Positions 1 through 64,000 of a DNA stretch of 64,000 nt are shown in pieces. Made by a program: the position numbers and the translations under genes. This DNA is from Parcubacteria group bacterium (lineage in GTDB: Bacteria > Patescibacteriota > Minisyncoccia > Phycocordibacterales > 21-14-all-47-15): positions 33,133 through 97,132 of the forward strand of contig JACOYO010000001.1 of the NCBI GenBank assembly GCA_016181845.1. Reading direction: 5' to 3'. The notes below the pieces were generated by a model, which worked only from the letters and a program-made list of their open reading frames with translations, did no database searches and had not been told where the DNA came from. How positions within the stretch are numbered: position 1 is the first letter of the stretch; each line of letters begins with the position of its first letter.

Positions 1-2
1 AA

Positions 3-410
3 TTGAAAAAAAATCCGAACGTCAAACTAATCAAGCCGAATATCAGCGGTCTTGATATCGTCGCGAAAGCAAAATTGATAATCACCATCACGAGCAGCGC
101 CGCATGGGAAGGAGTGATGTTAAAAAAACCGGCTATCGCGTTTGGCGATTGGTTTTATAATTTTCTCCCGATGGTGAAAAGATGCCGCAATATTGAAGAG
201 CTGCCTTCTTTGGTAAAAGAACAGCTTGAACATCACCAACACGATGAAGACGCTCTCTTGCTTTTCTTGGCGGCTATCTTTGAAGACTCCATATCCATAG
301 ACATGGTTCGCATCTGGGAACAGGAGCAGGATGAGGCAAAAAAGCGCGAGCTACTTGAACCGCTTGCGGATTTATTGGCAAAAAAGATTGGTTTGGGTTT
401 AATAAATTGA
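3..410 (+). CDS. C-terminal fragment of a capsule-polysaccharide-biosynthesis-like protein (KpsS/LpsZ-like family); 5' end cut by the window edge
   Basis: ORF runs from the window start with no upstream start codon. Family assignment by weak recall only; position in a polysaccharide locus. Confidence 0.35.
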   Translation: MKKNPNVKLIKPNISGLDIVAKAKLIITITSSAAWEGVMLKKPAIAFGDWFYNFLPMVKRCRNIEELPSLVKEQLEHHQHDEDALLLFLAAIFEDSISIDMVRIWEQEQDEAKKRELLEPLADLLAKKIGLGLIN

Positions 411-546
411 ATTACAAAACTCGCCGAAATCATAGTTTTTGAGAGACATTGCGGAGTGTCGCAACGCGAGCATAGCAAATTCTGCTCGCAAGCAGAATTA
501 TGCGCGTCTATCAAAAACTTATGATGAGGAAAGAGTTTTGTAATTA
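409..546. repeat. MITE-like intergenic repeat element, copy E1 (family also at 22994-23132, 31938-32168, 39235-39362)
   Basis: Shares the 5' module CATAGTTTTTGAGAGACATTGCGGAG and a 3' module ATGCGCGTCTATCAAAAAC..ATGATGAGGAA..GAGTTTTGTAATT with the other copies. Terminal inverted repeat ATTACAAAACTC / GAGTTTTGTAAT. Internal 9-bp hairpin AATTCTGCT-cgca-AGCAGAATT. Confidence 0.7.
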
Positions 547-563
547 AAAGTTAATACAAAAAA

Positions 564-1439
564 GTGGAAATCGTTAATACCATACGAAAAATATACAGAA
601 GACATATCCGCCTGCCGTGGTTGGATGCTTTTATCTACATAGTGCTTGATGCGCTTACAAATACGTACGCTTTTCTTGCACGCTTTGCTTTCCCGTCAAA
701 TTACATACGAAGGTGGAAATTAAACATGCTTTTTGGAAAATACGAGCCGGAAACGTATTCTTTTTTTAAAAGACTAATAAAACCGGGAATGATAGTGGTT
801 GATATCGGCGCGCACATCGGATACTTCACCCGCCTATTCTCTCGGTTAGCCGAACGCAACGGTTTTGTATACGCTCTGGAAGCCGACCCGGAAAATTTTT
901 CTCTTTTGAAAAAAAACACCGGACATTTGAAAAATGTAACGCTTCTCCAATTGGCGGTTTCAGATAAAACCGGAAGTATCAATTTTTATCGCAGTGAAAA
1001 AACCGGATGCCATAGCACCATAAAAGACACGGCGCAACACAAAGAAACCATCACCGTTGCATCTTCCGATTTGGACAGAATTTTGGACGAGAGACAAGTC
1101 CAAAAAGTGGACGTGATAAAAATGGATATAGAGGGTGGAGAATTAAACGCATTAAAAGGAATGCAAAAAACACTGAGCGCAAATCGCAACTTATCTCTCA
1201 TCATTGAATTTAACCCGAGATGTCTCAAGCAAACCGCCATCACCCCGAGAGCATTTATAATCTACCTATCGGACTTGGGATTTTATATCTACGCCATTCA
1301 TCAAGACGCACTCATCCACATAACAGCCACCGAACCCGAGCCCGAAAAATATCTATTGCCTGGGGCGACCTTTGTAAATTTGTATTGTAAAAAAAATAAT
1401 AACCAATTACTTGCGGGGGTTGACAAAACAAAAATATAA
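564..1439 (+). CDS. FkbM-family SAM-dependent methyltransferase
   Basis: Motifs VVDIGAHIGYFT and IKMDIEGGE are typical of the FkbM family. The true start may be an internal Met near position 727. Confidence 0.7.
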   Translation: MEIVNTIRKIYRRHIRLPWLDAFIYIVLDALTNTYAFLARFAFPSNYIRRWKLNMLFGKYEPETYSFFKRLIKPGMIVVDIGAHIGYFTRLFSRLAERNGFVYALEADPENFSLLKKNTGHLKNVTLLQLAVSDKTGSINFYRSEKTGCHSTIKDTAQHKETITVASSDLDRILDERQVQKVDVIKMDIEGGELNALKGMQKTLSANRNLSLIIEFNPRCLKQTAITPRAFIIYLSDLGFYIYAIHQDALIHITATEPEPEKYLLPGATFVNLYCKKNNNQLLAGVDKTKI

Positions 1440-1459
1440 ATGTACATAATAGACTAGAT

Positions 1460-2302
1460 ATGTATTCCCCAAAATATAATCAGGAGGGTCCCATGAAACA
1501 GACATCTCTTTCATCTCAAGAGGAGTTATTTGACAATCAAAAGAAGCGCTATTTTACGAATCTTTCGATACAGATGCGCGATGCTTTTAAACTACATCGC
1601 AACGCCGGACTTTGGGAGCGAGTAAATGGCAAACGAGACTGGGGTAATGTTTCGGAACACTGCTTGGTGGAAACCGCGCGTGTGGAAATATTAGCCGCAT
1701 GGTTGCGTCTGGACGAACAAATGAAAAGCCACCTAAAAACCGCTGCGGCCTTACATGATTTTTTCAAAAAAAGAGAAAAGGAGATAGCCGCATCGGAAGA
1801 ATATAGTTGGCATGGTTTTGAAAAGGCTGAGGCAGAATCGGAGCGCCTTTTGAAAGAGGCGGGGTTTGACAAGAGTATTGTACGTATCGCCGGATCGGTC
1901 GGGCACAGTTCATTGCTTGATATGCAAAAAATAATGGCACAAGCAAGGCCATCTGGAGAAGACATCGCCTGCATGATTATGCATTATGTTGATGATTATA
2001 CGTCCGGCAGTGTATGGGTAAAACCAGCAGAAATGTCCAACGGCGAAAATATCAATGATTTGGATAAACGCATAGCAAGCGCTGAACAAAACCAACGATA
2101 TACAAAAATAAATCTGTACGGGAAAGAAAATAATCTCTTCGAGAAAGGCGAGACCACCTATCAGGCGCAACGGCGGATAGGGCATCTGGTAGAATCAAAA
2201 TTAGCCAAACTAATGAGTGCCACTACAGGCAAAACTATAGCGCCACTTGATTTGCCTGAACTGATAGATAACGCGATACGTGAAAAAATCACCTCTAATT
2301 AA
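1460..2302 (+). CDS. HD-domain phosphohydrolase-like hypothetical protein
   Basis: His ... His-Asp spacing (SEHCL ... AALHDFF ... GHSS ... HYVDD) consistent with an HD domain. No firmer assignment. Confidence 0.4.
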   Translation: MYSPKYNQEGPMKQTSLSSQEELFDNQKKRYFTNLSIQMRDAFKLHRNAGLWERVNGKRDWGNVSEHCLVETARVEILAAWLRLDEQMKSHLKTAAALHDFFKKREKEIAASEEYSWHGFEKAEAESERLLKEAGFDKSIVRIAGSVGHSSLLDMQKIMAQARPSGEDIACMIMHYVDDYTSGSVWVKPAEMSNGENINDLDKRIASAEQNQRYTKINLYGKENNLFEKGETTYQAQRRIGHLVESKLAKLMSATTGKTIAPLDLPELIDNAIREKITSN

Positions 2303-2311
2303 CCTCTTTGT

Positions 2312-2341
2312 AAAAAACCGCGAGGTATCGCGGTTTTTTTA
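2312..2341. terminator. Bidirectional rho-independent terminator
   Basis: AAAAA-ACCGCGA-ggta-TCGCGGT-TTTTTTT hairpin between convergent genes (1460-2302 plus strand, 2351-2842 minus strand). Confidence 0.6.
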
Positions 2342-2350
2342 TACAACCCT

Positions 2351-2842
2351 TTAAAGAAGCTTTTTAATTTTTTTGATAATGCCCATAGTGGAAATATTTT
2401 CAAACTCAGTGGGACATTGTCTATCTAAAACAACCATCCTTATTCCGCGCTTGCTTGTTGCTTCTTCCCGCATTTCTTTATACGGGGCATCCTTATTTAT
2501 TATGTAAATATCGGGACGAAGAAGGTCTAATATTTTTTCGTCCAACCAAACATGCTCGGGTGTTAATGTATCCAAAAAACAATAATCAACTGATTTCAAC
2601 GAATCTACACTCTTTAGTCTTATATGTTCATTTAAAATCGGTCGGTTTGCACCTTTATATTTTTTAATTATAGCGTCACTTCCAACCGCGACAACCAATA
2701 TATCTCCGTACTGTTTACAATCTTCAAAAAATAGAGCATGCCCGGCATGTGTCAAATCAAAAGTACCGGTGCATAAAACTATTTTTTTATTTTGTGATTG
2801 TTGCCGTATGATAGGCAAATCATCATAACTAATGTAAGCCAT
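2351..2842 (-). CDS. Cytidylyltransferase-like nucleotidyltransferase (TagD / HldE-domain-II family)
   Basis: CTGTFDLTHAGH (HxGH nucleotidyltransferase signature) near the N-terminus; ~160 aa. Confidence 0.7.
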   Translation of the reverse strand: MAYISYDDLPIIRQQSQNKKIVLCTGTFDLTHAGHALFFEDCKQYGDILVVAVGSDAIIKKYKGANRPILNEHIRLKSVDSLKSVDYCFLDTLTPEHVWLDEKILDLLRPDIYIINKDAPYKEMREEATSKRGIRMVVLDRQCPTEFENISTMGIIKKIKKLL

Positions 2843-2843
2843 A

Positions 2844-4013
2844 TCAAATTACGCCAACAATAACTTTATTTAATTTCCGCCCCAAAACGCGATAATCCAA
2901 ACGCTTCGCACGAGTTAAAATATCTTTGGATAATTTGGTCCTCAAACGCTCATCCTCTCCGAGCCGATGGAGCTTTTCCGACAAATCTTTTGCGTCATCG
3001 GGCTTAAAAGTCAGCGCGGAACCTTCAGTCAACCATTCAAGCGCCCCTCCTCCTGGAATAATGCAGGGCATGCCAAACGCCATCGCTTCGGTCAGAAGCG
3101 CCGAGCCGTATTCAATCCACCATTTGGGGAAAATAAAAATCTGTGACGCGAGGAAAAAGTCAAACATTTTGTCTCTTGCCACCCAACCGGGAAATGAAAA
3201 ATATTTTCCCAAACCTGTCTCGCGCACCATTGCCTCAAGGCGTTCTTTGTCCGGCCCCCCGCCGCTCATGACAACACGATATTTTTCTTTATCCGGCAAA
3301 TCCGCAAAAGCCTTGATAACCAAATCAAATCCTTTTTCTTTAAACATCCTGCCGGTGCAAAATATGTTTACCATATCACTGGAATGCTGACGTTTTTCTA
3401 ATACCGCATCGGTAATATGGTTTCGTTCAATAATTCCCTCCATATCGACAAAATCTTCTATGACCGAGCATTTTTTGCCGTCTATGCCGAAATCTGTATA
3501 CATTTTTTGCACCATCGGCGTATTAAAAATGAACGCATCAAGATAATTGGCTATTGGGATACCAAATAGATGCTCCAAAAAAACTCTCATTTTCTTTTTC
3601 ACCGATTTCAGGAAAGACACCCGCTCCGGATTCCCCGTCATGTCCGCCCAGCAATTAAGCCTGATGTTAAAAAACGCCACTACCGGCTTTTTGCCGCCGA
3701 GCATCCGATACAGCCCGCCTCCGTACAAAAACATGTGCCCGTCTATATAAAAAGCGTCCGCGTCTTTTTCGTATTTTTTAAGCAAGCCATAGATGCCCTT
3801 CTGCATACTGAGTAAATTCCCTTTGGGCGCAATGTTTTCCTTTTTAACCGGATACGGTAAGTCAATCGTAATATTATTGGCACGAGAAAAAGCGGTCACG
3901 ACGGTGACCTCGTGCCCATGGTCAAGCAGACTTTTTGCTTTCCAGTGCAAATCCAGCACCGAGCCGCCCGCGGTTTCAAAATTCAGTTTTGAGGTAATTA
4001 AAATAATTCTCAC
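2844..4013 (-). CDS. Glycosyltransferase family 1 (GT4)
   Basis: GT-B C-terminal domain with an E..PL..EA-type motif region (EYGSALLTEAMAFGMPCI); ~390 aa. Confidence 0.75.
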   Translation of the reverse strand: MRIILITSKLNFETAGGSVLDLHWKAKSLLDHGHEVTVVTAFSRANNITIDLPYPVKKENIAPKGNLLSMQKGIYGLLKKYEKDADAFYIDGHMFLYGGGLYRMLGGKKPVVAFFNIRLNCWADMTGNPERVSFLKSVKKKMRVFLEHLFGIPIANYLDAFIFNTPMVQKMYTDFGIDGKKCSVIEDFVDMEGIIERNHITDAVLEKRQHSSDMVNIFCTGRMFKEKGFDLVIKAFADLPDKEKYRVVMSGGGPDKERLEAMVRETGLGKYFSFPGWVARDKMFDFFLASQIFIFPKWWIEYGSALLTEAMAFGMPCIIPGGGALEWLTEGSALTFKPDDAKDLSEKLHRLGEDERLRTKLSKDILTRAKRLDYRVLGRKLNKVIVGVI

Positions 4014-4390
4014 AAATTTACTTTGTCATTCATAAACGGTCCGTTTTTAATCTCAAAAATTTCCGAGTCTTCAAGCATCGTTATCGCGTGTCCGCCGGAA
4101 ACAAAAAGAAACGCCTCTCCGGCTTTTATGGGTACTGACGCCAGCCATTTTTTATTCGGAGTGTATAAATCGATTTTGACTTTACCTTTCCTGACAACCA
4201 AACACTCTTGGAGACTGGCGGTCGTTCTCTTTTTTGGAATGTGGGTATGCGGTTTTATTGAAACTCCCTTTTTATGCTTGAGGGTTAAAACCTGTAGGGC
4301 TTCAGAATCTCTGGTGATTGGGGTTACGTCCTGATTAAATTTTTGAATATGAATCCCTATGATTTCCTTTTTGTTTCTAAATACTTTCAT
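4010..4390 (-). CDS. Small cupin-fold protein (WbuC/FdtA-like), function unclear
   Basis: 126 aa; a His cluster (KPHTHIP) and beta-rich sequence typical of small cupins found in O-antigen loci. Overlaps neighbouring genes by 4 nt (operon). Confidence 0.35.
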   Translation of the reverse strand: MKVFRNKKEIIGIHIQKFNQDVTPITRDSEALQVLTLKHKKGVSIKPHTHIPKKRTTASLQECLVVRKGKVKIDLYTPNKKWLASVPIKAGEAFLFVSGGHAITMLEDSEIFEIKNGPFMNDKVNL

Positions 4391-4394
4391 GCGG

Positions 4395-5462
4395 CTAATC
4401 TATGCTAATACGTCTCCCTGGAGCAATCGAGGTGTGCAGTTCGGATTCTCGCTCGGCATGTTTTAAATCCGCTTCCGCCATCATTTGTGCCAATTTTTTA
4501 AAAGTAATTTTTGGTTTCCAACTCAAGACTTTCCGCGCTTTTCTTGGGTCTCCCAACAGTAAATCAACCTCGTTTGGTCTGAAATGTTTCGGGTCAATCT
4601 TGATAATAGTCTTGCCTGTTTTTCGGTCAACTCCCGTTTCTTTCAAGCCCCTGCCACGCCATACAATATCCATACCTAAATGATTCGCCGCCTCTTCGAC
4701 AAATTCCCGCACCGTGTGAGTCTCGCCGGTCGCAATCACGAAATCATCAGGCTTTTTGTGCTGTAAAATCTTCCATACAGCCTCCATATAATCTTTCGAG
4801 TATCCCCAGTCGCGTTTTGCATCAAGATTTCCAAGCATAAGCACCGGCTCAAGACCAAGCCTCACGCGCGACAAGCCAAGAGTGATTTTTCTTGTCACGA
4901 AATTAAATCCACGCCGCGGTGACTCGTGGTTAAAGAGAATCCCATTTGAAGCAAAGATGCCGTATCCATCACGAAAAATTTTTGTAATATGAAACGCAAA
5001 TACTTTTGAAAGCCCATACGGCGATTGAGGATTGAACTTGGTATTTTCATTTTGCGGAGTAGCGAGCACCTTGCCAAACATTTCAGAAGAGCTCGCCTGA
5101 TAGTATTTTGCCGGTAAATCAAAATTACGAATGGTTTCCAAAATGCGAAGTGGCCCGAGCGCATTCACATTCGCCGTATACTCCGGTTTATCAAAACTGA
5201 TTCGCACATGGCTTTGCGCCGCAAGGTTATAGATTTCATCCGGCTCTATTTTGTGAATAATACGGACCAAGTTAGAACTGTCAGATAAATCTCCGTATGC
5301 CATAAAAAGATTCGGGTCGGACAAATGGTCCAAGCGAATAGTATTCGGCATGCTTGAACGCCGCTGAATGCCATACACCTGGTATCCCTTCTCCAAAAGA
5401 AGCTCGGTCAAATATGAGCCGTCTTGTCCTGTTATGCCTGTGATTAATGCTTTTTTTGCCAT
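4395..5462 (-). CDS. gmd: GDP-mannose 4,6-dehydratase
   Basis: N-terminus ALITGITGQDGSYLTELLLEKGYQVYGI..RRSS and overall length ~355 aa match Gmd closely. Confidence 0.9.
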   Translation of the reverse strand: MAKKALITGITGQDGSYLTELLLEKGYQVYGIQRRSSMPNTIRLDHLSDPNLFMAYGDLSDSSNLVRIIHKIEPDEIYNLAAQSHVRISFDKPEYTANVNALGPLRILETIRNFDLPAKYYQASSSEMFGKVLATPQNENTKFNPQSPYGLSKVFAFHITKIFRDGYGIFASNGILFNHESPRRGFNFVTRKITLGLSRVRLGLEPVLMLGNLDAKRDWGYSKDYMEAVWKILQHKKPDDFVIATGETHTVREFVEEAANHLGMDIVWRGRGLKETGVDRKTGKTIIKIDPKHFRPNEVDLLLGDPRKARKVLSWKPKITFKKLAQMMAEADLKHAERESELHTSIAPGRRISID

Positions 5463-5495
5463 TTGCAGAATGAAACTAAAGATTGGCTAATAATA

Positions 5496-6044
5496 TCACT
5501 TGTTTTTAATGAAGGCAATAATATCCTTTGCGCCTTGCCGTATAGCGGAATGAAAATCGGAATGACTGACGTGCTCTGGAGATACCCATTGCAATGCAGC
5601 GTATTCGTCATTTGGCTTAAGCGCTGCCATTTCCTTATCGGTAATCGTTGCAGTCATTGTTATAGAAACCGTGTGTGAACCATTCTCAATCGGCTCTTGC
5701 GCCCTTTCTCCCCAGACCAAAGAGTACGTTCCGATATAAGACAGGCGCGACACTTCAATATCCAAACTAAGTTCTTCTTTTAATTTTCTAGAAGCCGCTT
5801 CTTCAAAACTTTCTCCCGGCATCATCCGCCCGCCGATAATCCACCAATCGGGCCATGGGGCTCTTGTTCTTTTTCCAAGCAATATTTCTCCGCGATTGTT
5901 GATAACCGCAATATCGGCAGTGGCAACCACCACACTATCAAGCACTTTTGCATACTCCTCAGCACTTAAAGACGCAGCATGACGATTAAACGCGCCAGTT
6001 ACAAAATGATGGTAATTCATTTTCATATGATAACATCTCCGCAT
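5496..6044 (-). CDS. NUDIX hydrolase (GDP-mannose mannosyl hydrolase-like)
   Basis: Nudix box GGRMMPGESFEEAASRKLKEELSL. Adjacent to gmd. Start overlaps the upstream stop codon. Confidence 0.7.
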   Translation of the reverse strand: MRRCYHMKMNYHHFVTGAFNRHAASLSAEEYAKVLDSVVVATADIAVINNRGEILLGKRTRAPWPDWWIIGGRMMPGESFEEAASRKLKEELSLDIEVSRLSYIGTYSLVWGERAQEPIENGSHTVSITMTATITDKEMAALKPNDEYAALQWVSPEHVSHSDFHSAIRQGAKDIIAFIKNK

Positions 6045-6850
6045 TAAACAAAGTCACTTTTGAGTAACCCGGTATCTGTTTCTTCCAATCTCCATCCGAC
6101 CGCTCCGCAAATTTCCTTCAAGTGTCCCGCGTTAGCGGTTTTTGGTATCACAACGATATCTTGGCTGATTAACCAATTGAGCGCTATTTGAATTGGCGTT
6201 TTTTGATATTTTTTACTCAAGGTATTGAGTATTTCTTTTTGCTCGAGCGCCAGCTTTCCTTTTGCAAGCGGGCGGTGCGCAATTACTTTTATATTATTCT
6301 CTTTGCAAAACGGAATAATTTCTTTCTCCGCCGAACGTTCGAGCAAGCTGTATTCGATTTGATTTGCCGCAAGAGTCGTCTTGCTCAAATACGATTGCGC
6401 CTCCTCCATAATCGGCACGGAAAAGTTGCTGACGCCGATATGGCGCACTTTTTTATTTGATACCAATTCCTCAAGCGCCCGCATAGTCTCCAGCAAAGGC
6501 GCCGCTTCGTTCGGCCAATGAATTAAATATAGATCAATATAATCGGTCTGTAACCGTTTCAGACTTTTCTCTGCCGCTGCCAAAACAGCATCATGGCGCA
6601 GATTGGTCTTCCAGACTTTTGTAATGAGAAAAATATCTTCTCTGTTGTGTCCTTTTATGGCTTGCCCTACTATCTCCTCGGTCAACCCTTCCCCATACAA
6701 TTCTGCCGTATCAATAAGCCTTATGCCGAGAGCAAGTCCTTGTTTCAAAATAGAAATTGATTGTTCGATATTGCTTTCGTCTCTTTCATATTTTCCGCCC
6801 ATGCCCCACGTACCCATGCCAAGCGCCGGAATGTTCATTTCTTTACCCAT
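6044..6850 (-). CDS. Aldo-keto reductase
   Basis: LGMGTWGMG ... IDTAELYG ... LITKVW motifs typical of aldo-keto reductases. Confidence 0.8.
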   Translation of the reverse strand: MGKEMNIPALGMGTWGMGGKYERDESNIEQSISILKQGLALGIRLIDTAELYGEGLTEEIVGQAIKGHNREDIFLITKVWKTNLRHDAVLAAAEKSLKRLQTDYIDLYLIHWPNEAAPLLETMRALEELVSNKKVRHIGVSNFSVPIMEEAQSYLSKTTLAANQIEYSLLERSAEKEIIPFCKENNIKVIAHRPLAKGKLALEQKEILNTLSKKYQKTPIQIALNWLISQDIVVIPKTANAGHLKEICGAVGWRLEETDTGLLKSDFV

Positions 6851-6855
6851 GTTTC

Positions 6856-8094
6856 TTATACAATGATTACTGCAGGCGTTGGTATGATAAATTTCCCCTT
6901 ATATCCGGCACCCCTTATTTTCGGAATCAATTCATCTGCAATGTTCCAGGAAAGGAGGAGCGCGTATTCCGGTTGGTCAACAAATAAACGGCTTTCCGGC
7001 ACGACGGGGATGCGTGTGCCGGGCGCAAAAAGACCGATTTTTAATGGGCTTTTTTCAACCAAATAATCAACGAGGCCAGGATTTGATGCGCAAAAATTGA
7101 GAAGCGTATTGCCTTTTGCCGGCGCGCCGATACCGACAACCCGCTTCCCCATACCCCGCTGTTCGGAAATGAATTTTTGAATGGAAATTTTATTTTGATT
7201 TGCCTTTTCGGCAAAATCGGCATATGTTTCTTTTTTATACAACCCCGCCGCTTCTTCTTTGTTGATAAGATGTTCAACAGTATCAAGCACTTTATGAGCC
7301 CCCTTTTTTGCTGCATAGATGCGGATTGAGCCGCCATGGGTAGAAATTTTTTCCGCATCAAACATTTCCAGCCCGTGAGCCGCAAACAACATCTTGAGCG
7401 GTTTCAATGAATAATACCGCAAGTGCTCATGATACACGGCGTCATATTGCAGTTTGGTAATCATATCGAGCAAATACCCCGATTCCGATACAAACACTCC
7501 ATCCTGAGTAAGCAGTTCCGCAACGCCGGCCAAAAAATCATTCAGTTTATTAACATGAGCAAAAACATTCGTTGCAGTTATTATTTTCGCATTGCCGTAT
7601 TTTTTCTCCACTTGCATAGCCACTGTCTTGGAAAAAAAATCAACGAGAGTCGGTATGTTATTTTTCAAAGCCAATTGAGCCGAGCTTGACGGGTCAATTC
7701 CTAAAATTTTCACACCGTACGGCACATAATTCGATAAAAGTGTCCCGTCGTTTGAACCGATATCAATTGCAAAATCGGTATTTTTTAATTGGAAACGCTC
7801 TATCAAGGTCTCAACGAGATTGTAAAAATTAACCTTGAGACTGTTGTTGGTCGCAGTATTGTATACATAATCCACAAACAATTTTTCCGGCGGAACAATA
7901 TGGTTTAGCTGAACCAAACCGCATGTCTCGCAAAAACAAAGTTCAAGCGGATATGTCGCTTCCGGTTTGCAAAGGTCTTCTGATTTCAAAAAAGCATCGC
8001 TTGGCGGCTGGTGCCCCAAATCAAGGAAATTAAAGAAGGTTGTGTTGTCGCAAATAAAACAATGCATGCCATTACTTATCAAATCGATAGACAA
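6856..8094 (-). CDS. SAM-dependent C-methyltransferase (TylCIII/NovU-like; N-terminal Zn-binding domain, C-terminal C-methyltransferase domain)
   Basis: N-terminal C-x2-C ... C-x2-C (CFICDN ... CFCETCG). Central DIGSNDG SAM-binding motif. ~410 aa architecture of NDP-hexose C-methyltransferases. Confidence 0.7.
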   Translation of the reverse strand: MSIDLISNGMHCFICDNTTFFNFLDLGHQPPSDAFLKSEDLCKPEATYPLELCFCETCGLVQLNHIVPPEKLFVDYVYNTATNNSLKVNFYNLVETLIERFQLKNTDFAIDIGSNDGTLLSNYVPYGVKILGIDPSSSAQLALKNNIPTLVDFFSKTVAMQVEKKYGNAKIITATNVFAHVNKLNDFLAGVAELLTQDGVFVSESGYLLDMITKLQYDAVYHEHLRYYSLKPLKMLFAAHGLEMFDAEKISTHGGSIRIYAAKKGAHKVLDTVEHLINKEEAAGLYKKETYADFAEKANQNKISIQKFISEQRGMGKRVVGIGAPAKGNTLLNFCASNPGLVDYLVEKSPLKIGLFAPGTRIPVVPESRLFVDQPEYALLLSWNIADELIPKIRGAGYKGKFIIPTPAVIIV

Positions 8095-9895
8095 ATAAAT
8101 TATTATCCTGAAAAACTATGTTCGGCCCATGAAGTTCATTCAATATCTTTTGGGGTAATGTCCCTTGAGACACGATGTAGTCAAGACGATAGGTACGGAG
8201 CATGTCTTCAAGATTGATAGCCGCCAATCGCCGATATATGTCGGCAAAATTGCCTATGCGTTCGTCCAATGACCGGCTTACGAAATCGGGAAAATCTGAA
8301 ACACCATATAAATCTTTCCAATCTGAAAAAATAAAATCCCTCGCCTCCACTATATGCTCTTTTACATATTCTTCAATGTGGTCATCGGTAATACCCCGCA
8401 TGCGAAGCTGAACTGCGTAATTATAATATGACCGCTCAATCGGCATGAGTGAAAATGACCATGGGGAAGCATAAACGTCGCAATGGGTAAACGCCGGTAT
8501 CAAACCAATTATTACATATGGTTCTTTCTCATTCTCGTTGGCCAAAACAACGCAATTTTTTTCTTGTTCATCAAGCCACTTGAGCGTCGGCCAAAATAGC
8601 TGGAGATTCGCGTCGTATTGATAAAATCGATTGAACGTACCTGCTTGAATATATACGCCATACACTAGAGGAACAGCCACCGCAAAAAAAACACCGATTG
8701 CCCATATAGCCCGCAACTGATGCCTTACTATGCGATACCAAAGCACCATTAACACGATCATGGCGAGCGGGATAGAATACTGCACAAAATGATAGGGCCA
8801 GACCGTTTGTCCGGTGATAATCTGCTGGCTATATGCCCAGAGCGATCCCAAAATAAAAGCAAGGGTAAACAAATGCCAATCCTCTATAAACCCTGTTGTT
8901 TTTTGTTCTACTAACTTTGTGTTTTTTCTATCTCGTATAAATTGCCATCCTACAAAAACCGCATACACAATCAAAACCAGAAAGAGCAATTTGTTCATAA
9001 GCGGGTAATGTGTATAAAAAATACCATTCCGTAAAAGAGCTTCTGCGTACCATGGACTTTTGCTTGCTTGCCAAACAAGGTACCAATACGGAAGGGTCAT
9101 CAAAAAAGCATACCCCGCAAGAACTCCCATGCTTTTGACAATCGTATATTCTTTTTTAAGAACATACATCAGGGCAAGCATAACAAGAATGGATACTGCT
9201 ATCCCCCAGCTGAAAAAATAACTCCCCACCATCAGTGCAAGAAAAATAGCCGCGCTTAAAAGCGCTCTTTTGTGCGGTCTTTCGTTTCTTATATTCGCTA
9301 TCATACGCCACAGAGAACCGAGAAAAGCCATGAGCAGAAGCGCTCCTAAAACAGGGTTAATGGGCCGAGCCCAAATCAAGAAACCGGCTGGGCTTGCGGA
9401 ACCGCTAAGAAAAGCAAGAAGACTTCTGTAATCAATCAGGTCATAACCGAGAGTAACGAGCAACGCGCCGGCAATCGCATTGATTTTTGCAAAAAAGGAA
9501 TCATCGTCTTCAAAAAGTTTGAGTAGAAGCGCATAAACCAAAAGAAACAAAATGAGCGGTAAAAAAAATTGGCTCGCAACAATAACGGCGGCTGGTTTTA
9601 CTTCAAATAACATCGCTGGGACCGCATACAGCATTTCTCCAACCGGCGGGGCAAGAGGAGTTTGGTTTTTGTATTCATAGAAAGCCTGTGACCCAACGAG
9701 CGGATGCCCATCGAGAATTTCTTGTATTCTTGCTATATAAAAATCATCATTCGCCGTATGCATCATCGGTATTCCGCGATACTCATCTCCCAAAGATAGT
9801 ATGAAAAAGATATTTGGTGCTACGTAAACAAACCCCACAAACAACGCCACCAAAATAGCTATATGATGTTCTTTGAAATAATCTTTGATGCTCAT
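8072..9895 (-). CDS. Polytopic membrane protein, possible GT-C-type glycosyl transferase/polymerase (function unknown)
   Basis: More than 12 predicted transmembrane helices followed by a ~200-aa soluble C-terminal domain. Embedded in a glycan operon. Overlaps the flanking genes. Confidence 0.35.
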   Translation of the reverse strand: MSIKDYFKEHHIAILVALFVGFVYVAPNIFFILSLGDEYRGIPMMHTANDDFYIARIQEILDGHPLVGSQAFYEYKNQTPLAPPVGEMLYAVPAMLFEVKPAAVIVASQFFLPLILFLLVYALLLKLFEDDDSFFAKINAIAGALLVTLGYDLIDYRSLLAFLSGSASPAGFLIWARPINPVLGALLLMAFLGSLWRMIANIRNERPHKRALLSAAIFLALMVGSYFFSWGIAVSILVMLALMYVLKKEYTIVKSMGVLAGYAFLMTLPYWYLVWQASKSPWYAEALLRNGIFYTHYPLMNKLLFLVLIVYAVFVGWQFIRDRKNTKLVEQKTTGFIEDWHLFTLAFILGSLWAYSQQIITGQTVWPYHFVQYSIPLAMIVLMVLWYRIVRHQLRAIWAIGVFFAVAVPLVYGVYIQAGTFNRFYQYDANLQLFWPTLKWLDEQEKNCVVLANENEKEPYVIIGLIPAFTHCDVYASPWSFSLMPIERSYYNYAVQLRMRGITDDHIEEYVKEHIVEARDFIFSDWKDLYGVSDFPDFVSRSLDERIGNFADIYRRLAAINLEDMLRTYRLDYIVSQGTLPQKILNELHGPNIVFQDNNLFVYRFDK

Positions 9896-10977
9896 GTAAT
9901 GTTATTCAAAATTGTCGCTATCTTTTTTATTTCTTGTTTTTTTAGATACGGGTACATCGGCAGTGAGAATATCTCTCGGGCGTAGCGTTCCGCCACAGGA
10001 AAGCTATTTTTTTCCTGTTTTGCGTAAAATGGGTGGCGATGGAGCGGGGTTCTATAATGGATGAGTGTTTGAATACCATGCTCTTTCAAGAGCTTCATTA
10101 TAGCATCCCTTTTTGGGGCGCGCACCACAAATAAATGATACACGCACTGGCTATCCCCCTGCGGGGTCGGTAATACAATCTTTGGATTCACAATTAAGTT
10201 CCGATACTGGAGAGCAAGCTGCTGTCTTGTTCGATTCCATGTATCTACATACTTTAATTTTACACTGAGTACAGCCGCTTGTATTTCATCAAGACGGCTA
10301 TTCATCCCCGGTATTGAACACACCTGCCTGTCTTTCTGCCCGTAAAAACGCTCCGCTAGAAGTTTTGTGTAATTTTTTTTGCTTTTTGTGATAATGGCGC
10401 CGCCGTCCCCATACGCGCCGATATTCTTGGTCGGATAAAAAGAAAAACATCCAAAATCTCCAAAACTTCCCACCTTTTTACCTTTCCACATTGCACCGGT
10501 CGCTTGGGCGCAATCCTCTATAAGCGTCAGGCGAAAACGCCGTGAAATTTTCTTTAGGGCGTCCATATCGCATGCTTGACCGTACAAATGTACCGCGATA
10601 ATCGCTTTGGTTTTTTTATTTATACGCCGAACAATCTGTTTACTATCAATTAAAAATGACTCATCGCAATCAACAAAAACGGGGCGCGCGCCGCTCATGG
10701 ATACCGCCATGGCAGTCGGCAATGCCGTGTTTACCGGCACAATCACCTCATCTCCTTGCCCGATACCCGCGCATAGAAGACTTAGGTAGAGCGCGTCGGT
10801 CCCGGAATTTACCCCCACGCAATATGGGGCATCGCAGTATTCGGCAAAACGTTTTTCAAAATTCTCTAATTCAGGCCCCAGGACAAACCACCCGCGCCGT
10901 AAGACACGATGAATTGCCTCATCAATTTCCTTTTTCAAGGATTTATATTCACGCGTAAAATCAACAAATGGGATCAT
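9892..10977 (-). CDS. DegT/DnrJ/EryC1/StrS-family PLP-dependent sugar aminotransferase
   Basis: FVLGPELENFEKRFAEYC ... GVNSGTDALYL, with the conserved Lys region; ~360 aa. Confidence 0.85.
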   Translation of the reverse strand: MIPFVDFTREYKSLKKEIDEAIHRVLRRGWFVLGPELENFEKRFAEYCDAPYCVGVNSGTDALYLSLLCAGIGQGDEVIVPVNTALPTAMAVSMSGARPVFVDCDESFLIDSKQIVRRINKKTKAIIAVHLYGQACDMDALKKISRRFRLTLIEDCAQATGAMWKGKKVGSFGDFGCFSFYPTKNIGAYGDGGAIITKSKKNYTKLLAERFYGQKDRQVCSIPGMNSRLDEIQAAVLSVKLKYVDTWNRTRQQLALQYRNLIVNPKIVLPTPQGDSQCVYHLFVVRAPKRDAIMKLLKEHGIQTLIHYRTPLHRHPFYAKQEKNSFPVAERYAREIFSLPMYPYLKKQEIKKIATILNNIT

Positions 10978-10978
10978 G

Positions 10979-11410
10979 TTACTTTTTTATATATTTTAAA
11001 AATTCATCATAATCACGTAGGTAATCGCTCTCGTCATGATGGTCGTTGGCAATCACCAGGATCACGCAATCCGGAGAAAATTTAGTCATGGTGTGCCACA
11101 CTTTTGGCCTCAGCAGCAGCCCTACCGAAGGATTATCCATGGGAATTTTCTGCTTATTTTCACCGTCATCCAACATCATCTCAAAAGAGCCATTCACGCA
11201 AAAAATAATTTGCTCTAATTTTTTATGCGCATGCTTCCCACGAATCGCTTTAGGGTTTTCTAATTGGTTAATAAAATAAAATCTTTTGATGGCAAAGGGT
11301 ATTTGTTTAAATTCTTCGCCAATAAATAACTGGCCATTCGGAGCATTGGAAAAGGCCCTGAGATAAACCATGTCTGCGTCAAAATAATTTTTATCACCAT
11401 TCGTATTCAT
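10979..11410 (-). CDS. dTDP-4-keto-6-deoxyhexose 3,4-ketoisomerase-like cupin (FdtA/QdtA/WxcM-like)
   Basis: RGKHAHKKLEQIIFCVNGSF motif of the FdtA family; ~143 aa. Immediately upstream of the aminotransferase. Confidence 0.7.
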   Translation of the reverse strand: MNTNGDKNYFDADMVYLRAFSNAPNGQLFIGEEFKQIPFAIKRFYFINQLENPKAIRGKHAHKKLEQIIFCVNGSFEMMLDDGENKQKIPMDNPSVGLLLRPKVWHTMTKFSPDCVILVIANDHHDESDYLRDYDEFLKYIKK

Positions 11411-11424
11411 AGGTATACTATATG

Positions 11425-12045
11425 CTATTTACCAAGAATAAAAACTTGGTATGGAGAGAGTCCGCTTTGCATATTAAAAGTCCTTTTTACGAGGAACCTC
11501 TCGGACAACAGCTTTTCGTATCCTTCTTTATCGCGTATGAATTCCCCATTATCAAGACGATGTAATAGACGTGTAATAACATTATTATCTGACCGATTGA
11601 CGTCCTCCATGATAAGTAATTCCCCATTTGGCGCAAGCACCCGTGACATTTCTTTTAAAACACGGCCGCTTGTCTCGTCGTCCAAATGATGCAGGACGCC
11701 AACAATAACAATTTTTTGGAAACTCCCGTCTTTAAACGGCAATGTTGTCGCGTCGCCCGCAAGAAAAGTTCCTTTGTAATTTTTCTTCGCGTAATCAATA
11801 TATTTTTTTTCAATATCAACGCCAGTATACATTTCCGGATTAAAAAAGACGGAAAATTCTCCAGTGCCACATCCGATATCAAGCACGCGCTCATCCGGCG
11901 CGCATACAAAATATTTTTTAAGCACTGATCGCTCACCCTTAAAATTATTCTCTAAAATCCGCCTCAAAAAGATAAAAATGCGCGGATTTTGCGATAGCGC
12001 GTGTATTGCTTGTTTAACCGTATCCATAGTTTTTACCGTATACAT
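11425..12045 (-). CDS. Class I SAM-dependent methyltransferase
   Basis: VLDIGCGTGEF motif I; ~200 aa. Confidence 0.7.
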   Translation of the reverse strand: MYTVKTMDTVKQAIHALSQNPRIFIFLRRILENNFKGERSVLKKYFVCAPDERVLDIGCGTGEFSVFFNPEMYTGVDIEKKYIDYAKKNYKGTFLAGDATTLPFKDGSFQKIVIVGVLHHLDDETSGRVLKEMSRVLAPNGELLIMEDVNRSDNNVITRLLHRLDNGEFIRDKEGYEKLLSERFLVKRTFNMQSGLSPYQVFILGK

Positions 12046-12112
12046 CTATTGTTTATATTTCCTAGCGAGGCCACGCGAAAATTTATTTTCGTGATGACCG
12101 AGCGACGGAAAT

Positions 12113-12865
12113 TCAAGAAATGCCGCGGCATTTCTTATTTTTATTCCCTACAAGCCTCTTCATCTTTAAAAAGAGTTTCAAATCACCAATAAACTTTTCT
12201 TTCAAAAGACCGATGGCGGTATAGTTTGATGTGCCATATTCGCGTTTGTAGTGGTTCACTGGAATTTCCACAAATCTTGCTCCGACCAATTCTAATTTTT
12301 TCACCAACTCTGCAAGAATGGAGGAATCTTTCGCCTCCAGAGAAACCCTATTTAAAACACTCCTCCGTATGAGACGAAAATCACAGTCAACATCACGAAT
12401 GGGAATTTGAAAGAGACGATGGACAAGAAAAGCATACCCATTCCCCAGAAAAACTCTTAAAAAATTATCCCCTCTCTTTTTTTTGTAGCCATTCACCACA
12501 TCAACTCCCGTTTGTGTCTGTTTCTCAGCCAAGAGCACCAGGTTTTCTTCCAGATGATACTGGGCATCCCCATCAGTATAAAAAATCCAGTCCTTTGTGC
12601 ACGCGGCAAATCCATATTTGATGACCGCGTATCCTTCAGTGTTATCTTTTTTGTCAACAATTTTGAGTTCCGGATATTTCTTTTTCATTTCCAAAATTTT
12701 TTGAAACGTCCAGTCTTTAGAATTGCCGCCGTGAAGCGCGATTACCTCAAGATTGTCTGTTAATGTTTCTCCGACCGCATACGCATACGTAAGTTGTCGT
12801 TCTACCGTCCCCTCATCATTATAGAACGGAAAAAAGATTGACAATGATGTTAATTTTTTTGTCAT
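12113..12865 (-). CDS. Glycosyltransferase family 2 (DPM1/GtrB-like polyprenyl-phosphate sugar synthase type)
   Basis: LSIFFPFYNDEGT N-terminus, DGD motif (FYTDGDAQ). Start taken at MTKK; the ORF track extends to 12910. Confidence 0.75.
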   Translation of the reverse strand: MTKKLTSLSIFFPFYNDEGTVERQLTYAYAVGETLTDNLEVIALHGGNSKDWTFQKILEMKKKYPELKIVDKKDNTEGYAVIKYGFAACTKDWIFYTDGDAQYHLEENLVLLAEKQTQTGVDVVNGYKKKRGDNFLRVFLGNGYAFLVHRLFQIPIRDVDCDFRLIRRSVLNRVSLEAKDSSILAELVKKLELVGARFVEIPVNHYKREYGTSNYTAIGLLKEKFIGDLKLFLKMKRLVGNKNKKCRGIS

Positions 12866-12878
12866 ACAGCGATTGATG

Positions 12879-14327
12879 CTATGATTTCCCGCCAAACCAT
12901 ACGATTGCAATCCATAACTTTGCGAGGCGTGCCACGATAACCATAATTCTCGGAATATTTAACGCTTGTGATTTCCCGTACATTCTAAAATAATGAGATA
13001 CGCCAACTTCCGCAAATTTGAATCCTTTGTTTTGGGCTTTCTTCAATAATTCAACTGAAATAACTCCCGACTCACTTTCCAAATTTAGATTATCCAAGAC
13101 AGCGCGTCTCATCAATCTAAAATCACAATCTGGGTCCTTGACGGATAGCCAAAAAATCAACTTCATTAAATGCCGATAGATAATGTCAATAATAATTCTA
13201 TGGAATGGTTCCACATTTCCTATCTTGTACCCACTAACAATATCAATACGACTATCTAATTGTTCTAATAATTTTGGCAATTCTCGTATATCATACGATG
13301 CGTCTGCTTCAGTATAACAAACAATATCTTTTTGGGTTGCCGCGAAACCGCTTCGGAGTGTAGCGCCATACCCTTGCTTTTTATGGTGAAAAATGAGTTT
13401 TAATTCAGGAATTGAATTTTTTAATTCCAAAAGCAATTCCTGGCTTCCGTCGGTAGAATAATCATCAACGACAATAATCTCAAAATCATTAGTAAGAGAA
13501 CGTGCGACTTTTTTTGCTTCTACTATCATTGTGGCAATTGTCCCCTTATCATTAAAGCATGGAAATACAATTGATAATGATGGCACACGCGCGCTAATCT
13601 GTTTTTTATATTGCATAAATTTCCCCGCTTCAAGCAGACTGTCCGTGGTCCCAATATCAAACCAGTTTTTTTCAAGTATTATTGCTTGCAACGCGCCATC
13701 CTCAATGTATTTATTATTGATATGAGTGATTTCATATTCTCCCCGTCCTGATTTCTGTTGTCCTAGCATTTTTTCAAAAACCGTATTGTCATAAAGATAA
13801 ACACCAGTAACCGCCTTGTTTGATTTCGGATTTTTTGGCTTTTCTTCAATCTCAATAATATTGTTGCTTCCATCAATAGTCGCGACACCAAACCGTTCCG
13901 GGTCATTTACTTCTTTCAAAAAAACAAGCGCCCCTTTCTTAAAATTTTCAACATATTCGCTTATATCATCTTCAAAAATATTATCACCTAAATATAAAAC
14001 ACAATTATCGTTGCCGACATACTCTTTGGCAATATGCAGTCCGTCGGCAATACCAGATGGCTTATCCTGAATCCCGTATACTATCTGAATACGTTTGCCC
14101 GTTTTGGGGGAAATAAAATTTTGACCGGAACCCACTAATTGAACAAAATGATGCTGATACTCCGGCGGAGTAACAATCATGATGTGGTCAATTCCAGCCG
14201 ATACCAGTTTTTCAATCGCGTAAAAAATAACCGGCTTATCATATATCGGCAAAAGATGCTTATTTGTAATGTGAGTAAAGGGCGCCAATCGTGTACCGCT
14301 CCCTCCGGCTAAAATAACTCCTTTCAT
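12879..14327 (-). CDS. Fusion protein: N-terminal RmlA-like sugar-1-phosphate nucleotidyltransferase + C-terminal GT2 (DPM1-like) glycosyltransferase
   Basis: N-terminus MKGVILAGGSGTRLAPFT..K..LP (G-x-G-T-R nucleotidyltransferase signature, ~240 aa). Then SIVFPCFNDKGT ... VVDDYSTDGS ... YTEADAS (GT2 DxD). Confidence 0.75.
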   Translation of the reverse strand: MKGVILAGGSGTRLAPFTHITNKHLLPIYDKPVIFYAIEKLVSAGIDHIMIVTPPEYQHHFVQLVGSGQNFISPKTGKRIQIVYGIQDKPSGIADGLHIAKEYVGNDNCVLYLGDNIFEDDISEYVENFKKGALVFLKEVNDPERFGVATIDGSNNIIEIEEKPKNPKSNKAVTGVYLYDNTVFEKMLGQQKSGRGEYEITHINNKYIEDGALQAIILEKNWFDIGTTDSLLEAGKFMQYKKQISARVPSLSIVFPCFNDKGTIATMIVEAKKVARSLTNDFEIIVVDDYSTDGSQELLLELKNSIPELKLIFHHKKQGYGATLRSGFAATQKDIVCYTEADASYDIRELPKLLEQLDSRIDIVSGYKIGNVEPFHRIIIDIIYRHLMKLIFWLSVKDPDCDFRLMRRAVLDNLNLESESGVISVELLKKAQNKGFKFAEVGVSHYFRMYGKSQALNIPRIMVIVARLAKLWIAIVWFGGKS

Positions 14328-15346
14328 GATAATTTAAGATGCGAGTTTATCTCTTTTTTTCGTTTTAAGATATTTTCAACCCAATCATTATTTTCTTTAT
14401 ACCATTGCAATACGTCTGGCAATTTATTTTCCAGAGAATATTTTGGCTTCCAACCAAGCCGGCGTAATCTTGATGAGTCAACAGCATATTTCCGATCATG
14501 CGCCGGTCTGTCTTTTACAAATGTGATCAGAGTTTGCGGTTTCCTTAACGCCGAGAGTATTTTTTGAGCAATAATTTTATTGGAATATTCTTTTCCTTCT
14601 GAAATTCCAAAGGTGTCCCCGCTTTTTGATTTTTGCAAAAGAAGAAGCAATGCATCGGTATGGTCATCAACATACAGCCAATCGCGCATATTTCGACCGT
14701 CTCCATACAACGGTAGTGATTCATCGTGCAAAGCGCGCACTGTAAAAAATGGTATCAATTTTTCCGGAAATTGTCGCGGTCCAAAATTATTGACTGAACG
14801 AGAGATAACTACCGGTACTCCATAGGTATGTACATACGCACGAATAAGCAATTCGGCAGCCGCTTTTGACGCGGCGTATGGCGAATTCGGTTTCAGGGGA
14901 GAATCTTCATTGAACTTTTTTTTAGAAGCAAGCGGCAAATCCCCCCACACTTCATCGGTTGAGACATGTACCATTTTTTTCACACGCGGAGATTTTTGAA
15001 GCGCTTTCATAAGCGAGTGCACGCCGATGATGTTTGATTGAATAAAAGCGTCGGCTCCTCCGTGAATAGACCGGTCCACATGCGTTTCTGCGGCAAAATT
15101 AACCACAAAATCAACCGAGCTCATGAGTTTTTCCACGAGCGCCGTATCGCAAATATCGCCTTTCACAAAAGAATACCTCGCTTGCGGCACGCCGAGAAGA
15201 TTATCTTGATTGCCGGCATAGGTGAGCGCGTCAAGGTTAATCACAGACGCATTTTTAACAACGCTTAAAAAGCGGTGGATAAAATTAGAGCCCATGAAAC
15301 CGGAGCCGCCGCAGACAAGAATCTTTTTGTGTTTGAAATAATTCAT
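14324..15346 (-). CDS. rfbB: dTDP-glucose 4,6-dehydratase
   Basis: ILVCGGSGFMGSNF Rossmann motif, YAASKAAAELL (Y-x3-K). ~340 aa, typical RfbB/RmlB. Confidence 0.8.
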   Translation of the reverse strand: MNYFKHKKILVCGGSGFMGSNFIHRFLSVVKNASVINLDALTYAGNQDNLLGVPQARYSFVKGDICDTALVEKLMSSVDFVVNFAAETHVDRSIHGGADAFIQSNIIGVHSLMKALQKSPRVKKMVHVSTDEVWGDLPLASKKKFNEDSPLKPNSPYAASKAAAELLIRAYVHTYGVPVVISRSVNNFGPRQFPEKLIPFFTVRALHDESLPLYGDGRNMRDWLYVDDHTDALLLLLQKSKSGDTFGISEGKEYSNKIIAQKILSALRKPQTLITFVKDRPAHDRKYAVDSSRLRRLGWKPKYSLENKLPDVLQWYKENNDWVENILKRKKEINSHLKLS

Positions 15347-15384
15347 AATATTTTGCTATTCAAAATTGTACACCCCATCCACCT

Positions 15385-17235
15385 TTATATCGCATCCCGC
15401 CCATGGTGTGTAAAAACAAAAATCTTATACCCAAAAAAATTACCGAAAAATGCGATTGGGATTTCTATGGCAAGAGCTATATTTACCCATATCTTAGGGT
15501 CTATGCCATTAGGCGCGCCGATAACATTAACGATAATATGAAGCAAAAATATATTCAAGAGAGATGTGGCGCTCGTTATGGTAAAAAATTTAATGTACTC
15601 TGCTCTTCCGTTGTCGGTATTGTGCGCACGAAATGTCCAGAATTTATTCCAAAAAAAACTGTGCGTGATGGTAATTATTGAAGAAATGATCGTAAAAAAA
15701 ATCACCTGCCAGCCGCGCGCTATGTCGGTAAACCAAATAAAAAGATTGGTAATACCGGCAAAAAGAAACGTATTTAAAAGCCCTATCAATCCATATTTCC
15801 CAATTTGGAAAATTGAGGAACGCCACCGCATGCCCAATAGATATGCGCCGTATAAACCGGCAACGGTCATAAACGGAAGCAAAAAAAGCCAGAGTCCAAT
15901 TACAAAAAAGGAGAGCCCATGATTGTAGCGCGCTAATATGTCAAACACTTTTATATTTTGAAACACAGGAATAGAAAGCAGAGCGATGGCTTCCCCAATA
16001 ATAAGCGTCCGCCAAAAATCGGTTTTGGTGAACACTAAAATTTCTCCAAGTTCTTTATACGTGTTGCCTGACGTCTGGCGTAAAACAGTCCCATTATTAT
16101 GTAGGATGTTTTTCATAAAATGAATAATATTCGCGGCCCTGTTGCTCCAAGAATATTCCACCACGGTCTCTCGCGCTTTTTTTGAGAATGTTTTTAGAGC
16201 CGCGCAATCAGACAATCCGAAAACAGTCTTTTTTGCCAAATCGTTCGGGTTATCCGCATCAAAAAATATGGCCGTTGTTTCATGCAGTATCTCGCGTACA
16301 GCAGGCGTATCAGAAGCAATAATCGGCGTGCCAGAAGCCATATACTCAAAAAGTTTCATTGGTGAAGTGTACTCCCTTCCTATTTTCTCTTTTCCGCTTG
16401 TTGGCAAGACTAGCACATCCGCTGCTCTAAGCCACAACGGAATTTCCTGATGCTGGCGATGCCCGACAAAAATAATGTTTTTATATTTTATATTTTGTAT
16501 TTTGTATTTTGAAACTTCTTCTGCAGTGCCGCCGACGAGATATACGAGCATATCTGCATCCAATTTTTTTGCCGCCTCAATCAAAGTGTTAACACCCTTC
16601 CACTTGTAAAGATGTCCAGCGTAAAGAATGATTTTTTTATCAAGCGGAAGATTAAGCGTTTTTCTCGCGGCTTCTTTTGATATAACAATATCAAAACGCC
16701 TCAAATCAACGGCATCCGGCGCACAAAGTATTTTATCTTCAGAGACTCCAAAGCGCATGAGGTCTTTTTTTATGCCGTTGCTGATGACGACCAATCCCAT
16801 ACTTTTGCGCAAAACAAAATTGTGAAGAAACGATGACTTTTGAGGAAGTGTATGAAGCTCATAAAATATAGGCTTATGGAATAAAGCGAACAGAAACGCA
16901 ACCAAAAAATCACGGGTATAAAATACTGCGTCTTTTTCAAAAACCGCTCGCGCAATTGCCGACACGGAAAACGTAACGCTTTCAATCCAAAACCAAAGGG
17001 GTTTAAAAAAAGGAATCGGAATCAAATCCAAAACTGGCAAACGTTTGATATTGAATACTGCATCAACGCCATAATACAGAAAAGGGTCCTGTTTTATCGG
17101 GTTAAGCCTCCACGGCACAACAAGCGTAATTTCAATATCTTTCCCCTGTTTAAAGGCGCGTGCGGTATTCATAATCTGAACCCCGTGTGCTTTCTCCGTC
17201 GGCAAGCGAATATTTGCAATATATAAGAGTTTCAT
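15385..17235 (-). CDS. Fusion protein: N-terminal GT4 glycosyltransferase + C-terminal GtrA-like 4-TM membrane domain
   Basis: GT4 body (residues ~1-380) followed by hydrophobic helices ending YIKFFTITSATSLLNIFLLHIIVNVIG ... FFGNFFGYKIFVF (GtrA-like). Contains a heptanucleotide tract at 16484-16511. Confidence 0.65.
   Translation of the reverse strand: MKLLYIANIRLPTEKAHGVQIMNTARAFKQGKDIEITLVVPWRLNPIKQDPFLYYGVDAVFNIKRLPVLDLIPIPFFKPLWFWIESVTFSVSAIARAVFEKDAVFYTRDFLVAFLFALFHKPIFYELHTLPQKSSFLHNFVLRKSMGLVVISNGIKKDLMRFGVSEDKILCAPDAVDLRRFDIVISKEAARKTLNLPLDKKIILYAGHLYKWKGVNTLIEAAKKLDADMLVYLVGGTAEEVSKYKIQNIKYKNIIFVGHRQHQEIPLWLRAADVLVLPTSGKEKIGREYTSPMKLFEYMASGTPIIASDTPAVREILHETTAIFFDADNPNDLAKKTVFGLSDCAALKTFSKKARETVVEYSWSNRAANIIHFMKNILHNNGTVLRQTSGNTYKELGEILVFTKTDFWRTLIIGEAIALLSIPVFQNIKVFDILARYNHGLSFFVIGLWLFLLPFMTVAGLYGAYLLGMRWRSSIFQIGKYGLIGLLNTFLFAGITNLFIWFTDIARGWQVIFFTIISSIITITHSFFWNKFWTFRAHNTDNGRAEYIKFFTITSATSLLNIFLLHIIVNVIGAPNGIDPKIWVNIALAIEIPIAFFGNFFGYKIFVFTHHGRDAI
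16484..16511. repeat. Heptanucleotide simple sequence repeat (TATTTTG)x3-4 inside the GT4-GtrA CDS
   Basis: Reads tatttta tattttg tattttg tattttg. Coding strand (CAAAATA)n encodes KYKIQNIKYKN in frame. Confidence 0.8.
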
Positions 17236-17901
17236 TTATTTTGATGCGCTAAAAAACAATCCGAGTGCGAATTTTTCACGCGGCAGTTTCGGCTTTATTA
17301 AAAAAACTATCCAATCAGCAAAAAAGGAACCGGGCAGAATCAAAAACCTGAGCACTCTTGGCAGAACAAACTCAACCTGCGAATATGCTGCCGAAAAAGG
17401 TCCACGGCCAAGCACCGTCACTTTTACATCGCGAAGTAAGGCGGTTTCATACGCCGCCGCAAGAGTTTCACTTGTATACCGCCAAAAATCATGCGGGTCC
17501 GGATGATACCCGACCAAAAAAGGAACAGCGCCAATCATGCGTCCACCGGGTTTTAAAATCCTATGTATCTCTTTGAGCAAAAAAGAGTACCGATAGACAT
17601 GTTCAAAAATATTGAACACAAGAACCGTGTCGATGCTATTATCTTGATACGGCAGCGCGTCTTTCTCGAAATCAATTGAAACATTTTTTTCAGACGGCTG
17701 ACTTCCAAAACCGACATCAAGCGCAGCAATTTCCATGGTCTTTCCTTTTTGAAAAAAACGATAGTAGCTCGCTTGGTTAACGCCACTCCCCAAATCAACC
17801 ACCTTTCCTGAAAGCGTATAATGCGCGCATTCATTGTTCATGAATATGCGGTATAGATCTTTCCCTCGCCATATTTCTTTTATATAATTCCATCCGCTCA
17901 T
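17236..17901 (-). CDS. Class I SAM-dependent methyltransferase
   Basis: VVDLGSGVNQ ... LKPGGRMIGAVPF motifs. Abuts the neighbouring genes. Confidence 0.6.
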   Translation of the reverse strand: MSGWNYIKEIWRGKDLYRIFMNNECAHYTLSGKVVDLGSGVNQASYYRFFQKGKTMEIAALDVGFGSQPSEKNVSIDFEKDALPYQDNSIDTVLVFNIFEHVYRYSFLLKEIHRILKPGGRMIGAVPFLVGYHPDPHDFWRYTSETLAAAYETALLRDVKVTVLGRGPFSAAYSQVEFVLPRVLRFLILPGSFFADWIVFLIKPKLPREKFALGLFFSASK

Positions 17902-19733
17902 ATTTCTATTTTATATGCCCTTGCCCATATTTGGAAAGTCATGACCGCCCAGAGAATGTTCAGATTGTACACTTTTGAATCTCGGTGTTCTTCCAAAATT
18001 TTTTTGATTTCTTCAAACAAAAAAAGTTGCGCTGTTGGCTTATAATACCCTTCCGACAATATATGCTCTGCCATTCTATAAATATCAGGATGACGGAGCC
18101 ACTTAGCCGCCGGAGAAAACCAGCCACGCTTTGGCTCTTTAAAAAGAAAGCTCGGCAAATCACTTTCAAACGCTTTTTTTAGTATAATCTTCGTATCAAA
18201 GAGGCTGATTTTTTCTTTGAGCGGAATTGTCGCGGCAAACTCCACCACCTCTCTATCAAGCAACGGCACTCGCGCTTCAAGCCCAGCTGACATGCTCATC
18301 TTATCGCTAAGCATGAGGGAAAAATCAACGAGCCAGCTCCTTCGGTCGGTGTCCATAAAAAGCTCTTCGAATAATCTATCCTCATTTCCTTTAAAATATT
18401 TTTTATTAAAAAAAGCTTCTGTCATTCCCTGCGATAAAAACGACTTTTGAATCACCGAGCTCAAAAGCGATTCTTTTTGAAACATAAAAAGTGAGAAGCG
18501 GTTAACCCCGCTCGGAGTATTTAATTTTTTGATATTGCTACTCACCCGAGCTAGCGGATCTCGTAGCCATTTCGGCACCGTTTGCCAATAACGCGCAGCC
18601 AAACTCAATCGATACCGCTCATAGCCGCCGAAAAGCTCATCGCCGCCGTCTCCGCCAAGCACAACATCGGCTTTTTGTTTCGCAAAGCCCGCCAATTTCA
18701 TCATCGCCAAAGCGGTCGGATTTGAGATCGGCTCATCCATGTGCCAGACGGCCCGCTCGAGCGTATCCAGCACATCAGGCACGCCAAGGAGCACTTCGTG
18801 ATGGTTTGTTCCGAAATGCTTTGCCGTACGACGCGCCAAATGAAAATCAGCATTAAACTTTTCCTGCTGTTCTTTTTCACCTAATCGGAACCCGACAGAA
18901 AAGGTATCGATATTTTTTCTTTGACCGGCAAGCGCCGAGAGCACAATACTTGAGTCTATGCCGCCCGATAAATATACGCCAAGCGGCTTGTCTGATACCA
19001 ATTGGCGCGTAACTGAAGAAATAATTTTTTGGCGAAGAGTGTGCGCCAATTCTCCCCTTTCTCCGGAGAAATACTTTCCGTGCGGCGCCCGCCAAAAGGT
19101 TTTGGTTTGCAACATTCCGTTTCTTAACACCAAACTGGTAGCCGGCGGCACTTTGTATATTCCTTCAAACATTGTGAAAGGCTCCGGCACGTACAATGCC
19201 CGAAAATAATGATTGAATGCCTCTCGGTTAAGTTTTCTCGGAACCCCGTGCTCAAGAATCGCTTTTATTTCGGAAGAAAATATAAATTTCTTGCCATCCC
19301 AAAAATAATAGAGCGGTTTTATGCCCACGTGGTCGCGCGCAAGAAAAAGCTCTTTCTTGCGCCTGTCCCAAATCGCAAACGCGAAAATTCCGTTAAATTT
19401 TTTAACGCAGTCATGCCCCCATTTTTCATAGGCGGCCAAAATGACTTCCGTATCACTCGCTGTCTTAAACTGATACGCGGTAGCGAGCTCCTGCTTGAGT
19501 TCTTTGAAATTATATATTTCTCCGTTAAAGACGATCACGAGGTTCCCAGTATTATTTTTCATCGGCTGTCCGGCTTCTTCACGCACGTCAATAATGCTCA
19601 ACCGATTGTGCCCAAAAGAAATGCCTCCATCTAAAAATATGCGGGTTCCGTCAGGCCCGCGATGCTTGGTGATTTGATTCATATTTTGAATCAAACGTTC
19701 GTCTTCAAAATTAAATCCATTGATTGAGCACAT
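17898..19733 (-). CDS. asnB: Asparagine synthase (glutamine-hydrolysing)-like amidotransferase
   Basis: N-terminal MCSINGF (Cys2 nucleophile), SGGIDSS PP-loop; ~610 aa. Common in glycan loci (WbpS-like). Confidence 0.8.
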   Translation of the reverse strand: MCSINGFNFEDERLIQNMNQITKHRGPDGTRIFLDGGISFGHNRLSIIDVREEAGQPMKNNTGNLVIVFNGEIYNFKELKQELATAYQFKTASDTEVILAAYEKWGHDCVKKFNGIFAFAIWDRRKKELFLARDHVGIKPLYYFWDGKKFIFSSEIKAILEHGVPRKLNREAFNHYFRALYVPEPFTMFEGIYKVPPATSLVLRNGMLQTKTFWRAPHGKYFSGERGELAHTLRQKIISSVTRQLVSDKPLGVYLSGGIDSSIVLSALAGQRKNIDTFSVGFRLGEKEQQEKFNADFHLARRTAKHFGTNHHEVLLGVPDVLDTLERAVWHMDEPISNPTALAMMKLAGFAKQKADVVLGGDGGDELFGGYERYRLSLAARYWQTVPKWLRDPLARVSSNIKKLNTPSGVNRFSLFMFQKESLLSSVIQKSFLSQGMTEAFFNKKYFKGNEDRLFEELFMDTDRRSWLVDFSLMLSDKMSMSAGLEARVPLLDREVVEFAATIPLKEKISLFDTKIILKKAFESDLPSFLFKEPKRGWFSPAAKWLRHPDIYRMAEHILSEGYYKPTAQLFLFEEIKKILEEHRDSKVYNLNILWAVMTFQIWARAYKIEI

Positions 19734-20925
19734 TGAGAATAATGTTATCTATTTTTTCTTGCGAAAATAGTGTTGACGAAAGCAACCGCGAATTTTTAGA
19801 TAATTCCCGTCGAAGCTCCGTGTCTCGGAGCCGTACTAGCGCATCTGCAAACTCTTTGGGCGTTCGCGCAAAAAGCACGTGAATATTTTCTTTAAACTGA
19901 TACCCGGCCATTCCTCTTGGAGAAATAACCGCGGGAATACCGCGCGCAAGCGGCTCAAAAATTTTTTGCTGCATGCCGGCGCCCATAAGCGAGGGGATAA
20001 GAGCAATATCCATTGTGTCCAAGAAATCATCTAATTCTTTACCGAGTTTGCGCCCTGCATATATGACGTATTCATTAAAATATCCGTTAAATTCTTGCGG
20101 TACTTTGGTTCCTAAAATATGAAACTTGAAAGATCTGGGATACGTGCGCATGACGCGCGGAGCAATATCTCTTAAAATAGAGCGGAGCGCTTCTTTGTTG
20201 TGGTGCACATTGTATGTTGAACCCATAAAAAAAACATTGAGTGGTTCTTTTTGTGAAAACATATGCCGTTCGCGCAAACACATAGGAAGCCCGCGAAGCG
20301 GCAGTATTTCCACTTTTTTTGCTCCGTATTTTTTATAGACTTTTTCCTCATCCGGCGTAATGGCAAAAAGAAAATCACTCTTTTTTATCGTAATCAGTTC
20401 GCTTATCAATTTCGGCAAAAATTTTAAATAATTGCCAAACGTGCGGCCGTCTTCTTCCAAAAAGTGCGTCGGCTCGACATTGATCGAGCGGGTAATAATC
20501 GGAATATGTCTTTTTTGAAAAATAAAATACAGCGGCCACAGATACGTGTAATCAAACCATACAACATCAGGTTGCCATTCATCGGTAATTTTTTTTACCG
20601 TTTCAATAGTTTCTTTGTGAGCATATTCATACGCGGCTCCATCCCAATAGAGCGGATTAATGAATCTTTTAAGATAGAAGAAAGCACGCTGGGCTCCGTT
20701 CTTCGCCTTTTGAGACTCATACGGAAGAAGCGTAATCGGAATATCATATTGACGCGAAAAATCTTCGATGTTCTTCGTACTCTGAAAATCAAATACTTTG
20801 CCAACAATGTGCATGTCAAAGCCGAGCCGCTTTAATTGCTTGATGCCTTCGAAACGGTCTTTCTCACAGGCGCCAAGTGCTGGCAATGGAAATCGCGGAG
20901 TAATCACTAAAATCCGTTTGCTCAT
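19711..20925 (-). CDS. Glycosyltransferase family 1 (GT4); first gene of the ~18.6-kb minus-strand glycan operon
   Basis: C-terminal GT-B domain with KIFEPLARGIPAV; ~400 aa. Long hairpin-rich leader upstream. Confidence 0.7.
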   Translation of the reverse strand: MSKRILVITPRFPLPALGACEKDRFEGIKQLKRLGFDMHIVGKVFDFQSTKNIEDFSRQYDIPITLLPYESQKAKNGAQRAFFYLKRFINPLYWDGAAYEYAHKETIETVKKITDEWQPDVVWFDYTYLWPLYFIFQKRHIPIITRSINVEPTHFLEEDGRTFGNYLKFLPKLISELITIKKSDFLFAITPDEEKVYKKYGAKKVEILPLRGLPMCLRERHMFSQKEPLNVFFMGSTYNVHHNKEALRSILRDIAPRVMRTYPRSFKFHILGTKVPQEFNGYFNEYVIYAGRKLGKELDDFLDTMDIALIPSLMGAGMQQKIFEPLARGIPAVISPRGMAGYQFKENIHVLFARTPKEFADALVRLRDTELRRELSKNSRLLSSTLFSQEKIDNIILNVLNQWI

Positions 20926-21049
20926 AAGGCAATACTATACTATTTAGTACTTCTTTGGAAATAAGGGCACTTTTTGTCTTCGCCTGTATACCGACAGGCA
21001 GGCTCTGACGAAACAAGAATCACGATTCTCATTTCGCTATCAGCTCAGC

Positions 21050-21090
21050 AGAAATAAAACACCCCGCTCAAAACAAGCGGGGTGTTAAAC
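21050..21090 (-). terminator. Rho-independent terminator for the epimerase gene (21105-22175)
   Basis: CACCCCGCT-caaaacaa-GCGGGGTG hairpin, followed on the minus strand by TTTTATTTCTG. Confidence 0.6.
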
Positions 21091-21104
21091 AACAAGATAA
21101 AAAA

Positions 21105-22175
21105 TCACATATTATTTCGAAGCAAGTCAAGATTATCTTTCGTCCAGTGTATCATTTTGTCGATACCATCTCCCATGTCTGTTTCCGGAAACCAACCTAG
21201 ATCATTCCGCGCTTTGCCGATGCAAGAAATATAAATTTTCTGATCTCCTGGCCGCCAATCAGAAAACGAGTAGTCGATTGTTTTGCCCAATTTTTTACCA
21301 AGCAAGCGGATAAAATCAACGACTGAAGTGATATTTCCTGGACCGCCGCCAATATTATAAATCTGCCCGGCAGTTTTTCCAATGTGCTCAATCGCCTGGT
21401 AAAAAGCACGGCACAAATCACTCATAAAAAGAATATCACGTACTTGTTTGCCATTGCCATAGATGGTAATCGGCATATCAAGCATGGCACGGGCAGTCAG
21501 ATACGCAACCCATCCTTGGTCGACAATTCCAAACTGCCGTTCACCGTATATACACGATTGACGAAACACAACGGTACGTAAGCCGTATATGCGATGATAA
21601 TCCCGCACATACTGGTCTGCGGCGCCTTTTGAACAACCATATGGTGAATGAAAATCAAGCGGATATGTTTCAGGGATCCCCAGCTTCAATTCTCCATCAT
21701 AAAAAGCGTATCTGTTGTCGTATTCATCTATGATTTCTTGCTCCATGCCGCCATACACTTTGTTCGTTGACGTGAAAATAAAGATTGGGTTTTTACAAGA
21801 TAATCTAGCCGCTTCAAGCACATTGAGAGTACCGAGCGCATTGACTTTAAAGTCGTGCATCGGGCTGGAAACAGAGCTTGTCACCGCCACTTGCGCAGCC
21901 GCATGCAATATCACATCAGGTTGTGTATCTTGCATCAATTTATTCAGAAAATATCCGCCTTTATCAACTATGTCTAACATCACGCAACGCAACGGATAAT
22001 CCTTTGGAGGACACTCGCTCAGTAACCACATCAAATTGACATCTGATCCTTTGCGCGACAAGTCATCAACTATTATCACGCGCCATCCTTTTTCCAAAAA
22101 ATATTTTGCGGCATTGACACCGATGAACCCGGCACCGCCGGTTATCAAGATAGTTTTCAAGATCTCTCCTTTCAA
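21105..22175 (-). CDS. NAD-dependent sugar epimerase (extended SDR; CDP-paratose/tyvelose 2-epimerase-like)
   Basis: ILITGGAGFIGVNAA Rossmann motif, YGCSKGAADQY (Y-x3-K); ~356 aa. Confidence 0.75.
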   Translation of the reverse strand: MKGEILKTILITGGAGFIGVNAAKYFLEKGWRVIIVDDLSRKGSDVNLMWLLSECPPKDYPLRCVMLDIVDKGGYFLNKLMQDTQPDVILHAAAQVAVTSSVSSPMHDFKVNALGTLNVLEAARLSCKNPIFIFTSTNKVYGGMEQEIIDEYDNRYAFYDGELKLGIPETYPLDFHSPYGCSKGAADQYVRDYHRIYGLRTVVFRQSCIYGERQFGIVDQGWVAYLTARAMLDMPITIYGNGKQVRDILFMSDLCRAFYQAIEHIGKTAGQIYNIGGGPGNITSVVDFIRLLGKKLGKTIDYSFSDWRPGDQKIYISCIGKARNDLGWFPETDMGDGIDKMIHWTKDNLDLLRNNM

Positions 22176-22283
22176 AAATTATACTTCGCGTAATCTGCTT
22201 TTTCTCTCACTCATTTGATTATAAAAGATCTCTTTGCCATCAAAGATAGTCTATTTACTTCAATTGTGCAACAGGCGGTGCAA

Positions 22284-22976
22284 TTATTTAAACACATTAA
22301 ACCGCACGATGTGCCACATGGCGGCCAGCCCGTCTTTCCAGTTTATTTTTTTACCTTCTTCGTAGGTGCGTCCGTAGTAAGAAATGCCGATTTCATACAC
22401 TCGCCATTTCCCTTTCGCAACATACGCCGTCAATTCCGGCTCAATACCAAATTTTTTTGACACTAATTTATTTTTAAAACTGTCTGCCACTTCGCGGCGA
22501 AATGCTTTGTAGCACGTTTCCATGTCGGAAAGATTGAGCCCTGTGAAAATATTTGAGAGCGCGGTCAAAAACTTATTCGCCATGTAATGCCAGATATAAA
22601 GCACCCGATGCGGTTCGCTTCCGATAAAACGCGAACCATATACCACGTCGGCATGCCCCGACAACATAGGCGCGAGCAATCTGTCGTATTCAGACGGGTC
22701 GTATTCCAAATCGGCGTCTTGGATAAGCAGTATATCGCCGGTCGCATTCTGAAAACCGGTTTTTATTGCCCCTCCCTTGCCTTGATTTTTCTCATGAAAA
22801 ATATAGCGTATCCCTTTTATGTTTTTCAGAATATCGCGCGTGCCGTCAGTTGAGCCGTCATCAATAACCAAAATCTCTTTTTCTACCTGCGGCAAAGATA
22901 CCGCTTGCACCTGCGAAATAAGCTCTTTGATTGTCAGCTTTTCGTTGTAGGCCGGAATGATAATAGATAGTTTCAT
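22284..22976 (-). CDS. GT2 polyprenyl-phosphate sugar synthase (DPM1/ArnC-like)
   Basis: LSIIIPAYNE ... VIDDGSTDGT ... QDADLEYDP motifs; ~230 aa. Confidence 0.8.
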   Translation of the reverse strand: MKLSIIIPAYNEKLTIKELISQVQAVSLPQVEKEILVIDDGSTDGTRDILKNIKGIRYIFHEKNQGKGGAIKTGFQNATGDILLIQDADLEYDPSEYDRLLAPMLSGHADVVYGSRFIGSEPHRVLYIWHYMANKFLTALSNIFTGLNLSDMETCYKAFRREVADSFKNKLVSKKFGIEPELTAYVAKGKWRVYEIGISYYGRTYEEGKKINWKDGLAAMWHIVRFNVFK

Positions 22977-22993
22977 AAATAAGTAATGACGAA

Positions 22994-23132
22994 TTATGAA
23001 ATAGTATTTTTAGCAGAGCCTTGCGGACCCCGACAGTTATCGTCGTGGGAGCAGAGCATCCGCCCTGGGCGGAAGCATCCGCCCTGGGCGGAATGCGTGC
23101 TGTGCGAGAAATACTATTTCGTAATTTATAGT
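22994..23132. repeat. MITE-like intergenic repeat element, divergent copy E4, containing a 19-bp tandem duplication
   Basis: GAAATAGTATTTTTAGCAGAGCCTTGCGGA aligns with the E1-E3 5' module. (GCATCCGCCCTGGGCGGAA)x2 at 23056-23093 matches the E3 hairpin. Ends with the family terminus TTTCGTAATTTATAG. Confidence 0.6.
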
Positions 23133-23141
23133 AATAAAATA

Positions 23142-24506
23142 TTAACTAAACAAATGTCCTATTCGTTCCCGAATCCTATCAAGATTTCTTAGCGCGTCAA
23201 ATAAGGTATTGCTGAAAAGAAGCAGTGTAACAAGAGCCAAGACTTTCAATTCCCTGCGACCGCGCCATAAATCAAACAACCCATAACTGGCAAATATCGC
23301 AAAAAACGGATACACAAGAAATCGATACCTCGTTTCCACAATGATACCAATAATAGCGATGGGCATCATCACAAGCATCCAGAGTAACATTTTTGCGCGT
23401 TCTTTTTCATCCGCGGAAAGCTCTTTCATACGATAGATGCCCCAAAAACCGAAAATAAAAAGAATGGCGGAGTAAACCGCAGACAATGTAAGTGTTAAGG
23501 CCTTGCTCATTCCTTCCAGATGAAACCAAAATCCGGTCGGGCGAGCGAAACTAAAATAAATGGAAATTCGCTTAAAAGTAATTTCCAAAAATTCTATCGG
23601 ACGAGAGAAAATAAAGCCAAGCGATTCTTTGAGCGCGAGCTTATTCCCTTCTATCCTTCCCTCTTTCATAAATATTTCATTACCCTCGTACGGCTCAAGT
23701 TCGCCAGAGGCACCAGGATGATTTCCGGCAAGCAAATCATACCCAAACGCAAGGTTGGTCGGGATAAAGGTGTGATACATGCGATAATTGCGGACCGTCC
23801 ACGGAGTAAAGACAAGCGTAAGTACGATAAGAAACACGCCTAGTTCTTTCCAAAATTTTTGCCAGATAAAATAGCCCGCCAGCGGAAAGATTAAAAAAAG
23901 CGCCGGAGTGCGCACCAAGACCGCAAAACCAAATACCACGGCCAACAACATCAACAACCATATTGATGCATTGGCATTTCTTTCGATATATCGAAAGAAA
24001 ATATATACGCTTAAAATAATAAAAAATATCCCGAGTGTCTCTGTCATGAGCATGCCGTTTATCGTAATTAAATCGGGAGAAAAGCCGATAAGCCCAGCGG
24101 CAACGAGCCCGATTGGCAAGCTCCAATGTTCTTTGAATATTTGTTTGCTGATAAGAAAAATAAAAAACGCAGAAAATGCCGACAAAAGCGCATTAATAAT
24201 CCACACGACTTGATAGTGATGCCCGAACAAATAATAAACGCCAGCCAAAAAAAATTCATAACCGGGTCCGACGCGCAAAATGGCCAAATCTTCATCGTAT
24301 GAAAGATCCGCCTGCTCTTTATATCCGTTCCCCTGCACAAGATTCCATGCAATGTTGTCATATGCTCGCGCGTCAACCGCAGGTGCAATGTAAAAATAAA
24401 GAGAGTACGCATAGGCAACCAGAAAAATACCGAGAACGAGAAGGCCGATTATTTTTTTCTCCATATCGTCTTGATACAAACGAGAGAACATATTCTGCAA
24501 GGACAT
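23142..24506 (-). CDS. GT-C-family membrane glycosyltransferase (PMT/ArnT-like, GT39/GT83-type)
   Basis: ~13 transmembrane helices. N-terminal loop motif DARAYDNIAWNLVQGNGY resembles the first extracytoplasmic loop of PMT/ArnT enzymes. Sits next to a DPM1-like GT2. Confidence 0.55.
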   Translation of the reverse strand: MSLQNMFSRLYQDDMEKKIIGLLVLGIFLVAYAYSLYFYIAPAVDARAYDNIAWNLVQGNGYKEQADLSYDEDLAILRVGPGYEFFLAGVYYLFGHHYQVVWIINALLSAFSAFFIFLISKQIFKEHWSLPIGLVAAGLIGFSPDLITINGMLMTETLGIFFIILSVYIFFRYIERNANASIWLLMLLAVVFGFAVLVRTPALFLIFPLAGYFIWQKFWKELGVFLIVLTLVFTPWTVRNYRMYHTFIPTNLAFGYDLLAGNHPGASGELEPYEGNEIFMKEGRIEGNKLALKESLGFIFSRPIEFLEITFKRISIYFSFARPTGFWFHLEGMSKALTLTLSAVYSAILFIFGFWGIYRMKELSADEKERAKMLLWMLVMMPIAIIGIIVETRYRFLVYPFFAIFASYGLFDLWRGRRELKVLALVTLLLFSNTLFDALRNLDRIRERIGHLFS

Positions 24507-24526
24507 ACGCCAATCTTACCGATATC

Positions 24527-24576
24527 TCAAAAAAACAGCAAGAAAAAAGCGTTCTGCTTTGTTGCAGAACGCTTTA
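24527..24576 (-). terminator. Rho-independent terminator for the epimerase/dehydratase gene (24587-25528)
   Basis: AAGCGTTCTGC-tttgtt-GCAGAACGCTT hairpin with a T-run on the minus strand. Confidence 0.5.
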
Positions 24577-24586
24577 AAAATAAACC

Positions 24587-25528
24587 TCATCCTTTATTAT
24601 GTTCTCTTGCCCAATCAATATACCGAGCAATCCCATCAAAAAGATTCATACGCGGAGAAAATCCGAAACTTTTTGCCAGAGATATGTCCGCAGGGAAACG
24701 CGACACTTCGCCCGGACGCGGCTCACCGCGCACAATATCTACTTTCAACACATGCGCAATATATGCGGCAATGTCACAAACTCTAGTTTCACAGCCACTT
24801 GCAAGGTTGATTGCCTCTCCCCGTAGCGCTTCAGTATCGTTTTCTAAAATCAAATTATATCCATCAACAATATCGCTGACATGCGAATAATCGCGCGTTG
24901 CCGTCCCGTCTCCAAAAACAGTCAGGTCTTGCCCGATGAGCGCCCGAGACACAAGAATGGGTATCAGCGCCCCAAACGTACCGCTTTTTTGGCGTTCGCC
25001 ATACACATTAAACGGTCTGACAATTGTCACGTTTACACCGTATGTTTTGAAGTATGCATGACACATCCTATCGGCCGCCGCTTTTGACGCGGCATAGGGG
25101 CTATTCGGGCGAAGTTCTGCATTCTCTCGCAAACCTTCTCTTTCAGACAATACATGCCCGTCTCCATACACTTCACAAGTAGAGGCATAAATGAGCCGAG
25201 CCTGTTCTTTCCGCACTGCCTCCAAAATATACATCGTGCCTAACACATTCGCGTGGTAAAACGAAAACGGATCTTTCCTAGACTCGTCCACGTTAACGCG
25301 CGCCGCCAGATGAAAAACCACTTCATGCCCGCGAATGCTTTTTTCTATCAACTCTTTATCCGTGACGCTTCCCCATATCAGATTTATGCTAGACAACACA
25401 CGAGCAAGATTATTTTTTGCCTGTTCCGAATAGGTATTCAGAACAGAAACGTGATGTCCTTTTGCAAGCAACAATTCCACCAAATGACTACCCTGGAACC
25501 CGCCACCGCCGGTAACTAAAATTTTCAT
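24587..25528 (-). CDS. NAD-dependent epimerase/dehydratase (SDR; UDP-GlcA decarboxylase / dTDP-glucose dehydratase-like)
   Basis: ILVTGGGGFQGSHL Rossmann motif, YAASKAAADRM (Y-x3-K); ~313 aa. Confidence 0.75.
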   Translation of the reverse strand: MKILVTGGGGFQGSHLVELLLAKGHHVSVLNTYSEQAKNNLARVLSSINLIWGSVTDKELIEKSIRGHEVVFHLAARVNVDESRKDPFSFYHANVLGTMYILEAVRKEQARLIYASTCEVYGDGHVLSEREGLRENAELRPNSPYAASKAAADRMCHAYFKTYGVNVTIVRPFNVYGERQKSGTFGALIPILVSRALIGQDLTVFGDGTATRDYSHVSDIVDGYNLILENDTEALRGEAINLASGCETRVCDIAAYIAHVLKVDIVRGEPRPGEVSRFPADISLAKSFGFSPRMNLFDGIARYIDWAREHNKG

Positions 25529-25650
25529 TTGCTTATCCTTATGAGGGTTTTGTTAATTTCTAAAAGAACCGATTCGCCACGAATAGTAACACGCAAGACG
25601 TAAGGAGGTCAATTTCTTGATTTATTCCGACGGAACAATATGATATATGT

Positions 25651-26289
25651 ATGTCATTTATCAAAACATTCGCGAAACTCCCCATTGATTTAGGTCAGGG
25701 ACAATTCCGCCACACCACAAAAGCAAAGCTCATCGCTTTTGACAGCGTCCCCAAAAATACAGCAGATCATACGGCACTTGATGTCGGATGCGGTGACGGA
25801 TATTGGTCTGAAAAATTAAAAAGTATCGGATATCGAACAACTTCGGTCGACATGAACAGACCATACCCGAATATAGACTGGGAAACCCCATACAAAGATA
25901 CTATTTTTACAGACCTCAATAAGAAACTGCCGTTTCAAGACGCTTCTTTTGATTTGGTTTGGTGTTCGGAAGTCATTGAACACCTGGAAAATCCTCAAGC
26001 GATAATAAAAGAAATCGAGCGCGTGATAAAACCCGGGGGAAAATATATTCTTACTACGCCAAACTCATTTTTTTGGCTTCATTATTTTTTGAAACTGTTC
26101 GGGTTCTCCCATAAAGATTGGCAAAATGAGGGACATAAATATTTCTTTCATATAGATGATATACAAAGTCTTTTCCCAAAGGCCAGTATTTACGGTTATT
26201 TCCCTTATCTAATATTAAAATTCAAAATTAAACACTTGATAGGCCTCCTCTCTCCAAACTTTGTTATCGTTGTGGAAAAAGCAAAATGA
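25651..26289 (+). CDS. Class I SAM-dependent methyltransferase
   Basis: LDVGCGDGYWS motif I, DLVWCSEVIEHL motif; ~210 aa. Overlaps the downstream GT-C gene start. Confidence 0.7.
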   Translation: MSFIKTFAKLPIDLGQGQFRHTTKAKLIAFDSVPKNTADHTALDVGCGDGYWSEKLKSIGYRTTSVDMNRPYPNIDWETPYKDTIFTDLNKKLPFQDASFDLVWCSEVIEHLENPQAIIKEIERVIKPGGKYILTTPNSFFWLHYFLKLFGFSHKDWQNEGHKYFFHIDDIQSLFPKASIYGYFPYLILKFKIKHLIGLLSPNFVIVVEKAK

Positions 26290-27770
26290 TTGAACGATTC
26301 AATACCATATTTGAAAAAGCAACCGGACAATACCTGCTTCAACTTACGTCAGGCAAAGCGGGCCTCTGGATTTCCGTATTGTTCATTTTTGTATTTATAA
26401 ATATTTTTTCCCTCTCGACACTTACGACAAAACCGGCGCTTTGGTATGACGAGGGAATAAATATAGAATTGGCGCGAAATTTTTCCGAATTTGGGAAACT
26501 TGATTTGATGGTTCGGCCGATGCAATTCTCCGGACAAGGCGCGCTTATCGGCTCAACTGGATACACAACCACGATTCCTCTTGCGGCATTTTTTAAACTG
26601 TTTGGCTTTGGACTGTCGCAGGCGAGAGTGTACATGCTCCTCTGGATGAACATCATGCTTTTCTGCTTATTTTATTTCGCGAGAAAAAAATGGGGCGTGA
26701 GTGTCGCTCTCGCCACATTATTTCTAGTCGCCACTTTCGCTCCTTTTTTTGGAAATGGCCGCAGTGTTATGGGAGAAATCCCCGGTTTTACGTTTTTGCT
26801 GCTTTCTCTTATTTGGTATACAGAAAAAAACAATCTATTTGGTGCGGGCTTTTTTCTTGGCTTGGCTGTGATAAGCAAGCCGTCCGTGTATGTTTTCTTT
26901 ATCCCAGCTTTTGTCATCTTGTTATTATTTGAAAAAAAAGATTTCTTTGCGCGCATTATTCGATCGGGTGCTGGCGCGGTATTGCCGCTTCTCATTTGGG
27001 CAGGCATATATCCCGACACTGCATTCTCCCCATCAACATGGAAAAGTTTGAGCGATCATGCGAGCAACCCATACGAGCAGGCGCAGGTCACTTCTTTAAT
27101 AAACATAAAAAATAATTTGGCGGCATTTTTTGAATCGCCAACCTTACTTTATTTCTTGCTGTTTGCAATCATAATCATAAGCGCCCTATACATAAAAAGA
27201 GATTTTTATGAACAGAACAAACAGATTATCATACTCACCGCCTCATACGGAATATTGGAATTTTTTTACTATTTAAAAAGCCTGGGCTATCTTCGGTATC
27301 TTATCGCCCTGCAATTCTTAATCTTCATACTCCTTGTCCCCGCTCTAGAGACGCTCGCGAGACGCTTCGCTCCTCCGCCATACGGCAGTATTGCCATACG
27401 CGCGTGCATAGCGATACTCGTATTGTTCCAAGCCGCGTATCTTTTTTCGGGGGCAAAACTTTTTTATTCGGACAGTTCACAAAAAACATTTCAATATCTG
27501 GAAAACAATTTTGAGGGGCAAATAATCGGTATCGTCAACCTGCCAACAATAGCAAGCCTTATTCCCTCAACCCAAAGAATGCAGACTATTTCTACATATG
27601 GGCTTGACAATGTGGGGGAACATCCTTTATCGCTTGTGGCGGAGGCCTTGCCGCCAGTTATTGTTTTTGAAAATAATCATGTCTTTGAACCCCAATACGC
27701 CGAGGTGTTAAAACAACATTATTTGCCGGAGAAAACAATCGGAAATATTTTGATATATCGAAAATATTAA
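26286..27770 (+). CDS. GT-C-family membrane glycosyltransferase (PMT-like)
   Basis: 12 or more transmembrane helices. First-loop motif LWYDEGINIELARNF (DE motif typical of GT39/PMT-like enzymes). Convergent with and overlapping a DPM1-like GT2. Confidence 0.5.
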   Translation: MIERFNTIFEKATGQYLLQLTSGKAGLWISVLFIFVFINIFSLSTLTTKPALWYDEGINIELARNFSEFGKLDLMVRPMQFSGQGALIGSTGYTTTIPLAAFFKLFGFGLSQARVYMLLWMNIMLFCLFYFARKKWGVSVALATLFLVATFAPFFGNGRSVMGEIPGFTFLLLSLIWYTEKNNLFGAGFFLGLAVISKPSVYVFFIPAFVILLLFEKKDFFARIIRSGAGAVLPLLIWAGIYPDTAFSPSTWKSLSDHASNPYEQAQVTSLINIKNNLAAFFESPTLLYFLLFAIIIISALYIKRDFYEQNKQIIILTASYGILEFFYYLKSLGYLRYLIALQFLIFILLVPALETLARRFAPPPYGSIAIRACIAILVLFQAAYLFSGAKLFYSDSSQKTFQYLENNFEGQIIGIVNLPTIASLIPSTQRMQTISTYGLDNVGEHPLSLVAEALPPVIVFENNHVFEPQYAEVLKQHYLPEKTIGNILIYRKY

Positions 27771-28483
27771 AAGTAAATATCAAAAAAAATCACGACGAAG
27801 TCTTTTATAATCCTCGGGATGTGCCCGAAGATACCGTAGACACTTTTTCTTTTCTCTTCACAAGTAACCGGAATTTCTTTTATTTTTAGGCCGGCACGAT
27901 TCGCGCGAATCAAAAATTCAGTATCAAGCAAATCGCGATGAGTCTTGCATTGGCTGAACACGGGGGCCGCTTTCTCTCGGTTAAAAATCTTGATGCCGTG
28001 GGTATCAGTCCCCGGATACCGAAAAAGCGCCCGCAACGCGAAATTAAATATTCGGTTGAGCATCCTTCTTGAAAGCGGCCTTAGGTCATGGGCTCCCGGC
28101 ATAGATTTAGAGCAAACGACAATATCGCTCTGCTCCTTTTCAAAAGAAACAAGCGCTTTTTTTACTGCATCCATGTCCCAAAAATCAATATTGAACACGG
28201 CAATATATGCGCCACTGCTTTTCAAAACACCTTGTTTAAGGGCGTTCCCGTATCCGGCAACCGGCAGAGATATGAGGCGTATTTGCGAATATAGAGAGGC
28301 AAGTTCTTTTGCAATCAATACCGTATTGTCAGTGCTGCCGTTTTCCACTAAAATAATTTCGTAGTCAGCACGGTACAAAAAAGTCTCCACCGCCACGATA
28401 ATCTTTTCAATTTCGGTTTTTAAAATTTCTTGCTCGTTATAAACGGGAATAACGATGGATAATTTCTTAGTGTCATGTTTCAT
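27767..28483 (-). CDS. GT2 polyprenyl-phosphate sugar synthase (DPM1-like)
   Basis: LSIVIPVYNEQE ... LVENGSTDNT ... DxD motifs; ~238 aa. Confidence 0.8.
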   Translation of the reverse strand: MKHDTKKLSIVIPVYNEQEILKTEIEKIIVAVETFLYRADYEIILVENGSTDNTVLIAKELASLYSQIRLISLPVAGYGNALKQGVLKSSGAYIAVFNIDFWDMDAVKKALVSFEKEQSDIVVCSKSMPGAHDLRPLSRRMLNRIFNFALRALFRYPGTDTHGIKIFNREKAAPVFSQCKTHRDLLDTEFLIRANRAGLKIKEIPVTCEEKRKSVYGIFGHIPRIIKDFVVIFFDIYF

Positions 28484-28511
28484 GTCTTTTTAATATTTGC
28501 TTATCATAGCG

Positions 28512-29561
28512 TCATTTTTCTCTATTGAGAAGGTCGGTCATTTTTTTTATGACAGAGACGCCGCTGTGGTTTTGTATCACCAGAGACTGAAGCTCGCGGA
28601 GTTCATATTTTGAGGCCGTCTTGATTTCTAATATTTTTTGGACAATATAATCTGCGTTGGTATTCCGCAAAAGATGTTTTTCTGGCAACATTGCAAAAAA
28701 AGCTTCGTTTGAAGTGAGCACGTTAACCCCTGACGCCATCGCTTCAAGGACCGCCTTATCAAGACTTCCGGTTTCGCTCAAATTGATAAAGAGATCGCTT
28801 TTTTGATAAAAGGAGTGGATATCGGAATACGAAACCGCGCCAACAAAAAACACGCTGTCATCTATCCCCTTCGCTTGTATCTCTTTTTTTAATCGAATGA
28901 AATAGTCATAATCCGCATTTGTAATCGGCGCCCCGACAATTTTCATTTCAAAAGAAACGCCTTCTTTTTTCAAAAGTTCTGCCGCTTCAAGCATCATGTG
29001 AATATTTTTTGCCGGCGTAATTCTACTGACAGAAAGAATATTCAATTTTTCGTGCGGCCACTTGTCCACCGGATGAAAACGCTCCGTATCAATCCCATGT
29101 CCTACTACATGCACCTTGTCGCTTTTCAAACGAAAACTTTCTTTTGAGGCGGTAAAGATAATATCGGATAATTTTTCCGCGACGCGCAATTTCATATCAA
29201 CCTGTTTGTGCGTATACCATAGCGCAATTTTTTTAGACAAAAGTTTCCAAAACACACCTCCGAGCAAAATATATATCGGATTCATGTGCACGAAGACCGT
29301 ATCGTAATTTTTTTTCTCATTCCAGATATATCTATAAAACCTTGCGATATATCGAAAGGTTTTTATTACAGTGGCACCAGCAAATTCTTCTTTGCCGAGC
29401 GATAATACGGAAACATTCTGCGGCAAATGGTATTTGCCTTTTTGCAAACAAATAACCGTAACTTTTTCAGCATGCTTGGCAAATTCTTCAATCCACCGGA
29501 CAAAAAAACCGAGGTTGTCGTCCTGTTCGTCCACTTTTTGAGTTATGATAAGCAGTCGCAT
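28512..29561 (-). CDS. Glycosyltransferase family 1 (GT4); contains the 28-bp palindrome, copy A, in frame
   Basis: C-terminal GT-B domain (GSLDKAVLEAMASGVNVL); ~349 aa. The palindrome encodes KTFRYIARFY. Confidence 0.8.
   Translation of the reverse strand: MRLLIITQKVDEQDDNLGFFVRWIEEFAKHAEKVTVICLQKGKYHLPQNVSVLSLGKEEFAGATVIKTFRYIARFYRYIWNEKKNYDTVFVHMNPIYILLGGVFWKLLSKKIALWYTHKQVDMKLRVAEKLSDIIFTASKESFRLKSDKVHVVGHGIDTERFHPVDKWPHEKLNILSVSRITPAKNIHMMLEAAELLKKEGVSFEMKIVGAPITNADYDYFIRLKKEIQAKGIDDSVFFVGAVSYSDIHSFYQKSDLFINLSETGSLDKAVLEAMASGVNVLTSNEAFFAMLPEKHLLRNTNADYIVQKILEIKTASKYELRELQSLVIQNHSGVSVIKKMTDLLNREK
29334..29366. repeat. 28-bp near-perfect palindrome AAAACCTTGCGATATATCGAAAGGTTTT (copy A), inside the GT4 CDS
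   Basis: Same palindrome at 42936-42966 and 49363-49393. Confidence 0.85.
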
Positions 29562-29567
29562 AAAAAA

Positions 29568-30677
29568 TTACAAATAAATAGCGCATGACTCCCACTGTTT
29601 TTTATATACCCGAAGATACTCTTCTTTTGAAATTTCATTTGATGCGCGTGTGAATCGCCCGCCGCTTGAAAGAGCCGCTGACAACGAGTCCGCGAGGCAG
29701 ATGGAATTGCCGACAGAGCATATAAAAACACCATCTCCTGAAACGACATCTCCCGCAATCCCCACATCAGTGGTTACTATGGGCAACCCTGCCCTATACG
29801 CCTCCACAAGCGAGAGCCCGTATCCTTCATAAAATGATGTGTGAAGATACACGTCGGCGGCGGCATAATAAGATGCAATTTCTTTTTGAGAGCCGACAAA
29901 TATAGCGCTGTCTTCCAATTTGAGATTTGAGATTTGGGACTTGAGATTTTTTCTCTCGCTTCCGTCACCAACAACAAGAAGCCCAGCTTTGGGATATGTT
30001 TTAATAATTTTTTCAAACACCTCAATCGCACGGGCAACATTTTTTTCCGGCTCAAGTCGCGAGACAACAAGAACGATTTTTTCAAACTGTGGAAACTCTG
30101 CGCGGACACGGCTGCCGTCCGCATTTTTGAATTTTTGAACATCGGTGAAAATCGGCAGTACGGCAATCGGCGCATTGGTGAATCCACTGATAGATTTTTT
30201 AATTCGCTCCGACACCACGCGGACACAATCGGCTTTGGGCAATAAAAATTTCGCAACCATCACCCGAATTTTATTTTTGATATTTTCCGCGGCAAAATAG
30301 TGGCTCATGAAATCGGTATGTACCTGCAGCTCAAGCCGCGCGCCAAGAGCGCGCGAGACGCGCCATCCGGCAAAACCGGTTTCAAACGGGTTTTGGCAAG
30401 TAACCAGGAAATCATGAGTCATGAATAATGAATCATGATTGATGCGCTTCGCGATTTTGTATGCGTCAAAAATATACAGCCAGCGGCTCAAAGAATTTGT
30501 GGAATAAATGAAAACATTGTCTGAAATCTTGATTCTTGATTCTTGATTCTTGATTCTTGCGCGGAAAATTATAATATGCAATTCTTCACACAATCTTCCA
30601 TACTCAATCATCCTCGCGCGCACCGCCGAGTCTTTTTCAAAAATTTTTGAATCAGTTGATAGCATTAGTACTCTCAT
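29568..30677 (-). CDS. Glycosyltransferase family 1 (GT4), paralogue 1 of a tandem pair, with two heptanucleotide tracts
   Basis: GT-B C-terminal domain (YGLSLVEAYRAGLPIVTT). Shares the peptide ERKNLKSQISNLKLE with the next gene. Confidence 0.8.
   Translation of the reverse strand: MRVLMLSTDSKIFEKDSAVRARMIEYGRLCEELHIIIFRARIKNQESRIKISDNVFIYSTNSLSRWLYIFDAYKIAKRINHDSLFMTHDFLVTCQNPFETGFAGWRVSRALGARLELQVHTDFMSHYFAAENIKNKIRVMVAKFLLPKADCVRVVSERIKKSISGFTNAPIAVLPIFTDVQKFKNADGSRVRAEFPQFEKIVLVVSRLEPEKNVARAIEVFEKIIKTYPKAGLLVVGDGSERKNLKSQISNLKLEDSAIFVGSQKEIASYYAAADVYLHTSFYEGYGLSLVEAYRAGLPIVTTDVGIAGDVVSGDGVFICSVGNSICLADSLSAALSSGGRFTRASNEISKEEYLRVYKKQWESCAIYL
29918..29952. repeat. Heptanucleotide repeat (GAGATTT)n, interrupted (gagattt gagattt gggactt gagattt), in GT4 paralogue 1
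   Basis: Coding strand AAATCTC units encode ..KSQISNLK.. in frame. One unit is degenerated by synonymous changes. Confidence 0.8.
30528..30560. repeat. Heptanucleotide repeat (TCTTGAT)x4.7 in GT4 paralogue 1
   Basis: Four perfect units plus a partial unit. Coding strand (AGAATCA)n encodes RIKNQESRIKIS. Confidence 0.85.
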
Positions 30678-31837
30678 AGTTGTTTAAAAAATTGAGTTAA
30701 ATTCTCAAGCATTTTTTCTTTTGAAAATCCCGCCGCTTTTTCACGCGCCGATTTTTCAAAACGCTGGCGCGCCACTGTCACATCCGCCAGTATTTCAATG
30801 ATTGCTTCTGCAAGAGCTTTTTTATCTTGATGCGTCACCAACCGCCCTGAAACGCTGTCTTCAATCAATTCAGAATTTCCGCCTACACGGGTCGTAACCA
30901 CGGGCACTCCCAAAGCCATCGCCTCAAGAATAGTGTGCGACAACCCTTCGTATCCGGTATTTAGCACGAATACATCCGCCACCATTAAATAAAGCATAGT
31001 GTCGTCGTGCGACAATTGCCCGATTAAGAATACGCTATTCTCCAATTTGAGATTTGAGATTTGAGATTTGAGATTCTTTCTTTCCGGCCCATCTCCGATA
31101 ATGTAGAGTTTTGCCTGCGGATATTTTTTTACTATTTCAGAAAACATTTCTATTAATGTTTCAAATCCTTTCCACGAAACAAGCCGCCCGATAGACACTA
31201 GTATCTCTCCTGGCCAGTCCCGCCCTTCAACGCGAGCCGGGGCGGACAAAAGAAGTCTCGCGCGAGCTTCATCGTGAGTGATATTTTGTTTCGGTAATTC
31301 AAACGCGTTATAGATAACTTCTACTTTTTCTGGAGCAACCCCCCATCCGTACACAATAATTTTTTTCAAATATTCGCTCGGCACAACTATCTTGTCCGCA
31401 TAGCGCGCCACATATTTTTGTATAGACCTACGCATTTCAATCCCAAGAGAATATTTTTTTCCCTGAAATTCATCCAACAAATCATATTCCTGATTTCTGA
31501 TTCCTGATTCCTGATTCACATATTCTTCCCACGCGCGGTCTCCTACAATTTTTACCACAAATTTTTTACCAAGTATTTTGGCGGCGCACAATGCGGGCAA
31601 GCCGACACCGAGCGGGTCTTGCGCGAAAATAATACCCGCCTCGGCTCCAGCGCGAAGCAGTTTGAAAAAATAAAAAAGATGTTTTACGCCAAAAGGCCAT
31701 TTTTTTACATCGCTCAATTTCACCACGGCAACCTGAAACCCACGGAGCGAGAGCTCGCGTTCCAAAAGAGCGGTGTATGTGGCCGGTCCGCCGATTTCGG
31801 GCGGATAGAGCGGTGTAGCAATAAGTATTTTTTGCAT
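30674..31837 (-). CDS. Glycosyltransferase family 1 (GT4), paralogue 2 of the tandem pair, with two heptanucleotide tracts
   Basis: GT-B C-terminal domain (YEGLSHTILEAMALGVPVVTT). Start taken at MQKILIATPLYPPEIGG; the ORF track extends to 31870 through a palindromic site. Confidence 0.8.
   Translation of the reverse strand: MQKILIATPLYPPEIGGPATYTALLERELSLRGFQVAVVKLSDVKKWPFGVKHLFYFFKLLRAGAEAGIIFAQDPLGVGLPALCAAKILGKKFVVKIVGDRAWEEYVNQESGIRNQEYDLLDEFQGKKYSLGIEMRRSIQKYVARYADKIVVPSEYLKKIIVYGWGVAPEKVEVIYNAFELPKQNITHDEARARLLLSAPARVEGRDWPGEILVSIGRLVSWKGFETLIEMFSEIVKKYPQAKLYIIGDGPERKNLKSQISNLKLENSVFLIGQLSHDDTMLYLMVADVFVLNTGYEGLSHTILEAMALGVPVVTTRVGGNSELIEDSVSGRLVTHQDKKALAEAIIEILADVTVARQRFEKSAREKAAGFSKEKMLENLTQFFKQL
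31049..31076. repeat. Heptanucleotide repeat (GAGATTT)x3 plus GAGATTC in GT4 paralogue 2
   Basis: Four tandem units. Coding strand (AAATCTC)n encodes NLKSQISNLK in frame. Confidence 0.85.
31489..31516. repeat. Heptanucleotide repeat (CCTGATT)x4, one imperfect, in GT4 paralogue 2
   Basis: Reads cctgatt tctgatt cctgatt cctgatt. Coding strand (GAATCAG)n encodes NQESGIRNQE. Confidence 0.8.
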
Positions 31838-31846
31838 AAGTTTATA

Positions 31847-31869
31847 TGTTGGACATCGGATGTCCAACA
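31847..31869. promoter_or_regulatory. 23-bp perfect palindrome TGTTGGACATC-G-GATGTCCAACA, ~10 nt upstream of the GT4 paralogue 2 start codon
   Basis: Perfect dyad symmetry. Positioned over the expected RBS / 5'UTR. Confidence 0.5.
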
Positions 31870-31902
31870 ATATCGTATGTTTTACTTAACCATCTTCAAC
31901 TT

Positions 31903-31937
31903 CCAAACTGTTGGACATCCGATGTCCAACAGTTTGG
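31903..31937. promoter_or_regulatory. 35-bp perfect palindrome CCAAACTGTTGGACATC-C-GATGTCCAACAGTTTGG, second copy of the same dyad core
   Basis: Shares the core TGTTGGACATC N GATGTCCAACA with the site 34 bp downstream. Abuts the E2 repeat. Confidence 0.5.
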
Positions 31938-32168
31938 AAGAAACTCGCTCTCTATCATAGTTTTTGAGAGACATTGCGGAGCCCACAGGCGAGCATAGCA
32001 AATCCTGCTCGCAAGCAGGTTCTGAAGCGAATATTTGAAGCTTCAGAAAACCTTTTGAGAATTTTTGCAAGTTTTGCGAAGTAAAAAATCCAAAAGGTGT
32101 ACTAATCCTGTAAGGATTATGCGCGTCTATCAAAAACTCATGATGAGGAAGAGTTTCGTAATTCATAG
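31938..32168. repeat. MITE-like intergenic repeat element, copy E2 (longest copy, ~230 bp)
   Basis: 5' module CTATCATAGTTTTTGAGAGACATTGCGGAGCCCACAGGCGAGCATAGCA. Hairpin AATCCTGCT-cgca-AGCAGGTT. About 100 bp of extra internal hairpins. 3' module ATGCGCGTCTATCAAAAACTCATGATGAGGAAGAGTTTCGTAATTCATAG. The 94-aa ORF 31882-32166 within it is treated as spurious. Confidence 0.7.
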
Positions 32169-33371
32169 TAAAGCAAACATTCGCTCAAAAACTTTTTCTT
32201 TCATTTGTTTAGCTATTATGTTCCAATCATATTTTTCTAGAACCATAGCCCGAGCATTCGCACTAATTTTTTCTTTCAATGCTTTATCTTCCATAAGCCG
32301 CTTCACTTGCACGGCAACGCTTTCTGGGTTATCCACCTCGCAAAAAAGCCCCGTCCCTTCGTCTTTCAAAAAGTCGGTAATGCCGCCAACTGGAGTACCA
32401 ATCACCGGCAACCCAGCCGCCATCGCTTCAATAAATGAGTTCCCCATGCCTTCTGAACGTGACGGGCGTACAAAAATATCAGCGATACTTAAATAACGAG
32501 GCACTTCGGCGCTATCCACCGATTTTATAAAAACGATTCGCTCCGACACGTGCTCTCTTTGAGCAAGCGCACGAAGGAACGCTTCATCCGGCCCTGCCCC
32601 CACAACAAGAAATTTCACATGTGAAGGCAAAAACGCGAGTGAGCGAATGACATCATCAACAGCGTTCTTGTGTACCAGGCGCGACGTGGTGATAAGCAAT
32701 ATATCATAACTAGAAAATCCGAGGGTGGCGCGCGCGTTCTGTCTCTCTTCTTTTGAAACATTTTGAGAAAATAGCGCCACATCAACGCCGTTTGGGATAA
32801 CTTCAGTGTGGCTTCTATACTTCATTGTCTTTTTTGCGAATACTTCAATCAAAAATGTGGAGATACCCTGAATGATGTCGGCTCGGTCAAAAATTTCTTG
32901 AAACCACCCACGCGCAAAACGCACGCGCCGCAAAATATGTGCTATCGGGTCACCCTCCTGCAAAGCCAGCACAAATGGCACATGAGGAAACTTCTTTTTG
33001 AAAAAAAGAGCGGCAAATCCGGCGTAATTTGCCATGATAGACCACACGGCATCATACGGATTCTCCCGATGCAGTTTTTTTGCGTATAGCGCCGCCAAAA
33101 AAGGAAATAAATATTTATTGATAGACAGAGGAAACCGAATTACCATATCTTTTACGGAACCTTTTTTTAATTCCGTAAATCCGATTCGGTGGACATTCAC
33201 GTTTCCAATTCTTTCATACCGCGGCAAATCAGAACTCAACCGGAGCGTGATCATATCAAACAGAAAATCCGGAAGCCGGTCCGTAATATTTCGCACCGCG
33301 ACTTCCGCTCCGCCCACAAACGGCTCGTACATGAGAGAAAATATTAAAATTCTTTTTTTATTTTTTTCCAT
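32163..33371 (-). CDS. Glycosyltransferase family 1 (GT4)
   Basis: GT-B C-terminal motif SRSEGMGNSFIEAMAAGLPVIGT; ~400 aa. Confidence 0.8.
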   Translation of the reverse strand: MEKNKKRILIFSLMYEPFVGGAEVAVRNITDRLPDFLFDMITLRLSSDLPRYERIGNVNVHRIGFTELKKGSVKDMVIRFPLSINKYLFPFLAALYAKKLHRENPYDAVWSIMANYAGFAALFFKKKFPHVPFVLALQEGDPIAHILRRVRFARGWFQEIFDRADIIQGISTFLIEVFAKKTMKYRSHTEVIPNGVDVALFSQNVSKEERQNARATLGFSSYDILLITTSRLVHKNAVDDVIRSLAFLPSHVKFLVVGAGPDEAFLRALAQREHVSERIVFIKSVDSAEVPRYLSIADIFVRPSRSEGMGNSFIEAMAAGLPVIGTPVGGITDFLKDEGTGLFCEVDNPESVAVQVKRLMEDKALKEKISANARAMVLEKYDWNIIAKQMKEKVFERMFALL

Positions 33372-33373
33372 TT

Positions 33374-34834
33374 TTATTCTACAATTTTGATGTCATCGGC
33401 GGTTAATTCTTCGCCATCTTTTTTCCTACTGAAAACGATGCCACCGACGGCAGTCAGCGTGATGCCGAGTACGCCCAAACCCCATAACCATGGCGAATAA
33501 CTTGACGCTTTTGGTAACTCCTTGACTGCGGGTAATGTTGCCGCAAGCGCAAGCACCGCCTCCTTTTTTGTTGTTTTGGTTTCCTGCGGTACCGGCAAAA
33601 AATCCTTATTTGAAGCCGTTAATTCTGTTTTTTGCAGCAATGACGCGCTTATCTGCGATTGAGATGAAGAGACTCTGCTCCGCGCAATAGGAGCCGCTTC
33701 TTCCACTTCAGTATACACCACGACGACTTCTCCGTTTGGATACAACAACGAAACCTCTTCTCTGTTCACAATAGGAAGTTTCGTAATTCTAAACGGAAAA
33801 ATTATCTTCGCGCCCGACAAAAGAAATGTATTTTTTGGAAAAGTAAAATATAAGTTCCCGGATTTTAGACGCCACCATGAAAGGTCAAGATCGCGAAGAG
33901 TCTTATTGTAGAGTTCAATAAAAGAATCAGCACCCGATGCGACACGAGAAATAATAATGTCAGCAGGCAACGCGTTGACTGTTAAAAAATCACTCGCGGC
34001 ATATTTTCCGGAAGACACGTCAAGCACGATACGATATTTGCCAGGATACAAAAACGCATGGAGCACTGATGCCCCTTCAATAGACGCACCGTCTCCAAAA
34101 CTCCACACAAACCGCGCGTCCTCAAGCGGTTTTCCAGCCGTGCCAATCGCCTTGCCCGAAAAAAGAGTGTCCGCGCCGACAATCACTTCTCTGTCATTCC
34201 CCGCAAAAGCGGAAATGCTATTGGTGTCAATGCTCCAGATGGAAGCACTTTCTGAAACAGCCGCTGACGATTCCTTTGGCGACTCACCTGCTGTCGTTGC
34301 ATCATTTGTAGTCTGTGCCATCGTATCAAGCGTCGTTGACGCCGCTTGCCATACGCCGTTTATCAATTGGAGAGATTTGCCGTCGCCGTTTGCGCCAAGC
34401 GCAGTGGTGTAGGAAGCCGTGTCTCCTGTTGAACCATCCGGCAAAACAAGCGCGACAGTATACACATTGTCATTCTGCTGTCCTATGTTCATAACAGTAT
34501 CAATCACGGAAATAGAAACCGTGTATTCGGCGACAAATTGCACCGCATCAGAAGCAAGAATTGCATACCCATGTGGAGAAAAAATCATTGAGCCAGTTCC
34601 TCCGTTTTTTGGCGGAGCATTCAACACATGATTGGAACCGTCATTAAATTTCCAGCCGGTTAAATCCACCGACTCTGTTCCATCATTGTATATTTTAATC
34701 CATTCGCGTCCGGCATCAGCACCTGGCAAGTCATACATGATTTCTACAATCCGCACGGAGGCATGCGTACAAAACGGCAAAAAAATTAAGACAAAAAGAA
34801 ATACAATTTTATACATTGTATAGAATTGTAACAA
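33374..34834 (-). CDS. Membrane-anchored surface protein with two lamin-tail-domain (LTD)-like modules and Ser/Thr-rich linkers
   Basis: N-terminal signal/TM segment. VRIVEIMYDLPGADAGREWIKIYNDGTESVDLTGWKFNDGSNH is an LTD signature. Second LTD-like segment IIISRVASGADSFIELYNKT..LSWWRL. C-terminal TM helix plus charged tail. First gene of the GT4 operon. Confidence 0.6.
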   Translation of the reverse strand: MLQFYTMYKIVFLFVLIFLPFCTHASVRIVEIMYDLPGADAGREWIKIYNDGTESVDLTGWKFNDGSNHVLNAPPKNGGTGSMIFSPHGYAILASDAVQFVAEYTVSISVIDTVMNIGQQNDNVYTVALVLPDGSTGDTASYTTALGANGDGKSLQLINGVWQAASTTLDTMAQTTNDATTAGESPKESSAAVSESASIWSIDTNSISAFAGNDREVIVGADTLFSGKAIGTAGKPLEDARFVWSFGDGASIEGASVLHAFLYPGKYRIVLDVSSGKYAASDFLTVNALPADIIISRVASGADSFIELYNKTLRDLDLSWWRLKSGNLYFTFPKNTFLLSGAKIIFPFRITKLPIVNREEVSLLYPNGEVVVVYTEVEEAAPIARSRVSSSQSQISASLLQKTELTASNKDFLPVPQETKTTKKEAVLALAATLPAVKELPKASSYSPWLWGLGVLGITLTAVGGIVFSRKKDGEELTADDIKIVE

Positions 34835-34919
34835 CAGAAAATCGCGCGCGCAAACAAAATACGTTATACTAAATATTAAGCATTATAAAACTCAAACAAA
34901 AGAAATTAATTTAAAAAAT

Positions 34920-35771
34920 ATGTTTGGCATTATTATTGCGGGTATTGCGACTTTTTTTAATGAGATAGCGACCGCCATCGGGAAATACGAGGTATCAGAA
35001 CGCAAAGAAAGTGTTTACACAATGGGTTTCCTAAACATGTTTTGGGCGGCGCTTATTTTTTTTGGCATCGCTCTGTTTATCCGCAAAACATTCGCCTTTT
35101 CGCTTGAATCTCTGCCAACATTTAGTGTTCGCGCTTTTCTTGAGGTACTGCAAGCGCATGTTGCAATCCTCGCTATTACCACGGCCGACCGCAGCACTTT
35201 TAGTTTTATCAGGACAATAACCATTCCGCTTTTGCTCGTGGTAGATATCATACTCGGCTATTCCATAACCACAGGCAATATCATAGGCATCATTGTCATC
35301 GCCTTAGGATTTCTTATTCTTTTCATAAATCACGGCATACAAAAAAGGGGCGCATGGCTCGTACTTTTTACTGCAATCAACGCCGTAGCCACACTTTCTT
35401 TGTATAAATACGACATCACTTATTTCAATTCAATTGAGGCGGAACAAGGGTTAATGACGCTCATTCTCATGTTCTATTTTTTTGGCATGGCTTATTTTTC
35501 AGCAAAAGAAAATCCGTTTTCTTTTTTCAAAAAACGGATTTTTTTCGGGCAATCAATCTCAAGCGGTATTGCCAGCATTATTAGCAGTTTCGCATACGGC
35601 TTTGCGCCAGCGTCCATTATTACCGCGGCGTCACGCTCATTTGAAATCTTTTGGGCGATTATTTCAGGAAAAAAATACTTCCACGAAAAAAGTACGGCAG
35701 TAAAATTTATTTCAATGTTTTTTATTATTATCGGGCTTTTTCTTCTTGCTTATTCCATACAAAACGGGTAA
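34920..35771 (+). CDS. Polytopic membrane protein, DMT/EamA-like transporter fold (tentative)
   Basis: ~283 aa with 9-10 hydrophobic helices. No diagnostic motif. Confidence 0.35.
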   Translation: MFGIIIAGIATFFNEIATAIGKYEVSERKESVYTMGFLNMFWAALIFFGIALFIRKTFAFSLESLPTFSVRAFLEVLQAHVAILAITTADRSTFSFIRTITIPLLLVVDIILGYSITTGNIIGIIVIALGFLILFINHGIQKRGAWLVLFTAINAVATLSLYKYDITYFNSIEAEQGLMTLILMFYFFGMAYFSAKENPFSFFKKRIFFGQSISSGIASIISSFAYGFAPASIITAASRSFEIFWAIISGKKYFHEKSTAVKFISMFFIIIGLFLLAYSIQNG

Positions 35772-35801
35772 TAATCAACCTGCGATATAGACGACGCTCA
35801 A

Positions 35802-37823
35802 TCACGCCTCATCGGTGTAAAGAATCTTTTTGAGCACGTCTTCAGGCACTTCCTTTTTTACCGCATGAACGAGGGATGATTTTTTTGTTTCTAACGAGGC
35901 GGTTGTTTTTGTAACCGAATCATCCGCTTTTTTTTCTGCGTCTGGTTCAGAGACTTTTTTTCCTTCTTTCTTTAGCGCATCAACATCTTTATGAAGCGCG
36001 GACGCAAGCGCTTCGCGCAGACCTTTCAGATTTTCCGGCGAGGCGCTTTTGTCAGACGGCGTCTTGTGCCCAAAACCATTTTTTAATGATGAAAGATGCA
36101 CAGGACGAATTGGCGCCACTTTTTTTTCTACCAATGAAGCTGGGGGTTGTTGTTCAAATTGTTTTTTTATTACAACCGAAGGAAGAGGATTTTTTGAAAT
36201 AGGTTGATGACGTTCAACCGGAGAGAATTTCATCGGTGGGTGTTTCATCGCTGTTGCCGCGCGAAATATGGGTGGTGAAATAGGACGCGGGGACACTGTC
36301 GTTTGTTTTGGAATTTCAATTTTTCGTCTTTCAAAAACAAGCGCCGGCTCTGGCTTGCGCGCTGAAATTTCATGGCGCTCTGTATGCGCTTTTTCACGCG
36401 CTACGACTTGTGGCAATGCTTGTTTTAATGAGGCGGCGCTTTGTTCCGGCTGTCGCGCCATTGTAGAGATAATGAAAGGGCGATAGGCACTTTCTTCGCT
36501 TTTTGGCGCCAACTTCTTGCTTGGAGCCGATTCCTCTGCCAAATGCCATTTTTCAATTTCTGCTTCCACCATCTCGCGCGGCCTGGCATATTGAGTGCGC
36601 GTATAGTCAATGATGCGTGTTTTATATGATACAGGCGGCCTTTCAATTGGAGGCAGTGTTTTTGCAGAAAAAGGATGCGAACCGACGCCGTCAATCATGA
36701 GCCGAAGATAAATCTGCGCGAAACCAAGTGACACGATATCTTCGCTCGTAAACACTTCACCGAATTCTTTTTCAAAAATTTCCGCGTCAAAAGAACCGAC
36801 GCGAAATACCGCCATGGTGCCGACGTTGCCGAATACCGCCGCGCGCACCTCCTCGGGCATCTGTTCCACGTACTGATGCGCGATGGTTAGGTTCAATTTG
36901 TATTTGCGCGCTTCCGACAAAATATCGGCAAATGACTCATTTGCAAATGATTGGAATTCATCTACATAAAAATAAAAATTCGGCAGGCGGGCGAGCTCAT
37001 GCTCAAGCAAATCTGCACGCGACATCGCCGAGAGATATATCTTCGTAATGAGCATACTGCCGATTAGACTCGCGTTCTGCTCCCCCATCCTTCCTTTTGA
37101 CAGGTTGACGATTAAAATTTTCTTGTCATCCAGAACTTTGCGCATATCAAAACTTGAATGCGGCTGGCCGATGATATTGCGAATCAGCGGATTGGAAATA
37201 AACTGTCCGACTTTGTTTTGAATCGCGGCGGTCGCTTCGGTAGCAAATTTATCGGAATACTTTGCAAACTCATCCACCCAAAACGCCTTTACTGACGGGT
37301 CGGTTACTTTTTCAACAACCTTCTTTCTATACGCCTTATCGGCAAACATTCGGTTCACCGACAAAAGCGTCGCGTCCGGATATTCAAGAAGCGCGAGCAG
37401 GGTGTTGTTCAATATATATTCCATGCGCGCAGACCACGCATCCACCCAGATTTTCTTAAACACCGACATGAGACCGTTGACAACCAAATGCCGTTTGTCT
37501 TTGCCGACGTCTTCCATGACGTTAAACGCAATCGGATAATCCAAATCAAACGGCGCAAAATAGACAACGTCTTGTATCCGCTCCTCCGGAATATATTCCA
37601 AAAGTTTTTCGGCAGTGCCTCCGTGCGGGTCAATAAAAGCAAGTCCTTCGCCGTTTTGAATATCTTGAATCGCCATGTTTTCAAGCATGGTACTTTTGCC
37701 CATGCCTGTTTTCCCGATAACATACAAATGCCGCGAGCGGTCGCTTGCTTTAATGCCGAATTTCACATGCTTATTGCGATAGTCGGTTTCGGCAAAATAG
37801 TTGATTGGATTTAGTTTATCCAT
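35802..37823 (-). CDS. TrwB/TraD/VirD4-family (type IV coupling protein-like) P-loop ATPase, soluble, with a ~250-aa Lys/Pro-rich disordered C-terminal tail
   Basis: HLYVIGKTGMGKST Walker A preceded by His (TrwB ATP-binding-domain pattern). YFYVDEFQSF Walker B. No N-terminal TM helices. No other T4SS genes nearby. Confidence 0.5.
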   Translation of the reverse strand: MDKLNPINYFAETDYRNKHVKFGIKASDRSRHLYVIGKTGMGKSTMLENMAIQDIQNGEGLAFIDPHGGTAEKLLEYIPEERIQDVVYFAPFDLDYPIAFNVMEDVGKDKRHLVVNGLMSVFKKIWVDAWSARMEYILNNTLLALLEYPDATLLSVNRMFADKAYRKKVVEKVTDPSVKAFWVDEFAKYSDKFATEATAAIQNKVGQFISNPLIRNIIGQPHSSFDMRKVLDDKKILIVNLSKGRMGEQNASLIGSMLITKIYLSAMSRADLLEHELARLPNFYFYVDEFQSFANESFADILSEARKYKLNLTIAHQYVEQMPEEVRAAVFGNVGTMAVFRVGSFDAEIFEKEFGEVFTSEDIVSLGFAQIYLRLMIDGVGSHPFSAKTLPPIERPPVSYKTRIIDYTRTQYARPREMVEAEIEKWHLAEESAPSKKLAPKSEESAYRPFIISTMARQPEQSAASLKQALPQVVAREKAHTERHEISARKPEPALVFERRKIEIPKQTTVSPRPISPPIFRAATAMKHPPMKFSPVERHQPISKNPLPSVVIKKQFEQQPPASLVEKKVAPIRPVHLSSLKNGFGHKTPSDKSASPENLKGLREALASALHKDVDALKKEGKKVSEPDAEKKADDSVTKTTASLETKKSSLVHAVKKEVPEDVLKKILYTDEA

Positions 37824-38025
37824 AAATGAAGTAAATGCGCTTTTATCCTTTTATAATTGTATAACATCTTTGTCGTAATGACCAGTATACGTTTGTAGGC
37901 GACAGAAACACAATTTTATGTCTTTTTCATAGAGCAACATTTATCCACTCGTGTACACTTGGCTATCATTTCTCGCGTGTTAGCATACAGAAAGATACTT
38001 GCCAATCTTTTCAATGGAGGCAACG

Positions 38026-38538
38026 ATGAAAACACTATGCCGATGTTTTTTGCTTGCAGCGGCGCTGGTGATGTTCACCGTTGCCGCGCCAAAAATAAAT
38101 GCCGAGGATGACGAGCTTGCTGTGCAAAAATGGATACAATGGGTCCAAGACGGCGGGAGATGGGACATCGCGCCAAATGGCGAATTGCTCATTCCGGTCT
38201 ATTATGACCCGATAAAAGAGATGTTCTACTTCACCATCCACACCATGCTTGATAACTATCCAATATCGGAAGGATACCGCCCCAAAGAAAGAACTTTCCC
38301 GGAGCCGTCAATACACCTTGAGTGGATAGCCGAAGACGGAAACGGGCACGCGTATGTCGCGGCGCTACAACCGCGAATAGCGGCGCAAGTGCGCACGACA
38401 TTGGAAAATATGCGGAGAAAAGGCGGCATCTTTTTTGCCGGCACTTGGGAGTACTGTAAAGATTTCGGGAAACCATTTGCCAACGACGAATGCGCCGAAG
38501 TTTTCAAGAAACGACTCCCATTTCTCTTTACTGATTAA
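38026..38538 (+). CDS. Small secreted hypothetical protein
   Basis: Start at MKTLCRCFLLAAALVMFTVAAPKINA (signal peptide), preceded by a GGAGG RBS at 38016-38020. The ORF track start at 37999 is less likely. Confidence 0.4.
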   Translation: MKTLCRCFLLAAALVMFTVAAPKINAEDDELAVQKWIQWVQDGGRWDIAPNGELLIPVYYDPIKEMFYFTIHTMLDNYPISEGYRPKERTFPEPSIHLEWIAEDGNGHAYVAALQPRIAAQVRTTLENMRRKGGIFFAGTWEYCKDFGKPFANDECAEVFKKRLPFLFTD

Positions 38539-38559
38539 GAATGGGCCCATATTTTAAAA

Positions 38560-38615
38560 ACCCGAGTTACTGCCCACAAAATGGAGCGACAACTCGGGTT
38601 TTCTCTATTTTTTTA
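38560..38615. terminator. Bidirectional rho-independent terminator
   Basis: AACCCGAGTT ... AACTCGGGTT 10-bp stem followed by TTCTCTATTTTTTT. T-run also present on the opposite strand. Lies between convergent genes. Confidence 0.55.
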
Positions 38616-39182
38616 TTAGGCTTGCTTTTTCCTTTCTAAAAAATGCTCTGTTAAACACATACCGATTGAAAGCCACAAAGCGCCGACAAGATAGCCGGCA
38701 ATAACATCGCTTACATAATGCACGCCCAAGTAAAGGCGGCTAAATCCTATCAACAAAACAATAAAGACCGCCGCAACAGACACAACGATTTTTTCTTTTC
38801 GCGTCCGGCACATTCGAAACAGTATATAAGCAAGAAATCCGTATAAGGCAACGGCAATGGTCGCGTGTCCGCTCGGAAACGAAAAGGAATTTTCAATGAC
38901 CTCCGCCATTTCAGGCCGCGGCCGCGCAATGATATTTTTTAACAGATAGGTGAAAACTTCAGCGCCGGCAACGCTTGTCAAGAAAGGAAAAATAAAGACA
39001 CGTTTGTGAAAAAACCACAACGCAATGGAAACGGCTACCAAAAAACCGCCTGCAACATACCACTCGCCCAACCACGTTACCGTTGAAAAAACCTGAAGCC
39101 ACGGCGATTCGCGTATTGTTGAAAAAAAATTGAACGCTTGTGTATCAAACGAAAGTATCACATTGCCGAATACGGTAATCAT
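38616..39182 (-). CDS. PAP2-family phosphatase (undecaprenyl-diphosphatase / phosphatidic acid phosphatase-like)
   Basis: K-x6-RP (KNIIARPRP), PSGH, SR-x5-H-x3-D (SRLYLGVHYVSD) motifs. Confidence 0.8.
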   Translation of the reverse strand: MITVFGNVILSFDTQAFNFFSTIRESPWLQVFSTVTWLGEWYVAGGFLVAVSIALWFFHKRVFIFPFLTSVAGAEVFTYLLKNIIARPRPEMAEVIENSFSFPSGHATIAVALYGFLAYILFRMCRTRKEKIVVSVAAVFIVLLIGFSRLYLGVHYVSDVIAGYLVGALWLSIGMCLTEHFLERKKQA

Positions 39183-39234
39183 TATCTCTATAGTATCGTA
39201 ATAGACCGATAAGAGCGAGCGGTTAATGTGTTTG

Positions 39235-39362
39235 AATTACGAAACTCGCCCTGAATCATAGTTTTTGAGAGACATTGCGGAGCCCACAGGCAAGCATAGC
39301 ATCCGCCCTGGGCGGAATGCGTGTCTTTCAAAAACCAACGATGAAGCAGAGAAATACAACCG
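39235..39362. repeat. MITE-like intergenic repeat element, copy E3
   Basis: GAATTACGAAACTCGCCCTGAATCATAGTTTTTGAGAGACATTGCGGAGCCCACAGG 5' module. GC-rich hairpin CATCCGCCC-tgg-GCGGAATG. 3' module ATGCGTGTCTTTCAAAAAC..ATGAAGCAGAG. The 94-aa ORF 39188-39472 is treated as spurious. Confidence 0.7.
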
Positions 39363-39365
39363 TTC

Positions 39366-40709
39366 TTAAGAAATAAACGTATACGCTTGTCCGCCTTTGC
39401 CGGCGCGTCCGGTGCGGCCGATGCGGTGGATATAATCTTCGCGCGTGTTCGGCTGGTCAAAATTGATGACATGGCTTACGTTTGGAATATCAAGCCCGCG
39501 AGCCGCCACATCCGTTGCGACCAAGATATTCACCTTGCCATCTCGAAATGCTCTGAGCGCGCGATCGCGCTGCGGCTGAGATTTATTGCCGTGAATCGCC
39601 TCCGCTTTGAAACCTTCTTTTGAGAGTGTGTCAGCCAATTTTTGCACACTCCGTTTCATTTCTCCAAAAATGAGCACCTTTTCAAAGGCACTATGCGCTA
39701 GCATTTCTTTTAACTTGGCAAATTTCTCTTCTTTTGAGTGCGCGCGAATGACGTCCTGCGCTATGTGCTCGCTTCGCACGTTTGACGTCACCGATACCGT
39801 AACCGGTTCATTCAATATTTTTTCAAGTATTTTTTTAATGTCCGGAGTAATGGTCGCGCTAAAGCAAAGCGACTGGCGATTTTTTGGAATCTTGCCGATT
39901 AAAAATTCAATATCTTTGATGAAACCCATATCAAGCATGCGGTCAAATTCGTCAAGCACGAGAATAGACACGGAATCAAGCGAAAGCGCTTTTCGGTTTA
40001 CTAAATCTTTGAGCCGGCCCGGTGTGCCGATGATGACATGCGGATGCCGAGTCAATTCTCTCATTTGCTTGCCGATAGGCATCCCGCCGACACAGAGCGC
40101 CGAGTAGACATGGAGACCGTGCGCAAATTTTGTGAGCTCGTCGTTGATTTGTCCGGCAAGTTCACGGGTTGGTGCCATGATGAGCGCCGTCTCCCCGCTC
40201 TTCCGCGCGTGCAATTTTTGAATAATGGGCAACGCGAAAGCCGCCGTCTTTCCACTGCCGGTATTGGCGAGCCCGATGACATCTTTTTGTTTAAGAATAT
40301 AATGGATTGCTTCGTCTTGAATACGCGTCGGCGTCGTGAAGCCGATGCGAGTGAGATTTCCTTCAAGGGTTTTGTTCAGCCCAAAATCGGCAAACAGATG
40401 TTTCGGTTTGTATTCGCCCATGGCAACATGCACCGGCGTTTTATTGATAAACGTATCGGGATGAATATATTTCCCTCTTGATTGCGGTCTGCCAAAATGA
40501 GCGCCTCCTCGGTGTGGACGTGGCGCATAGCGGCCGTGTCCGCCGTGTCCGTGCGAAGATGATTGCGGCTTCCCATGAAAATGAGAATCCTGGCGCGAAG
40601 ATGATTTGCCGCCATGAGGACTTCCGTGACTTCCGTGAGAAGAATGCGAGGAATGAGATGATGTGCGCGAAGAACGACGTCCCCCACGTTTAAATGAGTT
40701 ATGATACAT
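39366..40709 (-). CDS. DEAD-box ATP-dependent RNA helicase with an N-terminal His/Ser/Gly-rich low-complexity extension
   Basis: Q-motif region, ANTGSGKTAAF (motif I), DEFD (motif II; DEAD variant), SAT, HRIGRTGRAG (motif VI). Confidence 0.85.
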   Translation of the reverse strand: MYHNSFKRGGRRSSRTSSHSSHSSHGSHGSPHGGKSSSRQDSHFHGKPQSSSHGHGGHGRYAPRPHRGGAHFGRPQSRGKYIHPDTFINKTPVHVAMGEYKPKHLFADFGLNKTLEGNLTRIGFTTPTRIQDEAIHYILKQKDVIGLANTGSGKTAAFALPIIQKLHARKSGETALIMAPTRELAGQINDELTKFAHGLHVYSALCVGGMPIGKQMRELTRHPHVIIGTPGRLKDLVNRKALSLDSVSILVLDEFDRMLDMGFIKDIEFLIGKIPKNRQSLCFSATITPDIKKILEKILNEPVTVSVTSNVRSEHIAQDVIRAHSKEEKFAKLKEMLAHSAFEKVLIFGEMKRSVQKLADTLSKEGFKAEAIHGNKSQPQRDRALRAFRDGKVNILVATDVAARGLDIPNVSHVINFDQPNTREDYIHRIGRTGRAGKGGQAYTFIS

Positions 40710-40750
40710 GAAATATCGATGTTATTTTTAATTTCGCCAATGAACAGCGA

Positions 40751-40802
40751 AACTAAGAGCCTGTTCATAATCTAATACTAACTGCGTTTAGATTATGAAC
40801 AG
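40751..40802. repeat. Inverted-repeat unit AACTAAGAGCCTGTTCATAATCTAA-tact-AACTGCGTTTAGATTATGAACAG (hairpin), downstream of pit
   Basis: Same unit occurs twice in inverted orientation upstream of the phoU-like gene (42619-42644 and 42786-42812). Confidence 0.7.
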
Positions 40803-40961
40803 TTTCCAACAAGCCCGATATTCATCAATGATTATGTATGCTGTATAGCATTTTTCTATTATTTTGTCAAATCGCTCGGCCGTTATATATAAAAGAAAAG
40901 CCCTGCCATTGAAATACAATAGCAGAGCTTGGAAATAAAACTTTTTTATATTGCCAGCAAA

Positions 40962-41945
40962 CTACGAAAGAAACATCTCCGCGCGCATCAGCATGAAAGC
41001 AAAGAGCGCACACACGATGAAAGTGAATATCCACGCGGCAATGATATGTAGCGCGGTCCCCCAATGGACTCGCCCTATACCGCGGCTATACATCGCGCCC
41101 ATGAGAGACGAAAGTGTAGAGTGTGTCGTGGAAAGCGGGATCCCAAACGATGAGGCGAGAAGAATGACGAGCGACCCGGAAGTCTCCGTGGCGCACCCCT
41201 GCCATGATTCAATCCGCCCCATTTTTGAGCAGGTTTTGTGAATAATCTTCCTCCCGCCTAGAGCCGTCCCAAGCCCCATGATTCCTGCGCAAACATACGG
41301 CACCCACCATTCTATATGAAATTCAGAACTTGCGTGCCCAAGAACCATGGCAAGCGCTATGATACCGACAAACTTTTGTCCGTCATTCATGCCATGGTTG
41401 AATGCCATGAATCCGGCCGATAAAACTTGCGCGCGGTCAAAAAATCGCCGCATGGGTGTTACCGGTCTGTTTCCTGCAGTCGCTATAATTGTTTTGCAAA
41501 ACAAAAGCGAAAGAAAAAATCCGCCGATTGAGCAGAGAAACAACCCAAGCAGAACTTTAATCCAGCCAGTCCAAATCAACACTCCCATTCCTGCTTTTGC
41601 CACAGCGGCACCGCCGACGCTCGCGATAAGCGCGTGAGATTTGCTTATGGGGAAACCTTTTACAGCCCCCGCAAGAACTCCCCAGCACACGACCGAGAAT
41701 ATCGCGACTCCGAGCGTGGTCAAATCAATAAGCGCCGGATCTACGATTTCTTTTCCGACTGTTTTTGAAACTTTATCCCCAGCCAAGACACCGATGATAT
41801 TAAAAAATACCGCCATAGCAATGCCCATCGGCAGAGAAATGACACGCGTGCTCACCGATGTTGCGATAGCATTTGGCGCGTCAGTCCATCCGTTCACGAG
41901 CTCTGCGCACAGCGCAAGCACGATAACAACAGTTAAGAGTTCCAT
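40962..41945 (-). CDS. pit: Inorganic phosphate transporter, PiT family
   Basis: N-terminal LVNGWTDAPNAIATSV motif and a second GxNDGQK-type motif (NHGMNDGQKF); ~327 aa. Confidence 0.85.
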   Translation of the reverse strand: MELLTVVIVLALCAELVNGWTDAPNAIATSVSTRVISLPMGIAMAVFFNIIGVLAGDKVSKTVGKEIVDPALIDLTTLGVAIFSVVCWGVLAGAVKGFPISKSHALIASVGGAAVAKAGMGVLIWTGWIKVLLGLFLCSIGGFFLSLLFCKTIIATAGNRPVTPMRRFFDRAQVLSAGFMAFNHGMNDGQKFVGIIALAMVLGHASSEFHIEWWVPYVCAGIMGLGTALGGRKIIHKTCSKMGRIESWQGCATETSGSLVILLASSFGIPLSTTHSTLSSLMGAMYSRGIGRVHWGTALHIIAAWIFTFIVCALFAFMLMRAEMFLS

Positions 41946-41951
41946 GCTCGC

Positions 41952-42602
41952 TCACCGTCCTTCTTTGCGCACCACGCCGACGATAGTGACCGCGAGGTGA
42001 AAGCAGTGATTCGTCGTTTGTTCCAGTTTGGAAATGAGCTGCTCCCAGACATATCGCTCATTTTGAGCGATACCCAACACGAGAGCATCCTGCGACTTGA
42101 CCGCGCTACTGACATTGTCTGCCAATGTTTTGATACATCCCCATCGCAAGTCATCCGCTTCTCTTTCAAGTGCTTTGAGAATGCCGACAATCTCGCTTGC
42201 CCTCTGGGAAGAAAGCTTCGGGATTTGCGCCACCATCGCCTGAAGTTCGGATGTCATTTTTATGATAATCCACACAATCTGTACGCTGTGGGGAGTGAAT
42301 TGTTTTACGGAGTGACTCCGTATCCGGCGCACCACGCCTTCCATGCTGTCCAAAATATCATCCAGATTTTTGAACATGGCTTCAATGTCGCTTTTGTCCA
42401 ATTGGGTGATAAATGTTTTGGACAAGAGCTCATACCCCTGCCTCATACATTCATCGCCATCATGTTCACGGACAAGCACGCGGTCTTCTGCCGCTTGCGC
42501 TTTCTTTTCGTCACTGAAAACTGTATGCAAATGTGTTGCCGCATCAACGGCAAACTCAATTTGCTTTTCAAACAATTTTTGGAACTTATCATCCCTCGAC
42601 AT
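41952..42602 (-). CDS. PhoU-like DUF47-family Pit accessory/regulatory protein
   Basis: All-helical ~216-aa protein immediately upstream of pit in the same operon. Pattern typical of the DUF47 family. Confidence 0.6.
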   Translation of the reverse strand: MSRDDKFQKLFEKQIEFAVDAATHLHTVFSDEKKAQAAEDRVLVREHDGDECMRQGYELLSKTFITQLDKSDIEAMFKNLDDILDSMEGVVRRIRSHSVKQFTPHSVQIVWIIIKMTSELQAMVAQIPKLSSQRASEIVGILKALEREADDLRWGCIKTLADNVSSAVKSQDALVLGIAQNERYVWEQLISKLEQTTNHCFHLAVTIVGVVRKEGR

Positions 42603-42618
42603 TGCGCGCCTCCATTTA

Positions 42619-42812
42619 GAGCCTGTTCATAATCTAAACGCAGTCAGTATAAGACTAGACAATCGCTTGCCTGCCGAAATATTCAAAATTCTGCTGCAAA
42701 TTGCATATTTTTCGTCAGCGTATCTTGATATGCTTCCTCAAAATCCGCAATTTTCGCAACGAATTTTGAACATTCCGCCTAGGCATTAGATTATGAACAG
42801 GCTCTTAGTTTT
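42619..42812. repeat. Pair of perfect 19-bp inverted repeats (GAGCCTGTTCATAATCTAA ... TTAGATTATGAACAGGCTC) flanking 141 bp upstream of the phoU-pit operon
   Basis: Left arm 42619-42644 is extended by ACGCAGT. Right arm 42786-42812 is extended by TTAGTTTTTT. Same unit as at 40751-40802. Confidence 0.7.
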
Positions 42813-42935
42813 TTCAATTTTTCAAAGAATCGCCGCAAAAAAGCTTTACTAAAAGTAGCACGCGTAACCGTTTTTGTCAAAAAAAGTTTGGTATGCGAAA
42901 GCCGAATGATAAATTTTGCAAAGGAGGAATTCTTG

Positions 42936-42966
42936 TAAAAACCTTTCGATATATCGAAAGGTTTTA
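42936..42966. repeat. 28-bp perfect palindrome AAAACCTTTCGATATATCGAAAGGTTTT (copy B), intergenic
   Basis: Perfect dyad. Copies at 29334-29366 and 49363-49393 differ only by T to G at one position. Confidence 0.85.
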
Positions 42967-43002
42967 TGGGTAAAAAATTTGCTACGCGAAAGCAAAGTGA
43001 CT

Positions 43003-44672
43003 TTATAAAAACAGACGCGCGAGACGTAAATCATCAAATGAGTACTCGCCCTTGAGTTTGCGGTGCGCGGGAGTTAATTTCATGTCTTTTGTCGCGGCAA
43101 ATGCCTCTTTTATTTTTTTGAAATCGCGCGCATCCGGCCTGAATCTGATTAAATCGCAATCTGGAAAAAGTGCTTTTATTTTTTCCAAATGTGAAATAAT
43201 TGTCCCCGGCGTCATGCCGCGCTCCTTCGCGATTGCTTGCAAAGAAAGTCCTCGCGCCACATACTCACGTGTCTTTTCGTAAGTTGAGACGCGCTGTTTC
43301 GGCGATTCTTTTTCTTTTTTGTGTTTCTCTCTGTTTTTCGCGATTTCTTTTTTATTGAGCGTCCCTCCGCAGGCGATAATAAATTTTTCATGCATCGCTT
43401 CAAGCTCTTTTTCTGAAAATTGCCGGAGTGAGCGCTCCCATTTGGAAGAATCAGCGAGCAATCTTTTATCAAGTACCGCGACATCGGGATACACGGCAAG
43501 CGCCATGTCGTTCATGCCGCGAAGAAAAAGCCCCGAAAGCGAGCGGAGCCGCGAGAGCGCCACATATCCCTGCCCTGGCACAAACGCTTGCGAGAGATCA
43601 ATCTCCGCCGCGTCCATGCTCATCCCCTGACTCTTATGAATCGTTATCGCCCATGCGAGCCGAAGCGGTAATTGGCTCACGGACGCGAGCGTTTTTTCGT
43701 CTTCTTTGATTTCCCATTCCGCTGAAGAAACAGCAATGTCCCTCCCGTCAAACGTCCGCACGACTGGCTGCTCGTCGTCAAAATCTGTCACCGTACCAAG
43801 CGTGCCGTTATTGTATCCTCCTTCTATATTATTTTTTACAAACATAACGACCGCGTCTTTTTTTAATTTCAGCGTTTCCGGAGCCAAAATATTTTTTTTC
43901 AATGTTTCTACCAAATGCAGCTTTCCTTTCGAGCGCATCTCGTACGTTTTCTCCTCGCCCGAAAGTTTACCCAATTCAATTTCGTTTTCGGCATCAACAT
44001 CGGCGTTGTGCGTATAAAGCCGCGTCGGAAGCGCACCGCTCTTCCTCTCTTTATATCCTGAAGCCATGAGAATTTTTTTGGTGTGCGAAGACACGGCGCC
44101 ACCACGTATTTCATTCAAAAGATTTTCCAGCACCGCGTCTCCGTGCCGAAATTGTTCATCAAGATAACAGACGCGGATGTCCGACGCTTTCCACGCGTCT
44201 GATACATGAATAAACTCCACCGCCATATTGCCGCGCGTAATTGGCGGCAGCTGAAAAAAATCGCCAGCAAGCACAATCTGCATCCCACCAAATGGTTTGT
44301 CACTTCGCTTCATCTCTCGGCACACGCGCTCCACCGTATCAAACAAGCGCGGAGAAAGCATGGACACTTCATCAATAACCAATATTTTTGTCTTTTCAAA
44401 CCGCTTCCACAAATATTCTTTTTGCGCGAGCGCTTCCAACTCATATTGCGAGAGCGTATCTCGGACGCCAACGCCCGACCACGAATGGAGCGTCACCCCG
44501 CCCAAATGAGTCGCGGCAATGCCGGTGGATGCCGTTACCGCTATCGGTATGCCGCGCTCTTTGATATATGAAATATATTTGTTCAGGACGTGCGTCTTCC
44601 CGCTGCCGGCGGCACCGGTAAGGTAAACATTTTTCCCCGCTTTAAGCACCTCAAGCGCTTGCGTCTGTTTCA
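43003..44672 (-). CDS. PIF1/RecD-like superfamily-1 DNA helicase with a C-terminal helix-turn-helix domain
   Basis: Start taken at MKQTQALEVLKAGKNVYLTGAAGSGKTH (Walker A). The ORF track extends further upstream. C-terminal ~100 aa has an HTH-like segment LSLQAIAKERGMTPGTIISHLEK. Confidence 0.7.
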
Positions 44673-44768
44673 TAAAAAATATTGTAGCACAACATGGTTG
44701 CTTTAATCTCCAAAAAGACTTTCGGTTTATCACCTTGACATGGCAAGTGATTAGTATACACTTGTAAA

Positions 44769-44858
44769 TACAAATGGCCTTCGGGCTCGGTTCATCGCAA
44801 GATGAACCAGACAAGTTCAAAAACGCGATTATAGCATAGCTTTAATCGCGTTTTTGAT
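44769..44858 (+). ncRNA. Candidate small RNA (~90 nt) with UUCG- and GCAA-capped hairpins and an intrinsic terminator
   Basis: Putative promoter TTGACA (44735-40), N16, TACACT (44757-62). Hairpins GGCC-UUCG-GGCU (44776-87), GGUUCAUC-GCAA-GAUGAACC (44789-808) and AAAAACGCGAUUA ... UAAUCGCGUUUUU (44819-55), followed by a U-run. No ORF. Confidence 0.35.
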
Positions 44859-44892
44859 TTTTATGATAAATACAACCGAAAATCTATTTTTA

Positions 44893-45255
44893 CTATAGTA
44901 AACCAATAATAATTTGAACGACGCCAACAGCAACTCCAATAACAATAGCAGAGATTGCAATGCGCGTTGCTCTTGTACCACTTCTCTCTGCTTCTTTTAA
45001 CATGCGATATTCAATAATAGTGGATACACCCTTGGCTGTTATCGCATAACGATGTTTATCTTGCGCATCTAAATATTCAACATGTTCAATCACTCTGTCA
45101 CTAGATTGATCAGGTTTAAGTATCCTTATGTACCAATTCTTTTCTTTTGGTGTTAAAATAAATTTTTTTATCAAATCTTCTTCGAGAAACCCGCCCTCTT
45201 GTTTTTCATAAGCCCATTCTAGTATTTCCATAAAGATGCCATCTTTAGTTTTCAT
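44893..45255 (-). CDS. Hypothetical small protein with a C-terminal transmembrane anchor
   Basis: 120 aa; C-terminal hydrophobic segment RIAISAIVIGVAVGVVQIIIGLL. No recognisable domain. Confidence 0.3.
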   Translation of the reverse strand: MKTKDGIFMEILEWAYEKQEGGFLEEDLIKKFILTPKEKNWYIRILKPDQSSDRVIEHVEYLDAQDKHRYAITAKGVSTIIEYRMLKEAERSGTRATRIAISAIVIGVAVGVVQIIIGLL

Positions 45256-45266
45256 TGGATTTCAGT

Positions 45267-47075
45267 TTATTTAATCTTAAAAGTAAACGTGATTGGAAGA
45301 CTGGAGACAGCGCGATAGAGACCAGAAGTCTGACCGATCGCTCTCATTTCTTTTATAGTGAAAGTATGAGTGCCAGTTGGCATGCCAGTTGTGTCATATA
45401 TTTTGATTTGATATAGAGTGGTATTCTGATTTAGAGGCGCTCCAGATCCAAAAATATTAAAGTCTAAACTGCCAGCCCAAATGCGTAATTTATTAACATC
45501 AATATCAGATTCAAATTTTATCTCGCCAATTCTAAAAGGCTCATCTGCATTTGAAAGACCAAAGGCGGCAATAGTAGCTCCTTGATAGCCAATTGGATAT
45601 TCTGGTATTTCTATAGTGTAATCAATATTATTTGAATCTTGTTGATAAATAGTTCTTCTCTCAATTTTTGGATCAATCTTTATATATTCCACTGCTTTTA
45701 TATCAACGCTTTTACTTATGCCATTCCAAGAAAAAACTATGTTGTGTGTGCCAACCGTTTTTGGATAATAAGTAAAAGAGCCTCCATCAGAACGAGTCTG
45801 GTTTTGAGTAGAATCAGGAGTAAACATTGAAATATTCTTATTTGTTTGTAGCTGCCCATTTTTAAGAATACTTACTTTCAAAGAAGCGCTATTCCACTCA
45901 TTTGCTTGTACTGATGTTTTATCTGGTTGTATTAAAATATCATATTCATCTGGTTTAGTTAAAAAAGAACCTTCCTTTTTTACAACTTGGACACCTGCAA
46001 TAGATTCAATTTCATATGAATAGGTAGTTCCGCTAACTAAATTCGTGAGATTAACTATGTGGCGAGTAGACAGGCCAGATTCAGAATTGTAAACTTTCGA
46101 AGATAAACTTCCACCGGAAATAAATATTTTTGAGTCAGTTGGAATGTTTGTTTGCCATTCGATTCTTGCCGAGGACAGAGATACTTCCACATTAACTGCT
46201 GATATTTGAATATGAATAACAGTTGTGGGGACTTGAGATTGTGCCGATAATGGTAAAATATGGGTTTGTTCCAATGCTTCCTTGATCGTACGAACAATAT
46301 TCCCATTTGAATCCATTTCCACAACAGCACCGTTGGGCAAATTTACGGTGCTGTTTTTTGGCTCTTCTGTTTTGTCTTTTTTATCATCAATTTTCGCTTC
46401 TTTTTCTTTCGGCTCGCTTACTTTTTGTTTAAGATTTTCTATTTCATCTTTGAGTTTATTGATGGTTTTTATTTGTTCATCTTTTTTATCCTCGCCCACT
46501 TGCGGAGTTGCTTCTTTGTCTTTCAATTCCGCTTTCAAATCTTCAAGTTGTTGTTTGAGTCCCAACACTTCTTTTTTAAGTTCGGTCATTTGTTTCGCCG
46601 CTTCTTCCTGCCCTTTTTTGCTTGCTTCAATGGCTTTTTCAATCGCCGCTTTGGCTTCTTCGGGTACTTTAATCAGGACGGCAGACAATGCTTCATGATT
46701 TTTTGCAGTGGTGTCTTCAATGGAAGTGAACAGGTTTTCCGCTTGTATTTTGTCTTTGACATCTTTTGATTTTTCAATTGCTAGAGCGACATTTTCTTCA
46801 TAACTAGCGAGAGCTATTTTTACTGCGTCTGGGTTTTTGTCTTCCGCGACAGATTCTATTTCCGCCAATCGTTCATTCGCATATTCCAACGCTTTTTTCG
46901 CTTTCTGTTCGGGATTGAATGTGAAGAAAAGCCCGATTTTTTCGAAAGTGGTATCAAAGAGATAAAAGAAGCTCCCTGGTTTTACGCCTGCGCTTGTGGC
47001 AGCAGATACTGGGGCAGGCACTATAAAAGCAATTGAAATAAATAGTATTGATAATATTGTGAGTGATTTTTTCAT
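45267..47075 (-). CDS. Secreted surface protein: signal peptide, N-terminal helical domain, Lys/Glu-rich coiled coil, beta-rich (Ig/FN3-like) C-terminal region
   Basis: Start taken at MKKSLTILSILFISIAFIVPAPVSA. Coiled-coil heptads ELKKEVLGLKQQLEDLKAELKDKE. The ORF track begins 16 codons upstream. Confidence 0.45.
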   Translation of the reverse strand: MKKSLTILSILFISIAFIVPAPVSAATSAGVKPGSFFYLFDTTFEKIGLFFTFNPEQKAKKALEYANERLAEIESVAEDKNPDAVKIALASYEENVALAIEKSKDVKDKIQAENLFTSIEDTTAKNHEALSAVLIKVPEEAKAAIEKAIEASKKGQEEAAKQMTELKKEVLGLKQQLEDLKAELKDKEATPQVGEDKKDEQIKTINKLKDEIENLKQKVSEPKEKEAKIDDKKDKTEEPKNSTVNLPNGAVVEMDSNGNIVRTIKEALEQTHILPLSAQSQVPTTVIHIQISAVNVEVSLSSARIEWQTNIPTDSKIFISGGSLSSKVYNSESGLSTRHIVNLTNLVSGTTYSYEIESIAGVQVVKKEGSFLTKPDEYDILIQPDKTSVQANEWNSASLKVSILKNGQLQTNKNISMFTPDSTQNQTRSDGGSFTYYPKTVGTHNIVFSWNGISKSVDIKAVEYIKIDPKIERRTIYQQDSNNIDYTIEIPEYPIGYQGATIAAFGLSNADEPFRIGEIKFESDIDVNKLRIWAGSLDFNIFGSGAPLNQNTTLYQIKIYDTTGMPTGTHTFTIKEMRAIGQTSGLYRAVSSLPITFTFKIK

Positions 47076-47122
47076 ATATCTATAGTACAGAATAATTAAT
47101 GATTTAGGAACATATCCACACA

Positions 47123-48106
47123 CTACAAAACATCCTTTTCCGCCGCTTCTTTCAAAATGATTTTTTGGAGCGCTTGCACATCTTTGTCGTCGTACAATGA
47201 TACTGTCGTAACTATCGGCGCTAGTTTTTTCAATTTTTGAATATCTTTTTTAAGGCGCGCAACGTCGTGAGTGATGTCGGTTTTTGTGATGACCACGATT
47301 TCTTTTTTCTCAAGCAACACGGGGTCAAATTGTTTCAATTCTTTCCGCACCGTCTTATACGCCGCGAGCAAATCGTCGTTTTCAAGCGAAACAAGGTGCA
47401 CGAGTATCTTGGTGCGGCGAATGTGCCGCAAAAATTTATGCCCGAGCCCTTTCCCTTCTGCCGCGCCCTCCACAAGCCCCGGAACATCGGCGATGATATA
47501 TCCGAAACATTCTCCCAAGTTTGGTTCAAGCGTCGTAAACGGATAGTCGCCCACTTTCCCCCGCGCGTTTGAAAGCGCGTTCAAAATACTCGTCTTGCCC
47601 GCATTAGGAAAACCGATGAGCCCGATGTCGGCGATGAGCTCCACTTCAATATAAAACTCCGCATCTTCGCCCGGTTTCCCCGGCGTCGCTTTTTGCGGCG
47701 AACGATTGACCGAGCTTTTGAACGATTCATTGCCGCGGCCGCCCTGCCCCCCCGAAAGCAAGAGCACGCGTTCTCCTTCTTCGTACAATGAAATTTGCTG
47801 TCCTGTTTTTTTGTTGGTGATAATTGAACCGATTGGAAATAAAATATCAAGGTCTTTTCCGTTGGCGCCGTGCAAACTTTTTTTGCCGCCATTTTCACCG
47901 CGCTCCGCGGCAAATTCTTTGATCGCACGATACCGCGCGAGCAGATGCACATCGCGTACGGCTTTTGCATAGACATGCCCGCCGCGACCGCCGTCGCCAC
48001 CGGCAGGTCCTCCCAATTCAATCCCCTTCTCATGACGCCAGCGCACGACGCCGCCACCGCCGTCGCCCGCTTTCGCGTATATAGTTAATTCATCAATAAA
48101 AGCCAT
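47123..48106 (-). CDS. obg: GTPase Obg/CgtA
   Basis: N-terminal Obg fold with Gly-rich repeats (GDGGGGVV, GPAGGDGGRGG). GFPNAGKTS G1 motif, DVPG G3 motif. Confidence 0.9.
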   Translation of the reverse strand: MAFIDELTIYAKAGDGGGGVVRWRHEKGIELGGPAGGDGGRGGHVYAKAVRDVHLLARYRAIKEFAAERGENGGKKSLHGANGKDLDILFPIGSIITNKKTGQQISLYEEGERVLLLSGGQGGRGNESFKSSVNRSPQKATPGKPGEDAEFYIEVELIADIGLIGFPNAGKTSILNALSNARGKVGDYPFTTLEPNLGECFGYIIADVPGLVEGAAEGKGLGHKFLRHIRRTKILVHLVSLENDDLLAAYKTVRKELKQFDPVLLEKKEIVVITKTDITHDVARLKKDIQKLKKLAPIVTTVSLYDDKDVQALQKIILKEAAEKDVL

Positions 48107-48144
48107 AAAAAAATTATTAAGAAGTCCAACTTCTTGTGTGTGAG

Positions 48145-48222
48145 ACGTCCGACTTCTGCTGTGGTAATTACTTTATTTGTGGCCAATGCCGATGTTTTAC
48201 CACTTCAGAAGTCGGACGTCTA
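48145..48222. repeat. 16-bp perfect inverted repeat AGACGTCCGACTTCTG ... CAGAAGTCGGACGTCT with a ~46-bp loop, between obg and the rlmB-like gene
   Basis: Read directly from the sequence. Confidence 0.5.
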
Positions 48223-48239
48223 AACGGTCAATGCCGATT

Positions 48240-49022
48240 TTATGTTATTTTTTTACTTGGAGGTTGAGCCTCCAAGTGAAGCGCTTTCGGATGTCCCAAG
48301 CTCCATTGGTGGAGCGCCACAGCGGCGGACGCGCCGACATTGAGCGATTCGCATTGTTCGTTCGTGGCAATAGAGAGAAGCACATCACAGAGCTCGCGCG
48401 TCTTTGCGCGGATACCTTTTGATTCGTTGCCCAAAATAAATACCGCCGGCGCGTCAAAAACTTCTTTGGCAATCGGATGTGGCGCTTCTTCATCAAGCCC
48501 GTAAATCCAAAAACCTTTTTCTTTCAAATCACGCACGGTCATATTCACGTTGCCAATTTGCACCAAAGGAATCCGAAATGCCATACCCGCCGACACCTTA
48601 ACTACAGAGCCGGTAATCTGCGCCTGATTGTGTTCCGGCAAAAGCACGCCCGAAATGCCAAATGCCGCGGCGCTACGAATAATCGCGCCGACATTCTGTG
48701 GGTCTTCCAGTTCGTCCAAAAGCACGAGCGCTGTGTCGGGATTGACAGATAGTGTCCGTATAAATTCATCGTATGGCAACACGAGAGCATCAGTAGAAAC
48801 AAGCGCAATAAACCCTTGATGCACCGCGCCAGCATCAATGCCGCGCGGCGGCGTATCGGCAGGAAAGCTCGACATAAGCGCGCCGGCTTTCCGTATCAAT
48901 CCTTTCAGCGCGTCATCGTGTATATGCGTTGCCAAAAAAACCTGCTCCACCGTTTTCGGCGCGTGGGTGAGCGCCTCCATAAGCGCGTGCCGTCCATAAA
49001 TGTATGTTTTGCTTCGTATCAT
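48240..49022 (-). CDS. TrmH/SpoU-family RNA 2'-O-methyltransferase (RlmB-like)
   Basis: N-terminal substrate-binding domain plus SPOUT-fold C-terminus (LVLGNESKGI motif); ~260 aa. Confidence 0.75.
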   Translation of the reverse strand: MIRSKTYIYGRHALMEALTHAPKTVEQVFLATHIHDDALKGLIRKAGALMSSFPADTPPRGIDAGAVHQGFIALVSTDALVLPYDEFIRTLSVNPDTALVLLDELEDPQNVGAIIRSAAAFGISGVLLPEHNQAQITGSVVKVSAGMAFRIPLVQIGNVNMTVRDLKEKGFWIYGLDEEAPHPIAKEVFDAPAVFILGNESKGIRAKTRELCDVLLSIATNEQCESLNVGASAAVALHQWSLGHPKALHLEAQPPSKKIT

Positions 49023-49192
49023 AATTGTTTAGAGTGTAGCAGAAGACTTGCATCTGCGCGAGGTTGCAAAAAGTTGCATACGCAACTTGAAGGCTTAGCC
49101 TCCAAGAGCACACAGCGACAAACTATGCCAGTATACTGGCATAGTTTCATTTGTTGCAGAACGACACAAAAAAAAGATAGTATACAAACACA

Positions 49193-49981
49193 ATGCAAGA
49201 AAAGAGAAGGGAAAAGAAAAAAATGCGGTGGAGAAAACAAAAACGCCAAGCCAGCTCTTTTTGGGAAAAAGAATATAAGAGCGGCGAGCATTTGGCTCTC
49301 TCGACAAGCGCGAGCGAAGACCTGCAAAAATTCACGCGGTGGCTTTCGCGCGAAAATGATAATAAAACCTTGCGATATATCGAAAGGTTTTTACCAGTAA
49401 ATAAATACTCGACGACAAAAGCATCCGTTGCTGATTTAGGCACCGGCAATGGGAGAAATCTTATATACCTTGCAGAAACGTTCGGCATGAAAGGCACTGG
49501 ATTTGATATTTCCCGCGAGGCGATTGAACAGGCAAAAATCGCGAGCAAAAACAAAAATTTGCCGCTTGAATTTTTCGTGCGCTCAATCGCGGAGCCAATT
49601 CCACTGCCCGATAATTCACAAGACATCGTCCTTGATATGATGACCTCGCATTTTTTAAACAACTCCGAGCGAGCGATCCTCCTTTCCGAAATCGCGCGCA
49701 TTTTGAAACCGGGCGGCTTTCTTTTTTTCAAAACATTTCTTCTTGATGAGGATATTCACGCGGCGCGTCTTTTGCGCGAGCACCCAGCGGGAGAACCGGG
49801 CTCATACATTCACCCTGAAATCGGCAAAGCCGAGCATGTATTCACCGAAAATGAAATCGTTGCTCTCTTTTCTCACTATTTCACGATACGAAAAATTACC
49901 AAATCGCACCGCCACAAAATCAAAGGACATGCCGCCAAACGCAGAAGCATTTCCGTATACGCAGAAAAAGAAATCCGTTAA
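49193..49981 (+). CDS. Class I SAM-dependent methyltransferase; contains the 28-bp palindrome, copy C, in frame
   Basis: ADLGTGNGRNLIYLAE motif I, ILKPGGFLFFKTF. Start uncertain (Lys/Arg-rich N-terminus). The palindrome encodes KTLRYIERFL. Confidence 0.65.
   Translation: MQEKRREKKKMRWRKQKRQASSFWEKEYKSGEHLALSTSASEDLQKFTRWLSRENDNKTLRYIERFLPVNKYSTTKASVADLGTGNGRNLIYLAETFGMKGTGFDISREAIEQAKIASKNKNLPLEFFVRSIAEPIPLPDNSQDIVLDMMTSHFLNNSERAILLSEIARILKPGGFLFFKTFLLDEDIHAARLLREHPAGEPGSYIHPEIGKAEHVFTENEIVALFSHYFTIRKITKSHRHKIKGHAAKRRSISVYAEKEIR
49363..49393. repeat. 28-bp near-perfect palindrome AAAACCTTGCGATATATCGAAAGGTTTT (copy C), inside the methyltransferase CDS
   Basis: Identical to copy A. Flanking sequence is unrelated. 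Confidence 0.85.
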
Positions 49982-50413
49982 TTTTTTTGTTGGAACTGAA
50001 AACCCATATTCGCTCAATATTTCCATTTGCTTAAGAAAAGGGTTGCTTTTAAATCAAACGCATGTTTGGTATCAAAAATATGACAATAATTTTGTCGTCA
50101 CTTTTTCAAAGTTGTCCAAAAATTTGGCTTTGAAAAAACGGCTTCATATAATAATATAATATATATATTTCAATGATAAGCGGGGGAATTTTACTAATCA
50201 TGTATTTCAAACGGTAAAAAAATTATCAAAAAATGTTTTGGGCATATAGTTGTAGCAGAAAATAGTTTGATTGAAAATTTTTTATGTACTTCGGTAATGG
50301 TTCAGGAAAGGAGGCTCGGGGAGCATACACCTCTTATGCTGTAAAACATGTTGGCTTTCCCCAGCGCCAACACGCACCAACATTCATATCAAAATTCTAA
50401 ATGGGAGGAGCGT

Positions 50414-51517
50414 ATGAAAAAGATTTTAATTGCGGTTCTATCTGTATTCTTCCTTGTTGCCATGGTTGCAATTGGAATAAATACGGCGAGCGCCGCAGAA
50501 GATCCAAGCGCAAAAAAGGTGGCGTCTTTGTTTGAGGGATGGAAAGCGAGTGGCCATGTATTGTTTGGCGCGAATCTTTCCAATAAACGAGCCGCGCACG
50601 ACGCAGAAATGTATTTTGACCGCGGACGATTGGATTTAAAAAAAGAGGGTCTCTCGTTTTTTAAAGAACATGACGGCGGATTACGGTTTACGTTTGAGAC
50701 CTTCAACGATGCGAATTCAAAAAAGCCGGAATTCTTCCTGAAATATGTATATCCGTGGATTAAATTGACCGATGATATTACATTGCAGGCCGGATATATT
50801 CCGACACCGCTTGTCGGGCCGGAGGAAATGGAAATTCGATGGCTCGGTGAAGAAATCGGAAAATCCCTTATTGATACGCACCTGAAAATGTCCTCAAGAA
50901 CGCTCGGTGCCGGATTAGAATACACATTCCCCATCGGTAAAATATACGCGACCGCCGGCGAAGGTTCGTATAATAGCGGAAACGCAATTGAGGGGATTGT
51001 TGAACTTACGCCATTCAAATCATCGGAAAATTTTTTGAAGTATTTCTTCGCGCATGTAGGCGGTATGTATAACATGACCGCCGAGGAAGCAAATGCTAAT
51101 AGTTCAACTCTGTGGCTGGCGCGCGCCGGTTTTAAAGAAAAAGGCGTCTATAGCATATCCGGCATGGTCTTGACGACAAACGGACCGTCTTCGCGGCTTG
51201 CGAAAGAGTATCCCGGCCTTACAAAATATTTCAAAAACCAAGACATTGAAAACAGCGGTTTTGAACTGCTTGGGCGCGTATATCCCTGGAAAATTATCAG
51301 TGGTGATAGCGTCAGTGAAATGAAGAAGGTGTGGATTATGGCGCGACACAGAAACATTACCGGCGATTTTGATTACACTCAAAACTTGTTCATGACAGGT
51401 TATGACATAAGCAATAACCTGCAAATCGGTATCGGTACCGCCATCTCTTCAGCATCGGCAAATACCAGTATTGCAGACAACGCAAAAGTCGTTGTCGCTC
51501 TCCAATTAAAATTCTGA
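50414..51517 (+). CDS. Secreted hypothetical protein with an alternating beta-strand pattern and a C-terminal Phe (outer-membrane beta-barrel-like signature)
   Basis: Start at MKKILIAVLSVFFLVAMVAIGINTASA, with a GGGAGG RBS 7 nt upstream. Ends ..AKVVVALQLKF. A ~110-nt hairpin-rich leader precedes it. Confidence 0.4.
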   Translation: MKKILIAVLSVFFLVAMVAIGINTASAAEDPSAKKVASLFEGWKASGHVLFGANLSNKRAAHDAEMYFDRGRLDLKKEGLSFFKEHDGGLRFTFETFNDANSKKPEFFLKYVYPWIKLTDDITLQAGYIPTPLVGPEEMEIRWLGEEIGKSLIDTHLKMSSRTLGAGLEYTFPIGKIYATAGEGSYNSGNAIEGIVELTPFKSSENFLKYFFAHVGGMYNMTAEEANANSSTLWLARAGFKEKGVYSISGMVLTTNGPSSRLAKEYPGLTKYFKNQDIENSGFELLGRVYPWKIISGDSVSEMKKVWIMARHRNITGDFDYTQNLFMTGYDISNNLQIGIGTAISSASANTSIADNAKVVVALQLKF

Positions 51518-51586
51518 ATTTTAAAACATAAAAACCCCCATGCAATAAAATCGCATGGGGGTTTAAACTATCTAAAAAAGAACAAA

Positions 51587-54238
51587 CTAAACTTTTTCAA
51601 TGGTGACAATGGTGTCCATCCATCGTTGCTGTCCTCCAATCGGGTCTCCTTTATTTGGAATAATCCAATTGGGGTGCACACCTTTGTCTTTCCACCAAAT
51701 TCTCGCAATGTCTTCGTCTTCCCTTCCAAACGGAGATTTGACAGTGCCGGCAGTCGCGGCTCTTCCATGAGCCCAATGCCCGCAATGATGGGAAATGGCG
51801 ATAACTCCCGGGATAATTCCTTCCCGCAAACTGGCCTCGGTAATAATAGAACCAATTTCAGAAGTTACTCTGATTTTATCGCCGTTGTGAATCTTAAATT
51901 GCCGTGCAGTAAGCGGATGTATCATCGCTGGATTGCGATGATACAGCTCGCTCAACAACCAATTTCCTTGCGTCCTAGAGTGCGTTTGTTCGGCAACTTT
52001 ATAGGTAGTCAGCACGAGCTGACTTTCCTTGAGATTCTCAAATTCCGGAATTGGCATCCACGCCGGTAAAGCGGGGAAACCTTTTTCTTCAAGAAACTTT
52101 GAGTAAATCTCCAACAAACCGCTTTTATTGATTTTATCCGGCGTGAATCCTTTATACGGAGTACCGTCGACTATCTGGCCAACGTAGTTTTTATACGCGT
52201 CTTTTGTCGTCGTATAATCTTCTTCCGATTTGCCTTTCCAGATTACACCGGTTTTTTTATCAACAATGGTTCCTTCCATATCCTCTGGTTTAAGAATTTT
52301 TGCGTGTCCGTCATATGACGGTTTTTGAGCGCGGTCATACCATGCGCCAAACCGTTTCATATATTCAAACCCACTTATTCCAAGCTCTGCGCCGGCATCT
52401 TTCACGCCAGGCGTATTTTCGCACGCATCGCGGACAACTTCTTCCGCGCTTTCTACCACAAACGAGCCATCTCCATCTTTCCCCATTCCGAGACGACGGG
52501 CGAGTTCACAAACAACATTCTGAAAATCGCTGGCTTCGCCAGGTAATGTTTCATACACCGGCTGGCGAATATAGAATTCAGGAATCTGATCCATAGAGGC
52601 CATATCTTCCCATGCCCATCGTTCTAAATAATTGGCATCCGGAAGAACCAAGTCCGCGTACTTTGTTCCTTCGCCATACCCGACATCAACGGCGACGCTA
52701 AACGGAATAATCGATTCATCTTTGAGGATGGCGATATTTTCCCGGCAATTGCCGTTTGCATATGCCGCATTGTAGCAATACGCCATGTATATTTCAGGGC
52801 GTCCGTATTTTCCTTCTTTGATTAAGCGCAAGACATCTTGTCCGGCATGATGGTTTGGAAACGCATATCCTTCGCCATCAAGAACTTTTAGCTTTTTCGG
52901 ATGCCCTTCTGGTTTCTTGAAAGAATTTTTCCACTTCGCGCCGATAGCCATCATTCGTCCGCCTTTGCGATTCGTGTATCCGCAAAGCGCTTCAAGCATG
53001 ATGACGGCGCGTTCCGTCATGACACCGTTGTAATGAGCCACCGCTCCGCGATACGAAATGATTGTTCCCGGTTTTGCTTTTGCATAGCCGACAGCAATTT
53101 CACGAATCGTTTGCGCCGGAACACCGCTTATCTTTTCTGCCCATTCCGGCGTGTAACCGGCTACATGGTCTTTGATTTGAACAATGGTTGTATTCGTCCA
53201 TTTCTCAAAAAATTCTTTGTCATAAAGCTCTTCGGAAATGACGACATTCGCCATCGCAAGCACAACCGCGAGGTCGGTTCCGGGTTTAATCGGAATCCAC
53301 TTCGTTGATTTCGCCGCTGTGTTGCTTAAGCGAACATCAAACGTATACATAGGGACATTTTTCCCGATCGCTTTCATAAGCCGTTGGGCGAGCGGAATAT
53401 GCGAGGTATGCGCTTCAAGCGGATTTGAACCGAAATTCAAAATAAAATTCGTATGCACGACATCGTTGACATCGTAATGTTTTCCCCACGTCAGCTCTTG
53501 CGCTACAAATTTTCCGCCTTCGCAAATCGTCGTATGGTTCCCTATTGTTTTCGTGCCATACGCGGAAAGAAAAAGGTCTTTGATCAAAGTGCTCGTTGAA
53601 CCTTTCATTCTTCCGTATTGGAACATGAAATATTCAGGGCGACCTTCGTCCCGAAGCGTCTTCAAACCTTTCACGGAACGGCCAGCAATTTCTCCGCCGT
53701 TTACTAAAAGATTAAGCGCCTCTTCCCAACCGATACGCTCCCATTGGTCATCGCCGCGCTTGCTTCCGTTTTTTCTTTTCATCGGATACAAGAGACGGTC
53801 CGGATCATAGAGATGCTGCCAGCCGGAACGGCCTTTTGCGCAGAGTCCGCCGTTGTTTCTCGGCAAATTAGGATTCCCTTCAATCCTCTTTACTTTGCCG
53901 GTCTTTGTGTCAACAACGAATATTGCTCCGCACCGAGATACGCATTGCCAGCAAGCGCTTGGGACAAACGTTTCATATTCGTTTGACAAGCCGGCGATAT
54001 TAATCGCCGCGGGTCTGCCCAATACGTTCGTGTCCGTTTTTTGCTCCACTGTCATCAACGCTTTTTCTACCGTAATAAACGGCGACTTTTTGAGCGCGGC
54101 CAAGGCGTCTTTTTTGTTATGAAAGACATGCTCTTCCACCAATTTGAGCGCGACAGCATACGCCGAACCGCTAAAGACAGTCGCTCCGCCAAAAACAATG
54201 CCGCATTTTTTTAAGAAATCTCTTCTGGATGTATCCAT
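51587..54238 (-). CDS. Molybdopterin oxidoreductase catalytic subunit (complex iron-sulfur molybdoenzyme family; TtrA/PsrA-like) with a Tat signal
   Basis: Start taken at MDTSRRDFLKKCG (twin-arginine motif). N-terminal 4Fe-4S cysteine cluster C-x2-C-x3-C (CWQCVSRCG) plus a fourth Cys (GGLCAKGRSG). ~880 aa. Confidence 0.8.
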   Translation of the reverse strand: MDTSRRDFLKKCGIVFGGATVFSGSAYAVALKLVEEHVFHNKKDALAALKKSPFITVEKALMTVEQKTDTNVLGRPAAINIAGLSNEYETFVPSACWQCVSRCGAIFVVDTKTGKVKRIEGNPNLPRNNGGLCAKGRSGWQHLYDPDRLLYPMKRKNGSKRGDDQWERIGWEEALNLLVNGGEIAGRSVKGLKTLRDEGRPEYFMFQYGRMKGSTSTLIKDLFLSAYGTKTIGNHTTICEGGKFVAQELTWGKHYDVNDVVHTNFILNFGSNPLEAHTSHIPLAQRLMKAIGKNVPMYTFDVRLSNTAAKSTKWIPIKPGTDLAVVLAMANVVISEELYDKEFFEKWTNTTIVQIKDHVAGYTPEWAEKISGVPAQTIREIAVGYAKAKPGTIISYRGAVAHYNGVMTERAVIMLEALCGYTNRKGGRMMAIGAKWKNSFKKPEGHPKKLKVLDGEGYAFPNHHAGQDVLRLIKEGKYGRPEIYMAYCYNAAYANGNCRENIAILKDESIIPFSVAVDVGYGEGTKYADLVLPDANYLERWAWEDMASMDQIPEFYIRQPVYETLPGEASDFQNVVCELARRLGMGKDGDGSFVVESAEEVVRDACENTPGVKDAGAELGISGFEYMKRFGAWYDRAQKPSYDGHAKILKPEDMEGTIVDKKTGVIWKGKSEEDYTTTKDAYKNYVGQIVDGTPYKGFTPDKINKSGLLEIYSKFLEEKGFPALPAWMPIPEFENLKESQLVLTTYKVAEQTHSRTQGNWLLSELYHRNPAMIHPLTARQFKIHNGDKIRVTSEIGSIITEASLREGIIPGVIAISHHCGHWAHGRAATAGTVKSPFGREDEDIARIWWKDKGVHPNWIIPNKGDPIGGQQRWMDTIVTIEKV

Positions 54239-54269
54239 AATCAATTCTCCTTTCTTTCGTTGGCAATGT

Positions 54270-55157
54270 TTATGCGAGCGGAAGCGTGAGACCGCCGATA
54301 ACAACGGCATATCTCATCGCGAAAATACCAACCATGACCAGAATAGACGCAATCGTATAGCTTGCTACTGTTTTTTTGGAAAGCAATAGCGCAAGAGGAA
54401 CAAGCGCTCCCAGAAAAATTTCAACTCCCAAAAAGATCGGGGCAAAACTTCCCTGTGTTAAGAAAACAAAAGCCGCAAACGCCTCTTTTGAACCATACGC
54501 CAATGTCAGGAGATCGGTGCCGATTAAAAACATATCAAGCGCGATCATCCACACAAGCATGCCGCCAAGGTCAAAGATTAATTCCTTGCCAAATCGTTTT
54601 TCTTCCGGTAATAAAACATTCGCGAAAGATAAAAGGATAATAACAAGCGCCAATCCTGACACGGTCGCCGAAACTAAAAATAGCGTCGGCATAAGCGCCG
54701 TGTGCCAGAGTACGCGTGATTCAACAAGGCCTAAAATAAAGCCGGTGTAACCGTGTACCGAGATAGCGAGAGGAATGCCGATAGCACCAAACAATTTCGT
54801 AAGCGACCAATTCTTATTCCACATAAAATATCCGTACACAAGACAATTGATCGGATACAGAATCAGAAGAATCGTGCCCCAGCTTATTGCCGATGTTGCG
54901 TTAAAAGTAAAAAATAAATACCAAAAACGCATCGGTTGTTCCAAATCCGCAATAAGAAAAAGTGGCGCGATAACGAGCAATACAAATGCCAATACAAGAG
55001 CCGGCATCGCGATTTTTTTATATTTTTCTACACCGAATACATACGCGAGAGTCGATAACACGAACGACCCGGCGCTTAATCCGGTGAAGTAAAAATACAA
55101 CGCGATAAGCCAGCTCCACGCGGGGCCATTCGCAAAATCAGAGATTACTTCCGTCAT
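54270..55157 (-). CDS. NrfD/PsrC/TtrC-like integral membrane quinol-interacting subunit
   Basis: ~295 aa with 8 transmembrane helices. Positioned between the FeS and molybdopterin subunits. Confidence 0.7.
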   Translation of the reverse strand: MTEVISDFANGPAWSWLIALYFYFTGLSAGSFVLSTLAYVFGVEKYKKIAMPALVLAFVLLVIAPLFLIADLEQPMRFWYLFFTFNATSAISWGTILLILYPINCLVYGYFMWNKNWSLTKLFGAIGIPLAISVHGYTGFILGLVESRVLWHTALMPTLFLVSATVSGLALVIILLSFANVLLPEEKRFGKELIFDLGGMLVWMIALDMFLIGTDLLTLAYGSKEAFAAFVFLTQGSFAPIFLGVEIFLGALVPLALLLSKKTVASYTIASILVMVGIFAMRYAVVIGGLTLPLA

Positions 55158-55200
55158 GGCGTGTCCCTTTCTATAACAAAGGTTAATGAAAATTTCTTAT

Positions 55201-55986
55201 TCATTTTTCCATGTTTATCGGGTCAGTCTTCGCATGGACGGTATACTCATCCAAACCGATATAATAGACCTTCGGTTCAGTGCCGTGTTCCGAACCCAAA
55301 CGTTGTACCGAGTTTTGGCTTATCGTTTTACTGATTTCACTATTCGGGTCATTCAAATCCCCGAATATCCGCGCGCCGTAACGGCACGCGTCAACACAAG
55401 CCGGCAATTCGCCACGAAGAACTTTGTGCATACAAAAAGTGCATTTATCAGCAGTTTCTTTTTTGGGATCCATGTACCGCGCCCGATATGGACAAGCGCT
55501 AACGCACATGCCGCATCCGATACATTTATCGTATTGGATGAGCACGGCGCCAGATTTATCTTTGTAAGTCGCACCTGTGGGGCAATTTTTCTCACAGGGC
55601 GCCTTATCGCAATGCATGCACAATCTAGGCATGAAGTGTCGCGACACATCCGGGAATTTTCCACAGTCAACAACCTTCACCCAAGACCGAAATACACCCG
55701 GGGAAATATGATTTTCAGACTTGCACGCGACGTGGCATGCTTTACATCCAATGCATTTCCGCAGATCAATAACCATTCCCAATCTCTTTCCGGTTTCCTT
55801 GCCATTTTCTGTAAGATTTTTTTCTACAACAGTGGCAATAACCGGTTCAGGTAATGCGGCGCCTCCGACAACGACTCCGGCCGCTATAGCCGCGTTTCTT
55901 AAAAAATGCCTTCGGTCAATATGCCCGGTATCGTCCACGATTGAACATTCCTTAATGTCATTCGCTTCTTTTTTATTTTTTTCCAT
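55201..55986 (-). CDS. 4Fe-4S ferredoxin-type electron-transfer subunit (TtrB/NrfC-like) with a Tat signal
   Basis: RRHFLRNAAIAAG twin-arginine motif. Four C-x2-C-x2-C-x3-CP clusters. Confidence 0.8.
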   Translation of the reverse strand: MEKNKKEANDIKECSIVDDTGHIDRRHFLRNAAIAAGVVVGGAALPEPVIATVVEKNLTENGKETGKRLGMVIDLRKCIGCKACHVACKSENHISPGVFRSWVKVVDCGKFPDVSRHFMPRLCMHCDKAPCEKNCPTGATYKDKSGAVLIQYDKCIGCGMCVSACPYRARYMDPKKETADKCTFCMHKVLRGELPACVDACRYGARIFGDLNDPNSEISKTISQNSVQRLGSEHGTEPKVYYIGLDEYTVHAKTDPINMEK

Positions 55987-56310
55987 AACGTCCCGCTCCT
56001 TTCAAAAGTATACGGCGTTGCATTATTAAGTAACGCTAGTGCCAGAAAAAAATTCCTTCAGGTGAGATTCACCTTATAGCCAAATTCAAGCGAGCAACCA
56101 TTTCTTTCTGTTCAGTAGTTCAGATTGGATAATTCTATATTGTCAAAAAGCTTCTGCCATAACGGCATATTAAAATTCTCATTCTGGCTAACAGAATACT
56201 ACTAAAAAATTTCTTGACAAATTTTATGATTATTTTAAATACTTAATAAAAAATCATCGCGATAATGATCTGAATTATCTAAACAAAACCTATATGCAAA
56301 GCCGTTTTTC

Positions 56311-56345
56311 TTGACAAAAAAATTATTGATACTATCATAAATATG
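56311..56345 (+). promoter_or_regulatory. Putative sigma70-type promoter for the TrmB-like regulator (TTGACA, N17, TATCAT)
   Basis: Hexamer match read by eye, ~25 nt upstream of the start at 56369. Confidence 0.3.
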
Positions 56346-56368
56346 ACGACAAAATTATTGTCATATTT

Positions 56369-57100
56369 ATGCATTTACAACACACCATACAGCAATTGGG
56401 TTATACGCCAAATGAAGTAAGGGTATATCTTACCTCGCTTGAATTAGGTGAAGCGACCATTTCAGAGATTGCAGAAAAGGCAAAATTGCCGCGAACAAGC
56501 GTCCAGTTGATTATTCACGATTTGCATGCAAAGCGCCTTTTGTATTCATACGCCAAGAACCGCCGAAAATGCTATATCGCTGAAAATCCGGAAAAGTTGC
56601 TTATTCAATTGCGAGAACGCGAGGCGGCGCTGAAAGAAATATTGCCAGAATTGCACGGCATAAGGCACGAGACTGGCGTAAAGCCGACCGTACGTTCGTA
56701 TAATGGCACCGGTGGCATTTGGAATATCCTCAACGATATTCTGGAAACGAAACAAAATCTCCGCTCTCTTTCGTCAATTGACGACATGTCTTTGCTTCTT
56801 GGCGATGAATTCAATGATTTTGTTACCCTGCGACATAAAAACAATCTCCGCGTTCAATTGCTCACTCCGCGCTCCAGAGAAACAGAGGCGCTTAAAAAGC
56901 GCGACTCGCTTGAATTGCGGGAAGTGCGTTTTCTTAAACCTGAAGTAAAAATTCACAACGCAAACTTTATTTACGGAGAAAAAGTCGCCATTATATCACT
57001 TAATAAAAAACTGCCCGTTGGAATCATTATTAAAGACAGGGACATCGCCGCCACACAAGCAATGCTTTTTGATACGCTTTGGGAAACAAGCAGAGAATAA
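56369..57100 (+). CDS. TrmB-family transcriptional regulator (N-terminal winged HTH)
   Basis: LGYTPNEVRVYLTSLELGEATISEIAEKAKLPRTSV.LII.DL. Divergent from the ttrBCA-like operon. Confidence 0.55.
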   Translation: MHLQHTIQQLGYTPNEVRVYLTSLELGEATISEIAEKAKLPRTSVQLIIHDLHAKRLLYSYAKNRRKCYIAENPEKLLIQLREREAALKEILPELHGIRHETGVKPTVRSYNGTGGIWNILNDILETKQNLRSLSSIDDMSLLLGDEFNDFVTLRHKNNLRVQLLTPRSRETEALKKRDSLELREVRFLKPEVKIHNANFIYGEKVAIISLNKKLPVGIIIKDRDIAATQAMLFDTLWETSRE

Positions 57101-57569
57101 AAACATCGGGGCATTTTCGTGTGCGCAGAAAAAAAGTGACGCGCCAATTTATAGAAATAGTTCTTTGTGTTAAATCAGCATGTTTTTTGTGCTCAAGACA
57201 CACTGAATTGATGCAGTAGCGTTTTCCTCTCGGTGTGTGGCCGTCGTCAAACACATGCCCTAGATGCGAGCCGCATGTTGCACAAACCACTTCGGTGCGA
57301 TGCATGCCGTGCGAATCGTCGGTGATATATTCCACCGCGCCAGGAAGAGCGCTGTCAAAAGAAGGCCAGCCGGTGCCGGAATCAAATTTTGCATCGGAAG
57401 AAAAGAGTTTGTTTCCGCACACTTTGCACGCATACATTCCCGCTTCGTTTGTCTTTGCATACACGCCCGAAAAAGAGGCTTCGGTACCCTTATCACGCAA
57501 GACGGCATACTCTTCGGATGTGAGCCGTTTTTTCAATGCTTCTTCGTTTTTGATATATTTGTTATTCAT
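57030..57569 (-). CDS. msrB: Peptide-methionine (R)-S-oxide reductase MsrB with an unusual ~55-aa C-terminal extension
   Basis: Two CxxC pairs (CKVCGNKLF ... CATCGSHLGHVFDDG) and the RYCINS motif. Start taken at MNNKYIKNEEALKKRLT. The reading frame continues past the normal MsrB end and overlaps the TrmB-like gene's 3' end. Confidence 0.75.
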   Translation of the reverse strand: MNNKYIKNEEALKKRLTSEEYAVLRDKGTEASFSGVYAKTNEAGMYACKVCGNKLFSSDAKFDSGTGWPSFDSALPGAVEYITDDSHGMHRTEVVCATCGSHLGHVFDDGHTPRGKRYCINSVCLEHKKHADLTQRTISINWRVTFFLRTRKCPDVFILCLFPKAYQKALLVWRRCPCL

Positions 57570-57588
57570 ATAATTTATATCGCGTCTT

Positions 57589-58074
57589 TTATACATGGCA
57601 TGCGCCGCCGCCGTGTTTTTCAAAATACCGCTGATGATATTCTTCGGCACGATAAAACGGACTGGCTTTGGTAATTTCCGTCACGATAGGATTATTAAAT
57701 TTTTTTGACGTATCAAGCGTTTCTTTAGATTTTCGCGCCGCGATTTCCTGTGTCGCGCTATGAAAAAATATCGCCGAACGATACTGCTCTCCAACATCGG
57801 GACCCTGACGGTTTGCTGTCGTAGGATCGTGCATATCCCAAAACGCCTGGAGCAAAACTTCGTATGAAACTTCTTTCGGGTCAAAAAGCACATGAACGGC
57901 CTCCGCATGCCCAGTTTTTCCTCCGCATACGTCTTCATACGTTGGATGTTTTGTGTGTCCACCCACATAGCCGACGATGACGTCTTTCACCCCTTTGATT
58001 TTTCTAAACGCCTCCTCAACGCCCCAGAAACATCCTGCGGCAAACGTTGCTTTTTCAAGATTGATGGTTGTCAT
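57589..58074 (-). CDS. msrA: Peptide-methionine (S)-S-oxide reductase MsrA
   Basis: GCFWGVE active-site motif. Start taken at [18 protein letters not shown]. Confidence 0.85.
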
Positions 58075-58114
58075 GAAATACAGCGCCTTATTAACGACAC
58101 CTGTTTGTATCACG

Positions 58115-58378
58115 CTATTTCAACTCGGAAAACTTCTCTCGCAATTCTTTTTCGGTTGTCCCGCCCATGGCAAACAGCTCATCATTGATGATAATTCCAG
58201 GGCTCGACATAATACCGTATTTCCCAATGAGTTCCTGGCCTTCGGGAGTTGTCATGTCTACTTCCCTGACATCAAGTTCGGGATACTCCGAGCCTATTTT
58301 TTTTAATAATTCCTTGGTTTGCGCGCAGTGTATACATCCTTCGCGAGTTACTAGAGTCATTTTAATTGTTTTGCTCAT
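58115..58378 (-). CDS. Glutaredoxin/NrdH-like thioredoxin-fold protein
   Basis: 87 aa with CIHC (CxxC) near the N-terminus, and [13 protein letters not shown]. Confidence 0.6.
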
Positions 58379-58531
58379 AATGATTTGATTTTTTAATTTT
58401 TTTAATATGCTTGGCTGCGACTATTGCCAAGATGATAATAAGAAACGCCAAAACAGGACCAAGAGCATTGTCAATCGTTACAGTCGTAGCGCCCTCCTCA
58501 TGGGCATATGCAATTTGAATAATAGAAAAAT

Positions 58532-59503
58532 TCATAATGATTGACTTTGTGTTAATTTTTTGCGCTCCACAAACGCGTCACAAATAATAACCGCTCCGAC
58601 CATAAGCCCGATTAGCACCCACGGCAGTATTGTTGCGGTTCCGCCTTGAATGTTTAGCAATACTTCTATGTCCGCGCTCTCAGCGATACTTGGCAATGCT
58701 TTCGTGATTAAATTATTCCATGCGACATGAAATATTGATTCTTCCCAAAATGCCATCTTGAATGGAAGATACTGAAAAAGATAGGCGCCAATGCCGACCA
58801 GCCCCCAGCCCATTGCTCTTTCAATTTTCGTTTGCTGACGGCTTACCCAATCAATTGTGTTAATCCCCAAAATGGCAAGAATGGTTAAGAAAATAAGCGG
58901 CGTGGCTCTACCCAAACCGTGTATCACTCCTAGGGTAATCCCGTCTCCAACATTGCCGACAGTCGCAATATAGGTCAGCAAAACATAAAATGCGGGGTTG
59001 GGACAGCCCACACCGGCATTGCCCAAGAAAAGACCCATAAAAAATGATTTTGAATAATCACCGCTTTTTTGCAAGCGCGTCGGCAGAACCTTCGCCATGA
59101 AAGGCAAGCGTAGGGTGAACAGCCGCAATTCAGACAGCCCGAAAATAAATGCCATTGCTCCGGCAATGCCGAACATGAAACGGATAAGAGTATTCATGCC
59201 GATATATTGCCCGAACCATGAGACAGCCGCTCCATAGATGCTCAAAGTGATTGCGAGCCCAAGACCAAAAAGAATCGCCATCGTAAGCCCCTTCACTGGC
59301 GATTGCCGCATTGCAAGCGGAATAATCACGAATACCAATGGCAGTGTGCATGGCAGAAAAATCATGGAAAGACCGGCCGCGTATGCAAATACTAGACCGG
59401 CTTGCGCTCCGGGCGTGGTGACTAGCCAAAAAATGCCGATGATTGTTATTGAGAGAAGGAGAAAAGAAAAAATTATCAAACCGTTGCGGATTTTGGATGT
59501 CAT
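58532..59503 (-). CDS. DsbD/CcdA-family transmembrane thiol-disulfide electron transporter (cytochrome c biogenesis-like)
   Basis: Polytopic membrane protein; Cys within TM1 (LPCTLPLVFV). Larger (323 aa) than a typical CcdA. Confidence 0.5.
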   Translation of the reverse strand: MTSKIRNGLIIFSFLLLSITIIGIFWLVTTPGAQAGLVFAYAAGLSMIFLPCTLPLVFVIIPLAMRQSPVKGLTMAILFGLGLAITLSIYGAAVSWFGQYIGMNTLIRFMFGIAGAMAFIFGLSELRLFTLRLPFMAKVLPTRLQKSGDYSKSFFMGLFLGNAGVGCPNPAFYVLLTYIATVGNVGDGITLGVIHGLGRATPLIFLTILAILGINTIDWVSRQQTKIERAMGWGLVGIGAYLFQYLPFKMAFWEESIFHVAWNNLITKALPSIAESADIEVLLNIQGGTATILPWVLIGLMVGAVIICDAFVERKKLTQSQSL

Positions 59504-59599
59504 ATTACTTTTTCATAAACAATTTTGCGTTGTTGATAATTTTTTGAATTATTTGGTCAATTTTCTATAGTATAATCAAATTCCATACGCATTCTCATT

Positions 59600-60100
59600 T
59601 TAGCACAGAGTACAAACTTTACTTATCTTTCTTGCCGTCAGATAAATAGCAATGAGCAAAGCCAGGATTATGACAACAACAAAATACAACCGATAGTTCA
59701 GAGCAAAGACAACGCCACCAAATCCAATACCGAAAAATGAGAATAACGGTGCGAGACAAGAAGTGCAAAATGCCGTGCCGGCAATGCCGGCAAACAATGC
59801 ACCAACGCCTCCACTGACTGTGGTTCCTAATCCGTCAATCTTTTTTTTCTGACGCATAACATATATCTGCATCGTCATAAAAAGAGAATATAGTCCTGAA
59901 AGTAATCCGACCACTAAATAATCACGCAAAGTAAATATTTCAAGTTGTGTTGCGACAGTATTCCCAGCCACGGTAAATACAGGAATAAGTATAAAAAGAA
60001 TAAACATCACTACAAAAGCCAATAAAAATAGCACGATATAATTTTTGTCTTTAAATGGCGTTTTGATGCCGAACCAAGTTGTCAAGAAAATATTCTTCAT
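59600..60100 (-). CDS. Small membrane protein with intramembrane CxxC and C-terminal CxxC (possible metal/thiol transport component)
   Basis: 4-5 transmembrane helices; FCTSCLAPLF and a C-terminal ..VCTLC. Immediately downstream of the merA-like gene. No confident family assignment. Confidence 0.3.
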   Translation of the reverse strand: MKNIFLTTWFGIKTPFKDKNYIVLFLLAFVVMFILFILIPVFTVAGNTVATQLEIFTLRDYLVVGLLSGLYSLFMTMQIYVMRQKKKIDGLGTTVSGGVGALFAGIAGTAFCTSCLAPLFSFFGIGFGGVVFALNYRLYFVVVIILALLIAIYLTARKISKVCTLC

Positions 60101-60101
60101 A

Positions 60102-61508
60102 TTAAATACAGCAACTTAGTTGTGAGAGATCTTTGGTGAATGAGAGTGCAACATATTTGACTGCTTCTGACATTGTTGGAAACACTGGTTCAGAGTTAAG
60201 CACATCATCAATGGTATTTTTGTTTTTAACGAGCACCATTGCTTGGGCAATAAGATCAGCGGCGTTTGGAGCAAGAATATGAACTCCTAAAATAACTTTG
60301 GTCTTTGGGTGGATTCCCATTTTAATAAGTCCTTCTGTTCTGCGTGTGATACCTGCCTTTGGTATTACCTCAAAAGGCACGGTGCGACATGCGCATACGC
60401 CGTCTCTTTCCATTTGAGCGTCTTCAGTAAGTCCAACACTTGCATATCCCGGGTCAGTAAATATTGCATATGGAACAGTATCGTAATCAATACTGTTTTT
60501 CTCTTCATTAAGTGCATTTAGAGTAGCAATGGTGCCTTCATGACCAGCGGTTGTCTCTAGTCGTAGTGGTAAATTAGTTACATCTCCCACAGAATAGATA
60601 TACGGCACATTTGTCTTAAAATTAGTATTTACGACAACTGCTTTTCGTTCGTTTACATCAACACCTGGAATATCAAGGTTGAGTGATTCTGTGTTTGCTG
60701 TCTTACCTGCCGCAAGTAAAATTTCATCTACTGCAACTTCCTCGGTTTTTCCATTTATTGTGTACGAGAGAACTTTTTTACCGTTTTCACTTCGGGCGCT
60801 TTTAACTTCCGCGTTGGTTTTAATGATGATACCTTCTTTCTCCAGTAACTCTGCGAGCCTGGTTATAAGCTCAACTTCACCGTGAGGGAATATTCTTTCT
60901 CTGCTTTGTAGAATGGTGCATTTCGTACCAAATCGGGAATACATTTGTGCAAATTCAAGCCCAACTGGACCGGCGCCAATAATTGCCAACTCTTTTGGTT
61001 GTTCTTTCAACTTTAATGCCTCAACGTGCGTTATATATCCTACTTCTTTAATCTTGTCTATTTGCGGCACGTTGGCGGTAGAGCCGGTGGCGATAATGAA
61101 TTTATCTGCTGTAAGTTTTTTTCTATTAACCACCACTTCTTTTTCACCTGAAAACGAGGCTCGTCCTTCTATGTAGGTCACGTACTCCAGACTCTTTAGC
61201 ACTTTTTCATATTTTTCATTTCTAAACCCACCAACCATTTTCAGTTCATCGTCAATAACTTTATTGAAATCAAAGTTTTTTACTTCAAGCTCAATGCCTG
61301 AAACACCGTGGTTTTTCGCCATATAGAGCACTTCTCCCGCATGAAGCAGTAGCTTGGAAGGCACGCATCCAACATTCACACATGTTCCACCTGCGGGTAG
61401 TCCGCTATTAATAATCGCTGTCTTCTTTTTTAATTCGTTTGCTTTTATAGCAGAAGCAAATGCTGACGCTCCTCCTCCTAATATAATAAGGTCGTATTGA
61501 TTATTCAT
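60102..61508 (-). CDS. merA: Pyridine nucleotide-disulfide oxidoreductase, mercuric reductase (MerA)-like core without the NmerA domain
   Basis: FAD motif GGGASAFASA. Redox-active GGTCVNVGCVPSK identical to the MerA active-site motif. C-terminal Cys pair (..LSCCI). Confidence 0.6.
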   Translation of the reverse strand: MNNQYDLIILGGGASAFASAIKANELKKKTAIINSGLPAGGTCVNVGCVPSKLLLHAGEVLYMAKNHGVSGIELEVKNFDFNKVIDDELKMVGGFRNEKYEKVLKSLEYVTYIEGRASFSGEKEVVVNRKKLTADKFIIATGSTANVPQIDKIKEVGYITHVEALKLKEQPKELAIIGAGPVGLEFAQMYSRFGTKCTILQSRERIFPHGEVELITRLAELLEKEGIIIKTNAEVKSARSENGKKVLSYTINGKTEEVAVDEILLAAGKTANTESLNLDIPGVDVNERKAVVVNTNFKTNVPYIYSVGDVTNLPLRLETTAGHEGTIATLNALNEEKNSIDYDTVPYAIFTDPGYASVGLTEDAQMERDGVCACRTVPFEVIPKAGITRRTEGLIKMGIHPKTKVILGVHILAPNAADLIAQAMVLVKNKNTIDDVLNSEPVFPTMSEAVKYVALSFTKDLSQLSCCI

Positions 61509-61831
61509 ATATTGTTTAAGATATTTTTTAAAATTTTATTAAATCCCATATTGGCAAGTTTATAATATACGATTTTGTGGTCTCGGCGTGAATCAACAAG
61601 ATAATTTTCACGTAATCTCTTAAGAGAGTGCGACACAACGGATATAGAAACATCTAATATATCGGCAATTTCTCCTACAGAAAGTTCAGGGTGCTTACAC
61701 AACAACCAGCAAATCTTCATACGCGTAGGGTCGCCAACTAAACCAAACTGTTCAGCACATTGAAGTACTGATTCCTCATTCTCTAGCTCCTTTTTAATTT
61801 TTTTAGTCATATCACTTGAACGTATATTCAA
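61505..61831 (-). CDS. ArsR/SmtB-family metalloregulatory transcription factor
   Basis: wHTH GEIADILDVSISVVSHSLKRLRE. TTG start overlapping the merA-like start (ATGA-type coupling). Confidence 0.75.
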   Translation of the reverse strand: MNIRSSDMTKKIKKELENEESVLQCAEQFGLVGDPTRMKICWLLCKHPELSVGEIADILDVSISVVSHSLKRLRENYLVDSRRDHKIVYYKLANMGFNKILKNILNNI

Positions 61832-61909
61832 ATGATAACATCATTGTGCAATAGTTGTAAATGAGGCTAATGTTGTGGAAAATAAAGGGCTACCCTTTGT
61901 TTTCATACG

Positions 61910-63061
61910 CTATTTCAAATACCGCTCAATATTCGCCTGATGTTCTTTGAGTGTCGCAGAGCAGTGGATATTGCTGTCGCTATCGTGAAGGTAGTAGAAG
62001 CAATTTGTTTCTTTCGGATAAAGCACGGCTTCAATTGCATTGACGCCGGGGTTGGCTATCGGATGTGGCGGTAGCCCCTTATATAAGTATGTATTGTAGG
62101 GAGAATCAATACTTCGCGTATCGCTTCCGCCAATCGGCGCCCACCATTTTTCAATGCCTCGGTATTCCACACTTGGCTGAAGTATTTCAGAATTGAAGCA
62201 AAGATTATTTTTTGGATTACGCGCATAGCTGTCGGGGTCTTCACACGGGTCGTTTTTGTATGCGAGCCGTGTGTCTCGCGCGTACTGAACAGTCGCATCA
62301 ATATCTAGTTTTTGACCATTCAAAAGCCGGTTCCAAAGAATACCTGCGATGAGCGGCATGTCGTCCTTTCCCGCCGCTTCTCGTTGTACAAGCGAAGCTA
62401 TTTTGAGAAGCGTCGGCCATCTGATGTTTTGTTTATTTGCTTCTTTCAAATACGGCGCAAACATTTCGTTAAACTTGGCTCGCAAACGGTCGGCAACTTG
62501 AAGCAGGCCTTCGTCTACCGGAATGAGGTACGTGTCTGGGAAATAGACGCCTTCCACCTCATCAAACTTCATAGAAGTATGCGTGTTCACCCAGCTGTTT
62601 TTTTGCTGACCTGTCCAGCCAAGCGTGTCTCCGATGAGTTCGGCGATTTGTTCTTTCCGTAATCCTTCTGGAATAACCACCCATTTCATGTATGGTCCTT
62701 TCTTTAAAACGCCAGCGACCTCAAAGACATTCATCGACTTGGAGATTTTGTAAGCGCCAGACGCGATGCAGTCCACACAGCGCGATGAAATCCTACCGGA
62801 AAACGCGATACTGAAGCCCAAGGTACTTTTGATAAAGCCTTTTTCCTTAAGAAGTTCTGCGACCTCGCGCGAGTCATCAACGATTTTCTTGTCATGATCT
62901 TCCGCGGTGGTTATGGGAATCGTAAATTGCTCAAGTTCCGCCTGTTTTTGAGGAGCGCCAAAAAGCGATGTATATAGCAAAAAAGCCGCGCCTGTGGCAA
63001 GTAAAAAGCCAAATACGACGATGAGTATCGTCCTGTATTTTGAATCCTGCATAAAAAGCAT
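61910..63061 (-). CDS. mltG: Endolytic murein transglycosylase MltG (YceG family)
   Basis: N-terminal TM helix. YceG motifs NTYLYKGLPPHPIANPG. Confidence 0.8.
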   Translation of the reverse strand: MLFMQDSKYRTILIVVFGFLLATGAAFLLYTSLFGAPQKQAELEQFTIPITTAEDHDKKIVDDSREVAELLKEKGFIKSTLGFSIAFSGRISSRCVDCIASGAYKISKSMNVFEVAGVLKKGPYMKWVVIPEGLRKEQIAELIGDTLGWTGQQKNSWVNTHTSMKFDEVEGVYFPDTYLIPVDEGLLQVADRLRAKFNEMFAPYLKEANKQNIRWPTLLKIASLVQREAAGKDDMPLIAGILWNRLLNGQKLDIDATVQYARDTRLAYKNDPCEDPDSYARNPKNNLCFNSEILQPSVEYRGIEKWWAPIGGSDTRSIDSPYNTYLYKGLPPHPIANPGVNAIEAVLYPKETNCFYYLHDSDSNIHCSATLKEHQANIERYLK

Positions 63062-63265
63062 AACTACATTTTATACTTTTTTGTGTGTAAACGCTCGCCA
63101 CACAACAGAAAAATCCTCTCTGTCTTTTTTCACCATATTTTTTTGACTATCCACAGATTTATTGACTTTTTGTACTCATTTGGTATATACTAACTCTAGT
63201 AAGCATCGGCTTGCACGGATTTTGATCAAGGTCCCACCCGCAATGGTGGGACCTTTGATATTTGT

Positions 63266-63877
63266 TTACCGTCTCTGAAAACGATCCATGTTCAGTCGAT
63301 ACTCAAAATCATCAGCATACAAAATCTCCTCAATAATTCCATCGCGCTTGGCATCTATCACCTCACGTCCAATATGACCACGCGCCCCCATTATTATCGC
63401 TTGTTTTTTATATTCTTCCTTTAGATATTGAATCGCCGTAACCAAATCACCATCGCCAGAGAAAAGTACGACAGTATCATAATTATCCCTTTCACGAATG
63501 AGATCAACTACCATTTCTACATCAAGATCGCATTTTTTCTCAAAACCATATATGTTGTCAGTACTGTGAATATACTTTACTCTTTTATCCACGACATTAA
63601 AGCCATTGAGGTCTGCCGTACGAAGTATGTTTTTTGACCAAGGTACCAAATCTATTGATTTTTCCTTTTGTCCATAGTCTGCCCCATAATAAAATCGCCG
63701 CAAAAATTTTTGCCCAAATGAAAAATTTTTAACAAACGCCGCAAGCTCTCGAATGCCGACACGCCACCCTAGGTTATGTTTCCATTTTTCCACATTGCCA
63801 AAATCAACAATAACAATTGTTCTTTCTCGCCGTGGCATATATCCACTTAAGTATTGTTTGATATTATTCTGATTCAT
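63266..63877 (-). CDS. NYN-domain (LabA-like) protein
   Basis: IVIVDFGNV ... DLDVEMVVD ... VLFSGDGDL pattern of PIN-like NYN nucleases. Confidence 0.7.
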   Translation of the reverse strand: MNQNNIKQYLSGYMPRRERTIVIVDFGNVEKWKHNLGWRVGIRELAAFVKNFSFGQKFLRRFYYGADYGQKEKSIDLVPWSKNILRTADLNGFNVVDKRVKYIHSTDNIYGFEKKCDLDVEMVVDLIRERDNYDTVVLFSGDGDLVTAIQYLKEEYKKQAIIMGARGHIGREVIDAKRDGIIEEILYADDFEYRLNMDRFQRR

Positions 63878-63958
63878 AAAACTATTTTATCAATCCTTAA
63901 TCTCTATGTTCCATCTATCTGCTACACTTACCAACGACAAATAGACTCGAGCTCAAAA

Positions 63959-64000
63959 CTGCGGGACTAGGATTCGAACCTAGATGACATGATTCAGAGT
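63959..64000 (-). tRNA. Partial tRNA gene (3' half: acceptor 3' strand, T-arm, variable loop), truncated by the window end; no CCA encoded
   Basis: Minus-strand read ..GTCAT-CTAGG-TTCGAAT-CCTAG-TCCCGCA-G shows the canonical T-loop GGTTCGAATCC. Anticodon lies outside or at the window edge, so identity is undetermined. Confidence 0.55.

Follow-up and report, generated by a model that had tools for sequence, protein, structure and literature searches.

Paired GT2 and GT-C glycosyltransferases in a conserved Paceibacteria gene cluster, a candidate locus for cell-surface glycan assembly

In actinobacteria, a soluble DPM1-like GT2, Ppm1, which has no membrane anchor of its own, feeds GT-C transferases, and the GT4 enzymes are cytoplasmic. 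The wall-polysaccharide cluster of Streptococcus mutans contains two GT-A/GT-C pairs, SccN/SccM and SccP/SccQ (PMC11754754). Streptococcal Pgf-type glycosylation is extracytoplasmic, and GT-Cs of the YfhO type have protein acceptors in some species and teichoic acids in others (PMC12041528); membership of a GT-C family therefore cannot settle the acceptor. Seven-nucleotide SSRs are known in Haemophilus influenzae (PMC2651432), and phase variation of pglE, which belongs to the meningococcal pilin glycosylation module, is under the control of a heptanucleotide repeat (PMC7157529).

In this paper we describe a group of glycosyltransferase genes in a Parcubacteria/Paceibacteria (CPR) genome. The window, that is, the whole stretch of DNA analysed, is 64,000 nucleotides long. 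An earlier note on it had proposed a protein O-glycosylation system made up of two GT2/GT-C pairs and a surface protein with LTD domains. We give about even chances to the region being the core of a ~30 kb cluster for cell-surface glycan assembly that uses lipid-linked sugar donors and is conserved across Paceibacteria.

Gene content and conservation of the cluster

The ORFs named in the earlier note were all found in place, and every assignment was backed by Pfam. The features of the cluster are as follows.

8072..9895, minus strand: 607-aa polytopic membrane protein whose large family is uncharacterised; its first loop has a motif like that of GT-Cs
12113..12910, minus strand: additional ArnC/PgfS-like GT2 (ArnC 7.5e-17, PgfS 2e-14)
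12879..14327, minus strand: RmlA-like sugar-1-phosphate nucleotidyltransferase fused to an ArnC/DPM-like GT2
15385..17235, minus strand: GT4 fused to a GtrA/DPMS-type 4-TM domain (Glycos_transf_1 1.6e-24, GtrA_DPMS_TM 9e-15)
22284..22976, minus strand: GT2_A, soluble 230-aa DPM1/ArnC/AglJ-like GT2 (PF00535 1e-37)
23142..24506, minus strand: GT-C A, polytopic membrane glycosyltransferase with no soluble domain (PMT_2 3.6e-13, PMT 2.7e-9); the true start is probably at 24464, inside this ORF
24546..24575, minus strand: strong terminator-like hairpin between the epimerase gene and GT-C A (12-bp stem, then a T run)
24587..25528, minus strand: SDR nucleotide-sugar epimerase/dehydratase (PF01370 2e-64)
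25651..26289, plus strand: class I SAM methyltransferase, its stop overlapping the start of GT-C B (Methyltransf_11 7e-21)
26286..27770, plus strand: GT-C B, polytopic GT-C ending in an alpha/beta outer domain of ~100 aa (PMT_2 2.8e-9)
27767..28483, minus strand: GT2_B, soluble 238-aa GT2, partner of GT-C B (PF00535 5e-23)
28512..33371, minus strand: four nucleotide-sugar-dependent, cytoplasmic GT4 genes, 28512-29561, 29568-30677, 30674-31870 and 32163-33371 (Glycos_transf_1 5e-24 to 4e-42)
31832..32161, no strand assigned: 330-nt repeat-element (MITE-like) insertion between two GT4 genes
33374..34816, minus strand: LTD-PKD-LTD surface protein (LTD 5.6e-24, PKD_4 5.7e-9)
35802..37823, minus strand: soluble VirD4/TraD/HerA-like P-loop ATPase (weak TrwB/DUF87/TraG matches; TraD and CedD-like in NCBIfam)

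More than two candidate modules are present, since the window holds two more ArnC/PgfS-like GT2 genes, one of them the RmlA fusion, which is possibly a further lipid-linked sugar synthase, and a third polytopic protein. The family of this protein (8072..9895) comprises 846 representative clusters and has the first-loop consensus D-x-E-x-x-Y-L-A-R-I-x-E-I-x-D-G-H; the protein itself has no match in Pfam or the PDB, PMT_2 is weakly matched by one of 43 family members, and it may be a third GT-C. NCBIfam matches of the SDR protein (dTDP-glucose dehydratase, LegB, GalE) all fall below cutoff.

The arrangement of VirD4-like ATPase, LTD protein, GT4 array and GT2/GT-C modules recurs across Paceibacteria, and the entire cluster is found at ~50% identity in a complete Niyogibacteria genome, where a third PMT_2 gene is present. 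The modules are placed among GT4 genes, the GT4-GtrA fusion (which recurs in 21 of 41 GT-C A loci) and sugar-nucleotide genes.

The five further glycosyltransferases that had been counted in the LTD operon do form an array, but its composition is four GT4 genes and GT2_B, the last gene of the transcription unit. The 330-nt element within the array is missing from a close relative (L154); it has an internal inverted repeat, and related segments of 60-80 nt lie at 417-554 and 39233-39301. A 94-aa ORF at 31882-32166 lies within this insertion and is probably spurious.

Heptanucleotide tracts are indeed present, and in the window they are confined to GT4 genes (all on the minus strand).

16479-16511: 7-nt tract in the GT4-GtrA fusion
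29918..29949: CTCAAAT-type, imperfect, in GT4 29568-30677, encoding NLKSQISNLKL
30410..30438: CATGATT-type, imperfect, in the same gene
30525..30560: AAGAATC, perfect, ~5 copies, in the same gene, within a 206-nt segment non-homologous to the close relative
31044..31076: CTCAAAT x 4.7, perfect, in GT4 30674-31870
31486..31517: GAATCAG type, in the same gene; at this site the unit of the relative differs and its sequence is 21 nt longer

In 2 Mb of sequence from the lineage, 26 of 29 such tracts lie within GT4 ORFs, and all 26 are in frame. They are short and of near-constant length (4.0-5.6 copies), and their unit sequences are diverse. This near confinement of in-frame tracts to GT4 genes throughout the lineage is the most unusual feature of the cluster. 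The tracts make the variability of a surface layer, as formerly suggested, plausible, but neither a frameshifted (OFF) allele nor length switching was observed.

The GT2/GT-C modules

Both GT2 proteins resemble polyprenyl-phosphate-sugar synthases (DPMS, ArnC, PgfS), as had been claimed, and no TM helices are predicted in either. The closest solved relatives of GT2_A are Pyrococcus furiosus DPMS (7.6e-17) and ArnC (1.5e-16), its alignment with DPMS, ArnC and PgfS spans ~205 catalytic-core residues, and its top NCBIfam matches (AglJ, PpgS, PgfS, ArnC) are under cutoff; it is a putative polyprenyl-phosphate sugar synthase. GT2_B matches ArnC (1e-9) and DPMS (3e-9) over ~140 catalytic-core residues, and its best match among solved structures is the N-terminal region of chondroitin synthase. 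When aligned with GT2_A it has N-I-D in place of the canonical D-x-D.

The PMT/ArnT-like first-loop motifs of the two GT-Cs hold up in their homologues: in the first outer loop of GT-C A, D45 is invariant and D50 nearly so (45 homologues), and in that of GT-C B, D55 is invariant and E56 nearly so (47 homologues). Structure models of both show a confident GT-C fold, with PimE and Emb among the weaker structural matches. Profiles of the two families, however, find no match at E<=10 among solved GT-Cs, PMT and ArnT included. Affinity to PMT, ArnT or AftD-like families had been left to be checked; the GT-C class is borne out, but on these profiles and models GT-C A and GT-C B are CPR-specific families of PMT_2 type, equidistant from protein-, lipid- and glycan-modifying GT-Cs.

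As judged from sequence, GT2_B and GT-C B are a real pair, because their orthologues exist as single fused polypeptides, with GT2_B at the N-terminus (P0127 and P0138, sequences read); P0129 and P0139 have the same Pfam architecture. A GT2 lies directly adjacent to 8 of 12 GT-C B-like genes. The methyltransferase is likewise coupled, in that P0164 joins a related enzyme (core identity 36%) and GT-C B in one protein, and in L157 the neighbours of a GT2-methyltransferase fusion are a stand-alone GtrA and a PMT_2 gene. Every GT-C A locus of at least 12 kb (41/41) contains a GT2_A-like match, and a GT2_A orthologue (>=40% identity) lies within 5 kb of GT-C A in 31 of 45 loci. The proposed enzyme logic, in which a polyprenyl-phosphate-sugar synthase-like GT2 supplies a GT-C on the outer face, is well supported by the GT2 resemblance, the fusions and the pairs in dozens of Paceibacteria loci. 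It counts against the reading as a glycan cluster that GT2_A directly adjoins GT-C A in just 9 of 45 loci and that GT2_B has no canonical D-x-D.

The LTD protein and the acceptor

Besides its folded domains, the LTD protein has a signal peptide, two linkers that are disordered, a TM anchor at the C-terminus and an acidic cytoplasmic tail that is conserved. It is membrane-anchored and heads the GT4 operon, as previously described, but the gene most likely starts at ATG 34816 and not at 34834; the resulting product of 480 aa agrees with a database protein (P0222). Its stop overlaps the start of the first GT4 gene, and it is co-transcribed with the GT4 array. Linker 1 is 38% S+T, the C-terminal linker 24% and the folded domains 14%; the family medians are 29%, 19% and 15%. 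The alignment of the family comprises 42 sequences. The Ser/Thr richness formerly ascribed to these segments is moderate. The linkers are ordinary S/T/P/E-rich spacers with no poly-Ser/Thr tracks. Co-transcription with the GT4 genes and an S/T/P-rich linker fit a glycoprotein equally well. The gene found most constantly beside LTD is that of the VirD4-like ATPase, directly upstream on the same strand and 54-75% identical (44 of 49 loci).

Protein O-glycosylation, in which the GT-Cs would move polyprenyl-phosphate sugars to Ser/Thr of disordered surface-protein segments with the LTD protein as main acceptor, would resemble actinobacterial Ppm1/Pmt or streptococcal PgfS/PgfM1 and GtrB/PgtC2; we consider it rather unlikely. 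It is favoured by the place of the LTD gene at the head of the GT4/GT2_B unit, with its stop overlapping the first GT4 start, by a GT4 gene within 3 kb downstream of LTD in 32 of 44 loci, and by a linker 1 that is S/T/P-rich family-wide. Among extracytoplasmic segments in the window, the one richest in S/T belongs to LTD. GT-C A scores above the Pfam threshold for PMT, and the combination of a GT-A, an epimerase and two GT-Cs next to the gene of a surface protein recalls the pgf operon (PMC12041528). Matches to PMT and PMT_2 are, however, no indicator of a protein acceptor, and YfhO GT-Cs modify proteins or teichoic acids depending on species (PMC12041528). The GT-C profiles match no solved PMT, just 3 of 33 loci have a GT-C gene in the ~10 kb downstream of LTD, the ATPase is the tightest partner, and the C-terminal linker is barely above the domains in S/T. 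None of the analyses made here supports the step to protein O-glycosylation with the LTD protein as acceptor.

A lipoglycan of the mycobacterial PIM/LM/LAM type appears improbable. GT4s would glycosylate a membrane lipid in the cytoplasm, and after flipping several GT-Cs would elongate and branch the lipid-anchored glycan with polyprenyl-phosphate sugars made by Ppm1-like GT2s. The several GT4s, the soluble Ppm1-like GT2s and the multiple GT-Cs (including the possible third at 8072-9895 and the third PMT_2 in Niyogibacteria) fit this, as does the lack of a recognised phosphoglycosyl transferase, exporter or ligase, expected for a glycan that stays lipid-anchored. NCBIfam matches of the GT4s include MGlcDAG synthase and GlcN-PG synthase, but these and all others are generic and below family cutoffs; in structure, PimE and Emb rank with the weaker matches of the GT-Cs, and the window has no inositol or lipid-anchor-specific gene. 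It is very improbable that the GT2s are ordinary nucleotide-sugar-to-glycan transferases and the GT-Cs act independently, for example by transferring the completed product of the GT4s en bloc from a polyprenyl-diphosphate carrier like an oligosaccharyl transferase. The chondroitin synthase match and missing D-x-D of GT2_B favour this, but the fusions to GT-C B point to direct coupling of donor and transferase, and the catalytic cores of both GT2s match DPMS, ArnC and PgfS. In STT3/AglB/PglB the WWDYG motif is carried on a C-terminal domain, which GT-C A, with no soluble domain, cannot hold.

Side-chain decoration of a glycan is favoured over protein O-glycosylation. In our view the likeliest acceptor is an extracytoplasmic glycan chain, a wall- or lipid-anchored polymer that would be decorated with side chains or elongated, on the model of the wall-polysaccharide clusters of streptococci with their two GT2/GT-C pairs; a protein acceptor is possible. 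In such a glycan cluster, GT4 and nucleotide-sugar-modifying enzymes would build a glycan on a membrane carrier in the cytoplasm. In parallel, GT2_A, GT2_B and probably the two GT2s upstream would charge polyprenyl phosphate with single sugars on the inner face, and the coupled methyltransferase would probably methylate one of these lipid-linked sugars. The lipid-linked sugars would be flipped, possibly via a GtrA-type domain, and GT-C A and GT-C B would each use its own on the outer face. We infer which lipid carrier and sugars are used, that one sugar is methylated, and what the acceptor is. In the window and the Niyogibacteria locus we recognised no phosphoglycosyl transferase for initiation, no Wzx/ABC exporter, no LCP ligase and no polymerase, so that a wall-polymer pathway is incomplete as seen here; such genes could lie elsewhere in the genome.

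Comparison with known systems

The locus differs from ArnC/ArnT lipid A modification in that its GT2s lack the C-terminal TM helices of ArnC and the window lacks the ArnA/B/D/E/F set; CPR bacteria are generally considered to be without LPS. It shares a soluble DPM1-like GT2 and cytoplasmic GT4s with the actinobacterial systems of Ppm1 and Pmt (protein O-mannosylation) or PimE/Mpt (LM/LAM), and GT-C A is like Pmt in its Pfam PMT score, but the GT-Cs have no sequence-level relation to solved PMTs and match PimE weakly in structure, and a partner domain of Lnt type is absent. Like the Neisseria pgl and Haemophilus SSR loci, it has repeat units that are not a multiple of three inside glycan glycosyltransferase ORFs; unlike those phase-variable loci, its tracts are short, near-constant, diverse in unit and in frame, with no length switching observed.

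The streptococcal Pgf/PgtC2 system likewise has a GT-A, an epimerase and two GT-Cs beside genes for S/T-rich surface proteins (PMC12041528), and PgfS is among the NCBIfam matches of both GT2_A and GT2_B. PgfM1, PgfM2 and PgtC2 are, however, YfhO-family GT-Cs, and no YfhO match in Pfam occurs here; streptococcal acceptors carry poly-Ser/Thr tracks, whereas the candidate LTD linkers are 19-38% S+T.

From the streptococcal wall-polysaccharide machinery the window differs in its GT2s without membrane helices, its CPR-specific PMT_2-type GT-Cs, the methyltransferase coupled to one pair, and the lack of a recognised ABC exporter, rhamnan genes or LCP ligase. In both S. mutans and the analogous S. 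pyogenes pathway, as is proposed here, two independent pairs of a GT-A (Und-P-sugar synthase) and a GT-C are embedded among cytoplasmic glycosyltransferases and nucleotide-sugar genes, a flippase is not assigned, and sugar addition takes place on the outer face (PMC11754754).

Gene content and synteny of the glycan cluster

The genome from which the window comes belongs to the Parcubacteria/Paceibacteria (CPR), and nearly all source-named homologues of its two polytopic glycosyltransferases (GT-C A and GT-C B) and of its LTD-PKD-LTD surface protein (the LTD protein) derive from Patescibacteria MAGs. Scans of the window for tRNA genes and Rfam families returned neither. The earlier note had proposed a protein O-glycosylation system made of two GT2/GT-C pairs with the LTD protein, at the head of a GT4 operon, as acceptor. 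All the genes it named are present where it had placed them, and each assignment is backed by Pfam. The genes of this region are the following:

22284-22976 (-), GT2 gene, referred to as GT2_A
23142-24506 (-), PMT_2-type polytopic protein, GT-C A
24587-25528, SDR epimerase
25651-26289, SAM methyltransferase, the stop codon of which overlaps the start of GT-C B
26286-27770 (+), PMT_2-type polytopic protein, GT-C B
27767-28483 (-), GT2 gene, referred to as GT2_B
28512-33371 (-), array of four GT4 genes
33374-34816 (-), LTD-PKD-LTD protein with a signal peptide and a C-terminal anchor

They are only one part of a larger glycan cluster, which extends back to approximately position 2844 and includes genes for a GDP-mannose dehydratase, a C-methyltransferase, a DegT aminotransferase, AsnB, an RmlA-GT2 fusion, a GT4-GtrA fusion and further GT4 and GT2 proteins. 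In the RmlA-GT2 fusion (12879-14327), an RmlA-like glucose-1-phosphate nucleotidyltransferase is joined to an ArnC/DPM-like GT2, an arrangement that would couple nucleotide-sugar synthesis directly to a lipid-linked sugar step.

The same cluster is found at approximately 50% identity in the complete Niyogibacteria genome CP066691, where the gene order is LTD-PKD-LTD; GT4 genes; a 570-aa protein without a Pfam match; GT4, GT4, GT2 and epimerase; GT-C B, methyltransferase, GT-C A and GT2; GT4, AsnB, methyltransferase and GT4-GtrA; and a third PMT_2 gene. In L154, a locus from a close relative (approximately 89% nucleotide identity), the order from GT-C B to a VirD4/TraD/HerA-like P-loop ATPase (35802-37823 (-) in the window) is identical to that of the window.

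Repeated elements are also present. A small, intergenic MITE-like repeat with an internal inverted repeat occurs at 417-554, 31832-32161 and 39233-39301 of the window and at 158-299 of L001, a related locus; the copy at 31832-32161 separates two GT4 genes and is missing from L154. A 94-aa ORF at 31882-32166 was rejected as a gene, as it sits within this insertion. A 19-nt unit stands in two tandem copies (23055-23093) within the 165 nt that separate GT-C A from GT2_A, and each copy holds a GC-rich hairpin (coding strand, TCCGCCC-AGG-GCGGA).

Probable donor synthases and GT-C transferases

GT2_A (230 aa) and GT2_B (238 aa) are 27% identical, and neither has a TM helix. The nearest solved relatives of GT2_A are the dolichol-phosphate mannose synthase (DPMS) of P. 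furiosus (7.6e-17) and ArnC (1.5e-16), and its top NCBIfam matches, to AglJ, PpgS, PgfS and ArnC, all fall under the family cutoff. GT2_B is more divergent (ArnC 1e-9, DPMS 3e-9). The C-terminal membrane helices of Gtr-type GT2 proteins (GtrB/CsbB) are absent from both. Because the two proteins are short, have no membrane helix and match DPMS, ArnC and PgfS in their catalytic domains, they are soluble catalytic domains of the DPM1/Ppm1-like kind, not GtrB/ArnC-type enzymes that bring their own anchor. Where GT2_A has D-A-D, GT2_B has N-I-D; this replacement of the usual D-x-D metal-binding motif in the GT2_B family is kept in both fused orthologues that were read (P0127 and P0138).

GT-C A matches both PMT (PF02366; 37.4 bits against a cutoff of 22.7) and PMT_2 (PF13231; 50.5 bits), and GT-C B matches PMT_2 alone (37.8 bits); such matches are a weak criterion for PMT/GT39 membership, because ArnT-like and many uncharacterised GT-Cs fall under the same models. 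The first-loop motif described in the earlier note is present, acidic and conserved. Directly after the first membrane helix, D45 is invariant and D50 nearly invariant among 45 aligned homologues of GT-C A, as are D55 and E56, respectively, among 47 of GT-C B; the motif is common to GT-Cs with other acceptors. Neither the luminal MIR domain nor the PMT_4TMC C-terminal module of eukaryotic PMTs was matched by Pfam in the two proteins.

It had been asked whether the GT-Cs fall with the PMT, ArnT or arabinan clade, and they could be placed in none of these. Profiles built from the 45 GT-C A and the 47 GT-C B homologues matched no PDB chain at E<=10 in a library that included Pmt1, Pmt2 and Pmt4. 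The AlphaFold models are confident (pLDDT 91 for GT-C A and 92.5 for GT-C B), that of GT-C A being an all-helical membrane protein with no soluble domain. Structural comparison, for which Foldseek was also run, gave scores that are nearly flat over the acceptor classes, both for GT-C A (AglB 22.6, ArnT 22.6, ALG12 22.3, Pmt4 21.2) and for GT-C B (Pmt4 23.3, ALG12 21.8, ArnT 20.7, AftA 20.1). Between the two families there is only a distant relationship (hhalign 93.6%, 137 columns). GT-C A and GT-C B are CPR-specific families, and the database name 'GT39' is a Pfam-derived label.

Another polytopic protein of the window (8072-9895, 607 aa) belongs to a large family of 846 representative clusters that recurs in the related glycan clusters L017, L031, L034, L038 and L113. 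Its family motif in the first loop, D-x-E-x-x-Y-L-A-R-I-x-E-I-x-D-G-H, has a GT-C-like look, and this motif and one weak PMT_2 match, the only such signs, suggest that it may be a GT-C. As a candidate for the missing polymer or OTase part it was tested and rejected; the family has no Pfam or PDB relative, and hhalign gave no significant match to either GT-C profile.

The proposed pairing of GT2_B with GT-C B is real. Four GT-C B homologues of 714-735 aa carry PF00535 and PMT_2 in a single protein, and in the two fusions that were read a clearly GT2_B-like N-terminal portion leads directly into the first GT-C helix; in addition, 8 of 12 GT-C B-like genes have a GT2 no more than 400 nt away. The other proposed pair, GT2_A with GT-C A, is consistently linked but looser. 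A GT2_A-like match occurs in all 41 GT-C A loci of at least 12 kb, and in 31 of 45 loci an orthologue (at least 40% identity) is no more than 5 kb away from GT-C A, but the two genes are directly adjacent in only 9 of the 45, and the statement that they are mostly adjacent was rejected.

The methyltransferase belongs to the GT2/GT-C module as well. In the homologue P0164 a methyltransferase related to that of the window is fused to GT-C B, and the module is found in compact form at 17685-21140 of the related locus L157, where the genes for a GtrA protein on its own, a PMT_2 protein and a fusion of GT2 with a methyltransferase stand side by side, 6-8 kb downstream of the LTD gene of that locus. 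We infer that the methylation of one lipid-linked sugar would take place on the cytoplasmic side. The only GtrA of the window is the C-terminal domain of a GT4 protein (15385-17235). This fusion of a GT4 to a GtrA/DPMS-type four-helix membrane domain is kept in 21 of 41 related loci and could be a lipid-carrier-dependent GT4, or the source of the flippase function that is missing from the GT2/GT-C modules.

In multi-component transmembrane glycosylation, the polyprenyl-phosphate sugar produced by a GT-A is moved by a flippase and then transferred outside by a GT-C (PMC11754754, PMC5836110). The gene logic of the cluster fits this scheme, and the coupling of GT2 to GT-C that marks Gtr-type systems is seen in the GT2_B-like/GT-C B-like fusions and in the gene neighbourhoods. 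The logic of a lipid-linked donor used by a GT-C, as first supposed, holds on the GT2 matches to DPMS and ArnC, the fusions and the synteny. That GT2 and GT-C enzymes work through polyprenyl phosphate is known and will not surprise a specialist; new in this cluster are the CPR-specific GT-C families, their soluble GT2 partners, the natural fusions and the methyltransferase coupling.

Heptanucleotide tracts in GT4 genes

TRF identified six period-7 tracts in the window, all of them within GT4 genes:

16479-16511, heptanucleotide tract
29918-29949, heptanucleotide tract
30410-30438, heptanucleotide tract
30525-30560, heptanucleotide tract
31044-31076, heptanucleotide tract
31486-31517, heptanucleotide tract

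Others were found in L154, L017, L057, L090 and further loci. A scan of 2.05 Mb, comprising the window and 156 related loci, for tracts of at least four copies with at most one mismatch gave 29 tracts of period 7 and 0-2 for periods 5, 6, 8, 9, 10 and 11. GT4-like DNA makes up 15.7% of the sequence scanned, and 26 of the 29 tracts lie in ORFs homologous to the window GT4 genes. Copy number is narrow (4.0-5.6), the units vary from locus to locus, and several tracts share a structural place, for example ...GDGSERKNLKSQISNLKLEDS..., the helix after the G-x-G strand. Such tracts characterise the GT4 genes of Paceibacteria glycan clusters throughout the lineage. One tract, at L100 9796-9828, is intergenic and lies just upstream of an LTD gene.

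Like SSR contingency loci, the period-7 tracts are non-triplet tandem repeats inside ORFs and occur over chance. Selection at the protein level cannot account for perfect DNA periodicity that is read in three frames, which implies a process at the level of DNA, such as slippage. Comparison of the window with L154 shows one tract at the same position with a different unit and a length difference of 21 nt (three units, frame kept; L154 is the longer), and a further tract that is found in L154 and not in the window. In the GT4 gene 29568-30677, a stretch of 206 nt (30392-30597) that carries two 7-nt tracts is non-homologous to L154 4120-4295 between flanks that are approximately 89% identical, and is a cassette-like replacement. 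Each of the 26 tracts in GT4 ORFs sits in a reading frame that is uninterrupted and has the size of a GT4 gene, with no OFF allele among them. The 90% clusters of tract-bearing GT4 proteins were uninformative on length variants, being singletons or differing only in start sites.

The tracts are the part of the cluster most worth following up. They may be contingency loci at which GT4 genes would undergo phase variation. Phase variation of a glycan glycosyltransferase by a heptanucleotide repeat is known from meningococcal pglE (PMC7157529), and the SSRs of H. influenzae are a further precedent (PMC2651432). Should the tracts indeed mediate switching, they would constitute the first known indication of contingency loci in CPR, none having been found in the literature searched, and would be relevant to the way in which these episymbionts vary the surface that they present to hosts and phages.

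The LTD protein, the acceptor and known systems

The LTD family (approximately 480 aa) is well conserved in Paceibacteria and has a constant architecture, with a conserved acidic cytoplasmic tail after the anchor. Neighbours were counted in a set of 80 metagenome loci, each with a member of the family at its centre, wherever flanking sequence sufficed. The ATPase, 54-75% identical to that of the window, is encoded directly upstream on the same strand in 44 of 49 loci, and the 3 kb downstream include a GT4 gene in 32 of 44. A GT-C-like gene was found within approximately 10 kb downstream in only 3 of 33 loci with HMMs of three families, a more sensitive search than tblastn, which found no such linkage. 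In the window the stop of the LTD gene overlaps the start of the first GT4, which makes co-expression with the GT4 array likely. The ATPase is soluble and has a long disordered C-terminal region; the acidic tail of the LTD protein (..ADEIEIIE) could be a docking site, and the two proteins may form an apparatus of their own.

Serine and threonine make up 38% of linker 1 of the LTD protein (family median 29%), 24% of its C-terminal linker (19%) and 14% of its domains (15%). The Ser/Thr richness described earlier is moderate. The LTD protein has the most S/T-rich exported segment in the window, but its linkers are far from the tracks of poly-Ser/Thr seen in streptococcal proteins that are proven acceptors (PMC12041528). 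The LTD protein is a reasonable candidate acceptor and no more; it may equally belong with the ATPase.

CPR/Patescibacteria account for a large share of bacterial diversity and live attached to other cells, and to our knowledge almost nothing of their surface chemistry has been learned by experiment. Our literature search returned no relevant paper on CPR/Parcubacteria glycosylation or on LTD proteins. The cluster, conserved across Paceibacteria, supplies concrete parts that can be tested: two GT-C families specific to CPR, together with their donor synthases, a methyltransferase tied to a lipid-linked sugar step, and a conserved LTD protein flanked by the VirD4-like ATPase and glycan genes. 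The natural fusion proteins show which of the enzymes work together.

Known systems of the GT-A/flippase/GT-C kind have wall polysaccharides, teichoic acids, lipid A, lipoglycans or proteins as their targets. For this cluster we give a glycan chain about an even chance of being the acceptor. A protein acceptor, for which the LTD protein is the candidate, we consider rather unlikely; protein O-glycosylation, as the earlier note read the genes, is not favoured, with the GT-Cs outside the PMT clade and so seldom downstream of the LTD gene. Transfer to a lipid-anchored glycan of the LM/LAM type we regard as distinctly unlikely. All three readings face the same caveat, in that the window yielded no recognisable initiating transferase, exporter or ligase: among the ORFs scanned there was no Pfam or NCBIfam match to a phosphoglycosyl transferase, a Wzx/ABC exporter, an LCP ligase, Wzy_C/PglL or STT3. 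A more elaborate picture, to which we give little credence, is that the LTD-PKD-LTD protein would be both anchor and acceptor of a Paceibacteria glycan coat, made by the CPR-specific GT-Cs from (partly methylated) polyprenyl-phosphate sugars and switched on and off in its composition by slippage at the GT4 heptanucleotide tracts. If this is true, these ultra-small symbiotic bacteria would carry a glycoprotein surface layer that is phase-variable.

The closest protein-directed analogue is the pgf operon, in which a GT-A, an epimerase and two GT-Cs stand beside adhesin genes (PMC12041528). The Pgf and PgtC2 GT-Cs, however, are YfhO-domain proteins (PMC12041528), whereas neither GT-C A nor GT-C B has a Pfam match to YfhO. 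Since the YfhO GT-Cs of Pgf act on proteins and YfhO relatives in other species have teichoic acid targets (PMC12041528), membership of a GT-C family does not predict the acceptor. The closest layout is that of S. mutans, where two GT-A/GT-C pairs, SccN/SccM and SccP/SccQ, lie within a cluster of cytoplasmic glycosyltransferase genes and the target is a wall polysaccharide (PMC11754754).

Follow-up and report, generated by a model that had tools for sequence, protein, structure and literature searches.

The 64-kb window, by which we mean the whole stretch of DNA analysed, contains two unrelated genes that share a short palindrome. One (28512-29561, minus strand) encodes a 349-aa GT4-family glycosyltransferase, 100% identical to a Parcubacteria MAG protein deposited as 'glycosyltransferase family 4 protein'; the other (49193-49981, plus strand) encodes a class I SAM-dependent methyltransferase of 262 aa, which is likewise 100% identical to its deposited counterpart. 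The sequence AAAACCTTGCGATATATCGAAAGGTTTT occurs at 29336-29363, in the GT4 gene (copy A), and again, exactly, at 49364-49391, in the methyltransferase gene (copy C). Identity between the two reaches 32/32 nt (29334-29365, ATAAAACCTTGCGATATATCGAAAGGTTTTTA, and 49362-49393), and the preliminary description of a 28-bp palindrome translated in frame inside both genes is borne out by the sequence. One hundred dinucleotide shuffles yielded 0.00 chance matches. Copy A, read on the minus strand, supplies residues I66-Y76 of the glycosyltransferase (I-K-T-F-R-Y-I-A-R-F-Y); copy C, read on the plus strand, supplies K-T-L-R-Y-I-E-R-F-L. Both are of an asymmetric G..A form, whose mismatches (G-A and U-C) are not wobble pairs. 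It was also proposed that the element yields the same peptide whichever strand is coding. The two hosts do use the same frame, but palindromy alone does not force this: the unit is open in three frames (KTFRYIERF, KPFDISKGF and NLSIYRKV), and the other two are used by copies in other genomes.

The window holds more of these sequences. Copy B (AAAACCTTTCGATATATCGAAAGGTTTT, 42938-42965) is a perfect T..A palindrome and is intergenic. It follows the stop codon of a PIF1-like helicase gene (43003-44820, minus) by 37 nt and precedes a DUF47/PhoU_div gene by 335 nt. Its predicted RNA hairpin (-13.8 to -15.7 kcal/mol; z about -4.3 to -5) has a stem poor in G-C pairs, and a simple consensus scan for terminators made no call there. 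Two further family members had gone unmentioned in the preliminary description. At 23977-24000 lies TTTCTTTCGATATATCGAAAGAAA, a 24-nt perfect variant with the same 16-nt centre as the main palindrome and different outer arms, in frame in a PMT_2 gene (23142-24506, minus) where it reads IFFRYIERN. At 27744-27768 lies AATATTTTGATATATCGAAAATATT, a decayed member that supplies another PMT_2 gene (26286-27770, plus) with its final 8 codons (NILIYRKY) and first stop base, and adjoins the stop of a convergent GT2 gene (27767-28483, minus); an orthologous decayed copy is present at the equivalent PMT_2/GT2 junction in L098. Three sites (23977, 27744 and 29334) are grouped within 6 kb at one glycosylation locus. 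The window contains no known RNA family by Rfam at gathering thresholds, and a tRNA search of it found none.

In the methyltransferase the palindrome is a true insertion. Twelve codons, K58-V69 (KTLRYIERFLPV, 49364-49399, plus strand), stand in place of a single Q/E codon, which lengthens the gene by 33 nt net. None of the homologues that we examined has the insert, not even those at 81-86% identity, and it is unique among 120 of them. The linker in which it lies could be placed in 102 homologues and measures 15 aa in 93 of them; a length of 28 aa is peculiar to the window's methyltransferase. In the AlphaFold model the inserted residues are disordered coil (pLDDT <50) between the helix at 42-56 and strand beta-1, as the preliminary description had anticipated in placing them in a loop-like region. 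The sole candidate for a target-site duplication is AATAAA, which stands as a 6-nt direct repeat to either side of the insert; the DNA being AT-rich, this is weak evidence.

The glycosyltransferase tells a different story, and here the idea of a clean insertion survives only in part. Palindrome-free orthologues (L101 and L102) still have the right arm, TATATCGCAAGGTTTTAT, encoding Y-I-A-R-F-Y, and these residues belong to a family-wide motif, Y[IL]x[RN]FYxYIW. The odd base of the palindrome is that of the Ala codon GCA, which is present in the palindrome-free orthologues, too. Only the left arm is extra, amounting to 4-5 additional codons. Nor is the region loop-like, as had been supposed: in the structure model the palindrome residues form the N-terminal half of a helix, 64-85. 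When GT4 relatives are ordered by identity ranking, the palindrome occupies the same codons in three lineages distant from one another, each grouped with relatives that are free of it, and in L099 and L100 it is decaying. Such patchiness might reflect repeated conversion, but it could also stem from allelic recombination between strains.

Elsewhere, too, copies overlie ancestral residues. The peptide of the PMT_2 copy at 23977-24000 aligns without gaps to a family motif, and so this copy is not an insertion. In DprA, an orthologue whose protein is 79% identical (L184) carries TTTGTACGATATATCGTACAAA exactly where L033 carries AAACCTTTCGATATATCGAAAGGTTT, with no net insertion. We had considered DprA as a second clean insertion and dropped the idea because 120 homologues are all about the same length (273-305 aa), which indicates replacement. 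In close relatives the DprA centres are mutated (LYD[TVA]SY). The en-bloc exchange of arms, as read from these sequences, suggests copying or conversion that acts on units of less than 30 nt. The shared centre is 10 nt, too short for ordinary RecA-type conversion, and so we know of no enzyme for the putative copying step. In another genome, NZBM01, all 14 copies are of the A..T form, the one in GT4 included. There the palindrome is the tip of a repeat of ~140 nt that follows at least 8 different tRNA genes as an insertion and at several of them is accompanied by a duplicate of the tRNA 3' end; this repeat looks mobile. Rfam at E<=1 reported tRNAs only in four NZBM01 loci.

How widely is the palindrome distributed? 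A scan of 185,579 species-representative genomes (596 Gb) for the exact pattern AACCTTNCGATATATCGNAAGGTT returned 94 stretches with 99 copies in 34 assemblies, nearly all of them labelled CPR. By our own estimate, made without a tool, roughly 0.07 matches to a 24-mer would be expected by chance in 596 Gb. No single genome had more than 14 copies. The centre, CGATATATCG, is constant across the family, and the arms are symmetric and vary with lineage: pattern positions 7 and 18 co-vary (T..A, A..T, G..C or C..G) in 95 of the 99 copies, and the flanks prolong the palindrome to arms of 13-38 nt. The G..A asymmetry of copies A and C recurs in only 4 of 99 other copies. IMG/VR viral contigs gave 0 matches, and we found neither a transposase nor a clear target-site duplication for the family. 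Several known elements were set aside along the way. DNA uptake sequences are far too numerous per genome to compare with these few copies; the LexA work in Patescibacteria concerns a different, direct-repeat motif; and parS, dif and telomere-resolution sites differ in sequence and copy number.

Most copies are not in genes at all. About 85% are intergenic, mostly just past stop codons or between convergent genes, and only about 8-16% are intragenic; CPR genomes are expected to be about 90% coding. Rough, greedy-ORF gene calls placed a gene on both sides of 70 intergenic sites, of which 30 have convergent flanking genes, 33 tandem ones (with the site mostly 5-60 nt past the stop of the first gene) and 7 divergent ones, 4 of the 7 adjoining the HTH gene described below. 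The intragenic hosts outside the window include DprA, ArgRS, a 6PGL-like gene, a polysaccharide deacetylase and a reverse transcriptase, and among intragenic copies all three frames occur. A-tract and T-tract flanks, together with stem extensions peculiar to each locus, give predicted hairpins of up to -35 and -50 kcal/mol. Copies are single, and form pairs, 430-750 nt apart, only around the HTH gene.

That gene encodes a helix-turn-helix protein of ~135 aa of the Trp_repressor family (PF01371). Two copies bracket it in L003, L020, L028 and L035, and one copy adjoins it in six more loci. We then turned to metagenomes and collected 71 distinct loci solely by similarity to the HTH protein: palindromes of the CGATATATCG type flank the gene on both sides in 61, on one side in 7 and on neither in 3. 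In 38 of the 61 the two flanking copies agree at 20 or more of 22 nt, and the arms differ between lineages. In many loci a palindrome precedes the HTH start codon by 0-25 nt, divergent arrangements included. Bracketing of this kind makes the palindrome look like the binding site of the HTH protein. Three of four proteins exceed the PF01371 gathering threshold of 27 bits (41.1, 30.9 and 39.8). Pfam offers only Trp_repressor and generic HTH hits, NCBIfam a weak YerC/TrpR match below the TIGRFAM cut-offs for both, and the PDB the TrpR-like structures 3frw, 3g1c and 3kor; PHROGs and PADLOC gave nothing significant. Identity with the CRISPR-repeat-binding HTH protein Cbp1 was considered and rejected, the NCBIfam match being weak (E 0.002) and far below cut-off. 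The gene is chromosomal, with conserved tRNA-Cys/tRNA-Leu synteny. TrpR-family regulators bind palindromes of ~20 bp whose consensus is lineage-specific (PMC9413887).

Of known systems, REP/REPIN-RAYT, in which repetitive extragenic palindromes are associated with a tyrosine transposase (PMC3116915, PMC3337134, PMC5581495), is among the closest. There, as here, the palindromes are short (20-40 nt), dispersed in tens of copies, mainly extragenic (at the 3' ends of genes and in convergent intervals), lineage-specific in sequence and homogeneous within a genome, and the partner gene is chromosomal, vertically inherited, usually single-copy and flanked by the repeats (here in 61 of the 71 metagenome loci). 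The differences are substantial. The CPR partner is an HTH-only protein rather than a Y1 transposase of the IS200/IS605 type; the palindrome lacks REPIN doublets and the 5' GTAG motif; its dyad symmetry is perfect and its centre conserved over very deep lineages; and genomes have about 5-15 copies, not hundreds. The preliminary description drew its comparison with Rickettsia palindromic elements (RPEs), whose units, of about 150 bp (about 100-150 bp as the defining range; PMC10969869), form a long palindrome or hairpin. Both are palindromic repeats found in frame inside unrelated genes, and the methyltransferase case, absent from orthologues, in a loop and with the ORF unbroken, is RPE-like in these respects. 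In-frame insertion of the RPE type is seen fully in the methyltransferase, by half in GT4, and not in PMT_2 or DprA. The CPR unit, however, is only 28-36 nt long, the inserted segment being 36 nt; its copies are mostly intergenic, use all three frames and, in several genes, overlie ancestral residues instead of being inserted; and it is associated with the gene of a DNA-binding protein and bears no sequence relation to RPEs.

TrpR and HisR (YerC) are regulators of the same Pfam family (PMC9413887), with perfect palindromes of ~20 bp, a lineage-specific consensus, and one site beside the regulator's own gene. Scores of the CPR protein do not reach the TIGRFAM cut-offs for either, and its length of ~135 aa exceeds that of the TrpR/YerC profiles (88-94 positions) and of solved TrpR-like chains (104-119 aa). 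CPR sites, moreover, mostly lie on the 3' side of genes, between convergent genes or within genes; they are near-perfect in identity; and new ones arise by insertion. Centromere-like or nucleoid-protein sites inside genes, such as parS with ParB, resemble the CPR pair in other ways: genomes have from a few to tens of perfect palindromes, some in frame in coding sequence and some at or near the gene for the binding protein, and the core is shared by phylogenetically remote lineages. They differ in sequence and in protein family. The CPR arms could be read as the abutted terminal inverted repeats of a MITE, with AATAAA as the lone candidate duplication and no partner transposase seen. In position and T-run the copies also fit intrinsic terminators; the consensus scan made no call at copy B.

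The reading we favor, at odds of somewhat better than even (about 0.55), is that copies A and C are instances of a REP-like, dispersed, candidate binding site of the HTH protein, spread or homogenized by short-patch copying, and that the peptide is incidental. By analogy with TrpR, HisR and their operators of ~20 bp, a dimer of the ~135-aa protein most likely recognizes the palindrome in its double-stranded form. The A-tract/stem/T-tract hairpin downstream of genes might, in addition, form a bidirectional, terminator-like structure. New copies would arise, and old ones be overwritten, by short-patch copying from others in the same genome, perhaps through ectopic conversion or template switching, and the methyltransferase copy may have come from GT4 in this way. 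Survival in coding DNA would then have several causes. The T..A, G..C and G..A forms have no stop in any frame (the A..T form has one, in one frame); the net change in length is a multiple of three; and copies land either in a disordered linker, as with the 33 nt gained by the methyltransferase, or on host codons that already resemble an arm or the centre: YIARFY in GT4, which matches the right arm, FF[KR]YIE in PMT_2 and YDISY in DprA. K-T-(F/L)-R-Y-I-x-R-F would be a by-product, not the entity selected. Several observations count against this model. A tblastn search of the 64-kb window for the HTH gene gave nothing better than E=0.05, and 30 of the 70 intergenic sites are convergent, unlike the classical position of an operator. 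The shortness of the shared centre, the missing terminator call at copy B, the patchiness in GT4 and the retention of intragenic sites among orthologues weigh on the same side. We also entertain, tentatively, a stronger version, in which CPR bacteria possess a REP-like system whose perfect palindromes are maintained, homogenized and now and then copied to new locations, genes in frame among them, with a Trp-repressor-like, HTH-only partner in place of a transposase, and whose orthologous intragenic sites are 'updated' as the arms change.

The preliminary description suggested a very small, peptide-coding, selfish element. Such an element, autonomous-looking and RPE- or MITE-like, would move into genes in frame and give each a conserved extra peptide. 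We consider this unlikely. In its favor are the clean, lineage-unique methyltransferase insertion, identical to copy A and standing between AATAAA repeats, and it finds encouragement in the in-frame copies of unrelated genes, in all three frames, and in the mobile look of the ~140-nt repeat behind tRNA genes in NZBM01. Yet no transposase came to light, viral contigs have no matches, and copies are strongly depleted from coding DNA; in GT4, PMT_2 and DprA, copies cover ancestral residues and add little or nothing in length; orthologues are occupied at the same sites; and the centre is conserved over deep CPR lineages while the arms track a chromosomal HTH gene. The intragenic copies might, instead, be selected regulatory sites, at which the HTH protein blocks or modulates transcription, as a roadblock or on an internal operator, or which organize the chromosome as parS does. 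Their retention in DprA, GT4 and the PMT_2/GT2 junction could mean that they are selected, and so are not mere by-products: the GT4 palindrome is kept at one codon position in three distant lineages, the DprA arms have been updated to another variant, and the glycosylation locus has its cluster of three, with the junction site conserved in L098. Against this, the methyltransferase site exists in one genome only, the GT4 site decays in L099 and L100, the DprA centres are mutated in close relatives, and many close orthologues have no site. We think this reading quite improbable.

Might the copies be nothing more than RNA hairpins, terminator-like or mRNA-stabilizing, with the protein nearby by accident? 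Position 5-60 nt past stops, enrichment between convergent genes, tract-flanked stems and their large predicted energies all fit. But a hairpin has no need of a self-complementary centre conserved across phyla, nor of copies directly upstream of the HTH start codon, in divergent arrangements too; the mismatches of A and C are not of the wobble kind; and no Rfam family matches. We give this explanation very little weight. Coincidence, finally, with ancestral peptides encoded by chance-palindromic codons, could draw on the GT4 right arm and the whole of the PMT_2 copy. It is effectively refuted by the 32 identical nucleotides in unrelated genes, by the zero matches in shuffled sequence, and by the occurrence of a 24-mer in 34 genomes where a fraction of one match was expected.

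To our knowledge, almost no regulators have been characterized experimentally in CPR/Patescibacteria, ultra-small bacteria with tiny genomes. A palindrome conserved over deep CPR lineages, together with one small HTH protein, is a candidate global DNA-binding system, and one open to direct test. It also offers a natural example of non-coding sequence entering proteins, as a fresh 12-codon loop insertion in one gene and over host codons that already resembled it in others, and gene annotators and alignment pipelines should expect palindrome-derived segments of 9-12 residues in CPR proteins. Searches with the motif string, and of the literature on CPR and palindromes or REPs, found no published description of the palindrome or of its pairing with the HTH gene. 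If the stronger version is true, an HTH-partnered, REP-like system would be a self-propagating family of binding sites that remodels proteins as well, and one previously undescribed. The sequence we would put forward as the candidate target of the HTH protein is AAAACCTTNCGATATATCGN'AAGGTTTT.

The 28-nt palindrome AAAACCTTGCGATATATCGAAAGGTTTT is found twice in the window as an exact match: at 29336–29363 (copy A), in ORF 28512–29561(−), and at 49364–49391 (copy C), in ORF 49193–49981(+). The two are identical over 32 nt of the plus strand. Copy B (42938–42965), a perfect variant in which T replaces G, is intergenic. Four instances of the 10-nt centre, CGATATATCG, are present in the window, where 0.08 would be expected. 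The fourth belongs to a 24-nt perfect palindrome, TTTCTTTCGATATATCGAAAGAAA (23977–24000), read in frame in a PMT_2 gene as IFFRYIERN. A decayed fifth copy (27744–27768) overlaps the final codons of a second PMT_2 gene and runs up to the stop codon of the GT2 gene that converges on it. The ORFs holding copies A and C are real genes, for a GT4 glycosyltransferase and a class I SAM methyltransferase with thousands of homologues each; both products are 100% identical to deposited ‘Parcubacteria group bacterium’ MAG proteins, and among named taxa Candidatus Lloydbacteria come closest. The preliminary description placed the palindrome in frame in these two genes, and sequence, coordinates and both ORFs bear this out. 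It also derived the shared peptide from self-complementarity. Three frames of the palindrome are open, however (KTFRYIERF, KPFDISKGF and NLSIYRKV), and both hosts happen to read the same one, so symmetry alone does not force the likeness.

An insertion exactly at the palindrome, in a loop-like region, had been envisaged for both hosts; alignments and structure models uphold this for the methyltransferase and not for GT4. The methyltransferase segment is absent from all 24 homologues compared (identity up to 86%), and in DNA alignment with three orthologous loci 12 codons, KTLRYIERFLPV (49364–49399), stand where those loci have a single Q/E codon, so that the gene is 33 nt longer on balance. 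The linker could be located in 102 homologues, 93 of which have 15 residues there; a linker of 28 residues is seen in the window protein only. AlphaFold models the inserted residues as coil at pLDDT <50 (mean for the whole model 84.6), between helix 42–56 and strand 78–82. This loop insertion is genuine and recent. It is flanked by a direct repeat of 6 nt (AATAAA), which is weak evidence in AT-rich DNA.

In GT4 only the left arm is extra sequence (+4–5 codons), and in the structure model (pLDDT 92.8) the palindrome is read into the N-terminal half of helix 64–85, not into a loop. Close relatives have the palindrome at the same codons, perfect in locus L098 and partly decayed in L099 and L100. 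Two equally close relatives, L101 and L102, are without it, yet they keep the right arm, TATATCGCAAGGTTTTAT, whose product Y-I-A-R-F-Y falls within a motif common to the whole family, Y[IL]x[RN]FYxYIW. Presence is patchy: proteins P0003 and P0005 have the palindrome whereas their nearest relatives, P0004 (85% identical) and P0006 (80%), do not, and two distant lineages, L103/P0050 (~55% identical) and L051 of genome NZBM01 (~41%), have perfect copies at these codons too. The PMT_2 peptide fits its family motif, Y[FL][FL]F[KR]Y[IF][EN], gap-free and with no insertion.

When one genome from each of 185,579 species was scanned for the exact pattern, 94 stretches matched, carrying 99 copies in 34 assemblies. 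These are labelled almost entirely Parcubacteria/Paceibacterota, ‘Saccharibacteria’, Wolfe-, Woese-, Kaiser-, Taylor- or Azambacteria. Positions 7 and 18 of the 24-nt search pattern co-vary in 95 of the 99 copies, locus-specific sequence prolongs the dyad into the flanks (arms of 13–38 nt), and the form is often uniform within a genome: A..T at these positions in 14/14 copies of NZBM01, G..C in 7/7 of NVTD01 and T..A in 7/7 of CAYHJR01. Rough gene calling places 30 copies in gaps between convergent genes and 33 between tandem ones, the latter usually 5–60 nt past the upstream stop; seven more separate divergent genes. Convincing intragenic cases are few (DprA, an inter-domain linker of ArgRS, a 6-phosphogluconolactonase-like protein, a polysaccharide deacetylase, a reverse transcriptase and the GT4 orthologue), and together they use all three frames. 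Viral contigs gave no family match. The exact 24-mer also occurs in a few MAGs labelled outside the CPR (Patescibacteria), namely L055 (Opitutales), L077 (Sphingobacterium), L041 and L090 (Patiriisocius), L045 (Gammaproteobacteria) and L084 (Caldisericota), two of these matches being of the C..G form; they may represent mis-binned CPR contigs or transfer outside the CPR. Five contigs (L044, L059, L065, L066, L075) end within a few bases of a copy, suggesting that short-read assembly fails at the hairpin or repeat.

Certain copies bear signs of copying between sites. Copies A and C have in common a rare asymmetric G..A form, seen elsewhere in four of the 99 copies, in other genomes. The odd GT4 base falls in an Ala codon, GCA, present also in palindrome-free orthologues, and the GT4 left arm is of the T form, as in intergenic copy B. 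On the simplest reading of these sequences the GT4 copy would be chimeric, joining a donor's left arm to a right half-site already in place, and the methyltransferase insert would have been copied from it, a direction that we infer. All 120 DprA homologues have about the same length (273–305 aa). DprA of L033 reads PFDISKG where the closest clade has LYD[ITVA]SYK, and in a 79% identical orthologue the DNA has TTTGTACGATATATCGTACAAA, an arm variant that also flanks HTH genes at other loci, at exactly the position of the L033 palindrome. One orthologous intragenic site thus holds two family variants, both arms having changed jointly at constant length.

The palindrome is tied to one gene in particular. 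In four genomes, copy pairs 430–510 nt apart bracket a gene for a ~135-aa helix-turn-helix (HTH) protein that matches Pfam Trp_repressor, the YerC/TrpR TIGRFAMs weakly, and the TrpR-like PDB entries 3frw, 3g1c and 3kor; in six further loci the gene adjoins one copy. As an independent test, metagenome loci were fetched solely by similarity to this protein. Among 71 distinct loci, a CGATATATCG-type palindrome lay both upstream and downstream of the gene in 61, on one side in seven and on neither in three, the upstream one in many loci 0–25 nt from the start. Outer arms vary by lineage (AATCATA..., AACTATA..., TTTACTA..., TGTA..., AATGTGTT...), and some lineages have alternative centres, CAGTATACTG or CAATATATTG; the two copies flanking one gene are usually alike (at least 20 of 22 nt matching in 38 of the 61 loci). 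Three CPR genomes (L003, L028, L056) keep the order tRNA-Cys, tRNA-Leu(taa), HTH gene, the last with palindromes on both sides, so that this gene appears to be a stable part of the chromosome and not mobile. NZBM01 has two HTH paralogues (L035, L056), 58% identical. TrpR-family regulators (TrpR, and HisR = YerC) bind ~20-bp palindromes of lineage-specific consensus (PMC9413887), and by analogy we infer that the HTH protein binds this one.

In NZBM01 (MAG ARS1360) the A..T palindrome forms the hairpin tip of a conserved ~140-nt repeat (L018, L027, L042, L048, L056, L066, L068, L073, L087) that carries a second perfect palindrome, CCCAGCACCTAACGCGTTAGGTGCTGGG. The repeat lies 110–220 nt 3′ of at least eight different tRNA genes—every copy with a tRNA in its locus—and in several loci (L042, L068, L073, L087) a second copy of the tRNA 3′ end, from the T-loop on, comes after it. 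It matches no Rfam family, and looks like a miniature element targeting tRNA genes. The window itself has no tRNA genes and no Rfam matches.

We favour the view that the palindromes are a REP-like dispersed family of predicted binding sites for the HTH protein. Copies at gene ends may double as terminator-like hairpins, RNA hairpins coming to −9 to −16 kcal/mol for the window copies and to −35 to −50 kcal/mol for those with extended arms. Short-patch copying would spread and homogenise the family, and intragenic copies would survive where harmless, in a disordered linker or over codons that resembled the centre or one arm beforehand, the encoded peptide being a by-product. The selfish, peptide-coding element of the preliminary description, akin to Rickettsia palindromic elements (RPEs), retains some weight from the fresh methyltransferase insertion and the NZBM01 composite repeat. 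Against it, genes are depleted of copies, copies overlie ancestral residues, orthologous sites are retained, no transposase was found, and the family is tied to the HTH gene. The likeness to RPEs holds in the methyltransferase case and not in the others, and the family falls outside the RPE size criterion (PMC10969869). The intragenic sites may, alternatively, be selected themselves, as roadblock or architectural sites. A terminator-only reading is weak. Chance is also a weak reading, no palindrome match being expected in shuffled sequence.

The closest analogue of this binding-site family in architecture is REP/REPIN-RAYT (PMC3116915, PMC3337134, PMC5581495). An HTH-only protein stands in place of the tyrosine transposase that defines that system, however, so the family is not a member of it. 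TrpR/HisR operators are similar in shape but unlike in genomic position. We found no published description of the family.

The window holds other repeats. One of 82 nt (29893–29974 and 31020–31101; 74% identical), with tandem TTTGAGA heptamers, codes for low-complexity segments of the SQISNLK type in at least one ORF of the GT4 family (29568–30677), and many GT4 homologues have similar ‘KFKIQNSKF’ inserts in a loop. Two perfect 23-nt palindromes, TGTTGGACATC(G/C)GATGTCCAACA, lie 39 nt apart (31847–31869 and 31909–31931), and a 20-nt perfect inverted repeat spans 31900–31940. Repeats of 38–61 nt with 93–100% identity (GAAACTCGC...AATCATAGTTTTTGAGAGACATTGCGGAG... and AGGATTATGCGCGTCTATCAAAAAC...), at 428–531, 31940–32150 and 39241–39348, are probably conserved starts of paralogous genes, or a common upstream element. 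Three copies of AGAGCCTGTTCATAATCTAA (20–27 nt; 40750–40776, 42616–42657 and 42785–42811), two of which are perfectly complementary over 27 nt, frame a stretch (40962–42602) with the DUF47/PhoU_div gene and a neighbouring 327-aa membrane-protein ORF, possibly for a phosphate transporter. These are possibly regulator sites or cassette ends, and palindrome copy B adjoins them.

Follow-up and report, generated by a model that had tools for sequence, protein, structure and literature searches.

GT4 glycosyltransferase genes of an uncultured groundwater bacterium (Parcubacteria) carry tandem repeats of a 7-nt unit that are real, lie in frame, are repeats at the DNA level, and are specific to GT4 genes. 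In related bacteria, the loss of one unit at the same two sites of one of these genes has split it in natural populations, and we therefore regard such tracts as genuine hot spots of frameshifting that may also act as on/off switches of the sugar coat on the cell surface. On balance, we lean towards the interpretation that they are stochastic frameshift switches, driven by slippage, in the GT4 genes of one glycan cluster. An assignment to the simple-sequence-repeat (SSR) contingency type, here with low-copy heptamers and in a candidate-phyla bacterium, is partly supported.

Patescibacteria are tiny, mostly uncultured bacteria, many of which are attached to other cells, and the switching of sugar-transferase genes by repeats is characteristic of pathogens adapted to a host. 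We found no report of repeat-driven glycosyltransferase switching in candidate-phyla bacteria (Patescibacteria) in the searchable literature, and a literature search for the exact repeat sequence returned nothing. In two GT4 families, about half of the members share the 7-base architecture, which recurs at fixed positions, and single-unit null alleles occur in three natural populations of one GT4 family (the GT2 family). If the switching can be reversed and is under selection, these organisms would possess a large built-in means of varying their surface glycans, with phage defense or attachment to a host as plausible uses. Additionally, the tracts provide a clean natural example of the unexplained bacterial 7-nt microsatellite bias acting inside coding sequence.

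Heptanucleotide tracts in the window

Period-7 tracts were located by Tandem Repeats Finder and an exact-periodicity scan of the window, i.e., the whole 64-kb stretch of DNA analyzed in this study. The four in-frame 7-nt tracts that a preliminary description had reported in two adjacent GT4 genes (GT1 and GT2) were found again with coordinates within a few bases, together with a decayed tract in GT1 and a fifth tract in a third GT4 gene, both of which it had missed. The genes and tracts are as follows:

15385-17235, minus strand: third GT4 gene (616 aa), with GT4-type NCBIfam matches; carries the fifth tract
16479-16511, minus strand: fifth tract, TATAAAA/TACAAAA (= TTTTATA/TTTTGTA), 4.7 copies
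29568-30677, minus strand: GT1, GT4 glycosyltransferase of 369 aa, sequence identical to P0183; contains tracts A and B plus the decayed tract
29918-29949, minus strand: tract A, AAATCTC-type on the coding strand (Tandem Repeats Finder: ATTTGAG, 4.6 copies, 84% matches); C site of GT1
30410-30438, minus strand: decayed tract, AATCATG-like, 81% matches; second N-domain site of GT1
30527-30559, minus strand: tract B, exact (AATCAAG)x4.7 (= TCTTGAT x4.7); after strand beta-2 of the GT1 N-domain
30674-31840, minus strand: GT2, GT4 glycosyltransferase, identical to P0001 from a Parcubacteria MAG; contains tracts C and D
31045-31075, minus strand: tract C, exact (AATCTCA)x4.4 (= ATTTGAG x4.4); C site in the C-domain of GT2
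31486-31517, minus strand: tract D, (AATCAGG)x4.6 (= ATTCCTG x4.6), 92% matches, one mismatch; N site of GT2

GT2 contained the Pfam domains Glycos_transf_1 and Glyco_transf_4 and gave an AlphaFold2 model with a pLDDT of 94, and NCBIfam assigned no specific function to any of the GT4 genes. On this model, the tract sites correspond to a surface-type helix (C site) and a low-confidence loop (N site). Tract C encodes NLKSQISNLK, which makes up the entire C-domain helix 253-262 (10 residues), and tract D encodes NQESGIRNQE, located where helix 101-110 ends and in the low-confidence loop 111-120. Tract B encodes RIKNQESRIKI, and the fifth tract encodes SKYKIQNIKYKN at the C-site helix of the third GT4 gene. 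The four tracts thus read NLKSQISNLK, RIKNQESRIK, and NQESGIRNQE, in agreement with the preliminary description. Tract D had been presented as a perfect (CCTGATT)x4 at 31489-31516; it contains one mismatch and is exact only over 31497-31517. Tract A is exact over 29918-29936 and is broken by two synonymous changes (aag tcc); this break, also recognized previously, is real, and the syntenic relative L001 has a perfect (AAATCTC)x4.6 at the same position. Perfect tracts were also found in L138, L139, L149, L152, L156, and L195 at the site homologous to the decayed tract of GT1.

The GT1 and GT2 proteins share an identical 15-residue block (ERKNLKSQISNLKLE) at an equivalent structural site, which had been taken as a mark of close paralogy. 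The two proteins are only 31% identical, which rules out this source of the shared peptide, and the block consists of the tract plus a few flanking codons.

A chance origin of the tracts was ruled out by simulation and by the period scan. None of 200 third-order Markov simulations of the window produced an exact 7-nt tract of at least 21 nt, compared with four in the real sequence, and no tract of at least three copies was present in the window for any period from 5 to 12 except 7.

The same perfect heptamers, or other perfect heptamers, occupy the same sites in orthologues that are ~50% identical. At the C site, the tract of the window is identical to that of L130 at 30 of 30 bases, while third-codon identity in the flanks is 0.37, and the identical 30-nt run also occurs in L001 and L002. 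These results indicate that the repeats exist at the DNA level, as had been proposed. A protein-level heptad repeat, in which selection keeps a 7-residue peptide and the DNA periodicity is incidental, would suit the hydrophobic i/i+4 pattern, favorable to a helix, of all C-site peptides. However, the DNA is a perfect repeat of 7 nt and not of 21 nt, the peptide repeats only ~1.4 times, and codons are identical across saturated divergence, so that a conserved peptide written in differing codons was not what we found. Other homologues have unrelated peptides, which are again encoded by perfect 7-nt repeats. The tract identity across saturated flanks and these unrelated peptides refute the protein-level explanation, which we regard as practically untenable.

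In the region upstream of GT2, the Rfam scan around the locus gave only sub-threshold hairpin matches, which fall on palindromes, and no further copies of the upstream palindrome were found in the window or in 277 loci; "MITE-like" therefore stays a candidate label for this element. The two perfect palindromes reported there were confirmed at 31847-31869 and 31909-31931 (23 nt each).

Frame effects and natural minus-one-unit alleles

Gain or loss of 7 or 14 nt (one or two units) truncates all five ORFs, including GT1, GT2, and the 616-aa GT4 gene, whereas a change of 21 nt (three units) keeps the frame. The expectation that variants of one unit truncate the GT4 ORFs thus held for every ORF; in the fifth tract, one unit more or less cuts the third GT4 protein at ~246-253 aa. 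As in SSR contingency loci, the unit is not divisible by three, lies inside an ORF, and forms tracts longer than expected by chance, and a gain or loss of one unit switches, computationally, between a full-length and a truncated product.

The predicted length polymorphism in steps of 7 nt exists at two homologous sites of the GT2 family. We identified three independent alleles in GT2-family orthologues (L269, L270, and L277) in which four units are reduced to three, each splitting the gene in DNA that is otherwise 99.4-100% identical and leaving the downstream ORF intact. At the N site, L269 differs from L131 by three SNPs and one 7-nt gap over ~1,420 nt, and L277 is 99.4% identical to L151 with a single 7-nt gap. 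At the C site, the 7-nt gap is the sole internal difference over ~1,220 nt between L270 and L271-L276, which are six in-frame contigs from six samples. The ENA samples in which on and off alleles had been assembled are ERZ27245644 and ERZ27245685, ERZ27293362, and ERZ4903072. Because these three alleles split GT2-family genes, single-unit slippage inactivates such genes in nature. In addition, L270, in which the gap is the only difference, gives an indirect hint of frequent switching, since it implies that indels in the tract arise at a rate well above that of substitutions per site.

The alleles found were minus-one alleles only, with no plus-one allele and no reversion among the orthologue populations compared, and no difference in tract length was present in seven contig pairs of at least 99% identity. 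The 90% protein clusters of GT1 and GT2 of the window have one member each. We infer that the tracts of the window themselves slip and that the off state reverts, and selection for switchability would maintain the arrangement.

A first on/off census of 80 loci, which was biased for the query gene and used best-scoring hits only, yielded no frameshifted tract: 91 of 92 non-redundant tracts were in frame, and the one exception was a normal gene end. All 53 tracts in neighbor genes, which had not been used for picking loci, were also in frame. The off alleles surfaced only on inspecting the members of 90% protein clusters. In the GT1 family, split genes have their breaks outside tracts, so that ordinary mutations, too, lead to the loss of these genes. 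The tracts hold 3 of ~9 observed gene disruptions and make up 5-8% of gene length (rough estimate).

We propose that the tracts represent heptanucleotide microsatellites of low copy number, placed where the structure of GT4 enzymes is permissive. During replication, the nascent strand may mispair by one 7-nt unit, and the resulting gain or loss of a unit would shift the frame and yield a truncated, inactive enzyme, which a second slip would restore. The in-frame state may be fixed at ~4 units because the fold constrains the length of the segment filled by the tract, and slippage or out-of-register repair could keep the copies alike while the unit drifts or is replaced. Independent switches in several genes of the cluster would then produce cells with different surface sugars in one population, and such mixed surface sugars might help in resisting phage or in attaching to a host.

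Tracts across Parcubacteria and alternative origins

In a survey of 80 Parcubacteria metagenome loci, period 7 was the only enriched tandem period, with 94 tracts of at least 2.5 copies compared with 0-13 for periods 5, 6, and 8-12; perfect 7-nt units are thus over-represented relative to other lengths, as in the class of long heptanucleotide SSRs. GT4-like ORFs held 105 of 108 tracts but 50.4% of ORF residues in these loci, and within the window they held all six tracts compared with 14.7% of ORF residues. This ties the tracts to genes of the surface or of host/phage interaction. No tracts were present in other genes of the glycan clusters concerned (GT2-type transferases, PMT_2, epimerases, and methyltransferases).

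The tracts occupy a few fixed sites, always with ~4-4.7 copies and with many different units. Their length falls in a narrow range of 27-36 nt, and tracts within ORFs never exceed 36 nt. Period-7 peptide runs occurred in about half of 120 homologues per family (150 vs 18 in shuffled sequences).

The phase-variable switches suggested in the preliminary description therefore stand in part. The DNA-level nature of the tracts, their frame-shifting unit, their link to glycosyltransferases, and the natural four-to-three-unit alleles of the GT2 family argue for switching. On the other side, the copy number is invariant at ~4, compared with 6-38 units in proven heptanucleotide switches (PMC2651432), and nearly all censused tracts are in frame. 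Many tracts lie mid-gene and not near the 5' end (C-site tracts at ~65% and N-site tracts at ~11-30% of gene length), and one gene can contain several (three or four in genes of L195, L139, and L152), which is more than a switch needs. The heptamer also occurs in essential genes: in other bacteria, LeuRS, Fmt, LysA, and TrpF contain (AAATCTC)n in frame, and switching of these genes would be detrimental.

These observations leave room for a non-adaptive by-product, which we regard as a real, if rather doubtful, possibility. A general 7-nt slippage bias would create and homogenize tracts wherever arbitrary sequence is tolerated, and the minus-one alleles would be ordinary gene-killing mutations, mildly deleterious or neutral. 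The persistence of tracts in GT4 genes would reflect that these genes are dispensable and tolerate out-of-frame intermediates. The several tracts in one gene, the in-frame state of nearly all alleles, and the breakage of GT1-family genes by non-tract mutations are compatible with this account, as is the decay of ~60% of tracts, in which exact runs are only 18-23 nt. An excess of heptamers is known genome-wide in many bacteria, and a bacterial bias towards 7-nt slippage, or excess of long heptanucleotide SSRs, is attributed to Mrazek et al. 2007 in passages of PMC4692102 and PMC4679880. The same repeat is found in many phyla, both in intergenic DNA and within essential genes, (AAATCTC)n occurring in Cyanobacteria, Planctomycetota, Verrucomicrobiota, Acidobacteriota, Bacteroidota, and Patescibacteria. 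Control heptamers of the same composition likewise occur as repeats (in viral contigs, 33 hits for (AAATCTC)n compared with 22, 6, and 5 for the controls). At least 120 copies of (AAATCTC)n had no shared flanks of the kind expected from a MITE or small mobile element. A specific mobile element spreading this repeat across phyla was therefore rejected, and its cross-phylum occurrence mostly reflects the general heptamer-repeat excess.

A general bias accounts less readily for the confinement of 105 of 108 tracts to GT4 genes, since the other genes of the glycan clusters are presumably equally dispensable. Perfect repeats are also kept at the same site across saturated divergence, though synonymous breaking would be easy, and the share of gene disruptions falling in tracts exceeds their share of gene length.

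The sharing of units between genes bears on a different role, in which identical tracts in neighboring GT4 genes provide microhomology for in-frame exchange or deletion of modules, shuffling acceptor- and donor-binding parts. Identical units were found within a locus in 14% of comparisons and between loci in 3.5% (permutation test p = 0.03, for units with no more than one differing base). L001 has the same unit at four sites across three adjacent genes, and the block shared by the divergent GT1 and GT2 proteins (ERKNLKSQISNLKLE) would also fit. The sole long divergent block of GT1 between the window and L001 (~190 nt, ~30410 to 30600, aligning at only 25-48% identity) lies between two tract sites and includes them; L001 has no tract in the region of tract B. 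However, in most genomes the unit differs from site to site, we found no chimeric gene with its joint at a tract, and ~31 nt is a marginal length for homologous recombination. Among eight pairs of related loci, low-identity blocks coincided with tracts in only ~1/3 of cases, on which ground tract-bounded mosaic recombination was rejected. Overall, we consider recombination junctions very unlikely to explain the tracts.

Close relatives also show cassette-like replacement of tracts between identical flanks with little or no net change in length. In place of tract D (AATCAGG), L001 has (AATCTCA)x4.7 plus 18 nt between flanks identical to those of the window; L167 has AATTTCC where L172 has AAAAACG, at 93% identity; and in the third GT4 gene, a tract in L001 stands against non-repeat sequence in the window. 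Together with the narrow tract length, this pattern might suggest a tiny mobile element or an active "writer", a dedicated mechanism such as a retroelement or the templated synthesis of DNA during repair, that overwrites ~30 nt at defined sites with a fresh 7-nt array. The tracts lack conserved flanks or termini, though, and each genome has many different units. Several unit differences (~1-3 of 7 positions) fit stepwise drift and homogenization at a roughly neutral rate (rough estimate). Between L158 and L169, a single-base change is present in most copies of the tract. No candidate enzyme was identified, and we judge such a writer highly improbable. A further reading, also unlikely, would make these tracts phylum-wide glycan switches of Patescibacteria, in which structurally fixed slots of many GT4 genes are kept filled with ~30-nt arrays by dedicated whole-array replacement and not by simple slippage, giving dozens of independent switches per lineage and selection on the architecture and not on the sequence.

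Comparison with known repeat systems

SSR contingency loci in glycosyltransferase genes of host-adapted bacteria include the tetranucleotide repeats of lic2A and lgtC in Haemophilus influenzae, the poly-G tracts of Campylobacter jejuni, and the lgt and pgl genes of Neisseria, among them the heptanucleotide tract of pglE. The tracts described here resemble them in having a unit that is not a multiple of three inside the ORF of a surface-glycan transferase, where a change of one unit shifts the frame, in the presence of in-frame and split alleles side by side among near-identical sequences, and in affecting several genes per cluster. In contrast to these loci, the present tracts have only ~4 units with an invariant in-frame number, and they lie mid-gene at fixed structural sites common to several GT4 families and many Patescibacteria lineages. 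Their unit sequence turns over while the architecture stays, their off alleles are rare in assemblies, and their host is an environmental candidate-phyla bacterium.

Repeat units within the ORFs of Borgs are reportedly multiples of three and cannot cause frameshifts, whereas the present unit of 7 nt is not divisible by three. The tracts are similar to Borg in-ORF repeats (PMC9879509) in that perfect DNA repeats evolve rapidly and insert or exchange protein segments where the protein is permissive or disordered.

Heptanucleotide phase variation has been described in H. influenzae, with (TGAAAGA)13-38 upstream of hmw1A/hmw2A, (AACAACC)1-13 at a TonB-dependent receptor gene, and (AATTTTG)14 inside hmw1A (PMC2651432). 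The threshold for heptamers in that study is three units, which the present tracts reach. Both systems share the 7-nt unit and differences in unit number between strains that truncate ORFs, but the H. influenzae tracts are long, highly variable, and mostly in or near promoters, whereas those described here have four units, lie in ORFs, and vary only from four to three.

Other heptanucleotide SSRs mentioned in passages of PMC4692102 and PMC4679880 include three heptanucleotides repeated in tandem in the cyanobacterium Calothrix PCC 7601, repeats of TAACTGA in Beggiatoaceae, Cyanobacteria, and Bacteroidetes, and repeats of GGGAATC in Xanthomonas. As presented in those passages, they lie mainly between genes, and regulatory or structural roles have been proposed for them, in contrast to the present tracts, which are almost all in frame in GT4 coding sequence at conserved sites. 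Features in common with the tracts of the GT4 genes are a strict period of 7, between two and six copies in each set, the same unit in distant phyla, and variation of both unit and length between close relatives.

Heptanucleotide tracts in the GT4 genes

All four tracts of 7-nt tandem units that the preliminary description had claimed for the glycosyltransferase genes GT1 and GT2 were borne out when the window was run through Tandem Repeats Finder and scanned for exact repeats, and two additional tracts were found.

Tracts, glycan run and third GT4 gene in the window
15385-17235: third tract-bearing GT4 gene
16479-16511: additional tract, third GT4 gene
27767-28483: GT2-type gene (another class), same glycan run
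28512-29561: GT4 gene, same run
29568-30677, minus strand: GT1, 369 aa; Pfam Glycos_transf_1 + Glyco_transf_4, GT4 fold
29918-29949: imperfect tract, GT1
30410-30438: additional decayed tract, GT1
30527-30559: exact tract, x4.7, GT1
30674-31840, minus strand: GT2, adjoining GT1; Pfam Glycos_transf_1 + Glyco_transf_4, GT4 fold
31045-31075: exact tract, x4.4, GT2 C site (C-domain)
31486-31517: tract with one mismatch, GT2 N site (N-domain)
32163-33371: GT4 gene, same run
33374-34834: LTD/PKD surface protein, same run

The window contained four exact 7-nt tracts of at least 21 nt and Markov simulations none (n=200), and no tract of at least three copies occurred at the other periods from 5 to 12. 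The window has seven GT4-like ORFs, with a combined 14.7% of ORF residues, and all six tracts lay within three of them. The reported tracts are real, and their occurrence is far from random.

The GT1 and GT2 proteins have identical entries in a Parcubacteria MAG. They had been described as paralogues; close paralogy did not hold, as they share 31% identity and fall into separate orthologous families; the common peptide ERKNLKSQISNLKLE is a heptamer tract with a few flanking codons, not inherited paralogous sequence. A GT1-type gene again lies directly downstream of the GT2 orthologue in L001, a Candidatus Lloydbacteria contig that is the nearest relative (syntenic, DNA identity 88%), and in L002 (GT2 orthologue 51% identical). 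The perfect palindromes reported upstream of GT2 were recovered as two 23-nt copies 62 nt apart (31847-31869 and 31909-31931), the second nested in a 41-nt palindrome. GT2 and the upstream GT4 gene are separated by a 332-nt stretch (31871-32162) that is missing from L001, where these two genes overlap. The stretch contains a 94-aa ORF with no Pfam match, and no further copies of the palindrome were present in the window or 277 loci examined, so that MITE-like would be a tentative label.

In an AlphaFold2 model of GT2 (pLDDT 94), the C-site tract forms the entire helix 253-262, which is flanked by strands 243-247 and 269-273, and the N-site tract forms the end of helix 101-110 and the low-confidence loop 111-120. 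These modelled positions suggest that the tracts fill permissive segments, and a fixed helix length would account for the constant in-frame copy number of ~4.4-4.7.

Tract conservation and turnover across the lineage

L001 has perfect (AAATCTC)n at four places: GT1 and GT2 each carry it at the C site, GT2 also at the N site, and the third GT4 gene is the fourth; the window has AATCAGG units at the GT2 N site and non-repeat sequence at the third-gene site. The perfect GT2 C-site tract of the window and L001 recurs unchanged in L002 and L130. The refutation test proposed in the preliminary description, applied to the window and L130, gave 30 of 30 identical tract bases against a third-codon identity of 0.37 across 180 flanking bases, indicating a repeat of DNA-level nature and not only a peptide repeat.

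Among 80 Parcubacteria loci (568 kb) retrieved via the GT2 family, exact tracts of at least 2.5 copies numbered 94 at period 7, and 13, 11, 0, 3, 0, 0, and 0 at periods 5, 6, 8, 9, 10, 11, and 12. GT4-like ORFs, with 50.4% of ORF residues, hold 105 of the 108 tracts in these loci, the window, L001, and L002. The tracts recur after AWEQ.. (N-domain), GDGPE.. (C-domain), VVSERI.., and NGVD/HGID, and before ..QDPFE; exact run lengths are bimodal, with decayed runs of 18-23 nt and runs of 27-36 nt (maximum 36 nt), and the units are highly diverse (AAATCTC, AAATCTA, AATTTCC, AAATCCG, ACAAATT, AACCTAC, AAGCGCA, and others). About half of 120 homologues per family (GT1, GT2) contain period-7 peptide runs of 10-12 residues; these number 150, compared with 18 after shuffling of the proteins and 15-32 for other periods. 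At the NGVD site, L129 (~2980-3050) and L135 (~4357-4412) carry a 16-nt-period repeat, AAAGTCCATAAGGTCG x2, where relatives have heptamer tracts.

The clusters of the window and L001 are ~92% identical, with sharp drops at the GT2 N site, the third-GT4 tract site, and a ~190-nt GT1 block (window 30410-30600, L001 5400-5560) that spans both GT1 N-domain tract sites and is 25-48% identical between flanks of ~92%. This block resembles a module that is hypervariable or was exchanged. In other related pairs (84-93% identity), whole tract contents are swapped between conserved flanks, such as AATTTCC for AAAAACG in a pair 93% identical, and tract lengths change with the frame kept. Within GT1-family 90%-identity protein clusters, tract-encoded peptides differ as whole cassettes (P0229 vs P0350/P0351; P0275 vs P0334), for example LELKTKNLKLE vs LELSAIGYKLSA and ATSYQLPATSS vs TTNYQLPTTNW, which shows that tract content turns over very fast. 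Between L158 and L169 a single base is altered in most tract copies, as expected if copies are homogenised. Identical units make up 14% between sites of one locus and 3.5% between loci (permutation test for units at most one base apart, p = 0.03).

Additionally, GT4 genes of a related Parcubacteria group carry in-frame GC-rich hairpins, CCTGCC-N5-GGCAGG (read ..AGEAGL..), some inside or adjoining heptamer tracts (L129 5344-5360; L132 1521-1537 and 1641-1657; L135 5541-5557; L140 969-985 and 2304-2320; L126 6777-6793), and likewise CCGCC-N3-4-GGCGG (L155 7075-7139). They seem to represent a second type of very small insertion that keeps the frame. An intergenic gap of the window (23055-23093) holds a perfect 19-nt tandem duplication, AGCATCCGCCCTGGGCGGA x2.1, containing a GC-rich hairpin, TCCGCCCTGGGCGGA, that resembles the CCGCC/GGCGG hairpins.

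Single-unit loss in GT2-family genes

As claimed earlier, unit gain or loss shifts the frame: by computation, ±1 or 2 units truncate every ORF and 3 units preserve the frame. The first census, including 53 neighbour-gene tracts not used in choosing loci, found 91 of 92 non-redundant tracts in frame (sole exception, the rplV end) and none frameshifted, and seven contig pairs at least 99% identical had no tract length difference.

The predicted 7-nt polymorphism that splits the gene was present in GT2-family orthologues. Inspection of the members of 90%-identity protein clusters revealed split genes, and in three of them exactly one unit was missing at one or other of the two GT2-family sites. 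L269 carries (AATCTCA)x3 and L131 x4, with 3 SNPs and one 7-nt gap over ~1,420 nt; L270 has (GGCAAGC)x3 and six contigs from six samples (L271-L276) x4, the 7-nt gap being the sole internal difference over ~1,220 nt; L277 has (ATTTCCA)x3 and L151/L152 x4, with a single 7-nt gap in 1,657 nt at 99.4% identity. The downstream gene part is intact in all three. These 4-to-3 alleles indicate that slipped-strand loss of one unit inactivates GT2-family genes in natural populations, and the slipped form can be the dominant one in an assembly. Breaks in ten GT1-family clusters and in two more GT2-family splits were at non-tract positions. The sequence comparisons imply that one-unit loss would be well above point substitution in rate. 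Orthologues demonstrate the slip at the corresponding sites, so it very likely also applies to the window's own tracts. In L270-L276, the gene with on/off alleles has PIN and RHH-type toxin-antitoxin genes on both sides.

Heptamer repeats in other genomes and the role of the tracts

In many bacteria, no class of long microsatellite is more abundant than heptanucleotide repeats, with polymerase slippage proposed as the cause (Mrazek et al. 2007, as cited in PMC4692102 and PMC4679880). A scan for (AAATCTC)x3 in one genome per species found ~3.5-5 copies in at least 120 species genomes (L003-L122). Among the matches listed, Cyanobacteria (many Microcoleus), Planctomycetota, Verrucomicrobiota, Acidobacteriota, Bacteroidota, Patescibacteria, Nitrospirae, Chloroflexi, and others were represented, with very few Proteobacteria and Firmicutes (at most 1-2 each) and no Actinobacteria; most repeats were intergenic, and arrays of 47-144 nt lay only outside long ORFs. 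In viral contigs, AAATCTC repeats had 33 matches and same-composition control heptamers 22, 6, and 5, suggesting a favoured but not unique unit. In-frame AAATCTC tracts also occur in essential or housekeeping genes, where switching cannot be their purpose: the LeuRS editing domain (L060 414-3233), Met-tRNA formyltransferase, Fmt (L027 6433-7359), M16 peptidase (L024 4898-6217), UvrA-like (L098 2-3241), LysA (L103 1523-2731), and TrpF (L112 3528-4157). Such occurrences call for caution, and the tracts may be a tolerated mutational hot spot, a reading to which we give a smaller though substantial share of belief. We lean slightly towards a selected, reversible switch. Module exchange at the tracts and an "array writer" renewing them are minor alternatives. 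Proven heptanucleotide switches of H. influenzae have 6-38 units that vary freely among strains (PMC2651432), whereas the present tracts consist of ~4 units, and the changes observed were all from 4 to 3. No account of phase variation driven by repeats in Patescibacteria turned up in the searchable literature. Unlike classical contingency loci, these tracts are fixed in site and length and variable in unit across GT4 families.
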